From Heteronotia binoei (taxonomy: Eukaryota), in NCBI RefSeq assembly GCF_032191835.1, contig NC_083231.1, positions 4,154,001-4,218,000 of the forward strand: 64,000 bases of DNA. Direction: 5' to 3'. Within the stretch, counting starts at the first letter, position 1. Each line of letters starts with the position of its first letter. A program made the translations under genes and the position numbers. The notes under the pieces were generated by a model that saw nothing but the letters and a program-made list of their open reading frames with translations, made no database searches and had not been told where the DNA came from. Shown one piece after another: positions 1 to 64,000 of this stretch.

Positions 1-232
1 CGATGGAAGCTGGGTTTTCAGGTAGCCGGCTTGAGGTTGACTCAGCCTTCCATCCTTCCCGAGGTCAGTAAAAGGAGTACCCAGCTTGCTCAGAGTAAAG
101 GGTAGATGATTGGGGAAGGCAATGGCAAACCACCCCGTAAAAAGTCTGCTGTGAAAACGTTGTGAAAGGAACGTCACCCCAAAGTCGGAAACGACTGGTG
201 CTTGCACAGGGGACCTTTTCTTTCCCACATAA
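1..232 (+). mobile_element. Sauria-type SINE, 3' portion with BovB/RTE-like tail (continues left of window)
   Basis: GGTTGACTCAGCCTTCCATCCTTCC..GAGTACCCAGC body followed by GGGGAAGGCAATGGCAAACCACCCC and GTCGGAAACGACTGGTGCTTGCACAGGGGACC tail; a reverse fragment of the same tail is at ~45247-45293. Confidence 0.7.
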
Positions 233-934
233 AAAGGTAGACTGTTCCTATGAACCTAAGGACACTTGCAAATACCTTTTATGCATCTACAGCCTAATTC
301 AGACTCAGCAGATGGTAAAGATGCTACTATTATGGACCGCACAACACAGCAAGTGAATGCCTACAAAGCCTAATGCTTCCTTCTAGGAAAACTATCTCTG
401 AAGACAAACAAACAAAAAGCATACCTTGTAAAGCTAGAATCTTTACCTGTCCCTTTCTGCACTTTATGTGAATTAAGCCAAAATCAACCCTCCATCCCTT
501 AATACGAAAGGGCTGGTCAGACATGCCTCTTCTTCCTTTGGGAGTTCAGCACTTGAGGGGGTGAACTCAGAAATGCTGCATTTGAGACTACAGCAGATAA
601 CAAGAAAATCCAGTTATCATTGATAGTTAAGGCAAACTATCTCTGGATGCTGCAGACCTCACGGAACCACCAGTCGCTAGTTCTCAAATGCCAACTGATC
701 CTTCATTCCCACCTGTCCAAACCCTGATGTAGCAAAGCATGCTGGGAAAAACGATTCATTGCCAGGCAGCCCCCGTGTCTTATTGTGTACTCGCTGCCCA
801 GGAATCATGCTAGCGTTTGCCTCCCCAGATTCACCTGCGTGAAACTAGGGCCACTTACCTAAGATACACACTGAGCACCAGCAAGTAAGCCCCCCTTCCC
901 CACCCGGTCGCATTTCATTCCGCAGGTTTCTTAC

Positions 935-1138
935 CTTCCAGCCTGGCTTTGCCACATGCTTAAAGTAAGGGAAATGGTCCTCAATCCAGGCGTAGATGTC
1001 TTTTAGCGTCATGCGCTTCCTCTCTGTGCTGTTGATGGCAAACTGGATCATGGCCATGTAGGAATAGGGTGGTCGCTCAGTGAAGGCCTCCAGCCACGAG
1101 GCCGAGGAGGAGGAAGGTGCTGCATCTCTTTCCATCTG
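935..1138 (-). CDS. FOXM1: FOXM1 coding exon (3rd coding; forkhead domain start). Acceptor is CAGCAG, so it starts at 1138 or 1135
   Basis: ERPPYSYMAMIQFAINSTERKRMTLKDIYAWIEDHFPYFKHVAKPGWK is the FOXM1 forkhead; donor AAG|GTAAGA at 935/934; phase 0 at both ends. Confidence 0.97.
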
Positions 1139-1444
1139 CTGAGCAGGAGAGAAGGGAACCAAGTGAAAGGCGCAGGGCTCACAGAAGGCGGAACAAACAA
1201 GATAGGCCATTTGACTAGTTAACAGTTGAAGCATTCGTGGAAAGAGAAACAAGAGGGCTCTATTAATTACAACATCCCATCTTAAATAAGTATTGTGGTT
1301 GTGAAACCGCAGAGCCAGTACTGTACAGCAGACAGAACCCCACTAAGTCAGGTACCTCATGAGGTGACCCTGGGCCAATCATTGCCCTGCAGATAGATCT
1401 TGGGGGGGAGGGGGGGCAGCCATGTCGGTCTGACGCAAAACAAC

Positions 1445-1560
1445 CAAGTTTGAGTCCAGTCAGGCACCTTGAAGAGCAACCAAGGTTTATTCACGGGATG
1501 AGCTTTTGCACACTCGCACACTTCCTCAGACACACTGGAATGGAATTTCCCCATCCATAC
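1445..1560 (-). mobile_element. Penelope-like short element fragment with decayed hammerhead motif
   Basis: TTTGAGTCCAGT..GGCACCTT.AAGA.CAAC motif shared with 17330-17545 and 31835-32100; minus strand reads CTGAGGA A GTGTGC..AAAAGCTC. Confidence 0.55.
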
Positions 1561-2305
1561 ATATAAGGCAGAGGTTGAACAGCAAATTAGCATGCAAGAG
1601 AGTGAAGATGTTTTAACAGATGCAAACAGGAATAAGAAGCTTAAGTTTAAGGTGACCATTGTTTGGATTTAATTCTGGGGGAAAATCATGAAGCAAATAA
1701 AGTCAAAATTGGAGATGTGTAAATGTATGCTTCTTAATTGTAGAGTGCAAAGAGTAATCATCTGAGACCTTGTTGTTACACTCTGCTGTCTCCTCCATCC
1801 CACAGAGTGTCTGTGAAGGGCCAGCGTACACTGCTGCAAGCTCTTTGCATGAAGAATGGAACACAGGTACATTTTATTTTTAAAAATGCTAGTCATTATA
1901 ATCAACTGTTTAAAAGAAGAGCAGATGCACCTCACTGACCTGGGCTGGGGAAGAGGGAGCTGTCACCTGTGTTTTGATAGCAAGTGGAACCACAGGACAG
2001 GGGAGAAAGGCAGCATACAAATGCCACAAATGAGTAAATACTGATGCTCTATAAGCTCGGAAAAATTGCAGAGTCATAAGAGGATGTGAAACCTACAGGT
2101 CCGAGGGCAAAAAAACCTAGAAAGGTGCAGAGTCATTGGTATTCAGATCTATCAAGAGAAAGGACAAAAAGACCCTTCATTTAACGATTGTAACTGATCT
2201 TGCTAAACGAAGGCAGCAAATCAGGAAGCAGCCAAAATCCAATATCCTGGTTTAATCAAGACTAGATGGGCGGTGTTTGTGTACACCATTAATTTTTCTG
2301 CAGTT

Positions 2306-4932
2306 ATAACATAAGAGAAGCCCTGTTGGATCAGGCCAATGGCCCATCCAGTCCAACACTCTGTGTCACATAAGAGAAGCCCTGTTGGATCAGGCCAATG
2401 GCCCATCCAGTCCAACACTCTGTGTCACATAAGAACATAAGAGAAGCCATGTTGGATCAGGTCAGTGGCCCATCCAGTCCAACACTCTGTGTCACATAAG
2501 AACATAAGAGAAGCCCTGTTGGATCAGGCCAATGGCCCATCCAGTCCAACACTCTGTGTCACATAAGAACATAAGAGAAGCCCTGTTGGATCAGGCCAAT
2601 GGCCCATCCAGTCCAACAATCTGTGTCACATAAGAGAAGCCCTGTTGGATCAGGCCAGTGGCCCATCCAGTCCAACACTCTGTGTCACATAAGAACATAA
2701 GAGAAGCCCTGTTGGATCAGGCCAATGGCCCCTCCAGTCCAACACTCTGTGTCACATAAGAACATAAGAGAAGCCCTGTTGGATCAGGCCAATGGCCCCT
2801 CCAGTCCAACACTCTGTGTCACATAAGAACATAAGAGAAGCCCTGTTGGATCAGGCCAATGGCCCATCCAGTCCAACAATCTGTGTCACATAAGAGAAGC
2901 CCTGTTGGATCAGGCCAGTGGCCCATCCAGTCCAACACTCTGTGTCACATAAGAACATAAGAGAAGCCCTGTTGGATCAGGCCAATGGCCCCTCCAATCC
3001 AACACTCTGTGTCACATAAGAACATAAGAGAAGCCCTGTTGGATCAGGCCAGTGGCCCATCCAGTCCAACACTCTGTGTCACATAAGAACATAAGAGAAG
3101 CCCTGTTGGATCAGGCCAATGGCCCCTCCAGTCCAACACTCTGTGTCACATAAGAGCATAAGAGAAGCCCTGTTGGATCAGGCCAATGGCCCATCCAGTC
3201 CAACACTCTGTGTCACATAAGAACATAAGAGAAGCCCTGTTGGATCAGGCCAATGGCCCATCCAGTCCAACACTGTGTCACATAAGAACATAAGAGAAGC
3301 CCTGTTGGATCAGGCCAATGGCCCCTCCAGTCCAACACTCTGTGTCACATAAGAACATAAGAGAAGCCCTGTTGGATCAGGCCAATGGCCCCTCCAGTCC
3401 AACACTCTGTGTTACATAAGAACATAAGAGAAGCCCTGTTGGATCAGGCCAATGGCCCATCTAGTCCAACACTCTGTGTCACATAAGAACATAAGAGAAG
3501 CCCTGTTGGATCAGGCCAATGGCCCCTCCAGTCCAACACTCTGTGTCACATAAGAACATAAGAGAAGCCCTGTTGGATCAGGCCAATGGCCCCTCCAGTC
3601 AAACACTCTGTGTCACATAAGAACATAAGAGAAGCCCTGTTGGATCAGGCCAATGGCCCATCCAGTCCAACACTGTGTCACATAAGAACATAAGAGAAGC
3701 CCTGTTGGATCAGGCCAATGGCCCCTCCAGTCCAACACTCTGTGTCACATAAGAACATAAGAGAAGCCCTGTTGGATCAGGCCAATGGCCCCTCCAGTCC
3801 AACACTCTGTGTCACATAAGAACATAAGAGAAGCCCTGTTGGATCAGGCCAATGGCCCCTCCAGTCCAACACTCTGTGTCACAGAAGAACATAAGAGAAG
3901 CCCTGTTGGATCAGGCCAATGGCCCCTCCAGTCCAACACTCTGTGTCACATAAGAACATAAGAGAAGCCCTGTTGGATCAGGCCAATGGCCCCTCCATTC
4001 CAACACTGTGTCACATAAGAACATAAGAGAAGCCATGTTGGATCAGGCCAATGGCCCATCTAGTCCAACACTCTGTGTCACATAAGAGAAGCCCTGTTGG
4101 ATCAGGCCAATGGCCCATCCAGTCCAACACTCTGTGTCACATAAGAACATAAGAGAAGCCCTGTTGGATCAGGCCAATGGCCCCTCTAGTCCAACACTCT
4201 GTGTCACATAAGAACATAAGAGAAGCCCTGTTGGATCAGGCCAATGGCCCATCTAGTCCAACACTCTGTGTCACATAAGAACATAAGAGAAGCCCTGTTG
4301 GATCAGGCCAATGGCCCCTCCAGTCCAACACTCTGTGTCACATAAGAACATAAGAGAAGCCCTGTTGGATCAGGCCAATGGCCCATCCAGTCCAACACTC
4401 TGTGTCACATAAGAACATAAGAGAAGCCCTGTTGGATCAGGCCAATGGCCCCTCCAGTCCAACACTCTGTGTCACATAAGAACATAAGAGAAGCCCTGTT
4501 GGATCAGGCCAATGGCCCCTCCAGTCCAACACTGTGTCACATAAGAACATAAGAGAAGCCCTGTTGGATCAGGCCAATGGCCCCTCCAGTCCAACACTCT
4601 GTGTCACATAAGAACATAAGAGAAGCCCTGTTGGATCAGGCCAATGGCCCCTCCAGTCCAACACTCTGTGTCACAGAAGAACATAAGAGAAGCCCTGTTG
4701 GATCAGGCCAATGGCCCCTCCAGTCCAACACTCTGTGTCACATAAGAACATAAGAGAAGCCCTGTTGGATCAGGCCAATGGCCCCTCCATTCCAACACTG
4801 TGTCACATAAGAACATAAGAGAAGCCATGTTGGATCAGGCCAATGGCCCATCTAGTCCAACACTCTGTGTCACATAAGAGAAGCCCTGTTGGATCAGGCC
4901 AATGGCCCATCCAGTCCAACACTCTGTGTCAC
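2306..4932 (-). repeat. Tandem array of ~40 units of 67 bp (59- and 65-bp variants) derived from the CR1 3' terminus
   Basis: Unit ATAAGAACATAAGAGAAGCCCTGTTGGATCAGGCCAATGGCCC(A/C)TCCAGTCCAACACTCTGTGTCAC; runs directly into single-copy CR1 3'UTR at 4933. Confidence 0.97.
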
Positions 4933-5113
4933 AGTGGCCAAAGAAACCAGGTGCCATCAGGAGGTCCATCAGTGGGGCCAGGACACTAGAAGCCCTCCCA
5001 CTGTTGCCCTTCCCAAACACCAAGAATACAGAGCATCACTGCCCCAGACAGAGAGTTCCAACAATACGCTGTGGCTAAAAGCCACTGATCCAACCCCCTC
5101 TTGAAGCTGTCTA
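4933..5113 (-). mobile_element. 5'-truncated CR1 LINE 3'UTR whose tail is the 67-bp array
   Basis: Minus strand GACAGCTTCAAGAGGGGGTTGGAT..CAGTGGCTTTTAGCCACAG matches the end of the CR1 at ~50300-50375. Confidence 0.8.
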
Positions 5114-5989
5114 TTGACAGAGAACGCAATCTTATGTATGTTTATTAGGGATTAACAAAATGGATTTTACTTCCCAGTAGACACTGACAGGACTGCATTA
5201 TTATAAGCACAATTGTACCTTTCTGAGTCCAGTGAAGTTGCCGGGCTTGAGAGTGCTCCTCTACTCAGGATTGGATGGCTACCTTGGTGGAAACACACAC
5301 TGCTCATCGCTGACATGCTGCCTTTCTCCCCCCCACCCTGGGGACCCCAAGTGGCCTGCGCTGTTTCCTCACAACAACGCTGTGAAGCAGTTGAGGCTGC
5401 GAGAGGGTGGGCCTGGCCCACAGTCCCCAAGCACCTTCCATGATGCGCTGGGGATTCAAACCTGGGCCAGCCCTAGTCCCACACTTGCCCCCCTACCCCT
5501 TCGATCCACGAACCAATCTACTACCTTTGGCGTCTCGTTTTGGGTCTCTTTCTTGGCTTTTAAACCTCCCATTGTAATTTTTTATGATCAACTGAACAGC
5601 AGAGGATTGGTGTTATCTAATTCTGTGCAAAGCATCCACACTGCTCACTGTAGAAATCGCTGAGAAATGCAAGTTGTCTGGATCTTGGCACCAAATCTCA
5701 GTGCCCTCTCATCAGACTGCTCAGCAGATCGAAGCTCAACCTGTGGGAACTGCACAGTGTGGTGAGACGGGAAGGGAACCAAGACACGATCCTATCAGCC
5801 TTCCTCTCCTGGAATCCTGGGTTCCCATCGTTTATGGCTCCTCAGAAAAATCACACCAGCTTTTCTGGGTTCTCATTTCCCTGATACTCAGATGTCTGTT
5901 AACGTCCCCTTGTGCCTGGAAACGTGGAGCCTTAGAGTTCGGAACACTGAAGCCAGGCAGAAGGCAGCTCCCCCCACCCCTCCGCTCAC

Positions 5990-6141
5990 TTGGACAGCAG
6001 CTTCCGGCTTGGGTGTCTGGTTCTCCTTCTCTGTCCCTTTGGTCAGACTGCAGGCGCTCAGGCCGTCGGAGCTCATCTTGCCCAGCCACTGGATGTTGGT
6101 CAGACTGCTGTCCAGTTCGCAACTTGGAGCTTCTCTACTGC
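5990..6141 (-). CDS. FOXM1: FOXM1 coding exon (2nd coding), 152 nt
   Basis: (S)SREAPSCELDSSLTNIQWLGKMSSDGLSACSLTKGTEKENQTPKPEAAVQ matches the FOXM1 SLSNIQWL..MSSDGL..KEN segment; CCCCAG acceptor, CAA|GTGAGC donor, phase 1 in and phase 0 out. Confidence 0.95.
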
Positions 6142-6960
6142 CTGGGGGTAGGGGGGGGGGGGAGACACAAAATCACAGGTCTTGTTATGCCGCCCCAGAA
6201 GCCCAAGCGAAGGCAGCAAAGGAGGTGAAGTCAGCCAGGGGCAGAGGCTCAAACAAGATCTTGGCCAGCACCATCTAAACAGCACCTTAAAAAATATCGG
6301 TGCTTCGCTTATTCACTAAATGATGCCATGTTCTTCACAGTGAAGGCTGAGCCAGCTTTTTAAGTGGCCTTGCTCCCGTGACAAAGAAATCTGGGATGTG
6401 AAGCATTTTCTACAACTTACATCCATGTGCCTGAAAGCTTCTCCTGTATAATTTCTGCACGTGAGAACAAGAGTAGGGTTAGTCAACCCCACCCCCACAC
6501 ACACAAAAAGGCAACTTTATTCAACATAATTTAATCAAGATTCCCAAACTGTCTTATGCTAAAGCCTGGGACAGCACAAAACATAAATGAGCAGATGCCA
6601 ACAGAATAGTTTAGGTACAGGACTTCTACCCCACACCTTCAGGGTAAACATTCACAGCGCAGCTCACAGCTGGAGGAAACAAGCAGAGGTGCTGCACATC
6701 TGGCTGCCACTGGCGCAAAAGGCCAAAGAAGCCATTCGCAAGAGGACACTCCTGGTGCTGGAACGCATCCAGAGGCACCAATCCGAGGGATGACCAATGG
6801 CCAAAACGGAATTATGCCCTGAACTGACAGCAGATATAAACTGGGAACGGTGGGAAAACTGAAAAAACAAAACAAAACAATGGAAAACGTGATCCCCATA
6901 GAGATGTGAAGGCCAGAGCGGAAAATGTGAGGGTGGGGGGGGGGAACCTCCTAGGAAATA

Positions 6961-7500
6961 CAGTATGTCACAGAATTGAGTACACCCCCTCACATTTTGT
7001 AAATATTTAAGTACATCTTTTCATGTGACAACACTTAAGAAATGACACTTAGCTACAATGTAAAGTGGTGAGTCTACAGCTTGTATAACAGTGTAAATGT
7101 GCTGTCCCCTCAAAATTACGCAACGCACAGCCATTAATGTCTAAACTGCTGGCAACAAAAGTGAGTACACCCCTAAGTGATAATGTCCAAATGGGGCCCA
7201 GCACGGCCTTAACCCTCTTGGGCACAGAGTTCACCAGAGCTTCACAGGTTGCCACTGGAGTCCTCTTCCACTCCTCCATGACGACGTCACGTGGCCGGTG
7301 GATGTTGGAGACCTTGCGCACCTCCACCTTCCGTTTCAGGATGCCCCACAGATGCTCAATAGGGTTTAGGTCTGGAGACATGCTTGGCCAGTCCATCACC
7401 TTTACCTTCAACTTCTTTAGCAAGGCAGTGGTCATTTTGGAGGTCTGTTTGGGGTCGTTATCATGTTGGAATTCTGCCCTGCAGCCCAGTCTCCGGCTTT
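6961..7500 (-). mobile_element. Tc1-family DNA transposon relic: one IR/DR terminal repeat plus transposase C-terminus (DD34E)
   Basis: TA at 6959-6960, then CAGTATGTCACAGAATTGAGTACACCCC; internal direct repeat GAGTACACCCC at 6978 and 7163; ORF FQHDNDPKQ..WPSMSPDLNPIEHLW with 34 residues between D and E. Confidence 0.93.
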
Positions 7501-8504
7501 CCACAAACGACTGGTCATTTTAAAGGCCCACCTGGGAGTCCTTTTGTCTCCCCTGTGCCTGACCCTCCACCCTTCTGGCTGATGGCCCCTCCAGGCCTGC
7601 TCAGGCCTCTGTTGCATGCCCCCCCCCAGCTGACCCCTCCCACTGAGGCAGGCAGGGCCCCTCCCCCTCGAGGGTTCCGGAGGAGTTCCACGGCTGGGAA
7701 GAAGGCGCTCCCCTCAAGCAGACTTTGATGCTCCTTTGCAGTTTAAATTATGACCGAAGTTCAGTGATGCTGCAGGGCTGTCTTTCATTGCTTTGTAAGT
7801 TATGACATTCCAAACTATTTTAAATGGAAAACTATGTAAAGGCAATTCTGTAACACACTTGTCAGGGAGCCTTTTGCAGGGCAGTAATGTGAGGAGGAAG
7901 TACTGGAGAGCGTTTTGCTGGCAGGCTCCTTCTTCTAGGCTGCAGCTTTCTATGGGGGCTGGGGGGGGGATAAAAGGTTGGGCTTCCAGAAGCCCTTCTT
8001 CCTTCAGGGAAGATGCACAGAGGAAAGAGATGCCACTGCTGTCGTCAGGACTGATTGTGAGAAGAGCACAACCGGGTTTGGAGAGGGTACTCACACACAC
8101 AGCGTGTGTTGAATGGTGCTCCATCTGTGTGCATGAATATCTAAGAGCCCACGAGCACCTTGTATTCCAACAGAGCTTCAAGAGCTGGAGCCCACCTTTA
8201 CCTTTTTATACAAGTGGTGACACTGGATTTTGTTTGATTTTGCTAACACAGACTAAAAATCTCAGAGTTATGCTTATGTGATCTGAAGAGTGTCTGCCAT
8301 CTTTGACAAGCTGTTTACACGATTTGTTTCCTAAAACTGAAGCATGAATCATTTTTCCAGATCAAAATAAGAGAAACACCCATCTTACATCCCAAAGTCT
8401 ATGGAAGTATAAGCATTAGCTTGTGAAAGTAGACAAACAAACTCTAGCCTCCCCCAGAAGCTGCCCCCCCCTTTCTGCACATGGTGTCTGGTGACCCTCT
8501 AGGG

Positions 8505-8857
8505 CAGGGGTGGCCAAACTTGCTTAATGTGAGACCCACATAGAATAAAGGTCAGATGTCTTGAGAGTCGCAAGTCATGAACATTAGATGTCTGAGAGCT
8601 GCAAGACATGACCATCGAATGTTTGAGAGCCACAAGACAGGAAGGGAGGAAAGTGAAGAGGAGGGAGAGGTGGGAAGAAAGCAACTTTAACTTTAAAGGC
8701 ATTCTCCAGGCTGCCAGCTAGCTTGGCTTGGAGAAGTGATTTAAAAGAGACAAAATGCCTTTTCTAAGCTGGCCAGCAGGGCAGTGGGGGTTTCAAGAGC
8801 CACACAATAGGTGTGGAAAAGCCACATGTGGCTCCCAAGCCAGTTTGGCCACCCCTG
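8505..8857. mobile_element. hAT-type MITE (TIR CAGGGGTGGCCAAACT)
   Basis: Inverted termini CAGGGGTGGCCAAACT / AGTTTGGCCACCCCTG. Confidence 0.8.
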
Positions 8858-8875
8858 GTCTAACAGCGTGTATAT

Positions 8876-9196
8876 CAGGGGTGGCCAAACTGGCTTAACG
8901 TAAGAGCCACATAGAATAAATGTCAGATGTCTGAAAACTGCAAGACATGAATATCAAATGTTTGAGAGCCACAAGCCAGGAAGGAAGGGAGGTAGATAGA
9001 TAAGGAAGATGGAGATGGAAAGAAAGCAACTTTAAATGTAGTCTCCAAGATGCTGGCTGCCTTGGCTTGGAGAAGTGATTAAAAGAAACAAACGCCTTCT
9101 CCAAGCTGTCCAATGGGGTGGTGGGGGCTTTGAGAGCCACACACTGTGTGTGAAAGAGCCACATGTGGTTCCCAAGCCACAGTTTGGCCACCCCTG
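8876..9196. mobile_element. hAT-type MITE, second adjacent copy of the same family
   Basis: Same TIRs and internal sequence as 8505-8857. Confidence 0.8.
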
Positions 9197-9442
9197 CTGT
9201 CTCTCTCCAGAGAGAGCAACTGATTTATCCAGTCACTGCATAGCTATCCATTCACCAGGGCAGGTGGTTTGAAGAACACATCCCCCAAACCATACAAAGA
9301 TGCAGCAAGGAGGTATGCAGCCCACCACTCTCACATTTTATCCCTGCTCTGGCACATAACACAGTATTGCAATGGACTACTGCCCCAGCTGGATGATAGT
9401 TCCAACTCTTATTGGACATGCAGAAGATAAAGAGCTACCTAC

Positions 9443-9968
9443 TGTTTCCTTCCTGCTCTTGTCCCTCGAGAGATGGCGATTCTGAGGCCCAAACTGCCGG
9501 CCCTTTCGTTGCCCCAGAGCTTGGTCCAGCATCGTCTTCTTCCAGTGCTTTGTTAGAGGGACTGCTGTGCTGATCTTCAGATCTGAATGGCTGGTCCAGT
9601 TCTCGAGCTTCCACAGCGGGAGAGCTGCTCCCACTGCTGAGAGGAATCGATTTGTTTGGCTTGGAGCTGCCCCATTCTTTCCCTTGGGCTACCGCCAGAG
9701 CTTCCATGATGGTCAGGACATTCCGGCCAGCAGGGAGGGCTGCCGGCGGAGGGTCAGTTGTCTTGATCCCAGCAGGGAGTTGGAGGGTCCCAGGTGTCTT
9801 CCTCTTTGTGCTGCGCTCCCCTGCCCTTGCCTGTTGGTGGCGAAGGGGCCCATTGCCCTGCCCCCCGGAGCCCTCCTCTCCTGCCAGAGCGCCAGAGGAG
9901 GCATCCCCATGGGAGAGAGGCAGCTTCCGTCTCTGCAGGATCAGGGGCCTATAAGGGCTGCTCTTCAT
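9443..9968 (-). CDS. FOXM1: FOXM1 first coding exon, CDS part (exon incl. UTR 9443-10017)
   Basis: MKSSPYRPLILQRRKLPL.. and PAGIK..GKE.GSS.PNK match the FOXM1 N-terminus; acceptor TTTCCAG before 10017, 49 nt UTR; donor ACA|GTAGGT, phase 1, fits the next exon. Confidence 0.93.
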
Positions 9969-11602
9969 CCTCCTTGGCCAGCGTATCGGACCTCCATCGA
10001 AGACACAGGAACAGGCCCTGGAAACACCAAGAGAAGAGGTGACATTTCAGGACAACTCACCATTGCTTTGTTTCTCCTGATGGGGACCCAAAGCAGGTTT
10101 TTTAAAATCAAAAACTTTCCTCCTCCTCCTCCATTTTATCTTCCCAGCTGCCATCCTGTGAGGCAGGCGAGGCCGAGAGAGAGAGTGGCAGAGAGCCCAA
10201 GTGCCCCCAGTGACCTTGCATGGCAGAGGAGGGGAGGAATCTGTACCCGGGACTCCCAGATCTTTGTCAAGTGCTCATGAAATAAATTTCCCAGACTTTT
10301 ATGAAACAATCCCATTTATAGCAAAGGCTGTCAAAGACCTGCCATGCACTTTGGCACCTGCAGTAAGAATGCAACCAATGCACCACAAACCACCTAAATA
10401 GATATGTTTCAACAAGCAAACTATGTTGTTGGCTAGTAGCTTTTGCAAACTTCTTTGCATCCCGGCAGCATGAGGGCAGGCATGTGAATGCCCAGAAAAA
10501 CAAAAGGAAAAATGGGAAACTTGGAAGAATATTTTCTCTTCTAGAATGACTGAAATGCTTTCAAGGAGACATATATACCTCTTAAATACAGGATGCATTT
10601 CTGTACCTGGAGTCATCCTTTTGACCTAGTGGTTGACCCTTTTACCCCTCCTCAAACCACTGTTACTACAGACTGAGTAACAAGTAGCTTATTGCAGACT
10701 TTGTTGGACTGGGGAGAAAAACCCCAAAAGATCCAAAGGAGGTGGGCAGAAACAGTACCAAAACCTCCAAGGAAAACTTGGAAAGTTTCATTGAGAACTG
10801 AGCTCTAACCAGTAACCATAAAGGAAGAAGATGCCATTTACCCAGAGCTACATCTTATTATTGCACTTATTACTGAAAGCTAAGAATTTCAATGTATTGT
10901 TCTGGATCCTATTTGGGCACTGGAGTTTCCTGGGGTACCGACATCTGTCTGGCATGAGTCGTCGTTACTGTCTACTGTGCCATTTGTTGTTTTATTGTTT
11001 TTATTGCTTGGTGGGTTTTATGTTGTAAGTCGCCCAGAGCCCACTGGTGGGATAGGGTGGGGTATAAATTAAGTACGTAACAGTACTGGGAATTCAATAT
11101 GAAACTGTACTCACAGTTTAATTGCTGTAGTTTGATGTTTTGTTGCTTACCACAAAGTTTTTCTACTTTCCAAATAGCAAAAATTAAGGCCCAGGTGCCA
11201 CGGCAGCACAGCTTGCAGCTCTTTTTCAAGTACTGGGCATACTTCCAATTTTGCTTGTACAAAACGAAGGTGTTTCTAACTTTTACATCCTATAAGTATG
11301 TCAAATATTGCAATATTATATGCTAAGTAAAAATATATGCATTTTAAAATCAGTTTTCGCTTGATGGGTCAGTAAGTATGGAATAGATTTCCATATTTTG
11401 AAAAATTTATCCCCCCCCCCCCGCCCCCGGTGGCTTCAAAATTCCCAGCACTTTCCCATCTCTAGTGGAGGCAGCAGAAATTCTTTCTGCCTGAACCAGG
11501 TGAGGGTTTTTCTTCATCCCACAGCAGATCCCTCCCCTAGAAGGTTTGAGGAAAATGGATATAAATGCAACACTTAATTTACTGCTTTATTAAAATCCAT
11601 CA

Positions 11603-11865
11603 TAAGAACATATGAGAAGCCATGTTGGATCAGGCTAATGGCCCATCCATTCCAACACTCTGTGTCACATAAGAGAAGCTATGTTGGATCAGGCCAATGG
11701 CCCATCCAGTCCAACACTCTGTGTCACATAAGAACATAAGAGAAGCCATGTTGGATCAGGCCAATGGCCCATCCAGTCCAACACTCTGTGTCACATAAGG
11801 ACATAAGAGAATCCATGTTGGATCAGGCCAATGGCCCATCCAGTCCAACACTCTGTGTCACACAG
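11603..11865 (-). repeat. Short tandem array (4 units) of the same 67/59-bp CR1-tail unit
   Basis: Same unit as 2306-4932, here mostly with the GCCATG variant. Confidence 0.93.
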
Positions 11866-13221
11866 AGGCCAAAAACTGCCTTAATTTTCTTCAAGCCAAA
11901 GAAAACACAAGTGAAAATAAATTTCAAGCCAAAGAAAACTGCTGAACCCTTTGCTTGTTGAGCACCTGCAGTCGGGAGAAATCCATGTGGCATGAAAGCC
12001 TCACCATGCAGTTGGCACAGGCAGCCCACTGACCCCCCCACTGGCATCACTGGGATTGGCTTCGGCAAAAGGCCTCTCGGCCCCAGAGCATGGCACAAGT
12101 CCTGCTATGCAGCAGCATAGATATTGGGTGGAGGGGGCATGTCTTGCCAGTTAGGTAGCTCTCAAAGTGCTTTCAGGATGGGAGCCCCCCCAAACAGGCA
12201 AAAACAGCAGCATAGCCCATCAGCACCTATGATGGACTGAACAGCACAGCCCACCCCCACGAGACCCCAAGCAGCACATGATGCTGACCAAGTGTGTGCC
12301 CAATCAGCACCTTCCTCTGCGCTGACCACACCCCTAATCAGCCCCCCACCCCGTACAAATGGTTCCAGGAGGGCTCCTCACAACCCCTGAGGTAGAGCGC
12401 ACAGCTTGGGATTCTGTTCAGCAGCTCCTTGGTGGAGAGCACAACACAGACAGGGCGCTTAGCACTGCCGGGTGAACAACACCACAAAGAGAGCGAAGTC
12501 CACACTCTGGGTCTGACCTTTCCCAGATTTTGGCTCCAGCAGGTACACCAGCTTCTCTGCCAGCATCCTAAGGGACAACCACAGCCACAGCCAGGGAAGC
12601 AGGCCTCCCGTCCCCTCCCCACTCTCACCATGCCCAGCAACAGCCTGGCAGCCCCCGAGGCTCATGCCCCCGGCCGACAGTTGTGTGGGAGCACCTCGGG
12701 GAGTGCTGCTGCGGAGGGGGAGCCATGGTGTCCACCACGCACTGGGCCACTGCCAAGGACCGCTGCTGCGCTCCCCCCTGCTCTGAAGCCTCTGGTGGTC
12801 GGCAGGAGCCCCCAGCTCCAGTAGATGGCCACACCAATTCCCGTGCAGGAGCAGAGAGCCTCAAAGACGCTGATGGACTCACCCCAACGACACACAATGG
12901 TCTGGACGTGATGCTGACCCAGCGCAAGAAAGGGGTGGCCAAAATGCTAAGGATAGAAACTTCCCCCCCTTTCTGCAGTGATGAGTTGCAGGCAGCCACT
13001 CCCCCAGGTGTCCCTAGCCCCTCCATGGAGCGAAACCCCCAACAGAAGCCCTGACCCAGTCAAGTCCACCCCTCTGGGCAACCCTTGAGGAGGTGCCCCT
13101 AGCGATGGCAGACCTGATGGGGCTGAAGCCGAAAGTGCCAGGAACCCCTACAGCCACTCCGCTGGCATCGGCCACCTTCAAAGGGGGAAGAGGAGATCCC
13201 ATCTCCTCCCCCTCCTGGCAA

Positions 13222-13405
13222 CAGATGCCCTGTGAGGTCAGCGGGGCTGAGAGAGCTCAGACTGAGAACTGCTCTTGAGAAAGCAGCTCTGTGAGAACTG
13301 TGGTCACTCAGCTGGCTGGCTACATGTGGCGGAGGAGTGGGGAATCAAACCTGGTTCTCCCAGATGAGAGTCCATACACTTAACCACAACACCAAACTGG
13401 CTTCT
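13222..13405 (-). mobile_element. tRNA-derived squamate SINE, partial
   Basis: Reverse of CCAGTTTGGTGTAGTGGTTAAG..GGAGAA..GGTTTGATTCCCCACTCCTCC head. Confidence 0.75.
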
Positions 13406-14012
13406 AGAGTGCCAGTTCCTGGCGTTGGTGCCTGTTGTGGGCTCTGGGGAGAGGGTGTGTGGGAGCAACAAGGAAATTGAAAATGCACGGGAGAAGTCTT
13501 CCAACAATGCTGTCCACACAGAAGTGTGTGCGTGCGTGGGGAGGGGGAGTCAAGGGGCCCGGCAAGAGTGCCCCCAGACGCAGGCGTGCACCACACAGTG
13601 ATGGAGTTCTGGGTCAGCTGACTTTCCTTGGTAAAGGACCCGGCCAGTCTGGGCACCAGGGCCAAGGGAATGTGGCTCCAGGGGCCTTGTGCAGCCAGAG
13701 CCGACATACCGTTCTGAACAAGCGCTCCAAGCCAGCGTTGTCAGGGCCCGCCCACATCCAGAGGTGGCCAGCAGCCCTGAGTGCTGTCGACCAGGCGAGG
13801 ACCCTCCCAGAGGGCAATTCCCTACAGAGGCTCACAGGGATTTTGGTGAAGCAAATGAGAGGCCCAACAGTGGCCTCAGCCCAGCAACCGTGACAGTAGA
13901 TGCCATCACTACACATCCTCCCATGCCACGTTACAGCCACTGCTGACTGACTGTTCCTGGGCCCAGGAGCTGTGGTCCTGCCCCGTGGGAGGCTACTTTT
14001 ACAATCTCATTT

Positions 14013-14292
14013 ATTTGGTGTCGTGGTTACGGTAAGTGTGCGGATTCTTATCCGGGAGAATCAGGTTTGATTCCCCACTCCTCCACCACATGCAGCACCT
14101 GCTGATGTGACCTTGAGTCGGTCACAAGTTCTCACAGAGCTGTTCCACTCAAGAGCAGTTTCTATGAGAGCTCTCTCAGCTCCACCTACCTCACAAGGTG
14201 TTTGTAGGGAGGAGAAGGGAAAGAAGATTGTAAGCTGCTCAAACTCCTTCGAGTAGTGAAGGGTGGGGTATAAATCCAATCTCTTCTTCTTC
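14013..14292 (+). mobile_element. tRNA-derived squamate SINE, near full length
   Basis: A/B-box head (TTTGGTGTCGTGG..GGTTTGATTCCCC), body and TATAAATCCAAT(CTT)n tail. Confidence 0.8.
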
Positions 14293-14330
14293 ACTCAGGT
14301 TTCTCAGATCACAGCTTGAAAATGCTAGAA

Positions 14331-14963
14331 CAGGGGTGGCCAAACTTGGTTAACGTAAGAGCCACATAGAATAAATGTCAGATGTTTGAGAGCCACAAGA
14401 AATGAACATCAGATGTTTGAGAGCAGGCAAGCAATAGATGGGGGAGGCAAGGGTGGAAAGAAAGCAACTTTAAATGCGTTCTCCATGCTGCTGTAGGGTT
14501 GCCAGGTGTGTGTTGGAAAATACCTGGAGACTTTGGAGGAGGATCTGGGGAGGGGAGGGGGTTCAGTGAGTTACAATGTCATAAAGTCCACCTTTCAGAG
14601 CAGCCATTTTCTCCAGGGGTAAGTAATACAGACATAAAGAGGCGGCTACACAGAAAAGTATCAATAATATTGATAATAAATTGTTTGTTTCAAAATATAG
14701 AGTAACAAGCCAAGACTTGTATCAACAATTGTTACTTTTATACAGTTTTTTCCTTTTGTTACAATATCTTCTCCAGGAGAGCTGACCTCTGCCAGCTGGA
14801 GATCAGATGTAAAGGTGGAAGATCTCCAGGCCCCACCTGGAGGCTGGCAACCCTAAGCTGCTGGCTGGCTTGACTTGGAGAAGTGATTTAAAGAGACAAA
14901 TGCCTTCTCCAAGCCAGCTGATGGGGTGGTGGGGCTTCAGGAGCCACAGTTTGGCCACCCCTG
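14331..14963. mobile_element. hAT MITE with perfect 8-bp TSD TGCTAGAA, containing nested insertions
   Basis: CAGGGGTGGCCAAACT TIRs; TGCTAGAA at 14323-14330 and 14964-14971. Confidence 0.9.
14494..14855. mobile_element. Nested hAT-type MITE (TIR TAGGGTTGCCA)
   Basis: TAGGGTTGCCAG / CTGGCAACCCTA termini; flanks TGCTGCTG / AGCTGCTG (7 of 8 match). Confidence 0.85.
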
Positions 14964-16639
14964 TGCTAGAAGAATTTGGGGGTGGGGGGGAGATAAGCAT
15001 TGGAAACAATACATGTAGGAGAGAAGAAAGCCCTTTCTGAATGCAGTTAGGACATCAGGGGGGAAAATTACCCTCAAGATATCCTTCAAAAAGGGTTCCG
15101 TGGTCATTTGATTTCCTGGTTGTTTGAAGGAAGACAGAAGTAACTGATCAAGTTTGAGCTGAATCCACAGGGAACTCCTTCATCTGGAAATCCGTCCCCA
15201 AGGCTCACAAACAGCCACAGTAGCGGGCATTCGTCAAGGGAACCAGGCCAGAGATTGACAGAATGTGACCACAGATTCTTTTTTTCATTAGATAGAGCAT
15301 CAAAAATTTAAAGACGAAATGCTGAGCTCATCAGGATCTAATACAACTGATGCGTCCAGTCATTGTCTCTGTAGCCGTTATGAATGCCAGCCAGTAGGCA
15401 CCCCCAACATTCCATGGAGGTTATAGTTCCTCTCCCTCCAGCATCCCATGGAACAACCTTCGAAACACTGCTAGCTCTCTTCCCCTGACATTTCAGTTAC
15501 GATGATCCCCTCAACTGCAGAAATGTCCTGGCTAGTAGCCACAGACTATACAAACACTGCTTACAGTTGACAGCATGGCATTTGGTTTCTAACGATGAAG
15601 CAAGACTATGTTACAGCAATGACCAAATGGAATTTATCACACAAATGTCTGGACCTTCATTGGTTGTAAAAGTTGAGCACCTGAAGGTCTACGATAAAGC
15701 AGTCCAGAAGGCAATTCTCCAACAGAAGTGAAAACAGATAGGAGGCCCCATTCATGATCGTGAGGTTTGCACATGGTAAGTTTCCACTGGATTGTTTCCT
15801 TTGGTTTCAGGTTTTGCAGAATTAACGGGGGAAAGAACACCAAAACCCTATACCTGGAACAGGGTGTTTCTGAATTACGGCAAGAGCAAAAATGCACAAC
15901 AGTATCTCAAACAATTTCTTGGTAATCTAAGGTTGCACCTGTGCGTTTGGACCGAAAAACGGTGAGCAGACCAGTGGAAATCTGTGCGCATCTGCTCATG
16001 TGCTCCCACTAAAGGGAACCTCATCCTGGATGTCTCTGTCACCTGAAATGTGAAGCTGCCCTCAGCGCCCCTGAAATCCGCACTCAGGTTTCTGGAAATA
16101 CTGAAACCATTGAAAAAACTTTTGATCTGACCAAAACCAAACAAAAAACAATGGAAATTTGGGGGGGAAACTGAAATATACACAATACTTACTGTCCAAT
16201 CAAACCAAAATTTTACTACTTTAACGACCAAAAATGCATAATTTATAGTTTACTAGGTGTAAAAAATTGCAATATTTGAGATATTTAGGGAATTTGTAAG
16301 TTATAAATGCCATATTTCCTTCAAGCAAAATTGCAAATATAAAGAATACTTGTGAGAAAACTGCCCCGTTTAGCACATGTACCTTGGTTAGAAAGAGCTC
16401 AGTTCTCAATGAAACTGCAGTTTTCCTTTGAAGCTTTGGTGGTTTCTGCCCCATGTCTTTCTGAGCTTTTTTTCGTCCAGCAAGGCAGGGCAATAAAGCT
16501 ACTTTCTACCCAGCCTGTGATGAATCCATGTGGCTTGGGGAGAAGTGAAACGTTCAAAAACAGGAAGACTCTCATCAAAAGAACTAAGTTAAGAATGAAA
16601 GCCCTGCATGCTCCCCTTATGAAGATCAAGAGTCCAGCA

Positions 16640-17310
16640 CAAGAGTGGCCAAACTTCCTTAACGTAAGAGGCACATAGAATAAACATCAGATGTTTGAGA
16701 GCTGCAAGACACAACCGCCAGATGTTTGAGAACCATATGGATGGATGGAGCAGGCAAATGGATGGGGGGAGGGAGAAGATGATATTGGATTTATACCCTG
16801 CCCTACGCTCTGAATCTCAGAGTAGCTCACAATCTCCTTTACCTTCCTCCTCCACAACAGACACCCAGTGAGGTGGGTGAGGCTGAGAGAGCTCTCACAG
16901 AAGCTGCCCTTTTCAAGGACAACCTCTGTCAGAGCTATGGCTGACCCAAGGCCATTCCGGCAGCTGCAAGTGGAGAAGTGGGGAATCAAACCCAGTTCTC
17001 CCAGATAAGAGTCCGCGCACTTAACCACTACCCCAAACTGGCTCTCTGGAGGTCATGTGGCCAGGAAAGACTGGCATACTAGCTGGAGGGTCACAGCTCT
17101 GTGAGAACTATGGCTGACCCAAGGCCATTCCACGGTTCTCCCAGATACGAGTCCACACACTTAACCACTACAAACTGGGAGAAGTGGAAAGAAAGCTGGC
17201 TTGGAGAAGTGATTTAAAGTGACAAGTGCCTCCTCCAAGCCAGCCAATGGGGTGGTGGGGGCTTCAAAAGCCACAATGTGTGAGAAACAGCCACAGTTTG
17301 GCCACCCCTG
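16640..17310. mobile_element. hAT MITE interrupted by SINE insertion(s)
   Basis: Decayed left TIR CAAGAGTGGCCAAACT, right TIR AGTTTGGCCACCCCTG; flanks GTCCAGCA / GTCCAGTA. Confidence 0.8.
16773..17046 (-). mobile_element. tRNA-derived squamate SINE, full length (partial duplicate at ~17090-17175)
   Basis: Reverse complement of the element at 14013-14292. Confidence 0.85.
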
Positions 17311-17329
17311 GTCCAGTAGATCCTTAAAG

Positions 17330-17545
17330 ACTAACAACATTTGTAGAACAAAGTTAGAGTCCGGCAGCACCTTTAAGACCTTTTGTGAATGGCTTATACC
17401 CTGAATTAAACTTTGTTGGCCTTAAAGGTGCCTCTGGATTCAAACTTTGTTCCTCTACTTCAGACCAACATGGATACCCGCCGGAATCTAACAAAATTTG
17501 TGGTACGATATAAGCTTTCATGAGTCATTGTTCACTTCTTACTCT
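17330..17545. mobile_element. Penelope-like short element fragments with decayed hammerhead
   Basis: GAGTCC..GCACCTTTAAGACC motif in both orientations; minus strand AAGAAGTGAAC..CTCATGAAAGCTTA. Confidence 0.55.
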
Positions 17546-18119
17546 TTTCTACTGCTGCAGAGAGACCAACATGATACCCATCTCAATCTACCTTCCTGGT
17601 GCAGAAAAACATCCTGGATTTAAGAACTGTATATGTCTACAGCATATTCACCTTGCCTTTGAAAGCATTTCACTCATTCTAAAAGACAAAATATTTCACA
17701 GGGTTTTTTTAAAGTGCTCCCCGAATTTCCAGTTTATCTTGCATACCAGTAGCACGTACCCAAATGGCAGTCACTACAGAACACGAGGAATAGTGTGAGC
17801 TATGCAGTCCCTGGATGAACCCCCACCTTCGCTCTGAGCCCACTTTCTGCAGTAGAGAAACACGACCACGTTACAGGGCTGTTGTAGACCACGTGAATAA
17901 CTGCAATGATTCATGCAGCACAAGAGTATTTATTCCAAAAATGTTGTATCCTTTTGCTTAAAGTAAGCACAACTGGGAAGCCAAAAGGAAAAGTGAAATA
18001 TTATAAGGGACCCTTTTTTGCAAGTTGTTCTGCTGCAAAGACTGTTTTCACAGCAAAGAACTCATGCACTACTGAGAAAGCCTCACCTCTTTAGGAGCTT
18101 GCTTTATTTTTATTTTATT

Positions 18120-18670
18120 AATTATATTTTTAGCCTGCCTCTCCCGCAGCAATCGGGGCAGTTAACATAAATGCAAAACATAAATATTATATAAAACAAT
18201 TTAGCACACTGGCCCTCTGGCAAGAAGATCTGAGAAACTGACAGTAGGTCAGATAACGGAATGCCTGGAAGAATAACTGTCTGACAGGCCATGTGCAACC
18301 TTGACAGGTCAGACAGAGCATTCCACATGGTTGGAGCAACAGCTGAGAAAGCCCTTGCTCTGGTCAAGGTTACATGAGCTACCCAAGGACCAGGCACTGC
18401 CAGAAGCCCACGTGAAGAATGCAAGCAGGGGGGTGGGGGGCATGATAAGAGAGGCAGCCCTTAAGGTACCACTTAGAGCTTAGAGATTAAAACCAACGGG
18501 AAGCCAGTGCAGCTGCTTCAAAACAGGCAGAATATGTGCAGATCACGAAGCATTGGTCAGCAGCCTGGCAACCACATTCTGAATAGCATCTTCAGGGGCA
18601 GCCCTGCACAGCAAACAGTCCAATCGGGAGGTGACTGCCACAGAAATCACTGTGGCCAGGTGTGACCAGG
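18120..18670 (-). mobile_element. L2-type LINE 3' fragment
   Basis: Minus-strand translation ..TRARAFSAVAPTMWNAL.. and an L2-like 3' end with AT-rich tail. Confidence 0.65.
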
Positions 18671-19399
18671 ATAAATGTGTGTGGGGGGGGGGGGGAAGAG
18701 GAGACAACTGATGAGCCAGGTGGAGATAGAAAAATGCCAGTTTCACCACATTTTTGTCTGCCAGGGTGAAGTGTCCAGCAGAAGGGCAGGATGGGCAAGG
18801 GCTGTCCAGGGCTTTCACCCAGAGCGACCTGCAGTGGAATCCCCCTGGCCTCCCCAGGAACACCATGCAAGGAGGGAGAAGACTCCTTCCCCTTTCGGAA
18901 GCCCATTTTCTGAGCAGGCTGTTTTTCCGCTGGTGCTCACCAGGCAGGAGTGCCAGCCAGGAAGAGGCACAGCGTTCCCGCCCGCTTCTTTCTTTGGGGC
19001 TCCGATCCCTGAGCAGCAGCAGCAGCAGCGCGGCCCCGATCCCTTCGCTCTGCCTGGAGTGATGGTGGTGCTGGAGCGGTGCGCATAGGGGACTGGCTGT
19101 CTGCAGCACCCAAAAAGCCCAGGCCCGTGCTGGGGGGAGGGGGGCGTCGGAGCCTCCACGCTCCACCGAGAGCGGGGCTCAGTCCCGGCTGCAGACCTGT
19201 GCGGGGCGGAGGAGGAGGCTTCCGGCCGGGAGAGGCGACCTGGTCCGGGGGGGCTCTTCCGGGCTGGGCGCCCCAAGGCGCGTGCACCGCAGTAAGGGGT
19301 CTGCTGTCTGCACTCGCGGGACCGCGCGAGGCTCGGGGGGGTGGGGGGTGGGAAGCGTGCCGCCGCTCGAGAGAACCGGGCTGGTTTGGGCTGACTTAC

Positions 19400-19600
19400 C
19401 GGGACCCCTAGCAGAGAAAGCCTGCGCATCCTCATCCGCCTCCTCCCGAGACGCCAGCCCTCGAGCGCCCCCCACGGCCGCCTCCTGCTGCACCTCCGGG
19501 GGGGGGGAGAGCCGAGCCGCGCCCCTCCCCAGCGGGAGGGAGGCTGGCAGGTAGAGACCCGCCGCCGCCCAGCTGCTGCTGCTTCTTCCGCCTCCTTCCC
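19400..19600 (-). other. FOXM1: Putative non-coding exon 1 of FOXM1 (5' end approximate)
   Basis: Consensus donor CG|GTAAGT at 19400/19399 on the minus strand, directly downstream of the E2F/CHR module; FOXM1 has a non-coding first exon. Confidence 0.6.
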
Positions 19601-19605
19601 CGGAT

Positions 19606-19661
19606 TTTGAATTTGGCGCCCAACAGGCTGGTTGCTGTCACGTGGGCCCGCCGGGGCCAAT
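19606..19661 (-). promoter_or_regulatory. Cell-cycle promoter module: CHR TTTGAA (19606-11), E2F-type TTTGGCGCC (19612-20), E-box CACGTG (19639-44), CCAAT (19657-61)
   Basis: Motifs read directly; the clustering is typical of DREAM/MuvB-regulated genes. Confidence 0.75.
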
Positions 19662-20145
19662 GGGCGCCAGGCGTAGGAGTCCAACGTTCCGTGCCCGGGC
19701 CGCGCCTGCGCCCTGCTCCCACGGGGGTGGGCGGGGCCTGACTGTGGGCTCTGCGAGGGGGCGGCGCTCATGGCGGGGGTTGGGGGGGTGAAGGACAGCC
19801 TGGGAGGCGGCCACGCCCGGCGGCCTGAAACGGGCCTGGGAGGGAGGAGCGGCCAGGAGGCGGTGGTCAGGGCGGCGGCAACCCTGCCTGGCGGAGCGCC
19901 TCAGGCCGCGCGGCCCTGCTCGACCCCGCTGAGGAAAGCGCGCCGCTTTCGCGGAGGCCTAGCGCGCATGAGGCGGGGCCACGGCGTCATGCCCACCCAC
20001 TTGCTCGAGGCTGGGCGGGGCCGGCCTCGCCTGGCCCATTCAGGCAGCCGACGGGAAGGAGGGGCGTGAGCCTGGTCCAATGGCAGGAAAGGTGGGCGGG
20101 GCCAGGCTCGTTGGGCCGCGGCAGGCCGCCCTCCCCCCCCCCGCG

Positions 20146-20159
20146 GTTCCCCTAGCAAC
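20146..20159 (+). promoter_or_regulatory. RFX X-box
   Basis: GTTCCC-CT-AGCAAC, 14-bp X-box geometry, ending 6 nt before the ATG of the ciliary gene TULP3. Confidence 0.7.
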
Positions 20160-20165
20160 GGCGGG

Positions 20166-20206
20166 ATGGCGAACGCCAGCAGCGGGCTGACTTTTCCTCG
20201 CGTCGG
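20166..20206 (+). CDS. TULP3: TULP3 coding exon 1 (41 nt, MANASSGLTFPRVG)
   Basis: ATG in GGGATGG context; GG|GTAAGG donor; phase 2 matches exon 2; same length as human exon-1 CDS as recalled. Peptide itself is poorly conserved. Confidence 0.75.
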
Positions 20207-20514
20207 GTAAGGCCGCGGGCGCTTTGTGTATGCGCAGAGGCCCTGCCGCCGAGGGGTGGTGGGCGGGGCGCTCTGCCTTCGGGGCACCCGGCTGGGCCGG
20301 GCCTGGTCTGGCTGGAGAGGGCCAGCGGGAAGGGAGGAGGGGAAGCGCGGGGCGCCCCCGGCCCTTGGAGGGTGATGCGAGCCCCAGCGGCAGCGGAGGA
20401 GCTGCAACATCTCAGCAGCGGGTCTCCTCCTCCCCGCTCCTGGCTTCACCTCACCCACCCCTGGGCTAAGGGGCGGTTCCCAGAACTCCTGCACATTGTC
20501 ACCCAGGAGGAAGT

Positions 20515-21095
20515 CATCAAAGTCAGTCTTGTCTTCTCAGACTGGCAGCGGCTCTCCAGGGTCTCAAGCTGAGGTTTTTCACGCCTATTTGCCTGGACCC
20601 TTTTTTGGAGATGCCAGGGATTGAACCTGGGACCTTCTGCTTCCCAAGCAGATGCTCTACCACTGAGCCACAGCCCCATTCACGGCTCTCCAGGGTCTCA
20701 AGCTGAGGTTTTTCACGCCTACTTGCCTGGACCCTTTTGAGTTGGAGATGCCGGGGATTGAACCTGGGACCTTCTGCTTCCCAAGCAGATGCTCTACCAC
20801 TGAGCCACAGCCCCATTCACGGCTCTCCAGGGTCTCAAGCTGAGGTTTTTCACGCCTACTTGCCTGGACCCTTTTGAGTTGGAGATGCCGGGGATTGAAC
20901 CTGGGACCTTCTGCTTCCCAAGCAGATGCTCTACCACTGAGCCACAGCCCCATTCACGGCTCTCCAGGGTCTCAAGCTGAGGTTTTTCACGCCTACTTGC
21001 CTGGACCCTTTTGAGTTGGAGATGCCGGGGATTGAACCTGGGACCTTCTGCTTCCCAAGCAGATGCTCTACCACTGAGCCACTGTCCCTCCCTCC
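20515..21095 (-). repeat. Head-to-tail array of 4 Squam3-type tRNA-SINE 5' halves (137-bp period)
   Basis: Unit starts at 20549, 20683, 20820, 20957; each has A box TGGCTCAGTGG and B box GGTTCAATCCC; matches the monomer at 37299-37515. Confidence 0.92.
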
Positions 21096-21899
21096 CCCCT
21101 AGGTCAACCCTGCCCAGTGCAGCGTGTCTGTTCTCTCTGTGCCAAACATCGCAGCCCCACACAGCTGTGGACTTTCATCTTCTCTCTGGGAGATGCATTC
21201 CATTTCTCTTGCTGTCTTCTGTGGACCTGAACTCCCAAGATGCAAGGAATATTGCCTACCCCAAATCGCTTTCCCCGCTACTCCCTTTTATCTTCCTCTT
21301 GGTTAGCTTGTGTGATCCCCGTGTGCTTTGTAGGTATGATTTGCTGTTTTCTTCTTTTATAATAAAACACTTTTCCGGTTGCTCCTCAGCCTGGTTTATT
21401 TTGATAGTTCTCTAGGGGTACAATCCCTGTAATCACCGGTGGAGATCTCCTAGTTAACCGTTCTTGCATGACTCCAATTACACTAATTCCCCCTATTAAT
21501 TTGGAGACTTCCAATTTGGGTGACAGTAATGTAGTATAAAACTTGTCCTTGCCCAAGCATCAAGAAACACACTGTTCGCCTGATACGGAACAATTTCCAT
21601 AGACTGGTGGTGGTGGATGTTGTGGTCAAACAACCCCTTTATGGCAGTAGAGATGGCTCAGCGGGGTCTTGAGCAATGAATAGTTGGAAATCCCCACACC
21701 TCAATCTGTCTGTTTTTAGTAGCTTGAACAGGCACCCTCTCCCCTTGCTTTCCCCCTCCAACTGATTCTCCGCTCTTCTCAACATTTTGTGTCTCCCTGA
21801 GGATGGTCAGTCGTCATGGGGTCACCTTTGTTTTTGTTTTTTAATGTTAGTTCACAAACCCATATTCCTGTATGTGCCGAATATTGCCTTTGCAGTTGC

Positions 21900-22137
21900 T
21901 GTTTTCAGGAGGGAGACTAGATTATCTGGCCCATTACCACTTAGGCCTTGCTAGCAAAAAAGGGAGCAATTCCTGACTGAATGAACTGGATTCAAAATAA
22001 ACTGTTAAAAGCTGTTAATAAAGCTGTTCTCAGGAGGGAGACTTGATTATCTGGCCCGTTACCACTTAGACCTCACTAGCAAAAAAGGGAGCAATTCCAG
22101 ACTGAATGGACTGGATTCAAAATAAACATGTTTAAAA
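21900..22137. repeat. Two-copy tandem duplication, 125-bp period
   Basis: TGTT(T/C)TCAGGAGGGAGACT..GGATTCAAAATAAAC at 21900 and 22025. Confidence 0.85.
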
Positions 22138-22479
22138 TCCTTATTTACAGGAATATGAGCTTATGTGGAAAGAACAGAAAGACTGCAGCCAAATTCTCCC
22201 TCTTCTCCTCCAGCCTCCATGCTTTCTTTCTACTCCTTGCTTTTCAGACCACTGTTTCATAGTTACACTTTTGCCTCAGGAAGCTTAGTTCTTCAGTGGC
22301 TCCTCATGACAACTTCTCATAGCCTTGATTCTCTGTCTGGTATATTGGGAGCTTTTATTAATACATTCCGTGTTCTAGTAATTATAATACCTTGAAATTG
22401 GTTTTTTTGGTGTATTTTTTGGTATTTGTGTGTATGTGTGCGTGTGAAGGCATGTTGACTTCTGGTGACTGACCCCTAT

Positions 22480-22640
22480 AGGGGGCCTGAAGGATATTCA
22501 GAGAGGCAGCTGAATAAAGCCTGCCCCTGTCCTCCTGACCTGGTATTCCAAGGAGGTCTCCCCTCCCAGTACTAACCAGATTCTTAACTTCCAAGATCTG
22601 ATGAGACTGGTCTTGCAGCTGGGCTGTCCAGGTCAGGGCT
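22480..22640 (-). mobile_element. 5S rRNA-derived SINE, decayed
   Basis: Reverse of GCCCTGACCTGGACAGCCCAG..CTCATCAGATCTTGGAAGTTAAG..TGGTTAGTACTGGGAGGGGAGACC. Confidence 0.7.
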
Positions 22641-24759
22641 TAGCTTGAAATTGCTGTTTTCTAATGAGATGAGCTGGTTGCAAACTCTTTCTACATTTGC
22701 ACATGTTTGTGAATATTTGTGATATTTAAAAATATTGGATGATTCATTGATTTATTTTTCTTTTCTTTTTCCAAATCCTACCAACCTATGGTTAAAGAGA
22801 TAGGAAGTAATAAAAGTAAGTAAGGAACAGAAATAAGATAATTGAAATGCCACTGTATTCTTCACAAGAAGACAACTGTCAAAGCCAGAAGTGACCGTTG
22901 AAGTTGCTGTGTGTCAAGAGTGTACCCCACCCCGTATCCTCTTGTCATATAATAACTTAGTATTGTCTTGGGAATGATCCTGAGTATCTGTTTAGTTGAG
23001 TGAGACGGTCTGTGTCCTATTCTGAAATGATTAACTGTTGTTTTGCTTTATGTTACTTTTGCTTTTGCTAGATGGCGCATCCCCAACCCTTATCTCTGCT
23101 GCTTGTTAGCATGGTAACGAAGGTCGTGCTGGAGGAGAATAAAGGAATTAATAGCTTTACACCTGGATTGTAGTAGAAGGGGGGACAGGAGATGTAGAAT
23201 GCCCGCCAAATGTACCCGCCGCTTTTTGCCATGCTTTGCTTGAAATGATAACGGCCCACCGAGGTTATATAGGAGATGCCTTTGGGCTGGCACCCCAGTT
23301 TCAGCAACTTCTTGTATTGCCTTGAGATGCTTGGAATAAATGTCTGAATTTACCGACTGCATGTTCCTTGGGGGCGAGGCTTTGCCTTCTTTGAAGGTGG
23401 CGTGGTTTTCTGCTTTCAAGATTGGAATGGGAGGAGACTTTATTTGATAGTGATGTAATTACTTGGCCCTCTGGGGATTTGTGTATTATTTCTTGAAGCC
23501 ATCTCAACCATGTTCTAGAAAATTCTTTATGTCCAGTGAAGTTTTGAGTTTTAGATATACTTTTATGTCTTCATATTGGTGTAGTCAACCAGAGAAGCAC
23601 AAAAATTTGAGCCTCCTGTACTTTAAATATTTCTGTCTGTGCTAGCAGTTGGTTTTGCGATTGTGTCCTTGGCTGTGCCTCTGTGGATTCTCTGGGTAGC
23701 TCTAGTTGCTGTCACGAGTGCAGAGGCATTCACGTTGGCAGTGGAGCATGCAGAAAAGGTTCCTCTCAGGGTTGCCTTGCCTCAGCTGTCCATGGCTGCC
23801 ACCAGAGATTGGTTTACATCTTTTATTTTAAAAGAGAAGCCTTTTTGGTCTGGAGGAAATGGAAAATATGTCACTATGTCATTGAGTGGGTCAATGTATG
23901 TTCCAGTCAGGAGAAAGAGTTTGGGTTTCTAGATACTCTTAATGATTGTGCTGACTGATACGTACTGATGTTGTTCCACTGGCCCTGATAAGGGGATTTT
24001 ACTCTTAGGGCCTAAACTGGAAGGTGCATCTTTGCAGTATTATTATTTGCTGTATATGTAATTGCTGCTGACATAAGGCCGACACATTTGTGACCTTCCA
24101 GAAATTGTGTCATTCGTTTCCATACTGGAAAATGACATGTTGGGCCTTAGAGTAATTGTTGATTTATAGGTGTAACTGGGACTCTGTTGTATTTTGACCT
24201 CTGAAGAAGGCCTCTTCAGGCCAAAGCGCACCAGAGATCCAATACCACAAAGTCTTGGTCAGACCTATAAGAACTCCTGCTATCCTCCTCTCTTTGGAAT
24301 CCTGATCCTTCTCGGTGGGGTTGCTGGCCTGAAGCAATTTCATTCCTCCTCTCTTCTGGGCCACATGCTGCTCCTGCTGACAGGGGAAGGGGTGAGCCAA
24401 AGAGGATTACAGCAACCGCTTTGGCCCAAGCCAACATGGAATGGTCCAATATGGAAATGAATGGCACAGTTTTTGGAAGTCCACAAATGCATCTGGGGTT
24501 CTTAGTTCCCACTGACTCAGGGAGAACAGGTGGCTGCCTGCTGGGGGGAGCAGCTATAGCTGTGCCCTCACCATCCAGCACAGGCACATGCCAGGGCATA
24601 AGGGCCCTCCTTTCCCTCATTAGCAATTAGGGGATTTTGTTTAATTAGCCCTGTTCTGTTTAAATTAATTTAGTTTAGTTAGTGCCCCAATGCCCCCTCC
24701 TCAGAAAAATCCTGGCTATGGGCCTGAGTGGGATTGAGGTGATGAGAGAGGAGGTCCTG

Positions 24760-25550
24760 AGACTGATCCCCAGGCCCAGAGGTATATGGACATCCAGGAG
24801 TTCTGAAAGAACTCAAATGTGAACTTGTGGATCTCCTGACAAAAACATGCCATCTGTCACTAAAATCTGCCTGCATTTGTAAAGACTGGAAAGTAGCTAA
24901 TGCAACCCTCATCTTTAAAAAAAAAAATTTCCAGAAGAGATTACAGGCCGGTCAGTTTAACACTACTGGGTAAGTTGATGGAATCTGTTATTAAAGTTAG
25001 AATTAGTAGGCACATTGATGAACAAAAGCTATTGTGGAAGAATTAGCATGGATTTTGTAAGGAAAGATCTCACCTTACTAACCCGTGAGAGTTCTTTGAT
25101 GGTGTGGCCCAATAGATGCTTTTGACCTCGACTTCCAGAAAGCTTTTGCTAAAGTTCCTCATCAAAGGCTCCTAAGTAAACTCAGCGGTTATGGGATCAG
25201 GGGACAAGCCCTCTTGTGGATTAAAAATGGGTTAATGAACAGGAAGTGGTGACTCTGTGTGGGTAGTTTCCACAGGGGATGGTGGTGAGCAGTGGGGACC
25301 GCAGGGCTTGGTGCTGGGTCTGTTGCTTTTTTAACTTGTTCATTAATGATTTAGAGCTGGGAGAAAGCAGTGAAGTGGCCAAGCTTGCGGATGACCCTAA
25401 GTTGCTCAGGGTGGTGAGAAGCAGGGAGGATTGTGAGGTGCTCCAAAGGGACCTGTCGAGGCTGGGCGAGTGGGCGTGACAGAGTGTTGGACTAGAAGGA
25501 CCTCTGGCCTAATGCAACATGGCTGATCTAATGTTCTTATGTATTTTGAC
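24760..25550 (+). mobile_element. CR1 LINE RT fragments with internal deletions and 3' tail
   Basis: HPGVLKELK.., DFQKAF.KVPHQRL, LFINDLELG..AKLADD motifs; ends in one copy of the tail GACAGAGTGTTGGACT..ATGTTCTTATG. Confidence 0.85.
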
Positions 25551-25763
25551 TGTGCTCTTTCCGGAGAACTTTTATCAAACCAGGTTTGGGACAGATCATA
25601 GCACAGTTCCAGAAATAGTATGAATGATGACATGTGAATGCTCCCCAAAACAGCCACGGCAGATTAAAACATTGATAGAATCAGTTTCTGAGATATGCTC
25701 TACTATATGATGCAGGTTAGCTTTACTAGAAATGCTAATACCTGCATTTCTCTTCTTTCCCAG

Positions 25764-25815
25764 TGGCTTTGATGATGAAACTTTGAAACTGCGGCAACTG
25801 AAATTGGAGAACCAG
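25764..25815 (+). CDS. TULP3: TULP3 coding exon 2 (52 nt)
   Basis: GFDDETLKLRQLKLENQ (IFT-A-binding helix start); TTTCCCAG acceptor, CAG|GTAAGC donor. Confidence 0.93.
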
Positions 25816-26229
25816 GTAAGCTGTGGGATAGATTTTGGCATGTTTTAAAGCAGGAACAAATAAATTTTACTGGTCTTGGGTCTTGCTAGTAAGGAGTTTT
25901 AGCGGCTAGTGACAGGCACAGAGGGGAAAAGGGGAAGGCGCACATACTCAGGCATAACTAAGGAGAATTTTGACCCATTTTAGCACTCTGGCGGTTCTTG
26001 CAGTGGAGAGCTCCTGCCTTGTCTTCTTGCCTGGACCCAGAGAGAATCCTGGCAGGTTGCCAAACAGGCACCTGCACTTGAGCAGGAGGGAGGGCAAGCT
26101 GGGGCTGACTGGCAGCAACAGAAAATGTCTGTTCTGATAAGTGATCATTGTGTGACCATCCCCCTCTAGAGCTTCTCCTTTGGATGATTTAGAAGAACCC
26201 CCCCCCGCCTGCCCTCCATAAGCATGCTG

Positions 26230-27460
26230 TAGGAGTCTTCCTATCCCTGGTTTTATGGAAATGCTGTGAAGTTTCAGAGTTGGTTTTGATCAACTCAGGC
26301 TCATGCAAGAGGTACCAGGCCAAAACGGGGCTCACATGCATTTTGATCTCTTCCTGGATACATGTTAAAATGTCCAGATCACTTGTGTGAGACTCTGCAA
26401 GCTGATATAAAACTTTGAGTATTACTGTAGCTGCGAAGGCTTGTCCATTAATGTGTTGAAATCTAAGGATATAATATTTAGTAAAAAGAAGGGGGAAATG
26501 TTTAAATGGGACATAGGAGGCCAGTCCATGGAACAGGTTAATCAATTCAAATCCCCGGGAATCCATTTTGAAGCATCTCACATGGAAAACACACCTGCAC
26601 TTTGCAAGGAATATGCCCTGAGATTAGGGAGGACAATTGTAAAATACTTCTATAAAGCAGGAGGTGAATTCGTCCCCTCAGCCTTAAAGGTTTATAACAC
26701 CATGGTTTCAAGCCAATTCTTGTATGGTGTGGAAATGTTTATTGACCACTCCCAGGTGCATCTCAGGAATAGCCCGGAGAGCTGAATTGGACGAATGATT
26801 GATGGAAGCGAAGGCTTGGATGAAGGCATTTCTTTTTGAAGTAAAGATTTTAAAATCTGAAGGCGGGCCTATTCTACTTGGTCTTATTCTGACAGACAAA
26901 TACAATAGCCAGTGGGATCTGCTTTTGGAAAATAAAACGAAATGCTTAGGAGTAACAAATTACTTGGTCAAGGAAGCAAATATATAATTAGGGAAATAAA
27001 AAGGTGTGTTAGGAAGCTGGATGTGGTCTGTCAGGGCTCACAAGGTATGTTTGGCACTTTATCTAGGAATCGCTCTCCTGATGCAACTGCCAGAGTTTTT
27101 TTTTTCTTTTAAGTTTGACTGTACCAAAGCTCAGAAGAACTTTGGTAAGAATGAATGTCCTTCTCTCAGCGGTTGTTGAGAGTAGATATAATAAACTACA
27201 TACGCAAATGTTCTTATGACAAAGTAGAAACCATTGAGCATATGATTATAGAGTGCCCTATGTATAACAAATTGAGGGCTAATTTAATCACCCCTTTACA
27301 AAAAAAATAAGGAATGGCTTAATGCGAGAGCCCAGGTGATATGGCCACTATCAGACACAAATGATCTTGTTACCTTTTTGGTGGTAAAATTTAGAGAAGC
27401 GATAATGAAATAACAGAGAAATAACATTAAGTGATGTTCTAGTCCATTCCAGGCAATTAA
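26230..27460 (+). mobile_element. RTE/RTE-X-like LINE, decayed 3' portion
   Basis: Frameshifted ORF2 remnants (INVLKSKDIIF, EQVNQFKSPGI, SQFLYGVEMF, ETIEHMIIECP) resembling 35600-38290. Confidence 0.6.
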
Positions 27461-27515
27461 AGCAAGGCATGAGTCCCTTCCTGGGAGTAAGTAAACATTT
27501 TACCCCCCATGGCAG

Positions 27516-27684
27516 AGAACCCTTCTGGAGAAAAAGCAGCGGAAGAAGCGTCTGGAACCCCGGATGGTGCAGCCCAATCTTGAAGCCAAGCAGCAGCAGC
27601 ACAGGGCGAAGCCTCGAGGGCCTGAAGAGCAGACCCCCTTAGTGGGGGCCCCGGCCCCTGCCCTCGCCAATGTGGTCCTGCATG
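27516..27684 (+). CDS. TULP3: TULP3 coding exon 3 (169 nt)
   Basis: [48 protein letters not shown]; GGCAG acceptor, G|GTAGGC donor. Confidence 0.95.
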
Positions 27685-28604
27685 GTAGGCACAGAGCTTT
27701 AGTCCCTTCTCCAAATGGTGTGGTGGTGATCTGGATCTTAAAACCTGGGAACTGGGGCAGTGCCCTTTTGATGCTGGCATAGCTAGCTGGCATCCTGTGC
27801 TCTCAGTGAGGGGAGAGACACACATTCAGATCCAAGGCACTGGGAGCAGAGCAATTGCATTGCAGAGCATAGGCTGCCCACCCCCTCTGGTGTCCCTCCT
27901 CTGTCACTTAGATACACAGAAGCAGCCGTCCAAGAGGTGCTGATGCCAGCAGCTCCCAGCAGAGCGAGGGGAGGAGCACAAGGAGCAGAAGAGGGCCATC
28001 GTGCAGTCCCCTCCTGCTCTCGGGGGCTTGAATCGCAGGCAGACCCACAGGTGCACCAGCAGGTTCACAGCCGTATGATGGATGTGCTTCCACAGTTCAC
28101 CTGGCAGGGGAAGCCCCGGCAGGAAAGCTACAGCCCGTCCCTTGCAAGGGGCAGGGGATACACGTGGGCATACATGTAGCAAAGGAATGCATGGCAGAAC
28201 ATTCTCTGAAGGCTTCGTTATCATCCTAGCTGCTCATTGGGGAAAAGCCCCTGGGTAAAAATGGGAAGGAGGGGCGGGGGCTGAATGACCATTGAGGGAA
28301 AAGATGGGGATGAGGCAAAGCTCAGCAGCCATGAGGGGGGAGGAGGAGGCGGAGCCCCGTCCAGCCCACTGCAGCGCACTCCTTTGCCTGCATACGCAGT
28401 TGAGCGCGCCTGGAGTATAGGAAGCCTCAAGGGCACAGGAGGGCAGAGGTCTGGAAGGAGGGCCAGGCATAGCAGGGGACTTGCAGCAACAGGCCCAGTT
28501 GCTGGGTGGATGGATTGACTCCAGCTGTGAGAGTAAATGACCGGTCTGTCACCCAGCAAGTTTTATGGCAGAGTGGGGGTTTGAACCCAGGTGCAGTGGT
28601 GGGA

Positions 28605-28810
28605 AGTGCCATCAAGTCACAGCTGACTTATGGCAGCCCCCGTAGGGTTTTCAAGACGAGATGTTCAGAGGTGGTTTGGCATTGCCTGTCTCCGCATCAC
28701 AGCCTTGGTCTTCCTTGGAGGTCGTCCATCCAAATACTAGCCAGGGCTGATCCTGCTTGGCTTCTGAGGTCTGATGAGACTGGGCTAGCCTGGGCTGTCC
28801 AGGTCAGAGC
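28605..28810 (-). mobile_element. 5S rRNA-derived SINE
   Basis: Minus strand GCTCTGACCTGGACAGCCCAGGCTAGCCCAGTCTCATCAGACCTCAGAAGCCAAGCAGG..TAGTATTTGGATGGACGACC. Confidence 0.75.
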
Positions 28811-29149
28811 CTCCCCAGTCATACTTGTGGGCTATTCTTGGTGCTGTACTGCTCTGGTTCGTCAAGTGTCCTTGGCCAAAGAAGTCCAGGCATGCTTCTT
28901 TTGGGACTTCTAGATCCCCAAGAGTTGAGAAGATGCCTTGTGTGGTCATGGCTCTGGCATGTAGAGCATCTTCCCCTTTTGCTGCTGCTGTTGTTGTTCA
29001 GGGGCTTTGGTGGAGCTGCCGTATCTGGTTTTGAAGGGAATGATGGCATACGTGGAGGTGATTTCCTGGTTGGTCACCAAGATGGTGGTGTGCAGGAGGC
29101 TCTGCTGACCAGGGCCGTGTGTTGATTGATTAGTGGATTTACAATTCAT

Positions 29150-29420
29150 GACCAGTTGATTAATGTGTTCCTAATCCATGACTTGTTAAGTCCAGGTTGT
29201 GCTTGGTTGGCTGCTTAAGTGCGGTGAGGCTGCCTGTGCTCTGTGTGTCTGAGGCAGGTATAGCTTTTTTGCCTCTATAGAAAGCTCTCCTGAAGGCCAT
29301 TTTAAACAGCTGGCAGAATGACAGGCGCAGAGGAGCTCTCTGGACCTTCTTAGGCAGGCTGTTCCACAAGGTGTTGCCACCACAAAGAAAGCCCAGGTGT
29401 GGGTGATTCCTGATCTTGCC
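29150..29420 (-). mobile_element. L2-type LINE 3' fragment
   Basis: ..LWNSLPKKV..F..K.AF type remnant, similar to 18120-18670. Confidence 0.5.
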
Positions 29421-29939
29421 TGCTTGCAGGGTGGCTCCTACAGAAGGCTCTAAAAGTTGAGCGGAGCGGTCTAGTTATTTGATTCTCCTAAGACCTGTAG
29501 TGTTTTTCTTCTTTCATACAAATGGTTCTACTCTTGAGACAGTAGGGAGAAGTTTGCGTCTCTTTCATCTCAGGACGTTCATTACTTTTAAGAAATAATG
29601 CTTTGTGCAGAGCAATGCATCATCGTGGGGAACAAGGACTGCAGATCTTCCCCACTTTCTTCTCCATCAGAATCCATTTCTGACTCAGGAAAAGATCATG
29701 TGGAATAATAGCTACAGGCCACTTGGCTTTGGGGACGGGATGGCTTCCTTCTGCCGGATCTCTGCAGTCCCAGGAATCAGCCTTCCCGGGGTTGAGGGGG
29801 GGGCAAGGGGGAAGATCGACACCCATCAGCATCTTCTGCGGAAAGATCACTGGATCCAGCAACTGCACTGCCCTGTCATTTTCTCTGGTGTGTTTCAGAT
29901 TTCCAGTAGTAACCGATTGCATTGAGTAGCAAATTAGCT

Positions 29940-30560
29940 TTAGGAAAGTGCAAACACCAAAGCCATTAATAGACAATACAATAAAGCGTTAAAACAAATG
30001 CAGGTAATACAACTAAAAGAAAAGCTGCAAGGAACTTTAACAGATTGGATTCTTCTTCCTCAGTTACACGGTTTAATTGTAAATCCTATAGTAACATTTA
30101 GTTGGAATAGATACCAATACGTCCGATGGTCTGAAAACAATATGGGGAAATGATAGTGGAACGAAAATAGAAGAAAAGGTATGCAACAAGTTATGGATGG
30201 CTCAAACAAGGAAAACTATATTGATAGTTCTTAGGGTAGAGCGCTCTGATACATCAATGGTATATTACCCCAGAAGGCCTTATAAGAATTAGTGAACACA
30301 AGTAAATAAAAAAGGTTGGAGAAACTGTAATCAGCAACGTGATTATATTCACATGTGGTCATGTCCTGTTGTATCACAGTTTTGGGAGAAAATGTTTTCA
30401 GAAACGGAAAGTAGCACTCATCAAATTATTTATGCCCTGCCAGCAGTGGCTCTGTTAACGGTCTGGGGGGAACAAAATGGAAAAGTGGCGCCTAAAGGGT
30501 TAATAGTGTTTATATAGTTTAAAACTAATATATATATATAAACGAACAGCATATATAGGT
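29940..30560 (+). mobile_element. L1/Tx1-like ORF2 C-terminal remnant
   Basis: AT-rich decayed coding sequence with WRNC..DYIHMW.CPV.SQFW zinc-knuckle-like motif. Confidence 0.45.
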
Positions 30561-30695
30561 TTCCTATTTTTTTTTCTGGAATAATCTCTGTGGAACGAAA
30601 CAATTCTTCCATAACTCCCTGTAGATTACTAGGAGGCATTCAGGCAGTCTCTGTACATCAGCTGCTTCAGTAAGCTGTCCCCCTGTCTCGTACAG

Positions 30696-30872
30696 GCATT
30701 GACGGCCCAGCTGTCTTTCTGAGCTCAGAGCTACAAGGCTTGGAGGCCGAACGGCAGATAATTTCAGTTGGATCATTGACAACAGAAGATGACACCAAGC
30801 CAGAAAACACAGAGGAAACCTCAGGAGATTCAACTTCCAAGATGGATCTGCAAGACATTCTACAGAAACGAG
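30696..30872 (+). CDS. TULP3: TULP3 coding exon 4 (177 nt)
   Basis: GIDGPAVFLSSE..MDLQDILQKR; TACAG acceptor, G|GTGAGA donor, phase 1 to phase 1. Confidence 0.92.
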
Positions 30873-31834
30873 GTGAGAAAGAGGAAGAGTGGGTTGACAA
30901 GGATCTAGGTCAGAATTCATTCTACTTTCAGCATTTGTACTTAACTAGTTATAAGAATGGCAAGAGTTTTCTGTATTAAAGGGAAAGTGATTTTTTTAAT
31001 ATCACAGTTTAATGGAAAAATCAGTGGGCATACGCTGTCCGTCCTACTTTATCCTGCCTTTATTCCTCCCCACCGTGAGAATGACTTTATTGTTTACCTT
31101 TGATGTACCCTACAAAATAGTATGCCTAGCCTTGGAATGTATCAAACTCAACTTGCTTCTCTATCAGACCACTAGTTCTCAAATAAATGGATTAATTCTG
31201 CAACAAAGAATGGTCTGTTTTATCTTGAAGTTCCCCCACCCCCAAGGGAAGGGACAAGGTGGGCTAGGGAAAACGTTGGCAGAAATAAGATCAGAATAGT
31301 TTAAGCTACTCTCCTGTAATCACAAACGGTGCTCCCAGTGCAGCCACACACACTCTCCTTCTTGCCCAAACTGCAGTGAATGAGTTTCAGGGTCCACCAT
31401 TCCATCTCCTTCCTGATCATTGTAGCAGTAGTTTAATTTTGGAACACCGTCTCCACTGCTTCCTGCTGGGCATTGTTAAGTTTTTGGTCGCAGGGAAAGG
31501 TGCCTATTTTTATGATGCCTTTCCTTGAGTGTTTTCTCTTCTCCTAAGGGGGTTTTTTGGGGGTGTGTTTTTATATTTTGTAGTGGTTTTATAATGATTC
31601 TACATCTTACTTTTACACTGGTTTATTATTGCTACTGGAAAAAAATCCTATATACTTTAGTGGCGTTGCTGGTTTAATTATTTTAGATGTGGTGGTGTTC
31701 TATAGATATTTTGTTGGAATGTATGGGATCTGATGGCTAATTCTTATCCTATTTGATAAGATTTGATTTGAGAGTACAAGATATCAGTGTTCAGAGTGAG
31801 TGAATAATAATCACACAGCGGTTTATAAAACAAT

Positions 31835-32100
31835 TTTTGAGTCCAGTCAGGCACCTTTAAGACCAACAAAGTTTTATTTGCTCGTGTGTGTGTGTGTGTG
31901 CACACTTCCTCAGATCCAGGGAAACAAGACGTCCTCAGCCATTACATAGAGGGGTGTATGTGGGGTGGGGTGGGGGCTTAGTTGCCAGGAGGGACCTTGA
32001 ATAAAACTTGGGTGGTTTTAAAGGTACCACAGGACACAAAGTTTGTCCAGCTGCTTCAGACCAACACGGCTAGCCACCTGAATCTATAATAATTCATAGT
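31835..32100. mobile_element. Penelope-like short element fragments; hammerhead stem II replaced by (CA)n
   Basis: TTTGAGTCCAGTCAGGCACCTTTAAGACCAACAAAG; minus strand CTGAGGAAGTGTG(CA)n. Confidence 0.55.
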
Positions 32101-32489
32101 GAATCCAGGAAACATCCGAAATTCAGTCTGCATAGTTAAACAGTTGAATATAACCATTTTTGTCTCTAAATGACTGGATTCAGAATTAGCTGGTGGACCA
32201 GTCAGTTAAGCAGACTCTCCAAAAGATCAGGGACGTAACAATAATAGCAGCAAGAATCTTGAATGCCTAAAATTCAACTTTGGCTGTTATCTGTACAGAG
32301 CTCATTTCCCAACTGAAGCCCTCTTTTTCAGACCATCCACAGAATGTCACCTCGACTTCCCTCTGTTTCTCTCAGATCTTTCTCAAGCCTACTTTGCAGT
32401 GATTCTTTTCCCCCTGAAAGACTAGAGTCAAAGTGAGTTTATCTTACTGACTGGTTGGGAAGGTGTGCATTTTCAAAACTCCTGCCTAT

Positions 32490-33418
32490 TGAGGAGCTGG
32501 GGAAAGTAACCAGGATGATTAGGGAGCTGGAGCACCTGCCCTAGGAGAAAAGGCTGAAGAGTCTTCTGTGTGAGACAGGATGGTGGACTAGATGGACCCT
32601 CACTGGTCTGATCCAGCGGGGGTCTTCTGATGCTGTTTTCAGGGAAAGGCCTCAGCCTCTCTGCCCTGTTGTTGGCCCCCTAGAGGAACTGGTTGGCCAC
32701 TGTGTGAGACAGGAGGCTGGACTAGATGGACCCTCCCTGGTCTGACCCAGCAGGGCTCTTGTGATGTTCTTCTCAGGGGAAGGCCTCAGTCTCTCTGCCC
32801 TGTTGTTGGCCCTCCAGAGGAACTGGTTGGCCACTGTGTGAGACAGGAGGCTGGACTAGATGGACTCTCTCTACTCTGAGCCTGCAGGGGTCTTCTGATG
32901 CTCTTCTCAGGAGAAGGCCTTGGCCTCTGTCCTGTTGTTGGCCCTTCAGAGGAACTGGTTGGCCACTGTGTGAGACAGGAGGCTGGACTAGATGGACCCT
33001 CCCTGGTCTGACCCAGCAGGGCTCTTGTGATATTCTTCTCAGGGGAAGGCCTCAGCCTCTCTGCCCTGTTGTTGGCCCTCCAGAGGAACTGGTTGGCCTC
33101 TGTGTGAGACAGGAGGCTGGACTAGATGGACTCTCTACTCTGAGCCTGCAGGGGTCTTCTGATGCTCTTCTCAGGAGAAGGCCTTGGCCTCTGTCCTGTT
33201 GTTGGCCCTTCAGAGGAACTGGTTGGCCTCTGTGTGAGACAGGATGCTGGACTAGATGGACCCTCCCTGGTCTGACCCAGCAGGGCTCTTGTGATGTTCT
33301 TCTCAGGGGAAGGCCTCGGCCTCTCTGCCCTGTTATTGGCCCTCCAGAGGAACTGGTTGGCTGCTGTGTGAGACAGGAGGTGGGACTACATGGACTGATC
33401 CAGCAGAGCTCTTCTTAT
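32490..33418 (+). repeat. CR1 fragment followed by a tandem array of ~6.4 units of 130-134 bp (CR1-type 3' terminus)
   Basis: Unit starts TGTGTGAGAC at 32567, 32701, 32835, 32967, 33101, 33231, 33365; preceded by CR1 ORF2 end remnant GGATGATTAGGGAGCTGGAGCACCTGCCC. Confidence 0.9.
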
Positions 33419-35599
33419 ATCAGTATCATTTTGCTGCTGCCGTACATACCCTTGTGCCCACTATTACAGGAAAAGTAACAATTTCCAATGAAAACAAGAA
33501 GCCTGAAAAATTTCCTGCAGTGGTGTGAGAGGGGAGTGGTGGGCCCTGAGGGGATGGCTTTGGGAAAGATGGAGAATCCCCCTGATGGGTTCTCTGGTGC
33601 CATTGCAAACAGTGGCAACATGGGCAGGAATTGGCACTGGGTGGGTGCAGCCTCCCTATTCTGAATATATTTCTAACATTTATCTCATTTTTCTGCCCAG
33701 AAGCCCTGACCCCCAGTCCTGCTCAGAGGTGCCAAATGTTAGACCCCTGAACGCAGCACATGGGTGTGTGTTGTGGTACAGCTGGGATGATCCTGTGTGC
33801 AGAAAGAGGCTGTGCTCAGGACTGGATCTCCAGAGTGGCTCTGCGGAGCAGCACCAGAGTCCCCCTGCTGAAAACTGGCAGCAGCCAGGTCTTCTGGAAC
33901 AGGGACTCCCATCAGTCACTTTATCCAAGAACTTGGGTGCCAGCAGGAGAGAAGAAAAAGCCCACTTTTCCCGAGAGGGACTTTTAGATGTTTGTAGGCA
34001 TCCTGTTATTCTGTTTGTCATTTGTGGTAAATGATAAAAGAGAGAAAAAAATTGCAGAAGCACAGTGGATAGTCCTGGGCAAGCAGGGGCAGCAGGCAGT
34101 GGGACATCGAAGGCACTTGCTGGTGGGCAGGATGAATGGAGGACTGGGAGTCACAGGAGGCTGCCAGCCAGCCAGCCGATGGGGAGGGGGCAGGGACAGC
34201 ATCCCATCAATGGCGTGTCATTTCCGGTTTCAGCCCAGAAGTCATGTCCTGCTGCTTTGCAGAAACTCTGTGCTTTCACCCCTTATTTTTCCCTCTGCGG
34301 GCCTACCAAGTGGCGGGGGCGGGGAGGGGATTGTGCAGCTGCCAGCAGGTTTCCTGCTACAGGGGCTACACTAAGGAACACTGAGGGCCCAGGGTTGCTG
34401 CTGGCAGGCCAAAAGGCCGCAGATGATGGCAAACCTGTGACAGGCAGGGTAAGCAGGAGACGGCACTTCACACAGGTGGACACACGGAGGCTGCAGGAGA
34501 GCAAATTCTTAGACCTCTGTGTTCAACCTAGACCACTTTTGTCCCCACTGGTGGAATGGGTGCCACTCGTTGAGAGCCACTGTTCTAGAACCCATTTACT
34601 GCATTGATTCCACACCCCTACCTCTAAGAAGAAAATCTGGGCTATGTGCATATTTCCCCCTCCCTCATTTTATCCTCATAGCAGCCCTGATAAATAATTT
34701 AGGCAGGGGTCCTCAGCATGCAGGCCAATGATGGCACATCAGACCCTTTTGCGCATTACAGACTGCCAGCCTCCAGGTGGTGCCTGGAGCTCTCCCACTA
34801 TGACAGAGAGCAATTCCCTTGGAGAGCAGTTGGGCTGCTTCAGGTGCTTTGTGGCTGCCTTCCCCAGACCCCACCCTCAAGCTGGCAACACTCCTGCCCA
34901 AACAACCGGGACCCTGGCAGCAGGAGACGGCTACGGGTGTGGCTGATGTGCCCAGCACTGCCTCCCAGGCCGGCACAGTCCCTGGCTGAGTGCGAGGCGA
35001 ATCTCTGAGATGCTGGCAGAGCCACTGGGGCTCAGCTTGCTCCAAGCATGCCCAGCCAAGTGCAGCCATCGCTTCCCTCCCCTGTTTTGTTTGCTGTTTT
35101 ACCAGGTGGATGTTGCATGTCCAGTTGCCTTCATGGCTGAACAAGGACTTGAACCTGCTGCAACTGCTGCCCAGCACGGGCTTCACACTCACACACACAC
35201 AGATGTTTCAGGGACTGATGGGAGATGGCACATCACACTTGCAGGAGAGGGAAAGGCAGCAAATTCTTAGTATTTGTTGCAACAGTCCTGGTATAGGAAT
35301 CTTAAATGGAGTATAGGAAGTATTGCAATTAGGGGTAGGCACAAACTTCTATGAACTTCTCCATTGTGTTGAACCAGTTTGTGCTTTGGGAAGTTCAAGG
35401 GGCCACAGCCCCACCCAGAAGTGAGCCCCGAAGGCATTTAAAGGCTTTTGGAGCAGACCAAGGGTCTGATTCAGTATAAGGCAGCTTCATATGTTCATAT
35501 ATTCATATGTGCCTCCAGGGTGGCCTGACTGAGCTCATTCTCGGAGAGAAGACATTATGGCTTTTTGGGAGGAACTTTGGAAGGCTGTTAAAGGAAAAA

Positions 35600-38290
35600 A
35601 ACCTCAGTATTATTCTGGAAACTAGTCTCTGATCCATCATGTAGGTCACCAAATATATTTAATAGCCCTATTTTGCCAGATGCCTGGTTACATCATTATA
35701 AGTTGGTATATGGGGAAACAGTTACAAGCCCACTTAATTTTGGCATCATCCATAACTTACCAACTTGGCCTCCAATGGGGTGTACAGAAGTAGAGCAGCT
35801 CACTGATACTTTGAAGCCAGGGAAAGCCCCAGGCATTGACCTAATTCCACCAGAGCTATTTAAAATGAATGCAGATTGTGGGCCCCAGTTTGGGCAGCTT
35901 TGTTTTCACAAATTGATCAATCAAGATAAATTCCCAAGGACTGGGAGCAGCTATCATCATCCCCATATATAAAAAAAGGCAACAAAGAAGATCCAAACAA
36001 CTATAGGCCGATCAGCCTGTTGAGCGTAACAAGCAAGCTATATGCTAGACACTTATTGCCGAAATTTAGAGACTGGCTTGGGAAAGATTTTTGCCTAGGT
36101 GAGGAACAGGTTGACTTCAGAGAAGGTTGTGCCTTATTAAACCACTGCATGCTGTTGGACCACTTGCTTGTAAAATATTCCTCAAACTCAAGTGTGTCAT
36201 TATATGCTGCATTTCTAGACCTGAAGTCAGCTTTTGACTCTATCTCTAGGACCATCCTATGGGATAAATTAAGAGCCACCAACATTGATAGACGGCTGTT
36301 ATTTCTTATCCAGGCCCTTTATGATCAAACAACCATCTGGGTCAAATATTCCCATCAAGGCTATTTGACAGACCCCATTTCTACCTACAAAGGGATTAAG
36401 CAAGGATGCCTCCTGGCCCCCTACTTATTTAACTTCTATATCAATGATTTGGCGTCGCATATAAATAAACCCGAATGCCACCCACCGAAGCTAGGTAACA
36501 AACATAGGGGTGCTCTTTTATGCTGATGGTGCTGTTTTACTTTCAAGGACTCCCTTAGGCCTCAGAAGAACCTTGAAAGCTTTCGCTCAATATTGCCTGG
36601 AAAACAATCTAGAGGTAAATTACACTAAAACCAAAGTAATGGCCTTTGGCAAAAAGACATCCAGATCACACCATTGGTACTTAAAAATTCTATTCCCATT
36701 GAACAAGTTTCATGCTTTAAGTACCTGGGGGTCATGTTTCAAATTAATGGAAGAAGAACCACCGATATAAACATGATTACCTCAAATGCCAAAAGGAGTG
36801 CGGGGGCTATCCAAAAATTCTACTGGGGCAAAGGGGGTAAATGCATAATGATTGTTTAAGGCTAAATCCCTCTGCCAGCTTACATTTGGTGCCCCAATCA
36901 ACATCACTACAAACTACAAAAAACTGAAGAGTGTTCAATCAAAATTTTTAAGAACAGTTCTCCAGGTACCTAAGGGCATTCCGAATGCATTAATTAGAAT
37001 AGAAACTGGCATGATTACAGTAGAAACGAGGCTTTGGATTTTGGCCATCCAGTTCTGGTTGAAACTTGTGTTTTTTCTTAAGGGCTTGATCAGTTTAATT
37101 CTACAAGATACCTTGGTCCCAAGATGGATTAGGGCCATATTCATTATTACGGCCTTTTCCAAACAATATCTCAATTCTCTCACTTATGATAATGCTAGGG
37201 AGATAGTGACACAGAGAATACTGGACGTTGTCAGACAAAACAACCTCATTAGCACAACCAAATGGCAGCTCTGACAGAACCAATCAACAGGGTGACCCTG
37301 ATGAACATGAACATATGAAGCTGCCTTATACTGAATCAGACCCTTGGTCCATCAAAGTCAGTATTGTCTTCTCAGACTGGCAGCGGCTCTCCAGGGTCTC
37401 AGGCTGAGGCTTTTCACACCTATTTGCCTGGACCCTTTTTTGGAGATGCCAGGGATTGAACCTGGGACCTTCTGCTTCCCAAGCAGATGCTCTACCACTG
37501 AGCCACCGTCCCTCCCCCTACCTATATTGCTTAACAAACAATGAATACAGGAGAACGTTTACTCTTATGAGGTGGGACGTTCTCCCTTCAGTGGTGGTGG
37601 TGGGGAGATACAAAAAGGAGCTGTTCCAAGAACGATTATGTCCCTGCTGCTGCAATTAAGGTATCGAATATCTAGTCCATGTCATATTTGACTGTGAGGC
37701 TTATAATGATCATCGAGAAGTACTTCCATTTTCCACAGCCATACCTTTTACCAGTAGCCAAAAACTGCAACTCCGTATGAATCTTCTTAGCGGTAGAAAT
37801 CCTGAGGTTACATACAAATTAGCAAAATTTGGCTGGCTTGCCACAAGAATAAGGAAAACTCTAATGATTCAGTTAGGAAATGGCTAAACACCTTTGCCAA
37901 TCTGTTGGCTGTAACTGCCATGTTTTGTTATATTTGTAGTTTTATAACAGTATTTTATGCCTTTTATGTATGCTTTTATGGGCAGTCTGTTTTAACTTTG
38001 TATGATTTTACTGCTTTAAATGCTGGCTTAGGCAGTGAATAAATTATTTATTAAGGGAAGAAACAAAGAGGTCTAGACAGAGTTTTTAGTTCATCCTTGG
38101 TTTTAACACTAATTTTACATCTTCAGTGTCAGTGTCTTAAAGTCTGTATTCGTATTTTATGTATATTTTAGGTGGTATCATATTTTAGTGTATAATAATT
38201 ATTGTATATTTATATCACCTTTTATTGGTTATGAATTGGACTTTTATGAATCATTTGCTGGTTTATGACCCTTATAAGTAAATAAAAAAA
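35600..38290 (+). mobile_element. RTE/RTE-X-like LINE, 5'-truncated, frameshifted RT, interrupted by a SINE
   Basis: GKAPGIDLIPPELFK, NYRPISLL, AAFLDLKSAFDSISR, GIKQGCLLAPYLFNFYIND, YADG motifs; C-terminal Cys/His motif and A-rich tail near 38290. Confidence 0.8.
37299..37515 (-). mobile_element. Squam3-type tRNA-derived SINE, full-length monomer inserted in the LINE
   Basis: A/B-box head plus tail GGACCAAGGGTCTGATTCAGTATAAGGCAGCTTCATATGTTCATGTTCA. Confidence 0.85.
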
Positions 38291-38514
38291 TAAAAAGCAT
38301 TCTTGGAGTTCAGTCAGGTCGGGCAGCCTGACTCAACTGTGTCTGGTCACACCAGCCTGGCCCATTTAAATGCCTTTGGAACTCACTTCCAGTCACACTT
38401 GGCATTTAAATGCCTTTGGAGGTCATTTCTGGTGGGGCTGCCAGACCTGGAAGTAAGCTCTGAAGGTATTCAAAGACCTTCGGAGCCTGCACAAACTTCA
38501 CAGAGTTAGCAGTG

Positions 38515-38695
38515 GGGCTGTGCCTCAGGGACAGAACATCTGTTTTGTATGCAGAATGGCTTAGGTTCAATCCCCAGCATCAAGCCGTAGATGATGTGCA
38601 AGACCTCCACTTGAGACTGCAGAGAGATTCTGCCAGTGCCAGTCAGAGTAGATGGCATAGATGATTTTGACCTGGAGAGACCAGCAGTCTGGATC
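38515..38695 (+). mobile_element. Older, diverged Squam3/MIR-like SINE
   Basis: GGGGCTGTGCCTCAG..GGTTCAATCCCCAGCATC head and diverged body. Confidence 0.55.
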
Positions 38696-38830
38696 GTTCT
38701 AAGATAGCCTCAGTGTATTGAACGGGGGCCTCAAGGAAGTGTTTGCCCTGATCCTCTTGGACTCAGTGGGACTGACTTTGGAGTGAACAAGCCTAGGATT
38801 GCCTTCTCCCTTGATCTTGCCTTTTGCCAG

Positions 38831-38961
38831 GTATCTCCGGGAGTATGAATTTTGATGAGGACACAGATGAGGAGAAAGAAGCCAGGAAACCTTCAGGATC
38901 TCCTTCACTCTCTTCTGAATTGGAGAGACCGAGTTCTGCCATCAGTGAAAAATCTGCAGCC
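38831..38961 (+). CDS. TULP3: TULP3 coding exon 5 (131 nt)
   Basis: GISGSMNFDEDTDEE..LERPSSAISEKSAA; GCCAG acceptor, GCC|GTAAGT donor. Confidence 0.93.
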
Positions 38962-39418
38962 GTAAGTCCAGAACCCCCCTTTTCATTCCAGCAACCATCC
39001 CAGCCTCTGCTTTCTTGGGCCAGCCCCTGGGTTACCTGTGCTAATTCCACTTGTGAAGTCCTGCCAGGGACATTGGGGGGAGACTTTTTGTGGGGGGGGG
39101 GTGTTCTGATGGTTATTCTTCATGTTATTCTCATCTTTGACTGCCAAGGTGCCCAGTGCACTTAGGCTTGTGCATGCGCTTAGAGATCCTGCACCTTTCC
39201 TCAGTAAGAGCTCTGGGCGCATGGAGTGGAGCTTTCTTGTCCAGTTTCCTTTCCCTGCCTCTAGCCATGAGCACTCCTTTTGAAATTAAGACGCAGGTAT
39301 GCTTCTGTTCCCTTTACACGTATGCACGTGGAACGTGTCATCGTGTATCTCTATATGTGTATAAAGGTGTGTGTGGGGGGGGGCTTTTGAACAAACCGAG
39401 CGATCCTTTCTCCGGCAG

Positions 39419-39616
39419 GAGTTGGGTGCTTCCTCTGCTGTGCCGCCTCCGACGGATGCCCAGCTGGGAGAGATAGAAAACCTGGAGGAGTTTGTGCTGC
39501 ATCCTGCACCTCGTGGCATCACTGCCAAGTGTCGAATCACGAGGGATAAGAAGGGGATCGACCGAGGCCTCTTTCCAACTTACTACATGCACCTGGAACG
39601 AGATGACAACAGAAAA
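39419..39616 (+). CDS. TULP3: TULP3 coding exon 6 (198 nt; tubby domain start)
   Basis: [45 protein letters not shown]; CGGCAG acceptor, weak AAA|GTACTG donor. Confidence 0.95.
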
Positions 39617-41345
39617 GTACTGAGAACAACAAAAACTATGCCTTTCCTCAGTTCATATGGGGTGGTGTAGATTAAAAATATCAACAGGTTCAAGCTCGCC
39701 ACCAACAGAGGGCTCAAACTGTCGATGTAATAAGTGGAAATGATATTGCAGTATAAAATTCATTTATAAATATAATTTAAATGGTCAGTGGCCACATTGA
39801 CTGAAGTTTTTGGTGTTGCATGTTTCCTCCTCTCTGCTTGCACAACTCATAGACTTTCTTGATCAAAAATACGCAACGGTTTGTTATGACTTCCAAACTG
39901 AACAAAATGATAAGCTACATCTTGTTTCTTGCTTACAAACTATAATCCAAACTAGATTAGCCTCTCTCTCAGAATTCTGGTTTGCAGGCAAAGAATAAAC
40001 CACAATCTGTGGTATCTTCAGCAGCAGGGCAGCCTCAGAATGCATTCTTGCTGCAGTTGTTTTGATGATTTCCAGGTTGTGACGAGGTGAGGAAGTTGCC
40101 TCCCTGCTTGACTCTTGGCCCTCATGGCTGCCTGGAGGGGGTTGCAGGCGGAGTTCTGGGAATGGAAATGGCTTTACTAAGGCTGGCCTTGTCCTGGCCC
40201 CCTTGGAGGAAGCCCTGTGCAGGCGCCACAGGTTTAGAGAGCTGTTGGCAGGCTGGCCATCAGGGTCCCCCTCTTAGGCAGGCCGCTCAGGCGGGCGAGG
40301 AAAGCAAAGAGGGAGAGCCCACCCTGTGTGGAGGGGACGGGGCCGAAGGACCTCTTTAGGTCTGGCCAGGGCTATTGAAATGTCTCTTTTCCCTAAGACA
40401 ACTTTTTGGATTTGCCGGTATGGACTTTTTTTTTTAAACATCCTGACCAAATGGCAAAAATTATTTGTTTTTATCTGTGCTGATTAAATGCCCGCCCCCG
40501 AAGATTAATTTTTGAGAAAGAACGATTTCCTGAAAACATGGCATCCAGAGTATATGCTAAATTCAGACAATGTGGGGTAAGAACTAAAGCCGCCCTGAGC
40601 TGCTTCGGTGGGAAGGGTGGGATATAAACTGAAATAAACTGAAACGGAAGCCCTCATGGGAATTTGCAACAAAGCTGTGCATGGCTTGAATCCTAGGCCA
40701 AATTGCTGGCAAGCTCAGCAGATCAAGTCCATCTCAGTGAATATTGGTGCTAAATTTTCATAGATATTGGAATAGGCATGAGAAAAACAATCACCCCAGA
40801 AAGACAGAGATGTTATTGGCAATATTAACTTGTAGTTAGTAGTTACAATAAGTTATCCCCCTGTGTCTGTCTGCTGGCATCTATCCTGAACGACATCATG
40901 TTGTTACGACTCATAGTTGCTATCTTAATTTGAGTGGAAGCCATAATTGATCCTGGATGTCTGAATCTGGGAGGGTTCATCCTTCTTCATCATGCTGTTT
41001 CCCTGATCAAAAATCTCGCCCCCCCCCCCCCCCCCCCCGCAGCTTCTGTTAGATCTGCTAGGGTGGGAAATAAGAGCAGTCTTTTCAGCGAAATGAAAAG
41101 GTCGTGGAGCTTCTTTGTGGACAGATGTCTATAGGACAGTTCAGTATGAGGCTTCCAAAGCAGAGTTTGGGGTCTTGACCAGGGGAGCTGCCTCTGAAAG
41201 CCCCTTTTGCAGTCATGCGAAGCTGCAGGGGCATCTCCCGACAGCAGTGCCAAAACCGGAGGGAGGGATTTCAAATCTAAGCTGCTTTGTATGATATACT
41301 TTTCCCCCATAGCTCTTACACTGATAACAATGTTTGTATTTCTAG

Positions 41346-41458
41346 GTATTCCTTCTTGCAGGGAGAAAAAGGAAAAAGAGCAAAACATCAAATTATATAA
41401 TTTCAATTGATCCAACAGATTTATCCAGGGAAGGGGAAAGCTTTGTTGGCAAACTCAG
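41346..41458 (+). CDS. TULP3: TULP3 coding exon 7 (113 nt)
   Basis: [38 protein letters not shown] with the phosphoinositide-binding basic patch. Confidence 0.97.
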
Positions 41459-41710
41459 GTGAGATCAACAAAGAGATGAATAAATGAATGTATGAAGTTG
41501 TCTTATCAACCATTTGGTTCATCTGTCCCTCCCTATTCTGTGTGCCACAACAACTCCCCAACTCTCTGCTGCTGGTTGTTGATGCCACAGGATGAATTGA
41601 GAACCTCCAGCATGCAATGGGTGCCCCACTCAGCTGTGTCCCCTCTCCAAATAAGACATTTACTGACGTTTTGCTCTATGTCAGTTGCTGCGGTGGAGCT
41701 TGTGTCTTGG

Positions 41711-42125
41711 CAGAGGCGTCACTAGGGTGGGTTGCACCCTGGGGTGTAACTGATTCAAGTCACCCCCCCCCCATTGGTCATCACCCCTTTTGGAGGGCTG
41801 CGTCACCCCCTCCACACACAACCCCGCCCACTTCACATGGCCCCTCCCTCATCCACCCTCTGGTCACATGACCAGCCCCCGTAATCCAAGATACCAGTTT
41901 TGCAGCATTTAAGTTTCCCCCACTCACCCACACGCTTTTAGCTGAGCCGGCGGCAGCGCGGCCCCGATTTCAGAATCCTGGCCAGCCCACACACAGCAGC
42001 AGCGTTCTAGTCCCAGGGCCAGCCCCTTCCTGTTGGGGGGGGTCATGGGTCAGTGCCTGGGGCCAATGAGAATGCTCTGGGGGAGGGCCGATGGCCCCCT
42101 TGGCCCCGCCCTAGTGACGCCACTG
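41711..42125. mobile_element. hAT-type MITE (TIR CAG(A/T)GGCGTCACTAGGG)
   Basis: ~20-bp TIRs; flanks TGTCTTGG / TGTCTTGA (7 of 8 match). Confidence 0.8.
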
Positions 42126-42430
42126 TGTCTTGATTCCACCAAAACAGCTGGTCCTCTGCTGAGCTGGTTGCTTGTTGCAATGTATAGATTTACTATTAGC
42201 TTCCTCTTATAAATATGCTTGTTTCTGTGAAGAATCCTAACATCATGCTTGGCTAGATGGATAAATTGTTGGACTGTAGGGCATATGTCGGTGCAGGTGG
42301 AGAGAGTACCCATGCTTAAGTATTGCCATGTTTTGTCTGGGGCACCAAGGGTTAAGGCCTGCTTTGAGTGAAAGGTTGTTAACATTTCAGTGGAAATATT
42401 GTGAATGACTCTTGTTTTACCTTATCCTAG

Positions 42431-42545
42431 GTCAAATCTTATGGGAACTAAATTTACTGTCTACGATCATGGCATTAACCCAGTGAAGGCGCAGGGGCTT
42501 GTGGAAAAAGCACACACCCGGCAAGAACTGGCTGCTGTTTGTTAT
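42431..42545 (+). CDS. TULP3: TULP3 coding exon 8 (115 nt)
   Basis: [38 protein letters not shown]; CCTAG acceptor, TAT|GTAAGT donor. Confidence 0.97.
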
Positions 42546-43273
42546 GTAAGTGATTTCCTGTTGAGAACTGAGGGCAGAGGAAGGCTGAAAATCTTTCTTT
42601 GGTACTCCTTTGCTCTTTGCCACACTGAATGATTAAAACAGCTTCCATGTTGTGGCTAAGCCATTGAAAACCACAGCTGGGTGAATCAGTGGGAGGTTCT
42701 GATGTCAGCATTTAGTGTGGTGAATTTCTGAGGCAAAGCAGTTACAGGAAGCATACTAAAAGGTCTGTAAGCAGGACACTCTTTCTCCTGAATCTGTTTT
42801 TCCCATCAGGACAGTTCATTTATATTATGAAGTGGCCTTTAAGGAAAACAGTCAGGTGGTTTTTTAAAGCCTTCCACCAGCCTTGGCAAGAAACGCCCAC
42901 CAACCCTCTATTTAGAACATCCAGCCCCAGCCTTCATCAAAGTCCCCACTGGAGGACTTCACCCCCCACCCCTTGCCCCTCGACCAATAATGACCCTGGT
43001 GGCACTTTGCCGAACAAAAGAAACAGTAAAAACCAGCAGCAGGCAGAAGTGCCTGTGAGCTAGATATAAAAGTGGAGGGAACTTTGCTGCAGGTGTGGAT
43101 AGCAGAGACCATGGGGTACTGGTCCTATGAAGAAGAGGAGGAGATGGGATTTGAACACCCCCCTTCCAATCTCCATTCCCTTCCCCTCCCTGCAACAGAC
43201 ACCCTGTGAAGTAGGTAGGACTGAGAACTCTTTCAAGAACAGCTCTGAGAGAACTTGCGACTGACCCAAGTCA

Positions 43274-43773
43274 TTAGGGTTTGTAGAATCTTTCGGGATC
43301 AAGTGCCGTGTTCTGCTGGAGAAAGTTTTCCTTCCAGACGTTTCGTTCTCAGCTGCGGAGAACATCCTCAGTGGCGTTGCAGCCGGAGCAGGCGCTCAGA
43401 CCTTGGCTGCTGTGCATTGAGTGGGGCCAGGGCTGCTGGAGAGCTGCTATTTGCAGGCTGGAGGGGATGTGATGAAAGGGCAATTGGTTTGTGGATGTGC
43501 CCATTGTTTGGTGGGGCTTCCTGGAAGGGTAGTGATAAGGAAACTGGCTGTTGAATGTGACCATTGTTCTGTGTTAATTGCTGGGAAGGTTGGAAGGGGT
43601 TTGAAGATAAGGAAGATGGTTGTTGACTGTGCTGATTGTTCTGTGGAATTTGCTGGTTGTTCTGAGACTTTCTGCAATTTATAGTCTGTAGGGTGTTTTG
43701 CAGAGCTGGGTACCAAGATTGGTGGATGAAAATGCCTTCTTCCTTTCTGTTAAAATTGTGCTGGTGTTTGTAA
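43274..43773 (-). mobile_element. Penelope-like element 3' fragment, 500 bp, with 10-bp TSD ACCCAAGTCA
   Basis: YKHQHNFNRKEEG..WYPAL resembles the GIY-YIG C-terminus; TSD at 43264-43273 and 43774-43783; carries a hammerhead. Confidence 0.85.
43334..43374 (-). ncRNA. Minimal type I hammerhead ribozyme (predicted cleavage GUC|U between 43337 and 43336)
   Basis: CCA-CUGAGGA-U-GUUCUC/cgcagcu/GAGAAC-GAAA-CGUC-UGG: intact core, 6-bp stem II, palindromic loopless stem III (ACGU), 3-bp stem I. Confidence 0.85.
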
Positions 43774-44321
43774 ACCCAAGTCACACCAGCAGGTGTATGT
43801 GGAGGAGTGGGGAATCAAACCTGGTTCTCCCAGATGAGAGTCTGTGCTCTTAACCACTACACCAAGCTGACTAGTGGCTTTTGGGATGGATGTCTCCTGT
43901 CTGGAGTTGGCCACTTAGGAGAGGGTCATCAAAGGCTGGCAGTCTGCCTTGTGCAGTTTCAGGTTCCTGTGACAAAGGTGTTTTGGGGGCTTTTCCAGAG
44001 ACCATTGTTGGGCCGGGTGCAGCACATCAGACCTCCCTCCACATCCAGCCGTGTCCACAGTGAACCCCACGGCTTCCTCCGCCAGCCAGTGCTGCATCAG
44101 GGAGCAGAGCCACATCCCACTTGGTCTGCAGGGATCCCTGGTGTCACCTCCACCCCACCGATCACCGGCGCACGGTTGGGGGAGAAAAGGCCACTGGGGT
44201 ATCCAAAAGAGAGGCACGTTGTGGCTTTTTTTGCCAGACCCCCTGCCTGGCGTGTCTGCCTAGGCCCAGGCATAATGCGCTGTTGCGGTGGTAGTCCTCC
44301 ATGTCATGAGACTGCTGGGCA

Positions 44322-44490
44322 GCCCTGCCCCGGATAGCCCAGGCTCACCAGATCTTGGACGCTAAGCAGGATCAGCCCTGGCTAGGGTTTGGGTGGGAGA
44401 CCTCCAAGGAAGCCCAGGGCTGTGATGCAGGGGCAGGCAGTACATAGCAAACCACCTCGGAAACATCTCTTGCCCTGGAAAAAGTCCAGT
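44322..44490 (+). mobile_element. 5S rRNA-derived SINE, decayed
   Basis: GCCCTGCCCCGGATAGCCCAGG..GCTAAGCAGGATCAGCCCTGGCTAG..GGGAGACCTCCAAGGAAG. Confidence 0.7.
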
Positions 44491-45559
44491 TTGCCACCTA
44501 ATGGTGCCTAATGCTTCAAGAGCTGGAACTTCTGGCTGCCAGACAATCTTAGGATCCTCTCCATGGTCTCTATGCAGGCCACACAATGGGTGTGCCTGTG
44601 CTGTGCCTCCGTTTGGGAAAATTCTATTTCTTAGAGAGGCAGGCTTTTCCTCCGCTCTGAGGAGCAGGTACTAACTGGGCATACCTGGAGCGGAGGGAAG
44701 CCCTGCCTCAACTTCAGTTCCTTCCTTGCTACTATCTCCAGCTTAGTAGGATAAGCATTCATATTCAGACAACCTTTCTGCTGTGCTTTATCAGAAGGAT
44801 AAAGATAATCACTGACAATAGCCATTTAAATTGTTTTATTTAACTAAAACAATAACATAGCACGTGTATTCTCATTTTTGCTTACACTTCTGGCTCTCAG
44901 CATCTCCTCCTTTTCCAGACGTGCTCATCCCAGACAACCTTATATTCATTGAACTTCTTGAAACTTAGCACTTAAGAGATAAGGGGTGGATTCTCTGTGT
45001 ACAGATTTGGAGAGGACCAATGGGACTGAGGTTTCTTAAATCTCTATGTTTATAACATTTTTGCTGTGAAGAAGAGGCATGTGATCTCTGTAGACACAAA
45101 TTCACAGTTCTGAGAACTACAAAACCAAGCACCTGTGATAACATCTTCGAGACAGAAAAATAATCTTACAGAAATAATCTTGCCCCAAATAATCTTACAG
45201 AAACCTCTGGGAAAGCATGATATTGTGAAAAATTTAAAAAGGTCAAGGTAGTCCCCTGTGCAAGCCCCAGTCGTTTCCGACTCTGGGGTGATGTCTAAAA
45301 ACTAATTCTAACTAATAAACTTTGGACTATACTGTATCTTAAAAAGAAAATGATCTCTACATATTTTCTTCAGAAAGCAATTTTATTTTTTTAAAAATTG
45401 AATTTAAATAAATCCAATTTAAATAACATATCCAATTCTTTTTGACTTTTTCTTTAAAAAAGAATCATTGCTTTTTATCCACCCTAGTAAAAACTACATG
45501 ATAATACTAATAAAACAGTTAAATTAAATGGTGCCACATGTCTGTCCCACAAGGTAGGT

Positions 45560-46240
45560 GGGGTGGTTGGAAGACAATTCATATTCCCCCACAGGAGATC
45601 TTAACATAGAGAAGGCCACTGATTTCACAAACCATTGCTGTCCTCAACCATATGCCTGGGAGAAGTCCCTACGGACAGAGTTCTCACTAGGGAGAGAGTT
45701 CCACCAGGCTGGGGCCAGGGCTCAAAAGGCCTTGGCCCTGATTGAGGACAGCTGGATGGTTTTGGGTCCAGGGTCTACCAGTAAGTTGGTACCAGCGGAG
45801 GGTAATGCTCTCTGAAAGGCATATAGGAAGAGGCGGTCGTATAGATATGATGGTCCTGACTGTTTAGGGCTTTGAGAGTAAGTACTAAAACCTTCAACTT
45901 GATTTGGTCTTCAGTCTGGAGCCAGTGCAGCTGGTAGAGCACTGGTCATATGTGTACTCTCAGAGGGATTCCTGTAAGGACCCGCACAACTCGGTTCTAG
46001 ACCAGTTGAAGTTTCTGGAGCAAGTTCAAGAGCAGCCCTGCGTAGAGCAAGTTACAGTAGTCCAGTCTGGAGATGAGCATTGCATGGATAACCGTAGCTA
46101 GGTTATTCCGGGACAAGTAGGGGACAAGCTGCCGGGCTTGGTGAAGGTGGAAGAATGCCCTCCTGGCTATGTTTGTGCCCTGGGCCTCCACAGTAAGGGA
46201 GGCATCAAGAGCCACACCCAAACTCCTGATGGAGGAAGCT
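45560..46240 (-). mobile_element. L2 LINE ORF2 3' fragment
   Basis: GVALDASLT..RRAFFHLHQARQLVPYL..LATVIHAMLISRLDYCNLLYAGL. Confidence 0.88.
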
Positions 46241-46249
46241 GGTGCCAGC

Positions 46250-49200
46250 TATACCCCATGCCAGAGGCTGAGCACATTTCAGAGAGCTCTGAGAGAGAGC
46301 AGAGAAGAAATGCTACAAGGGTGAGGTTTGGCTTTCTAAGCAGCTGGGGAAGTTGCTGAGAATTTCTGAGTTTGTGTGACTATGTGATTGCTGAAAATTC
46401 TGAGTTTGTGGTTGCTGGGGAACTGCTATTTGTTTGGTTTGAGTGGGCTGAAGGTGATTGTTGCTGATTGATTAGGAGTGGCTGTGTTTCCCACCCTCTT
46501 TGCCAGAGGCGCAAGCCTTTGGCACGAGCCAAAGGGCGAGAGCTAAAGGGCTCTTGGCTGTGGCTCTTAGCCTGGGGGCTCTGTAAGGACCAGGAACCCA
46601 GATCCCTATTTTCCTTGTTTTCCCAATAAGTTAAGTAGACCCTCCAGAAGGAGAGCCACATAAACAGGGTTTAAAAGGGGACTGCATATTTTAAAAAAGC
46701 TATCATGAAGGTAGAATGCCAGCAGGGGGGTGGGGGCTTTCCAGTGTTCTGCACTGAGTGTCGCATGTATGACTATCTTCCCACAGGACAGAAGTCTTGG
46801 GTGTGTGCTCGATGCAAGGAGTTCCTGGTACTCAGGGAACAAGTTCGTTCCCTTGAGGCCGAGGTGACTGACCTGGAGAAGCAGAGACAGTCAGTTAGGC
46901 ACTCGGAGAAGACTCTCAGGGACATATTAGATGAGCCCCACTCTGAATGTGGCAGCCCTGTTACTGCCAGGGAGCATGAGGGTCGAGAGGGAACAGGGCA
47001 CCGTGCTGAGGATAAGGGGAATGCGCCCTCAGAAGGGACCTCTTCTTCAGTTGGTGAGTGGGTATCTTTTTGTGCCAAGGAACCATCCCTGGGCAGGGAG
47101 AGAGGGGGGCGGGTCTTGGTAGTTGGTGATTCGATCCTTAGGCAAGTAGACAGCTGGGTGGCAAAACTGTGTACTGACCGTATGGTGACTTGCCTGCCTG
47201 GCGCGAAGGTGGCGGACATTACGCAGGTTGTAGATAGGCTGATAGACAGTGCTGGGGAGGAGCCAGTGGTCATGGTACATGTTGGCACCAACGATGGGGA
47301 AATGCAGTCATGAGGTCCTGGAGGAAAACTTTAGGCTGCTAGGCGGGAGACTTAAGGCCAGGACCTCCAAGGTAGCCTTCTCAGAAGTGCTACCTGTTCC
47401 ACATGCAGGGCTGGAGAGACAGGCACAAATTAGAAGTCTCAATATGTGGATGAGACGATGGTGTAAGGAGGAAGGGTTTAAGTTTGTTAGGCACTGGGAT
47501 GCTTTCTGGAACAAGCGGGAGCTGTACAAAAGAGACGGTCTCCACTTGTCCACAGGTGGAACCAGGCTGCTGGCGCTTAAAATCAAAAAGGTGGCAGAGA
47601 AGTTTTTAAACTAAATCTTGGGGGAAAGCCGACAGATGAAATGTCTCTGGTTTGGGAGGACTCATCTCAAAGCGATGAAGGGTTAGCTGTTACTTTTCTA
47701 CTGGGTAATGCATCAGAGTTGCCCACTGACAAACAGTATGTGCCAAAGTCTTGAGGCAGCAGGAGGAAGGTCGAGAGCCTAACTTGCCTGGGAAATTATA
47801 GATGTTTGTGTACAAATGCTAGAAGTGTTCGAAGTGAAATTGGTGAGTTGGAATGTTTAGTGTTGGGGGAAAACATAGACATTGTGGGAATTTCAGAAAC
47901 TTGGTGGAATGAGGAGAATCAGTGGGATACGGTGATTCCTGGATATAAGCTATATCGGAAGGATAGGGAGGGAAGGGTTGGAGGTGGGGTGGCTCTGTAT
48001 GTCCGAGAGGATACGGTCCAGTAAGACTGAGGTCAGAGAATTAGATTCCCTTCTAGAAATGCTTTGGGTCGAAATAGAGGGCTCAAAAGGTAATTTAACT
48101 ATGGGAGTTTGTTATCGCCCACCAAATCAAAAGATAAAGGATGATTATAATATGATGGAAGGATTAAAGATAGTGGCTAAACGAAAAAACTGTGTTGTAA
48201 TAGGTGATTTTAACTACCCGCAGATTGATTGGGTTGAGAGAAAGAGGTTGAGTTTCTAGAAGCTCTAAATGACTGTGCTATGAAGCAGATGGTCATAGAA
48301 CCTACCAGGGGTGGGGCAATCCTGGATTTGGTCCTAAGTAATGCCCAACACTTGGGGAGAGATGTAAAAGTGATCGCACCGCTTGGGAGCAGTGACCATA
48401 ATGTTATTGATTTCACCATTTGTATAAACAGAGAGTTGCCGCAAAAGACAAGCACAACCACTTTTAACTTTAAAAGGGGTAAATTCTCTGAGATGAGGAG
48501 GCATGTGAAGAGTAAACTGAAAGAAAAGGTAAATACAGTCAAAACCCTTGGGGAAGCTTGAAGGCTATTTAAAACTACAATCCTAGAAGCTCAGATAAAA
48601 TATATACCACAAGTTAGGAAAGGCACAAACAGGTATAAGAGAAGGTTAACAAACAAAGTAATGGAAGCTGTAAAAGGTAAGAAGGACTCCTTTAAGTGGC
48701 GAAAAGCTAGTCCAAGTGAGATTAATAAAAGGGAACACAGGCTGTGGCAAATCAAATGCAAGACTGTGATCAGGCAAGCAAAAAGGGACTATGAGGAGCA
48801 TATTGCAAAAAACATAAAGACCAACAATAAAAAATTCTTCAAATATATTAGAAGCAGGAAACCAGCCAGGGAGGCAGTGGGGCCCTTGGATGACCAAGGG
48901 GTCAAAGGATTACTGAAGGAGGACAGGGAAATGGCTTCGAAGCTGAATGCATTTTTTGCCTCCATTTTCACTGTGGAAGATGAGAAGTGTTTGCCCGCTC
49001 CAGAACCACTAATTCTGGAAGGGGTGTTGAAAGACCTGAGTCAGATTGAGGTGACAAGAGAGGAGGTCCTACAACTGATTGACGAATTAAAAACTAATAA
49101 GTCACCAGGTCTGGATGGCATACATCCAAGAGTTCTGAAAGAACTCAAAGTTGAACTTGTGGATCTAACAAAAATATGTAATCTTTCATTGAAATCTGCC

Positions 49201-50375
49201 TCCATTCCTGAGGACTGGAAGGTAGCAAATGTCACCCCCATCTTTAAAAAGGGTTCCAGAGGAGATCCCGGAAATTACAGGCCCGTCAGTCTGATTTCAA
49301 TACTGGGAAAGTTGGTAGAAAGCATTATCAAGGACAAAATGAGTAGGCACATTGATGAACACGAGTTATTGAGGAAGACTCAGCATGGGTTCTGTAAGGG
49401 AAGATCTTGCCTCACTAACCTGTTACAGTTCTTTGAGGGGGTGAACAAGCATGTGGACAAAGGGGACCCAAAAGATGTTGTTTACCTTGACTTCCAGAAA
49501 GCTTTTGATAAAGTTCCTCATCAAAGGCTCCTTAGTAAGCGTGAGAGTCATGGAGTAAAGGGACAGGTCCTCTTGTGGATCAAAAACTGGCTAATTAATA
49601 GGAAGTAGAGAGTGAGTATAAATGGGCAGTCTTCGCAGTGGAAGACAGTAAGCTGCTGCAGGACTCAGTACTGTGTCCCATGCTCTTTAACTTGTTCATT
49701 AATGATCTGGAGTTGGGAGTAAGCAGTGAAGTGGCCAGGTTTGCAGATGACACTAAATTGTTCAGGGTGGTGAGAACCAGAGAGGATTGTGAGGCACTCC
49801 AAAGGGATCTGTTGAGGCTGGGTGAGTGGGCATCAGCGTGGCAGATGAGGTTCAATGTGGCCAAGTGCAAAGTAATGCACATTGGGTCCAAGACTCCCAG
49901 CTACAAATACAAGTTGATGGGTTGTGAACTGGAGGAGACTGACCAAGAGAGGGACCTTGAGGTCCTGGTAGATAACTCACTGAAAATGTCAAGACAGTGT
50001 GCGTTTGCAATAAAAAAGGCTAACGCCATGCTGGGTATCATTAGGAAGGGAATTGAAAACAAATCAGCCAGTATTATAATGCCCCTATATAAATCGATGG
50101 TGCGGTCTCATTTGGAGTACTGTGTGCAAATATGGTCACCGCACCTGAAAAAAGGATATTCTCACAATACAAGAACTCATGGGCATTCAATGAAATTGCT
50201 GAGCAGTCAGGTTAAAACGGATAAAAGGAAGTACTTCTTCACCCAAAGGGTGATTAACATGTGGAATTCACTGCCAGAAGAAGTGGTGGCGGCTACAAGC
50301 ATAGCCAGCTTCAAGAGGGGATTGGATAAAAATATGGAGCAGAGGTCCATCAGTGGCTATTAGCCACAGTGTGTT
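46250..50375 (+). mobile_element. CR1 LINE, near full length, inactive (ORF1 ~46705-47614; ORF2 ~47806-50363 with stops, frameshifts and deletions)
   Basis: ORF1 CxxC..CxxC, coiled coil and VLVVGDSILR esterase motif; ORF2 APE (TNARS, GISETW, GDFNYP, DHN) and RT (YLDFQKAFDKVPH, FADDTKL) motifs. Confidence 0.95.
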
Positions 50376-50496
50376 TGGCAGTCTCAGGTATTCCTGGGAG
50401 AACCTTTACAAGACATCTTTGAGGAAGTGGGGAAGACAGGGTCAGGTTCATTAATCTTATCCGTCAACTTCTATTTCCTTTTTTTTTTTTTTAAAG

Positions 50497-50595
50497 GAAA
50501 CCAATGTATTAGGATTCAAGGGACCCAGGAAAATGTCAGTCATCATTCCAGGAATGAATCTAAATCACCAGCGGATTCCAATCAGGCCACGAAAT
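50497..50595 (+). CDS. TULP3: TULP3 coding exon 9 (99 nt)
   Basis: [33 protein letters not shown]; poly-T tract then AAAG acceptor, AAT|GTAAGT donor. Confidence 0.97.
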
Positions 50596-51269
50596 GTAAG
50601 TTTGAATTTCAGTCACAATTACAATGAGACCAGAAAGTGGAATTTCTGATCTGAGCCAACTCCAGTGACGTCCAGCTTTGCCCTTGGGAAAGAAGACAAG
50701 GAGCTGGTGACATTTTTCTAGCCATTTTTCTGTGACCCTTTATTGCCTTTAAATTCCTGAAAGTGAATGTGCATGTGAGTATAATTAAAAATATGTGGGA
50801 AATATTCATAAACTCACCTTTCTCTCCAGAAGTCTGGAACCCAATGGGCAACCACATTGAATTAAAACAATTAAAAACAATTAAAACTTACGCCTGAAGC
50901 CAGCTACAGAATTCATAAGATGCTTTGCCATTCTAATATCTCCATTGCTGCTGTTCCCTCTTGGGAGTTAGGGGGAGGAGTAGACTCTGTTATGCTTGGT
51001 TCTCTTTCCAGTCATACCTGGAGGCAGGAAATGTCTGCCTCCAGGAGAGGGGACACACCCCCTTTAGTCTTTTTGCTGCCTCAGGCTGAGAGGGCTCCTG
51101 GATTTTACTGATTCAAGAGTTCCTGTGTTGCTAATCGTCACTCCTCTTATGGGTTTTCCCTTGTTATGGGTCAGTTAGTCAGCAAGCAGGAAAAACTGAA
51201 TGATGGTCTCCCCAGAGCTTGGGCCCCGCTCCAGTTCTTTTCAGTCTATAAGACGTTCCCAAGATGATA

Positions 51270-52270
51270 TCGTGTGGATGACATGGTGATTGCTGTAAGG
51301 CACAAATCAATTGAAGGTCTGAGGCAATTCTGACAAGGGGCCTTGGAGTTTTGGCTAACTGCCACCATAATTGGCGACTTACCCCAAGCAGCCCAGGGAA
51401 AACAGAATGCTCCTTGTTTCCATCTCAACAGCAATCTCGGCCCCTGCGAACTGAATGTCTGCCTGAATGGTACCCGGCTTAAATACACCCATACACCTAA
51501 ATCCCCTGGCATTTCCCTGGACAGGACCTTGTGCTATAAACACCATCTTACCAATGTAGCAGTGAAAATACACACATGAAACAACATTCTCAAAAAATTA
51601 TGCGGTACAACTTGGAGTGCATCTGCCACAACACTTAAGATTCTCAGATTTGGGGTTGGTGTAGAGTCCCGAGGAATGTGGTGCTTCAGTGGCACTCAAC
51701 ATCCTCCCCCCTCCCCCCCGTCTTCACAAACTTGATATCCAACTTAGTGCAACAATGAGAACCATCAGCAGCTGTTTTAAATCCACTCTGACCTTTTGGC
51801 TACCTATGCTGTGCCACCTCGCTCCCCCACATCTCGAAAGACAAGATGCTCTTCTTCGTGGATATAGAAAGATCACTGAAAACAGAGAGTCCACAAAGAC
51901 ACAGCTGACTAAGATCCCATCCCCCAGCAGTAAGATCTGCATGACTCCTGCAATCAGGACATTTTGATCTAGGGAAGGGATGGTTGTGAGCAGGGATGCC
52001 GTCTGTTCCACCTGATAAACACCGAGAGCCCACAGGATTTGACTTGCCACAAAACGTATGGAAGGTGGCTAATAGAATGTCAGCAGGGCTTGGCAGTTGT
52101 GTGGACCTGTTGTTTAAATGGGGCAAAATACCAGGACCCAAATGCAATTGTGGTATAGCCCACCAAACTGTTTTCCTTCTGTCACAGGACTGTGAGTGTT
52201 GTGGTTTCCAGGGAGATGTGATGGATCTCCCCAACTGCCATTTGAATGGATAGAAAATCTAGATATTAGT
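51270..52270 (+). mobile_element. Vingi/Ingi-like LINE, decayed 3' kilobase
   Basis: LNGTRLKYTHTPK.PGISLDRTL, NNILKKLCGTTWSASATTL, GFDLPQNVWK.ANR..DLLFKWGKIPGPKCNCG. Clade name is from recall. Confidence 0.6.
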
Positions 52271-54098
52271 ATTTAGGGGGATTGCCCAGTTGGTCTGCAT
52301 TGGGGATGGGCAGAAACCTGCCCACGACCCTAAATTCACAACTCAAATTGCCTGGGTCATGGTTTGGAGCTGAGGTCCATGTGATCTCTCCTCAGTGACC
52401 CTCTCATGACCCTCCATGTGGTTTTTCAGGGTTTGGATGTCTCATGGCTGGACTTCTGCAGCCCTGGAAACACCACTCTGCCTCACACAGCCCCCCTGCC
52501 AGCCAGAGCTAGTAGTCACAAAGCCCAAGGAGGGGGGCCCTCCACCACGGAAGCAAGGAAGCAAAGCCCCTCTGCTCAGTGTGAGCTGAAAGGCAGGTGC
52601 CTCAGAGCCCTGAGTAAGCCTCAGACACCCCAGCCCCACTCTTCACAGGACTACCTTTTCCTTCTCTGTCTCTGCCTCTAATTAACGCGTGGCTCACAGC
52701 TGAATGTGAGCTGGGAGTATGTATCATTGTGCTCCCACAGAGCAGAATGGAAGCTCTTAATTTGGCAGCTAGCGCTGCCTGTCAAGCTTTGGAGGGCCGC
52801 TATTGGAGTTCAGTCTCTCTCCCTGTGTGGGGTCTTCTCCAGGCCTCTTTCCATCCATCCATTCATCCGGGCCACGGATGGGTTGGCAGAGCTATGGGGC
52901 ACCCTGCTGAAGAGCACTTCTTGAATGCTCTTGAGCCAGCCAGGAGCCCACCTGGCAGAGCTGCCATCTACATCTCATCCGATGACCAGACGTTTGTTGA
53001 AATCCAGGGGTGTCATCATCCACAGCAGTCCCGGGATATCCCAGAATAGAAAACCCAATGAAAAACTGGCATAAAAGGAACTTGGCAGGACTCTTGTACT
53101 TCAGAACTCTGTGCTGTGCTCTGCTAATTAGTATATTGTTTTCAAGGTGTGTACAGATCCGTCACTTTATAATCCGTTTTAGTAACATCGCTGATACTCA
53201 AGTTAGACCGATTAGTTTCTGTTTCCCAAATCTTCTTCCTCGCCTTCTCCAGAAGATCAGAACAGCATTTTTGCAACTCCAGTCTTGTGGTGCCAAAGGG
53301 GCTGCCAAGGCTTCTCGGAGAGGAGAACACCAGCAAGTGCTTTTGGGACCTTTGGATGCAGTTCTGCCCGAGGTCTTGAACTCCTTAAGTGTGAACGGCC
53401 TGCAGCCCCTTGGCTGGGATCCTGCCCCTGCTGCCGTGCCTGCTTTCTTGCTTGGCTGTCAGGAGCTGAACAGGTCCGCGCTCCGTTTCCTTCCCCCAGA
53501 AGGCCCTCTCTTCTTCCCCTTTAGCTTTCCTGGCACTGCCTCTGCAAAGGCTCCTGCCCCCTTCGCATTTTCAGGCCAGTTAGCTTTTTATCATTACTCT
53601 TAATGGCCACCAAGTCTTTAGCGTCTGCTTTTTAAAGAACTCCCAGGCATCCTGAAGTCCTTTCTTGGACAGATTATTTAGCAAGGAAATCCTATCCCAT
53701 CTCACATAAAGATTGATCCTAACTTGCTATACCTTGTTAGTCAACATTCTTTGCTTATTAAGAAACAAGTGTCTGGCCTTTCTCAAAATGAGAGCAGTAG
53801 TCAAATTCACCAAATTCACAAAACATTGTGTGAGCTTTTGATTGCTGGGGAGGGGGAGGAGCTGATTTCCCAGGTCCTGATGTCAGCATTTGGTTTTGCT
53901 GGCATTCTGTGTAAGATGCCTGCAGGGATTTAGCTTGACTTCCGTGCTGGTCTTAGATGACCCCGTGTTCTCCTCCAAGAAGCAGCAGCAGGGAACAAAA
54001 GCAACTGACTGGAAACACAAAGGCCAGCGATAATTTATCCAGATCCTTCTCAAATGTCAAATAAGATTCTCAGTTCCTCTGAAGGAAGCATCGGGTAG

Positions 54099-57000
54099 TC
54101 ATAGAATCATAGAATCACAGAGTTGGAAGGGACCTCTAGGATCATCTAGTCCAACCCCCTGCACAATGCAGGAAACTCACAAACACCTCCCTCTAAATTC
54201 GCAGGATCTTCATTGCTGCCAGATGGCCATCTAGCCTCTGTTTAAAAACCTACAAGGAAGGAGAGTCCACCACCTCCCAAGAAAGCCTGTTCCACTGAGG
54301 AATCGCTCTAATGGTCAGGATGTTCTTTCTAATGTTGAGCCGGAAACTCTTTTGGCTTAATTTCAACCCACTGGTTCTGGTCCTACCTTCCGGGGCCACA
54401 GAAAACAATTCCACACCATCCTCTATATGACAGCCCTTCAAGTACTTGAAGATGGTGATCATATCACCTCTCAGCCACCTCCTCTCCAGGCTAAACATCC
54501 CCAGCTCCTTCAACCTTTCCTCATAGGACTTGGTCTACAGATCCCTCACCATCTTCATCGCCCTCCTCTTGTCTATATGCTTCTTAAAATGTGGTGCCCA
54601 AAACTGAACACAGTACTCCAGAGGAGGTATTACCAGAGCAGAGTAAAGCAATACCATCGCATCACGTGATCTGGACACTATACTTCTGTTGATACAGCCC
54701 AAAATTGCATTTGCCTTTTTAGCCACCGCATCACACTGTTGACTCATGTTCAGCGTATGATCCACTAAGACCCCTAGATCCTTTTTGCACATACTACTGC
54801 TAAGACAAGTCTCCCCCATTCTATAACCATCCATTGGCTTTTTCCTACCTAAATGCAGAACTTTACATTTATCCCCGTTAAAATTCATTTTATTGGTTTT
54901 AGCCCAGTTTTCCAGCCTGTCAAGGTCATCCTGTATCCTGTTTCTGTCTTCTTTTGTGTTTGCAACCCCTCCCAATTTAGTATCATCTGCAAATTTAAGA
55001 AGCATTCCCTCGATTCCTTCATCCAAATCATTGATAAAGATGTTGAACAAAACAGGTCCCAGGACAGATCCCTGAGGCACTCCACTTGTCACTCCTCTCC
55101 AAGAGGATGAGGAACCATTCACAAGCACTCTTTGGGTGCGATCTGTCAACCAGTTACAGATCCACCTAATGGTAACAGGATCCAAACCACATTTTACCAA
55201 CTTGTCAACAAGGAGAGTATGGGGAACCTTATCAAAAACCTTACTGAAATCAAGATAAATGATGTCTACAGCATTCCCCCCGATCTAGCAAGGTAGTCAC
55301 TTTCTCCAAAAAAGAGATCAGGTTAGTCTGACATGACTTATTCTTGAGAAACCCATGCTGGCTCTTAGTAATCACATCCATTCTTTCTAAATGTTCCAGG
55401 ACCGACTGTTTGATGATTTGTTCTAAAACTTTTCCAGGTATAGACGTCAAGCTGACGGGTCGATAGTTACCCGGATCATCTGTTTTCCCCTTCTTGAAGA
55501 TGGGGAAAACATTCGGCTGCCTCCAATCTTCCGGTACTTCTCCTGTTCTCCAAGAATTTTCAAAAATAATAGCCAGAGGCTCAGAAATTACATCTGCAAG
55601 CTCTTTTAGAACCCTTGGATGCAATTCATCTGGCCCTGAGGACTTAGTTTCATTTAAAGAAACTACGTGTTTATGTACCACCCTTATGCTGATCCTAGGT
55701 TGGAACATCATACCCTCCTTATATGTTCTGTTTTTTCCATGTTGAGCACCGTTCCCCTCAGAAGAGAAGACTGAGGAAAAGTAGGAATTCAGCAGTTCTG
55801 CCCTCTCTTCATTACCTGTTAGAATTTCACTTTCTTGCCCTCGCAATGAGCCTACCATATCTTTGCTCTTTTTTTACTCTGAACATAACCCTTTTTTGTT
55901 CTTTTTAGCATCTTTGGCCAGCTTAAGCTCATACTGAGCTTTAGCTTTCCTACCTTTTTCTCTACAAGCACTGGTGATTTGTTTATATTCATCCTTGGTT
56001 ATAAGACCCTCCTTCCTAAATTCCTAAAGGAGTCTTTTTTATTTCTCAAGTCTTTAGAGAGCTGTTTATGGAGCCACTTCGGCTTCTTTAGGCTTTTTCC
56101 ATTTTTTCTTCTCTTAGAAATCGTCTGTGATTGCACTTTCAGTATTTTGCTTTTAAGAAACTCCCACCCCTCCTGAACCCCCTTCCTCCTAAGTATTTCT
56201 GACCATGAGATTTTACCCAGCATAGTCCTAAGTTTATTGAAGTTTGCCTTTCTGAAGTCCAACCTATAAGTCTGACTATGTCTAGCTTTTCCCTTCCCTT
56301 AGACTGTAAATTCCAAAATCACAAGGTCACTACTGCCCAGGGTGCCCACTATTTCCACTTCTTCAATCAATTCTTCCTTGTTGGTGAGAATCAAATCCAA
56401 GATAGCAGATCCCCTTGTTTCCTTCTTCGTTTCTGGAAAAGGAAGTTGTCAGCAAGACAAGTCAGGAATCTATTTGACTTTTCATTTTTAGCAGAGTTGG
56501 GCTTCCAACTGATGTCCGTGTACTTGAAATCTCCCATGATCACTGTATCCCTTCTCTTGGAGAACTTTGCAATCTGCTGTAGAAGTATCTCATCCAAGTC
56601 CTCTGCCTTACTTGGTGGTCTATAGCAGACCCCCACAGTAATATCACTGTTGTTTCTTACTCCTTTTGTTTTTACCCAGAGACACTCAGCTGAGCTGCCA
56701 TCCTCCGATTCACATATTTCCTCACAAGTATATACCTCCTTCACATATACCGCTACGCCTCCGCCCTTTCTCATTTGCCTGTCCCTTTTAAATAAGTTGT
56801 ACCCTGAATCCTAATATTCCAGTTGTGAGTGTCATCCCACCACGTTTCAGTAAGGCCTATTATGTCATAGTCTCCTTCCTTTATTAGGACTTCTAGATCC
56901 TCCTGTTTGTTTCCCATACTCTGTGCATTAGTGTAGAGACATCGGAATCCATGTTTTATGCATCCCGAGGGTTTAGTTTCCATACAAACCTGCAAGTTAA

Positions 57001-57400
57001 CATTACCTAGTGTATATGCCACTCTCTGCAAATCTTTAATGTTCTTATCCCCGTTTTCTGGCATCATACAGGCTTTGAATTATTGTCTCACTCCCCCATA
57101 CAATTTAGTTTAAAGCCCTCCTTATTAGGTTAGCAAGGCTGTTACCAAACACCCTTTTTCCTACTGTCGTAAGGTGCAAAACATCTCCTGATAGAAGACC
57201 ACCATCTCGAAAGTGTAAGCCATGGTCCAAAAATCCGAATCTTTCCTGACGACACCATCGACGTAGCCAGTCGTTTATATGAAGTATTCTTCTTTCTCGT
57301 CCTAAGCCTTACATTTACAATGTGTGAGATAAATGTAAGGCGAAGGCTTGATCTCATCAGCCATAGAAAAGCAAAACCATAGAGAACGCCATGTTGAAGC
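54099..57400 (-). mobile_element. CR1 LINE (different subfamily): ORF1 end plus ORF2, inactive
   Basis: (ATTCTATG)n-type tail at 54099; RT VPQGSVLGPVLFNIFINDL..FADDTKL; APE YTNAQS, GLTETW, GVCYRPP. Confidence 0.93.
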
Positions 57401-57897
57401 CCACACCTGCCTCACCACGCCTGTTGTTAGTTTGCTCTACAGGCTCACCAAGCATAAGTCAATCTCAGATCCTGGAGATTTTCCAGATATGGATGGTAGC
57501 GTGGGCTAAGGTTGGTGCCAGGTCTTTGCAACTCTCTCCCTCTTGAGATTTGCTTAGCACTTCCTCCGTGTCCCAGTGCCAGATGCAGCCTGTGATTTTC
57601 TCTTCTGCTTTTGACTGCGTTACCATCCTCCCACCCTGCCCTCATTATCAATTTGGCTATGCCTGGATTATTTGTTTCACTAATACTGGTTTGTAAGATT
57701 GAAATTGCTGCTTACTGTTGTTGTCTTTAGGTCTTAAATTGCTTATATATTTCGGAAGTTTTCCTCTTACTGCTACTTTCCATTAAAATAAGCATTTCAC
57801 TATGAATGCTGGGGAAGGTGCTAACGGCAGGAAAATCTAAGCAGCAGAGATTCTAACGAGGAATGCTCCCCCCCCCCCCATTTCTTCTGTTGCACAG

Positions 57898-58069
57898 GAA
57901 CTTGAGAGTTTGTTGTCAAAATGGCAAAATAAAAACCTCGACAACCTGATTGAGCTACACAACAAGGCTCCAGTGTGGAATGACGACACCCAGTCTTACG
58001 TCTTGAACTTCCATGGGAGAGTCACCCAGGCCTCCGTGAAGAACTTCCAGATTGTTCATGACAATGACC
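57898..58069 (+). CDS. TULP3: TULP3 coding exon 10 (172 nt)
   Basis: [57 protein letters not shown]; CACAG acceptor, C|GTAAGA donor. Confidence 0.97.
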
Positions 58070-58924
58070 GTAAGAGCGACAGCAGGGCTTGGGAAGCCAA
58101 ACTCCCTGCTGCTCCACAAGTGTCTTAAGGGTGGACCCACCCCCAGAGTCAGCTTTGGTGGGGAGGAGGGCAGTGCTGGGTCCAGCTATGCCGACCTACA
58201 ACATCTTCCCCTTCTTGCCACTCCTCCCCGCCCCGCCCCCGCAATCAGATTGCCAGATCCCTGCATGGCCCAAACCCTTCCTCTCAACTTCTCACTTCTG
58301 CCATATCCACTTTTGTGCCACACTTGTGCACAGGCTGCCCCTGCTATCGTGTGTGCCATATTTCCCCCCACCCCCGGTTGTGCCCTGCTGGCACATTTGA
58401 CCTCCTGGGTGCTGCCTGTCTCTCCTTCTCCCCCCAAGCTCGTTCCCATTAGCTGGTTGGCCAGATGAGCCCCCCTGCTGACCTATGATGGGCCTCTGGA
58501 TCTGCTCCTTCAGACATGCATGGCTTGAGCAGCTTGATGAGGCCTCTTGGTTTCATGTCGGACCCCTCTGGGAGAGGGGGGCAGCCACTCTGGCCGGAGA
58601 AATGGGGGGACAAAGCAGCATGGGGATAGCCGACGCACTGGATCTTAGCTGCAGGGCCAAGGAGCAAAAGGGACTGGGAGCAGCAGATGGCCTGCTTGTC
58701 AGACACAAGAAAGAGCATGTGTGCACTGGGGCCCCCGTGCCTGCAGCCCGAAAGGCTTGGGAGAAGAAGGAACACCCCCCCCCCCTTTCCCGGGCTGCAG
58801 AGCTCTCCCAGCTGGGAGACGCGGCAGTGTGTGGGTCGAGTCAGCAAAGTGTGATAGCAACTTCCGTTCTTCATTATCTGAAGCTGCTGGATTCTGATTC
58901 TCTCTCTCTCTCTTCTCTCTCCAG

Positions 58925-59058
58925 CCGACTATATTGTGATGCAGTTTGGTCGTGTTGCTGAAGATGTGTTCACTCTGGATTTCAACTATCCCCTGTGTGC
59001 CCTTCAGGCCTTTGCCATTGGACTCTCCAGCTTTGATAGCAAGCTTGCCTGTGAATGA
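58925..59058 (+). CDS. TULP3: TULP3 last coding exon (134 nt incl. TGA)
   Basis: [44 protein letters not shown]; the total spliced CDS of 1401 nt is open. Confidence 0.97.
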
Positions 59059-61091
59059 TGGAGATGGCATTTCCAGCCTCCCGCTTGTTTTCCTTCTTGT
59101 GCTAATGTTCAGGCTGTGGGGTGTTTGTGTGTGCGTGTGTGTGTGTGTGGTAAGAGACATGCAGGAGGCTACTAAAGGGAAGTGCCGAGCTTCTTACCCA
59201 GAAGCAGACAAGGAGACCCAATAGTAGCTGTCTTTCCATATGTGAGGCTCTGTGAACACAGTAGGGCAGAAAAAGGGAGTGCCAATGGAGGAAAGGGAGT
59301 CTGTTTGTGAGAGAAGGCTCTGCCATCATGTCCCACCCCTAGAGCAGCCAAGCTGCACAGAGGCAGAATCCCTGTTGCTGGAATCCCATAGCTGGAGCTG
59401 CCTGGCTTGATGTTCCTTCTGCTGCTGGCCTGTAACAAAAAGTTGTCGTCGTGTCACTCTGCAGTCCAGTTGGTCAGTGAGGCTGGGGGGTTCTTCTTGT
59501 TGTTGCTCTGGTGATAACGCTATTTGTTGTCGGACTTTGTTTGCCAGGAAGGAGTGTGAGAAGGTTAAAGCCTTCGGTTGGTTTGAAGAGGACCAAGTGT
59601 GACTCCTCTTGCTGCATCATAATCTGCTTGACAACTTTGTGTTGGAAACGGGTAGCTGGGATGGATGGAGCTGCTCGAGGTGTGGCCCCGACTTGCCCGC
59701 GTTGCTTGAAGAGCTGCTGCATTGGGTTTTTGAACTCATCTGTCAATCAGCGACAAAAAGAGGGTTTGGGCACTTTGAGAATTTTTGTATTGAGTTTCGA
59801 AGCTTCTTTTAAGCCTTTCTTTTTTGAAGGTGCCACAAAGCTCTTGTTTATTTTTGCTGCAATAGGATATCATGGCTACTGCTCAGAATTGGATTTGCTT
59901 CTTGGTGGACTTTTGTGTTTGTGTGTGTATGTGTGTGAAAGCCCCCTCATGCTGGTCCAGGAAGGGATTTTGGGTGGGTCGAAGGCAGTCTTTGTAGTCT
60001 CTGCAAGGCCACACATAGTGAGCAGAGCAACAGTCAGAAAAAAAGTCCACCCTTTGCAGGGTTTTTTGTGTAACAGCTGTGCTACTCTGGGTCATCTTCC
60101 TTGTGGGTGCTACTGTGGGAAGGAGTATCAGGGCGTCCGATTCTGTGGCCTTGGGGTACAACATCTTTAGCATCCTTAAATGTGATCTCAGTACCTCTCG
60201 TCTCCACATTCAGTCTTTCCAGCTTGGAATTGGTGCAAAATCTGATCATAAGCAATCTAAGGGTAACACCAAGGAGAAAAATAGCAACCAAAGCTCTCTG
60301 AAGAAGAATATATCCCCTCTCTGGAAGAATCCTTCTTCTGCTGCCTCTAAGCTACCAGGTTTGCCCACTTTGGGGAAAAACTGATGTCCAAAGTCCCAGC
60401 ACTACTCATGCTTTTGGACTTCTTTGCAGTTTCTCCCCTGTGATTTTTAAAAACTAAAATGTATCCTTAAGCGGAAGGAAGAGGTAGACAGGTTGGTAGA
60501 TACTGGCAGTCGAAATGACCCCTTTGAGAAGGTCTTGACCTTGTTGAGCTGCAGCCCTCTCTTCATTCCGAAAGCACCGTCTCTGGATCGAAGTGCTTTG
60601 TGTTCTTTGTCCGTTTCTGCAGGGGAAGCCGGATCCCACCATTTCCCTTCATGGGGCTCGCTCTATACTGGCTTTGGCCTGTTTGCCCAGGTTCATAACT
60701 ACTCTCCCTCAGAAGCTTATTCAAATAACGGTAAATTCTGATGCTGGGAAATGATTGGAGAGACGATGTTTGTGTCTTTGATTTTGGAGGCTGTTGCCCT
60801 CTTGTTGGTACGATAGCCATTCTCTGGACCAGGACCACAATTCCTGTGCCTCATTAGGGCCCACCAGATCCTTGCTGGGTGCTGCTCTCCAGCCTTTCTT
60901 TTCTAGCAGGGTCGTGGAGAGTCCTGTCCAAGGTCCTTGGGCTGTCATGACTCTCAGCCTTGTTCTGTGGCTGCAGACTGGAAGCTGTGGCGAGGTCACG
61001 AGGTCAGCGCTCCAGCAGAGATTCAGCGCTTGTCTGTCTGTAAACGTGGAGGTTCCCTTTGGTCACTGGCAGATCCCTCCTCCGTGAATCT

Positions 61092-61205
61092 TTTTTTTTT
61101 TTAAGTCAAAATCAGGTTTTATTGACATTTCCATATATCCATAAACAATAACTGACAGCATAGTATATATACAAGTAATAAAACCCATCCACCACCAAAC
61201 CAACA
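61092..61205 (-). mobile_element. 114-bp retroposed insert with AATAAA, poly(A) and 16-bp TSD
   Basis: TSD CCTCCTCCGTGAATCT at 61076-61091 and 61206-61221; T-run at the left end. Confidence 0.85.
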
Positions 61206-61319
61206 CCTCCTCCGTGAATCTGTTCTCTCCCCTTGTAAAGCTGTCTGTGCCTGCGGTCATCACTCTGTCCTTTGGCAGCAAAGTCCACATTTTAATCACT
61301 CATTTTGTCCATCTTGAAT

Positions 61320-61575
61320 TTTGCCCATCAGCTTCGCTGGATGCTCTCAGGTTCTGGTAATTTGGGTCAGTTCTCTTCATTAACTCGCTCCACTCCATGC
61401 AGGATTTTATAAGCTTCTATCATGCCCCCTCCCCCACCTTAGTCATCCCTTTTTGGGAGGGAACTGAAAAGTCCCCGACTCTTCAGCCTTTCATCACAGG
61501 GAAGGGGCTCCAACCCCCAAATCATTTTGGTTGTCCTCCTCTGTGCCTTGTTGAGCTCTTGATGCCCTTTATGAG
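61320..61575 (-). mobile_element. CR1 LINE 3' fragment
   Basis: Reverse of ..ACCAAAATGATTTGGGGGTTGGAGCCCCTTCCC..GGCTGAAGAGTCGGGGACTTTTCAG.. ORF2 end. Confidence 0.65.
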
Positions 61576-61831
61576 GTACTAGGAATAAGGCCCACTGGGC
61601 GAATGGATACAGTGGGCTCTAGAAGGAGGCTCTAGTCAAGTGCCCCGGCCTTGGGCACTCAGGGTCATGATGACAATCACACAGATGCTGAAGCTCAGCA
61701 TTCCTTTTGCATTGTGTTGTTGCTGCTTTTTCCTCTCGTATTTGGCCTTTCAGTGTTTATCATCAGTGTGTGCGTGTGGCATGATCTGGGTTTTTCGGCA
61801 TGGCATGATTGAGTTATGGTATACCATGGAG

Positions 61832-62420
61832 CAGGGGTGTCAAACATGCAGCCCAGGGGCCAAATCAGGCCTTGGAGGGCTCCTATCAGACCCCAGAACA
61901 ATTGGCTGTCATCTGCTTCCTTCTCCCTCTCTTTCTTCCTTCTGCATAACAGCTTGATTTGCAAGGTTTGCTCAGTGCACAGGAGCTACAAAGTCTCTAT
62001 TGGCTGAGGCTCCTCCCTTGGGGAAGAAGTGGGGGAAGGAGAGCTTGCTTTGTCAGGCTCTCTCAATCACACAGCAGAGCTACTGAGCCAAGTCTCTCTT
62101 CCTTCTATTGACTGAGGCTTCTGGCCCCCTGGGGAAGGAAATAAAGAGCCAGAGCTTCCTTTGCCCAGTTCCCTGGATCCCATAGGAGAAATACAAAGAA
62201 AGCACCTTTAAGACCAACGAGTGTTAATGTTTTAAGCATGTTTTATTTTAAGTTTTTTTTAAAAAAAAAAATCTTTGTGTTTATCTGTGTCCTTTATAAA
62301 ATTTATGTCTCTGCTGCCTAATCTTCAATAGGTACACATATGGCCTGGCCTGACATGGCTTGGCCCAACAAGGTCTCATTTATTTCAGATTCGACCCTGC
62401 CATCAGATTTGACACCCCTG
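61832..62420. mobile_element. hAT-type MITE (TIR CAGGGGTGTCAAA)
   Basis: CAGGGGTGTCAAAC / TTTGACACCCCTG; flanks CCATGGAG / TCATAGAG (6 of 8 match). Confidence 0.8.
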
Positions 62421-63229
62421 TCATAGAGTATGCACCTCAAGGTAGCCATTTTCTGTAGAGGAAGTGATTAACTTTAGCTTTTCATCTCCTCCCCCCTCCC
62501 TGTAGCCTCTACCAAGGAAAAGTACAGTCTTTCTCCACAGTGGGGACCAAAGCAGGAGGGAAGCTACCTACACAGAGTCTACCCTGCAAAGCAGCCATTT
62601 TTTCTCAGGGAAGTGATCTCTGCCATCTGGAGAGCAATTGTAATTCTGTGTGGTCTCCAGTCCTCACCTGGAGATTGGCAACAATGGTCCCCCAGGAGGA
62701 AATGGCTGGTTTGGAGGGTGGAGTGTATGGCATTGTACCTGTCTGTGATCCTAGCCCTCCTCAAACCCCACTGTCTCCGCCCCCCCCCCCTCAAATCTCC
62801 AGAAATTTTCCAACCTGGAGTTTGAAACCCTCTCTCTTTCTCAGCCAATTTTTATCTGCCCCTCTGACTTCAGCTTTTCATCTCCTCCCCCCTCCCTGCA
62901 GCCTTTAACTAGGAGGAGAACAGTCTTTCTTTGTAGTGTGGGCCAAAGCGGCTTACATCATTCTCCTCTCCCCTTTTTGATCTGTCCAACAACCCTGTCA
63001 AATAGGTTAGGCTGAAAGTCCAAAATCACCAAGTCAGCTTCCACAGCAAGAACTTGGGTCTGGCAGCCCCTTCTCTGAAGCACTAACTGCTACAGCCAAG
63101 CCTAAAGTCATGCCAGTCAGGTGGCATCAAGTCACCCATAGGGTGCTGTCAGGGGTAGGGTAGCCAACGTCCAGGTGAGCCTGAAGATCTCCTGGTATCA
63201 CAACTGAACTCTAGACAACAGGTCTTTCT

Positions 63230-64000
63230 TCCCCTGGATAGGATAGCATCCAAATCGCAAGAGGTCATCGTTCTATTGTACACTGCATTGGTCAGGCCAC
63301 ACCTCGAGTATTGTGTGCAGTTCTGGACAGAATGGAGTGGGTGCAGAGGAGAATGACGAGGATGATCAGGGGCCTGGAGATGAAGCCCTGTGAGGGACTG
63401 CCGAGGGACTTGCAAATGTTTACTCTGAAAAAAAGGAGGTGGAGGGGGGGGGGGACAGGATTCCTCTCTTGAAGTACTTGAAGGGCTGTCCCTCAGAGAA
63501 AGGCAAGGAGCTGTTCCTGTTGGCAGCAGAGGAGAGGGGTTTAAAGTAAGGGCAGAAAGGTACTGGCTGGATAGTAGGAAAACTTCTTTACAGGAAGAGT
63601 GGTTTGATAGGGAGCGTAGCCTTGGTTTTTACCACCCTGAATAATTTAGTGTCATCCGCAGACTTGGCTACTCTGGTGCTTTCTCCTGGTTTACTCAGGA
63701 GTCTGTGATGAGATGCATTGTCACAAACCGTCTGCAAGTCCAAGTATATCAGGTCTCCTGGGTCACCGTCGTCCACGTTTGTTCACTTTCTCAGAGAACT
63801 CCAAAAGTTTGGTGAGGGAGAACTTCCCTCTGCAGAAGCCCTGCTGGTTTCCCCTCCTTAGGGTCTGTGCCTCACAGGTCTCTCTTGGATTGCAGCTTCT
63901 ACTCATCTGCCTGGGACAGCCCTGTAATTACAGCTGCCTGCCCTGTAATTCCCTGGTTCTCCTCCGGACCCCCTTTTAAAAAGCGGTGTCACATTCGCTC
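63230..64000. mobile_element. Two CR1 fragments in opposite orientations (+ ~63230-63590; - ~63600-64000)
   Basis: [17 protein letters not shown] on plus; DGDPGDLIYLDLQ and AKSADDTKLFRVVKT on minus. Confidence 0.75.

Follow-up and report, generated by a model that had tools for sequence, protein, structure and literature searches.

The absence of RHNO1 from the interval between FOXM1 and TULP3 was confirmed in the gecko Heteronotia binoei. An earlier note on this DNA had proposed either a loss or a relocation of the gene in this lineage, and the comparison with other genomes bears this proposal out. RHNO1 is found at this site in birds, in a turtle, and in the lizard Zootoca vivipara, and is missing from it in the three geckos sampled (Heteronotia, Paroedura, and Gekko, all belonging to Gekkonidae). 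This distribution in the compared sequences thus supports a removal of RHNO1, in gekkonid geckos, from the site that it occupied ancestrally. The probability that the RHNO1 transcription unit was removed in the gekkonid lineage, leaving the FOXM1 and TULP3 promoters adjacent, is estimated at about 0.85.

RHNO1 (RHINO) is a vertebrate-specific adaptor that connects the 9-1-1 clamp to TOPBP1/ATR and, being phosphorylated by PLK1, brings Pol-theta to mitotic breaks (PMC8104967, PMC12426944). No report of RHNO1 loss in geckos or lizards was found by full-text searches of the literature. Thus, the removal of this gene in geckos is apparently an unreported lineage-specific event. The kind of event, a lineage-specific gene loss with promoter juxtaposition, is familiar; the case is new.

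The FOXM1 and TULP3 genes in the window

The window, herein meaning the whole analyzed stretch of 64 kb, contains two divergent genes, with the FOXM1 exons on the minus strand below 19605 and the TULP3 exons on the plus strand from 20166 (Table 1). The window begins inside FOXM1, so this gene is incomplete, while TULP3 is located entirely within the window. A second sequence of the Heteronotia binoei FOXM1 locus, herein referred to as L004 (GCA_032191835.1, CM063333.1), spans all of FOXM1 together with its 10-kb downstream flank and is 100% identical to positions 1-19968 of the window.

Table 1. Features of the FOXM1-TULP3 locus in the window of Heteronotia binoei DNA.
Feature	Position	Strand	Details
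First forkhead-domain exon of FOXM1	within open frame 848-1342	-	Pfam Forkhead, 1.1e-15
Further FOXM1 exon	within open frame 5891-6172	-	follows the ATG exon
FOXM1 exon 2	9438-10017	-	start codon 9968-9966; 9438 marks where the open frame stops
FOXM1 intron 1	10018-19399	-	9.4 kb; without RHNO1 exon, without second CpG island
CpG island	19001-20500	.	holds the FOXM1 promoter and the TULP3 promoter
Putative non-coding FOXM1 exon 1	19400-19605	-	3' end predicted from the donor
Predicted FOXM1 core promoter	19606-19661	-	motif positions, blastn, seven-sauropsid alignment
GC-rich spacer	19704-20069	.	~370 bp; separates the two conserved blocks
TULP3 proximal promoter and short 5' leader	20070-20165	+	CCAAT box 20077-20081, GC boxes
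Predicted coding part of TULP3 exon 1	20166-20206	+	MANASSGLTFPRVG, 41 nt, phase 2
TULP3 intron 1	20207-25763	+	without RHNO1 exon
TULP3 exon 2	25764-25816	+	translation GFDDETLKLRQLKLENQ; acceptor and donor read from the sequence
TULP3 exon 3 (Tub_N)	27516-27684	+	Pfam Tub_N, 2.8e-16; splice sites read
Rest of TULP3	27685-59100	+	Tub/Tub_N Pfam matches, to ~59.1 kb

On the FOXM1 strand, the promoter motifs follow each other in the order ATTGG (CCAAT box), CACGTG (E-box), and GGGCGCCAAATTCAAA (E2F-like and CHR-like elements). The CHR-like TTTGAA is located at 19606-19611 and adjoined by an exact E2F site, TTTGGCGC, at 19612-19619; the E-box is at 19639 and the CCAAT box at 19657. This block was aligned by blastn to the corresponding DNA of the gecko Paroedura picta (window positions 19605-19682), of Zootoca vivipara (19562-19665), and of the turtle Lepidochelys kempii (19606-19703). 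In the alignment of seven sauropsids, GGGCGCCAAATTCAAA is invariant save for two positions, and both CACGTG and ATTGG are near-invariant. Judged by this conservation, the block 19606-19661 is the predicted core promoter of FOXM1. The putative exon 1 is located just downstream of it and is closed at 19400 by a consensus donor, GTAAGT (minus strand, 19399-19394).

The ATG exon of FOXM1, with an acceptor read from the sequence at 10018-10020, demonstrated 63% identity to Paroedura FOXM1. The range of the Heteronotia FOXM1 gene in the NCBI record starts at L004 10001, corresponding to window position 9968, which agrees with the assigned start codon. Among the 86 open reading frames (ORFs) of positions 1-19400, Forkhead was matched once by Pfam, and the forkhead sequence is visible in the translation of this ORF. 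A GC-rich stretch at 12-14 kb, inside FOXM1 intron 1, might have been an alternative promoter or have concealed RHNO1, but was rejected, having neither a CpG island nor a RHINO match.

For TULP3, the block 20070-20221 is 78% identical to positions 1669-1512 of the Paroedura locus (L001) over 162 bp (E 8e-29). In Heteronotia, in Paroedura, and in the ptarmigan Lagopus muta alike, the CCAATGGC box was found ~90-100 nt upstream of the TULP3 ATG. The ATG at 20166 has a Kozak context, and the exon is followed by the donor GTAAGG after 20206. The TULP3 range in the NCBI record for Paroedura opens exactly at the homologous ATG (L001 1570), with a first coding exon, MADARGLTCPRLGAG, of 44 nt and phase 2. 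In Lagopus muta, the exon that opens the TULP3 range matches that of Heteronotia in both length and phase (41 nt, phase 2). Exons 1, 2, and 3 of Heteronotia TULP3 join in frame. By homology, phase, and this in-frame join to the Tub_N exon, positions 20166-20206 are the predicted first coding exon of the gene. Further exon-like ORFs of TULP3 were found at 38815-39162, 39365-39667, 42405-42629, 50455-50646, 57841-58125, and ~58.9-59.1 kb. Intron 1 of TULP3 contains a SINE-like tandem array (137 bp x 3.9) and a reverse-transcriptase fragment.

The earlier note had made its reading dependent on the assignment of the first exons of both genes. These two assignments stand, being backed by sequence conservation and by NCBI gene models in relatives; the position at which FOXM1 exon 1 ends, the start sites, and the junctions between exons 1 and 2 of both genes are predicted. 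The distance between the E2F site and the TULP3 ATG is 547 bp, in agreement with the ~550 bp given previously, and all the coordinates on which that value was based hold.

Both promoters are located in a single CpG island (GC content 0.72-0.75, CpG observed/expected ratio 0.67-0.76 in three consecutive 500-bp windows), and no second island was found among the other windows of the 64 kb. The conserved core promoter blocks are ~420-470 bp apart, a value that describes the distance between blocks and not between start sites. The predicted promoters, ~0.4-0.5 kb apart in one island, would match a bidirectional pair as usually defined. TULP3 keeps a conserved CCAAT-box promoter of its own together with its first exon, without taking over the promoter of RHNO1. 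With this qualification, the earlier suggestion that TULP3 took over the position of FOXM1 partner holds: TULP3 is now the divergent neighbor of FOXM1. Regulatory coupling of TULP3 to FOXM1 may follow from this arrangement of sequences.

Search for RHNO1 in the window and at other loci

RHNO1 was searched for with the RHINO family of Pfam (PF15319, cut-off of 25 bits), with two hidden Markov models (HMMs), with tblastn, and with regular expressions for conserved motifs. For the Pfam scan, 412 stop-to-stop ORFs from both strands were used, including ORFs of at least 40 aa in positions 19013-27940 and of at least 70 aa elsewhere. Forkhead, Tub_N, Tub, and transposon domains were found in these ORFs, and no match to RHINO was found among the 412 ORFs of the window at E values up to 1. 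The first HMM was built from 40 bird RHNO1 proteins, and for the second one lizard and turtle exons were added; both were run against all six-frame pieces of at least 12 aa and had no match below E = 7 in the window. Exons of TULP3 and FOXM1 were handled singly in the searches and not as joined spliced models.

The motifs MPPKK(K/R), KF[SP]PLxFE, and DTPExEYG[IV]KVTWR were not found in the six frames of the window or of any gecko locus. The first and the third of them were found by the same regular expressions in Lagopus and Zootoca, and the N-terminal one was also found in the turtle. KF[SP]PLxFE is the sauropsid form of the RAD9-binding motif KFxxLxF (in human, 88-TSKFPHLTFESP-99); among the loci searched, it was found only in Lagopus and Zootoca. 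A looser pattern for the RAD9-binding motif also had no match in the window, and regular expressions for other N-terminal patterns gave only noise. The RAD1-binding motif of RHNO1, WVxPxF (PMC10937111), had no match in the six frames, but in the bird and the lizard an intron interrupts this motif after W, which makes it invisible to a regular expression applied to genomic DNA.

Matches of the lizard and turtle RHNO1 exons to the window in tblastn were all noise. One pair of matches, at 16837-17054 against Zootoca exon A (E 0.25), was rejected, because the reading frame differs between its parts and the stretch is a multi-copy repeat.

The same tools were applied to single exons of known RHNO1 genes as controls. 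In the Pfam scan, the ptarmigan exons were matched at 1.5e-52 and 2.4e-24, the Zootoca exons at 2.8e-28 and 1.9e-12 (100 and 48 bits), and turtle exon A at 6.9e-21, with scores of 48-180 bits for single exons of these three species. With the HMMs, matches were likewise obtained to turtle exon A, to the ptarmigan exons, and to the two exons of Zootoca, the latter at 1.6e-31 and 6.5e-11 with the bird model. Since squamate RHNO1 is detected by these controls exon by exon, the negative result in the window is meaningful. A profile search for non-avian RHNO1 proteins returned only birds among the best 120 of 234 matches.

In total, RHNO1-like sequence was found neither between FOXM1 and TULP3 nor within the TULP3 introns, and the FOXM1 introns covered by the window and the 5 kb that follow TULP3 likewise contained none. 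The previous observation that RHNO1-like exons are missing between the two genes, in TULP3 intron 1, and in the FOXM1 introns is thus upheld by Pfam, HMMs, tblastn, and motif searches alike. The discovery of RHNO1 exons in 20207-25763 or elsewhere in the window had been named beforehand as a result that would overturn this observation, and none were found. The spacer between the two promoter blocks takes the position occupied by RHNO1 in other sauropsids. It aligns to no other locus compared and has no RHNO1 match by HMM, Pfam, or motif.

In these other sauropsids, RHNO1 has two coding exons, of ~58 aa and ~205-220 aa. In Lagopus muta, the locus includes FOXM1 (+), RHNO1 (-; 265 aa, PF15319), and TULP3 (-). 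The CHR module is located 4.8 kb from the TULP3 ATG with RHNO1 between them, and the TULP3 ATG is ~550 bp past the RHNO1 stop codon. In duck, FOXM1 is located at 80,496,286-80,506,091, RHNO1 at 80,506,163-80,511,361, and the start of TULP3 at 80,510,706 (PMC13718420). The gene order in turkey likewise has RHNO1 between FOXM1 and TULP3 (PMC12819031), and in mammals RHNO1 is found at the same site with FOXM1 as its neighbor (PMC8104967). The RHINO gene of the turtle Lepidochelys is located upstream of FOXM1 in a head-to-head orientation, with exon A 5.6 kb from the CHR module. In the lacertid Zootoca (locus L005), the coding exons are located at 1583-2272 and 3374-3601 on the minus strand; exon A is 0.6 kb from this module, and exon B is at a distance of 1.9-2.6 kb.

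Zootoca is the only squamate outside geckos in which RHNO1 was found. In the agamid Phrynocephalus, no RHNO1 exon was found in the 2.7 kb visible upstream of the CHR module; here the loss of RHNO1 may be wider or repeated, or the locus may be just more spread out, given that in the turtle exon A is itself 5.6 kb away from the CHR module. The available sequences of Anolis sagrei and L004 of Heteronotia end ~350-400 bp beyond the CHR module, and the Elgaria locus is a 94-kb gene model without a recognizable promoter block.

Paroedura picta belongs to Gekkonidae, as does Heteronotia binoei. No gene was called and no HMM match was found between its TULP3 ATG (L001 1570) and its E2F/CHR module (L001 5053), and the RHNO1 HMM had no match across 85 kb of this genome. 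The locus includes two CpG-rich blocks 3.5 kb apart, with ~2.6 kb of CpG-poor DNA separating the halves; multi-copy repeat accounts for at least 1.4 kb of the 3.5 kb examined. Thus, the tight head-to-head state of Heteronotia is not common to all geckos. In Gekko japonicus, TULP3 adjoins FOXM1, and no RHNO1 match was found in the 65 kb searched, with a run of N at the expected position of the promoter.

Probable removal of RHNO1 and alternative explanations

In the ancestral sauropsid, as in mammals, RHNO1 would have been located between the two genes, head-to-head with FOXM1, and the TULP3 promoter would have been a few hundred bases past the RHNO1 3' end. In the lineage leading to gekkonids, the whole RHNO1 unit, ~4-5 kb by comparison with the ptarmigan, would then have been removed. 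The FOXM1 core promoter and the TULP3 CCAAT promoter with its ATG exon would have been left behind ~370 bp apart, in one 1.5-kb CpG island. The removal was probably a deletion, and the same picture would be given by very old decay with sequence turnover. The simplest reading is a single removal, which would be later than the divergence of Gekkota from the Zootoca lineage and earlier than the separation of the genera Heteronotia, Paroedura, and Gekko. The tight juxtaposition of FOXM1 and TULP3 may be older, with the Paroedura locus split later by insertions.

Removal from this site can mean that RHNO1 was lost from the genome outright, for which the odds are somewhat better than even, or that it persists elsewhere in gekkonid genomes. 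The viability of Rhno1-/- mice, which have no obvious developmental defects (PMC12847792), makes outright loss plausible. Persistence elsewhere, by translocation, by segmental duplication with loss of the original copy, or as a retrocopy, is the doubtful one of these two outcomes; the neighborhood and not the gene content would then have changed. No finding speaks for it directly, and room for it is left by the limited extent of the searched DNA, with ~91 kb in Heteronotia (the window and L004), 85 kb in Paroedura, and 65 kb in Gekko. Against it, no relic or copy was found in FOXM1, in its 10-kb downstream flank, in the TULP3 introns, or in the 5 kb that follow TULP3, and the constant position of RHNO1 in birds, a turtle, a lizard, and mammals indicates that the gene is not prone to moving. 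The viability of the mouse knockouts also counts here, as it makes outright loss tolerable (PMC12847792).

Two further explanations would leave RHNO1 in place. The gene could have diverged at the gecko locus past detection by profiles, which would accord with its largely disordered and fast-evolving protein (mouse and human RHNO1 are 68.8% identical; PMC12847792) and with the scores of Zootoca RHNO1, far below those of birds. Nevertheless, each of the Zootoca exons was detected alone and well above the cut-off, and the C-terminal DTPExEYG[IV]KVTWR, common to ptarmigan and lizard, is missing from all gecko loci. The main RHNO1 coding exon is ~690 bp long in bird and lizard, so the ~370-bp spacer is too short to hold it, and the ORFs of TULP3 intron 1 lack even a weak RHINO score. 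Such divergence is hence very improbable.

Even slighter is the chance that an RHNO1 segment was dropped or collapsed during assembly of this GC-rich region. CpG islands are hard to assemble, and in the older scaffold of Gekko japonicus a run of N falls exactly at the expected promoter site. However, no N letters were found in the window or in the Paroedura locus, the flanking blocks are contiguous and conserved, and two independent chromosome-level gecko assemblies agree on the missing RHNO1. Removal from the ancestral site, with FOXM1 and TULP3 left adjacent, is the preferred reading.

Significance and comparison with known systems

A broader version of the preferred reading can be proposed tentatively, with odds slightly short of even: RHNO1 would be gone from the whole genome in gekkonids, possibly in all Gekkota, and in Heteronotia the deletion would have fused the FOXM1 and TULP3 promoters into a new bidirectional pair. 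If this is true, gekkonids are natural knockouts of an adaptor with two roles, the joining of the 9-1-1 clamp to TOPBP1/ATR and the recruitment of Pol-theta for end joining in mitosis. A clade without RHNO1 would be a natural experiment on mitotic end joining and the replication-stress response, and natural absence of the gene would fit the mild phenotype of Rhno1-/- mice (PMC12847792). TULP3, a ciliary trafficking gene, could in turn gain E2F/CHR-dependent, proliferation-linked expression. At the level of the locus, the deletion of one partner would rewire a deeply conserved bidirectional promoter, with the FOXM1 core intact and the unrelated TULP3 as its new neighbor. The case is thus relevant to 9-1-1/ATR signaling, to mitotic Pol-theta end joining (PMC12426944), and to the evolution of bidirectional promoters.

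The Rhno1 knockout mouse (PMC12847792) is likewise an animal without RHNO1 at the native locus. That case is engineered and concerns a mammal, whereas the gecko case is natural, lineage-wide, and known here from locus searches.

Within geckos, the locus of Paroedura resembles that of Heteronotia in lacking RHNO1 between the two genes. The E2F/CHR module of FOXM1 is homologous in the two species, and so is the ATG exon of TULP3. In contrast to Heteronotia, the CpG-rich blocks of Paroedura are 3.5 kb apart and so form no tight bidirectional promoter.

The FOXM1-RHNO1-TULP3 arrangement of other sauropsids (Lagopus, duck, turkey, Lepidochelys, and Zootoca) includes the same FOXM1 core promoter block, and Lagopus also has the same TULP3 orientation, CCAAT box, and 41-nt phase-2 first coding exon. 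The difference is in the far side of the FOXM1 promoter, which is occupied by RHNO1 in these animals. The CHR module and the TULP3 ATG are 4.8 kb apart in Lagopus and 0.55 kb apart in Heteronotia, with nothing recognizable between them in the latter.

The closest known promoter is the human FOXM1/RHNO1 bidirectional promoter (F/R-BDP) described by Barger et al. 2021 (PMC8104967). Both are CpG-island promoters with E2F sites and a divergent partner a few hundred bases off. In human this partner is RHNO1, whereas in Heteronotia it is TULP3, transcribed from what appears to be its own CCAAT-box promoter and not from the RHNO1 start.

Repeated and transposable elements in the FOXM1 and TULP3 introns

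Transposable elements were found in introns of both genes (see table). The long LINE located in a TULP3 intron contains large open frames. One of its ORFs carries a GDSL/SGNH esterase-like domain (Lipase_GDSL_2, 5.4e-06); after it come two ORFs, of 348 and 253 aa, for endonuclease and reverse transcriptase. This LINE looks young. The element in a FOXM1 intron is a partial DDE_3 (Tc1/mariner-type) transposase (3.3e-08).

A tandem array, bordering the CpG island, is located near the start of TULP3 intron 1. Its 137-bp unit, present in 3.9 copies with 98% matches, looks like a fragment of a tRNA-derived SINE, and a related copy of this unit was found elsewhere in the window. Additionally, a 237-aa open frame consists of repeats of a ~40-aa unit (…GTGWPLCETGGWTRWTL…); this frame is probably a minisatellite within a TULP3 intron.

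Coordinates of the features in the window and in the FOXM1 loci of other species
Sequence	Positions	Strand	Feature
Window	7052-7519	-	Transposase fragment
Window	20549-21082		137-bp tandem array
Window	32545-33475	+	Repetitive open frame
Window	about 37335-37541		Related copy of 137-bp unit
Window	46675-50360	+	LINE
Paroedura picta, L001	10001-10045		Start of recorded FOXM1 gene range
Phrynocephalus forsythii, L002	1-2686		Sequence upstream of E2F/CHR module
Zootoca vivipara GCA_963506605.1, L005	1583-3601		Two RHNO1 coding exons
Lepidochelys kempii, L006	7034-9971		Called gene
Gekko japonicus GCA_001447785.1, L007	1-10001		FOXM1/TULP3 locus
Gekko japonicus, L007	5038-5678		N run

Gene models in geckos and a turtle

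The recorded FOXM1 gene range of P. picta opens at an ATG within a repeat-like stretch, MLEKWANETWMQFNM, which is followed by a GT donor. The conserved E2F/CHR module is 5 kb upstream of this ATG, and the stretch looks like an alternative, transposon-derived first exon in one model. The TULP3 model of G. japonicus has 669 aa, ~200 aa over other species; in this assembly an N run takes the place of the promoter region, and the assembly has no CpG island there. The 443-aa gene called in L. kempii, which extends over the FOXM1/RHNO1 promoter region as well as intron 1 of FOXM1, is without any Pfam family and is probably a spurious model.

RHNO1 in other squamates

Both RHNO1 coding exons of Z. 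vivipara are open and score well over the Pfam cut-off, yet the collection searched records no gene at that position. In P. forsythii, the visible sequence reaches 2.7 kb upstream of the conserved E2F/CHR module of FOXM1 and shows no RHNO1 exon; in Zootoca, both coding exons fall inside these 2.7 kb. RHNO1 may have been lost a second time in Phrynocephalus, or the locus may just be more extended there.
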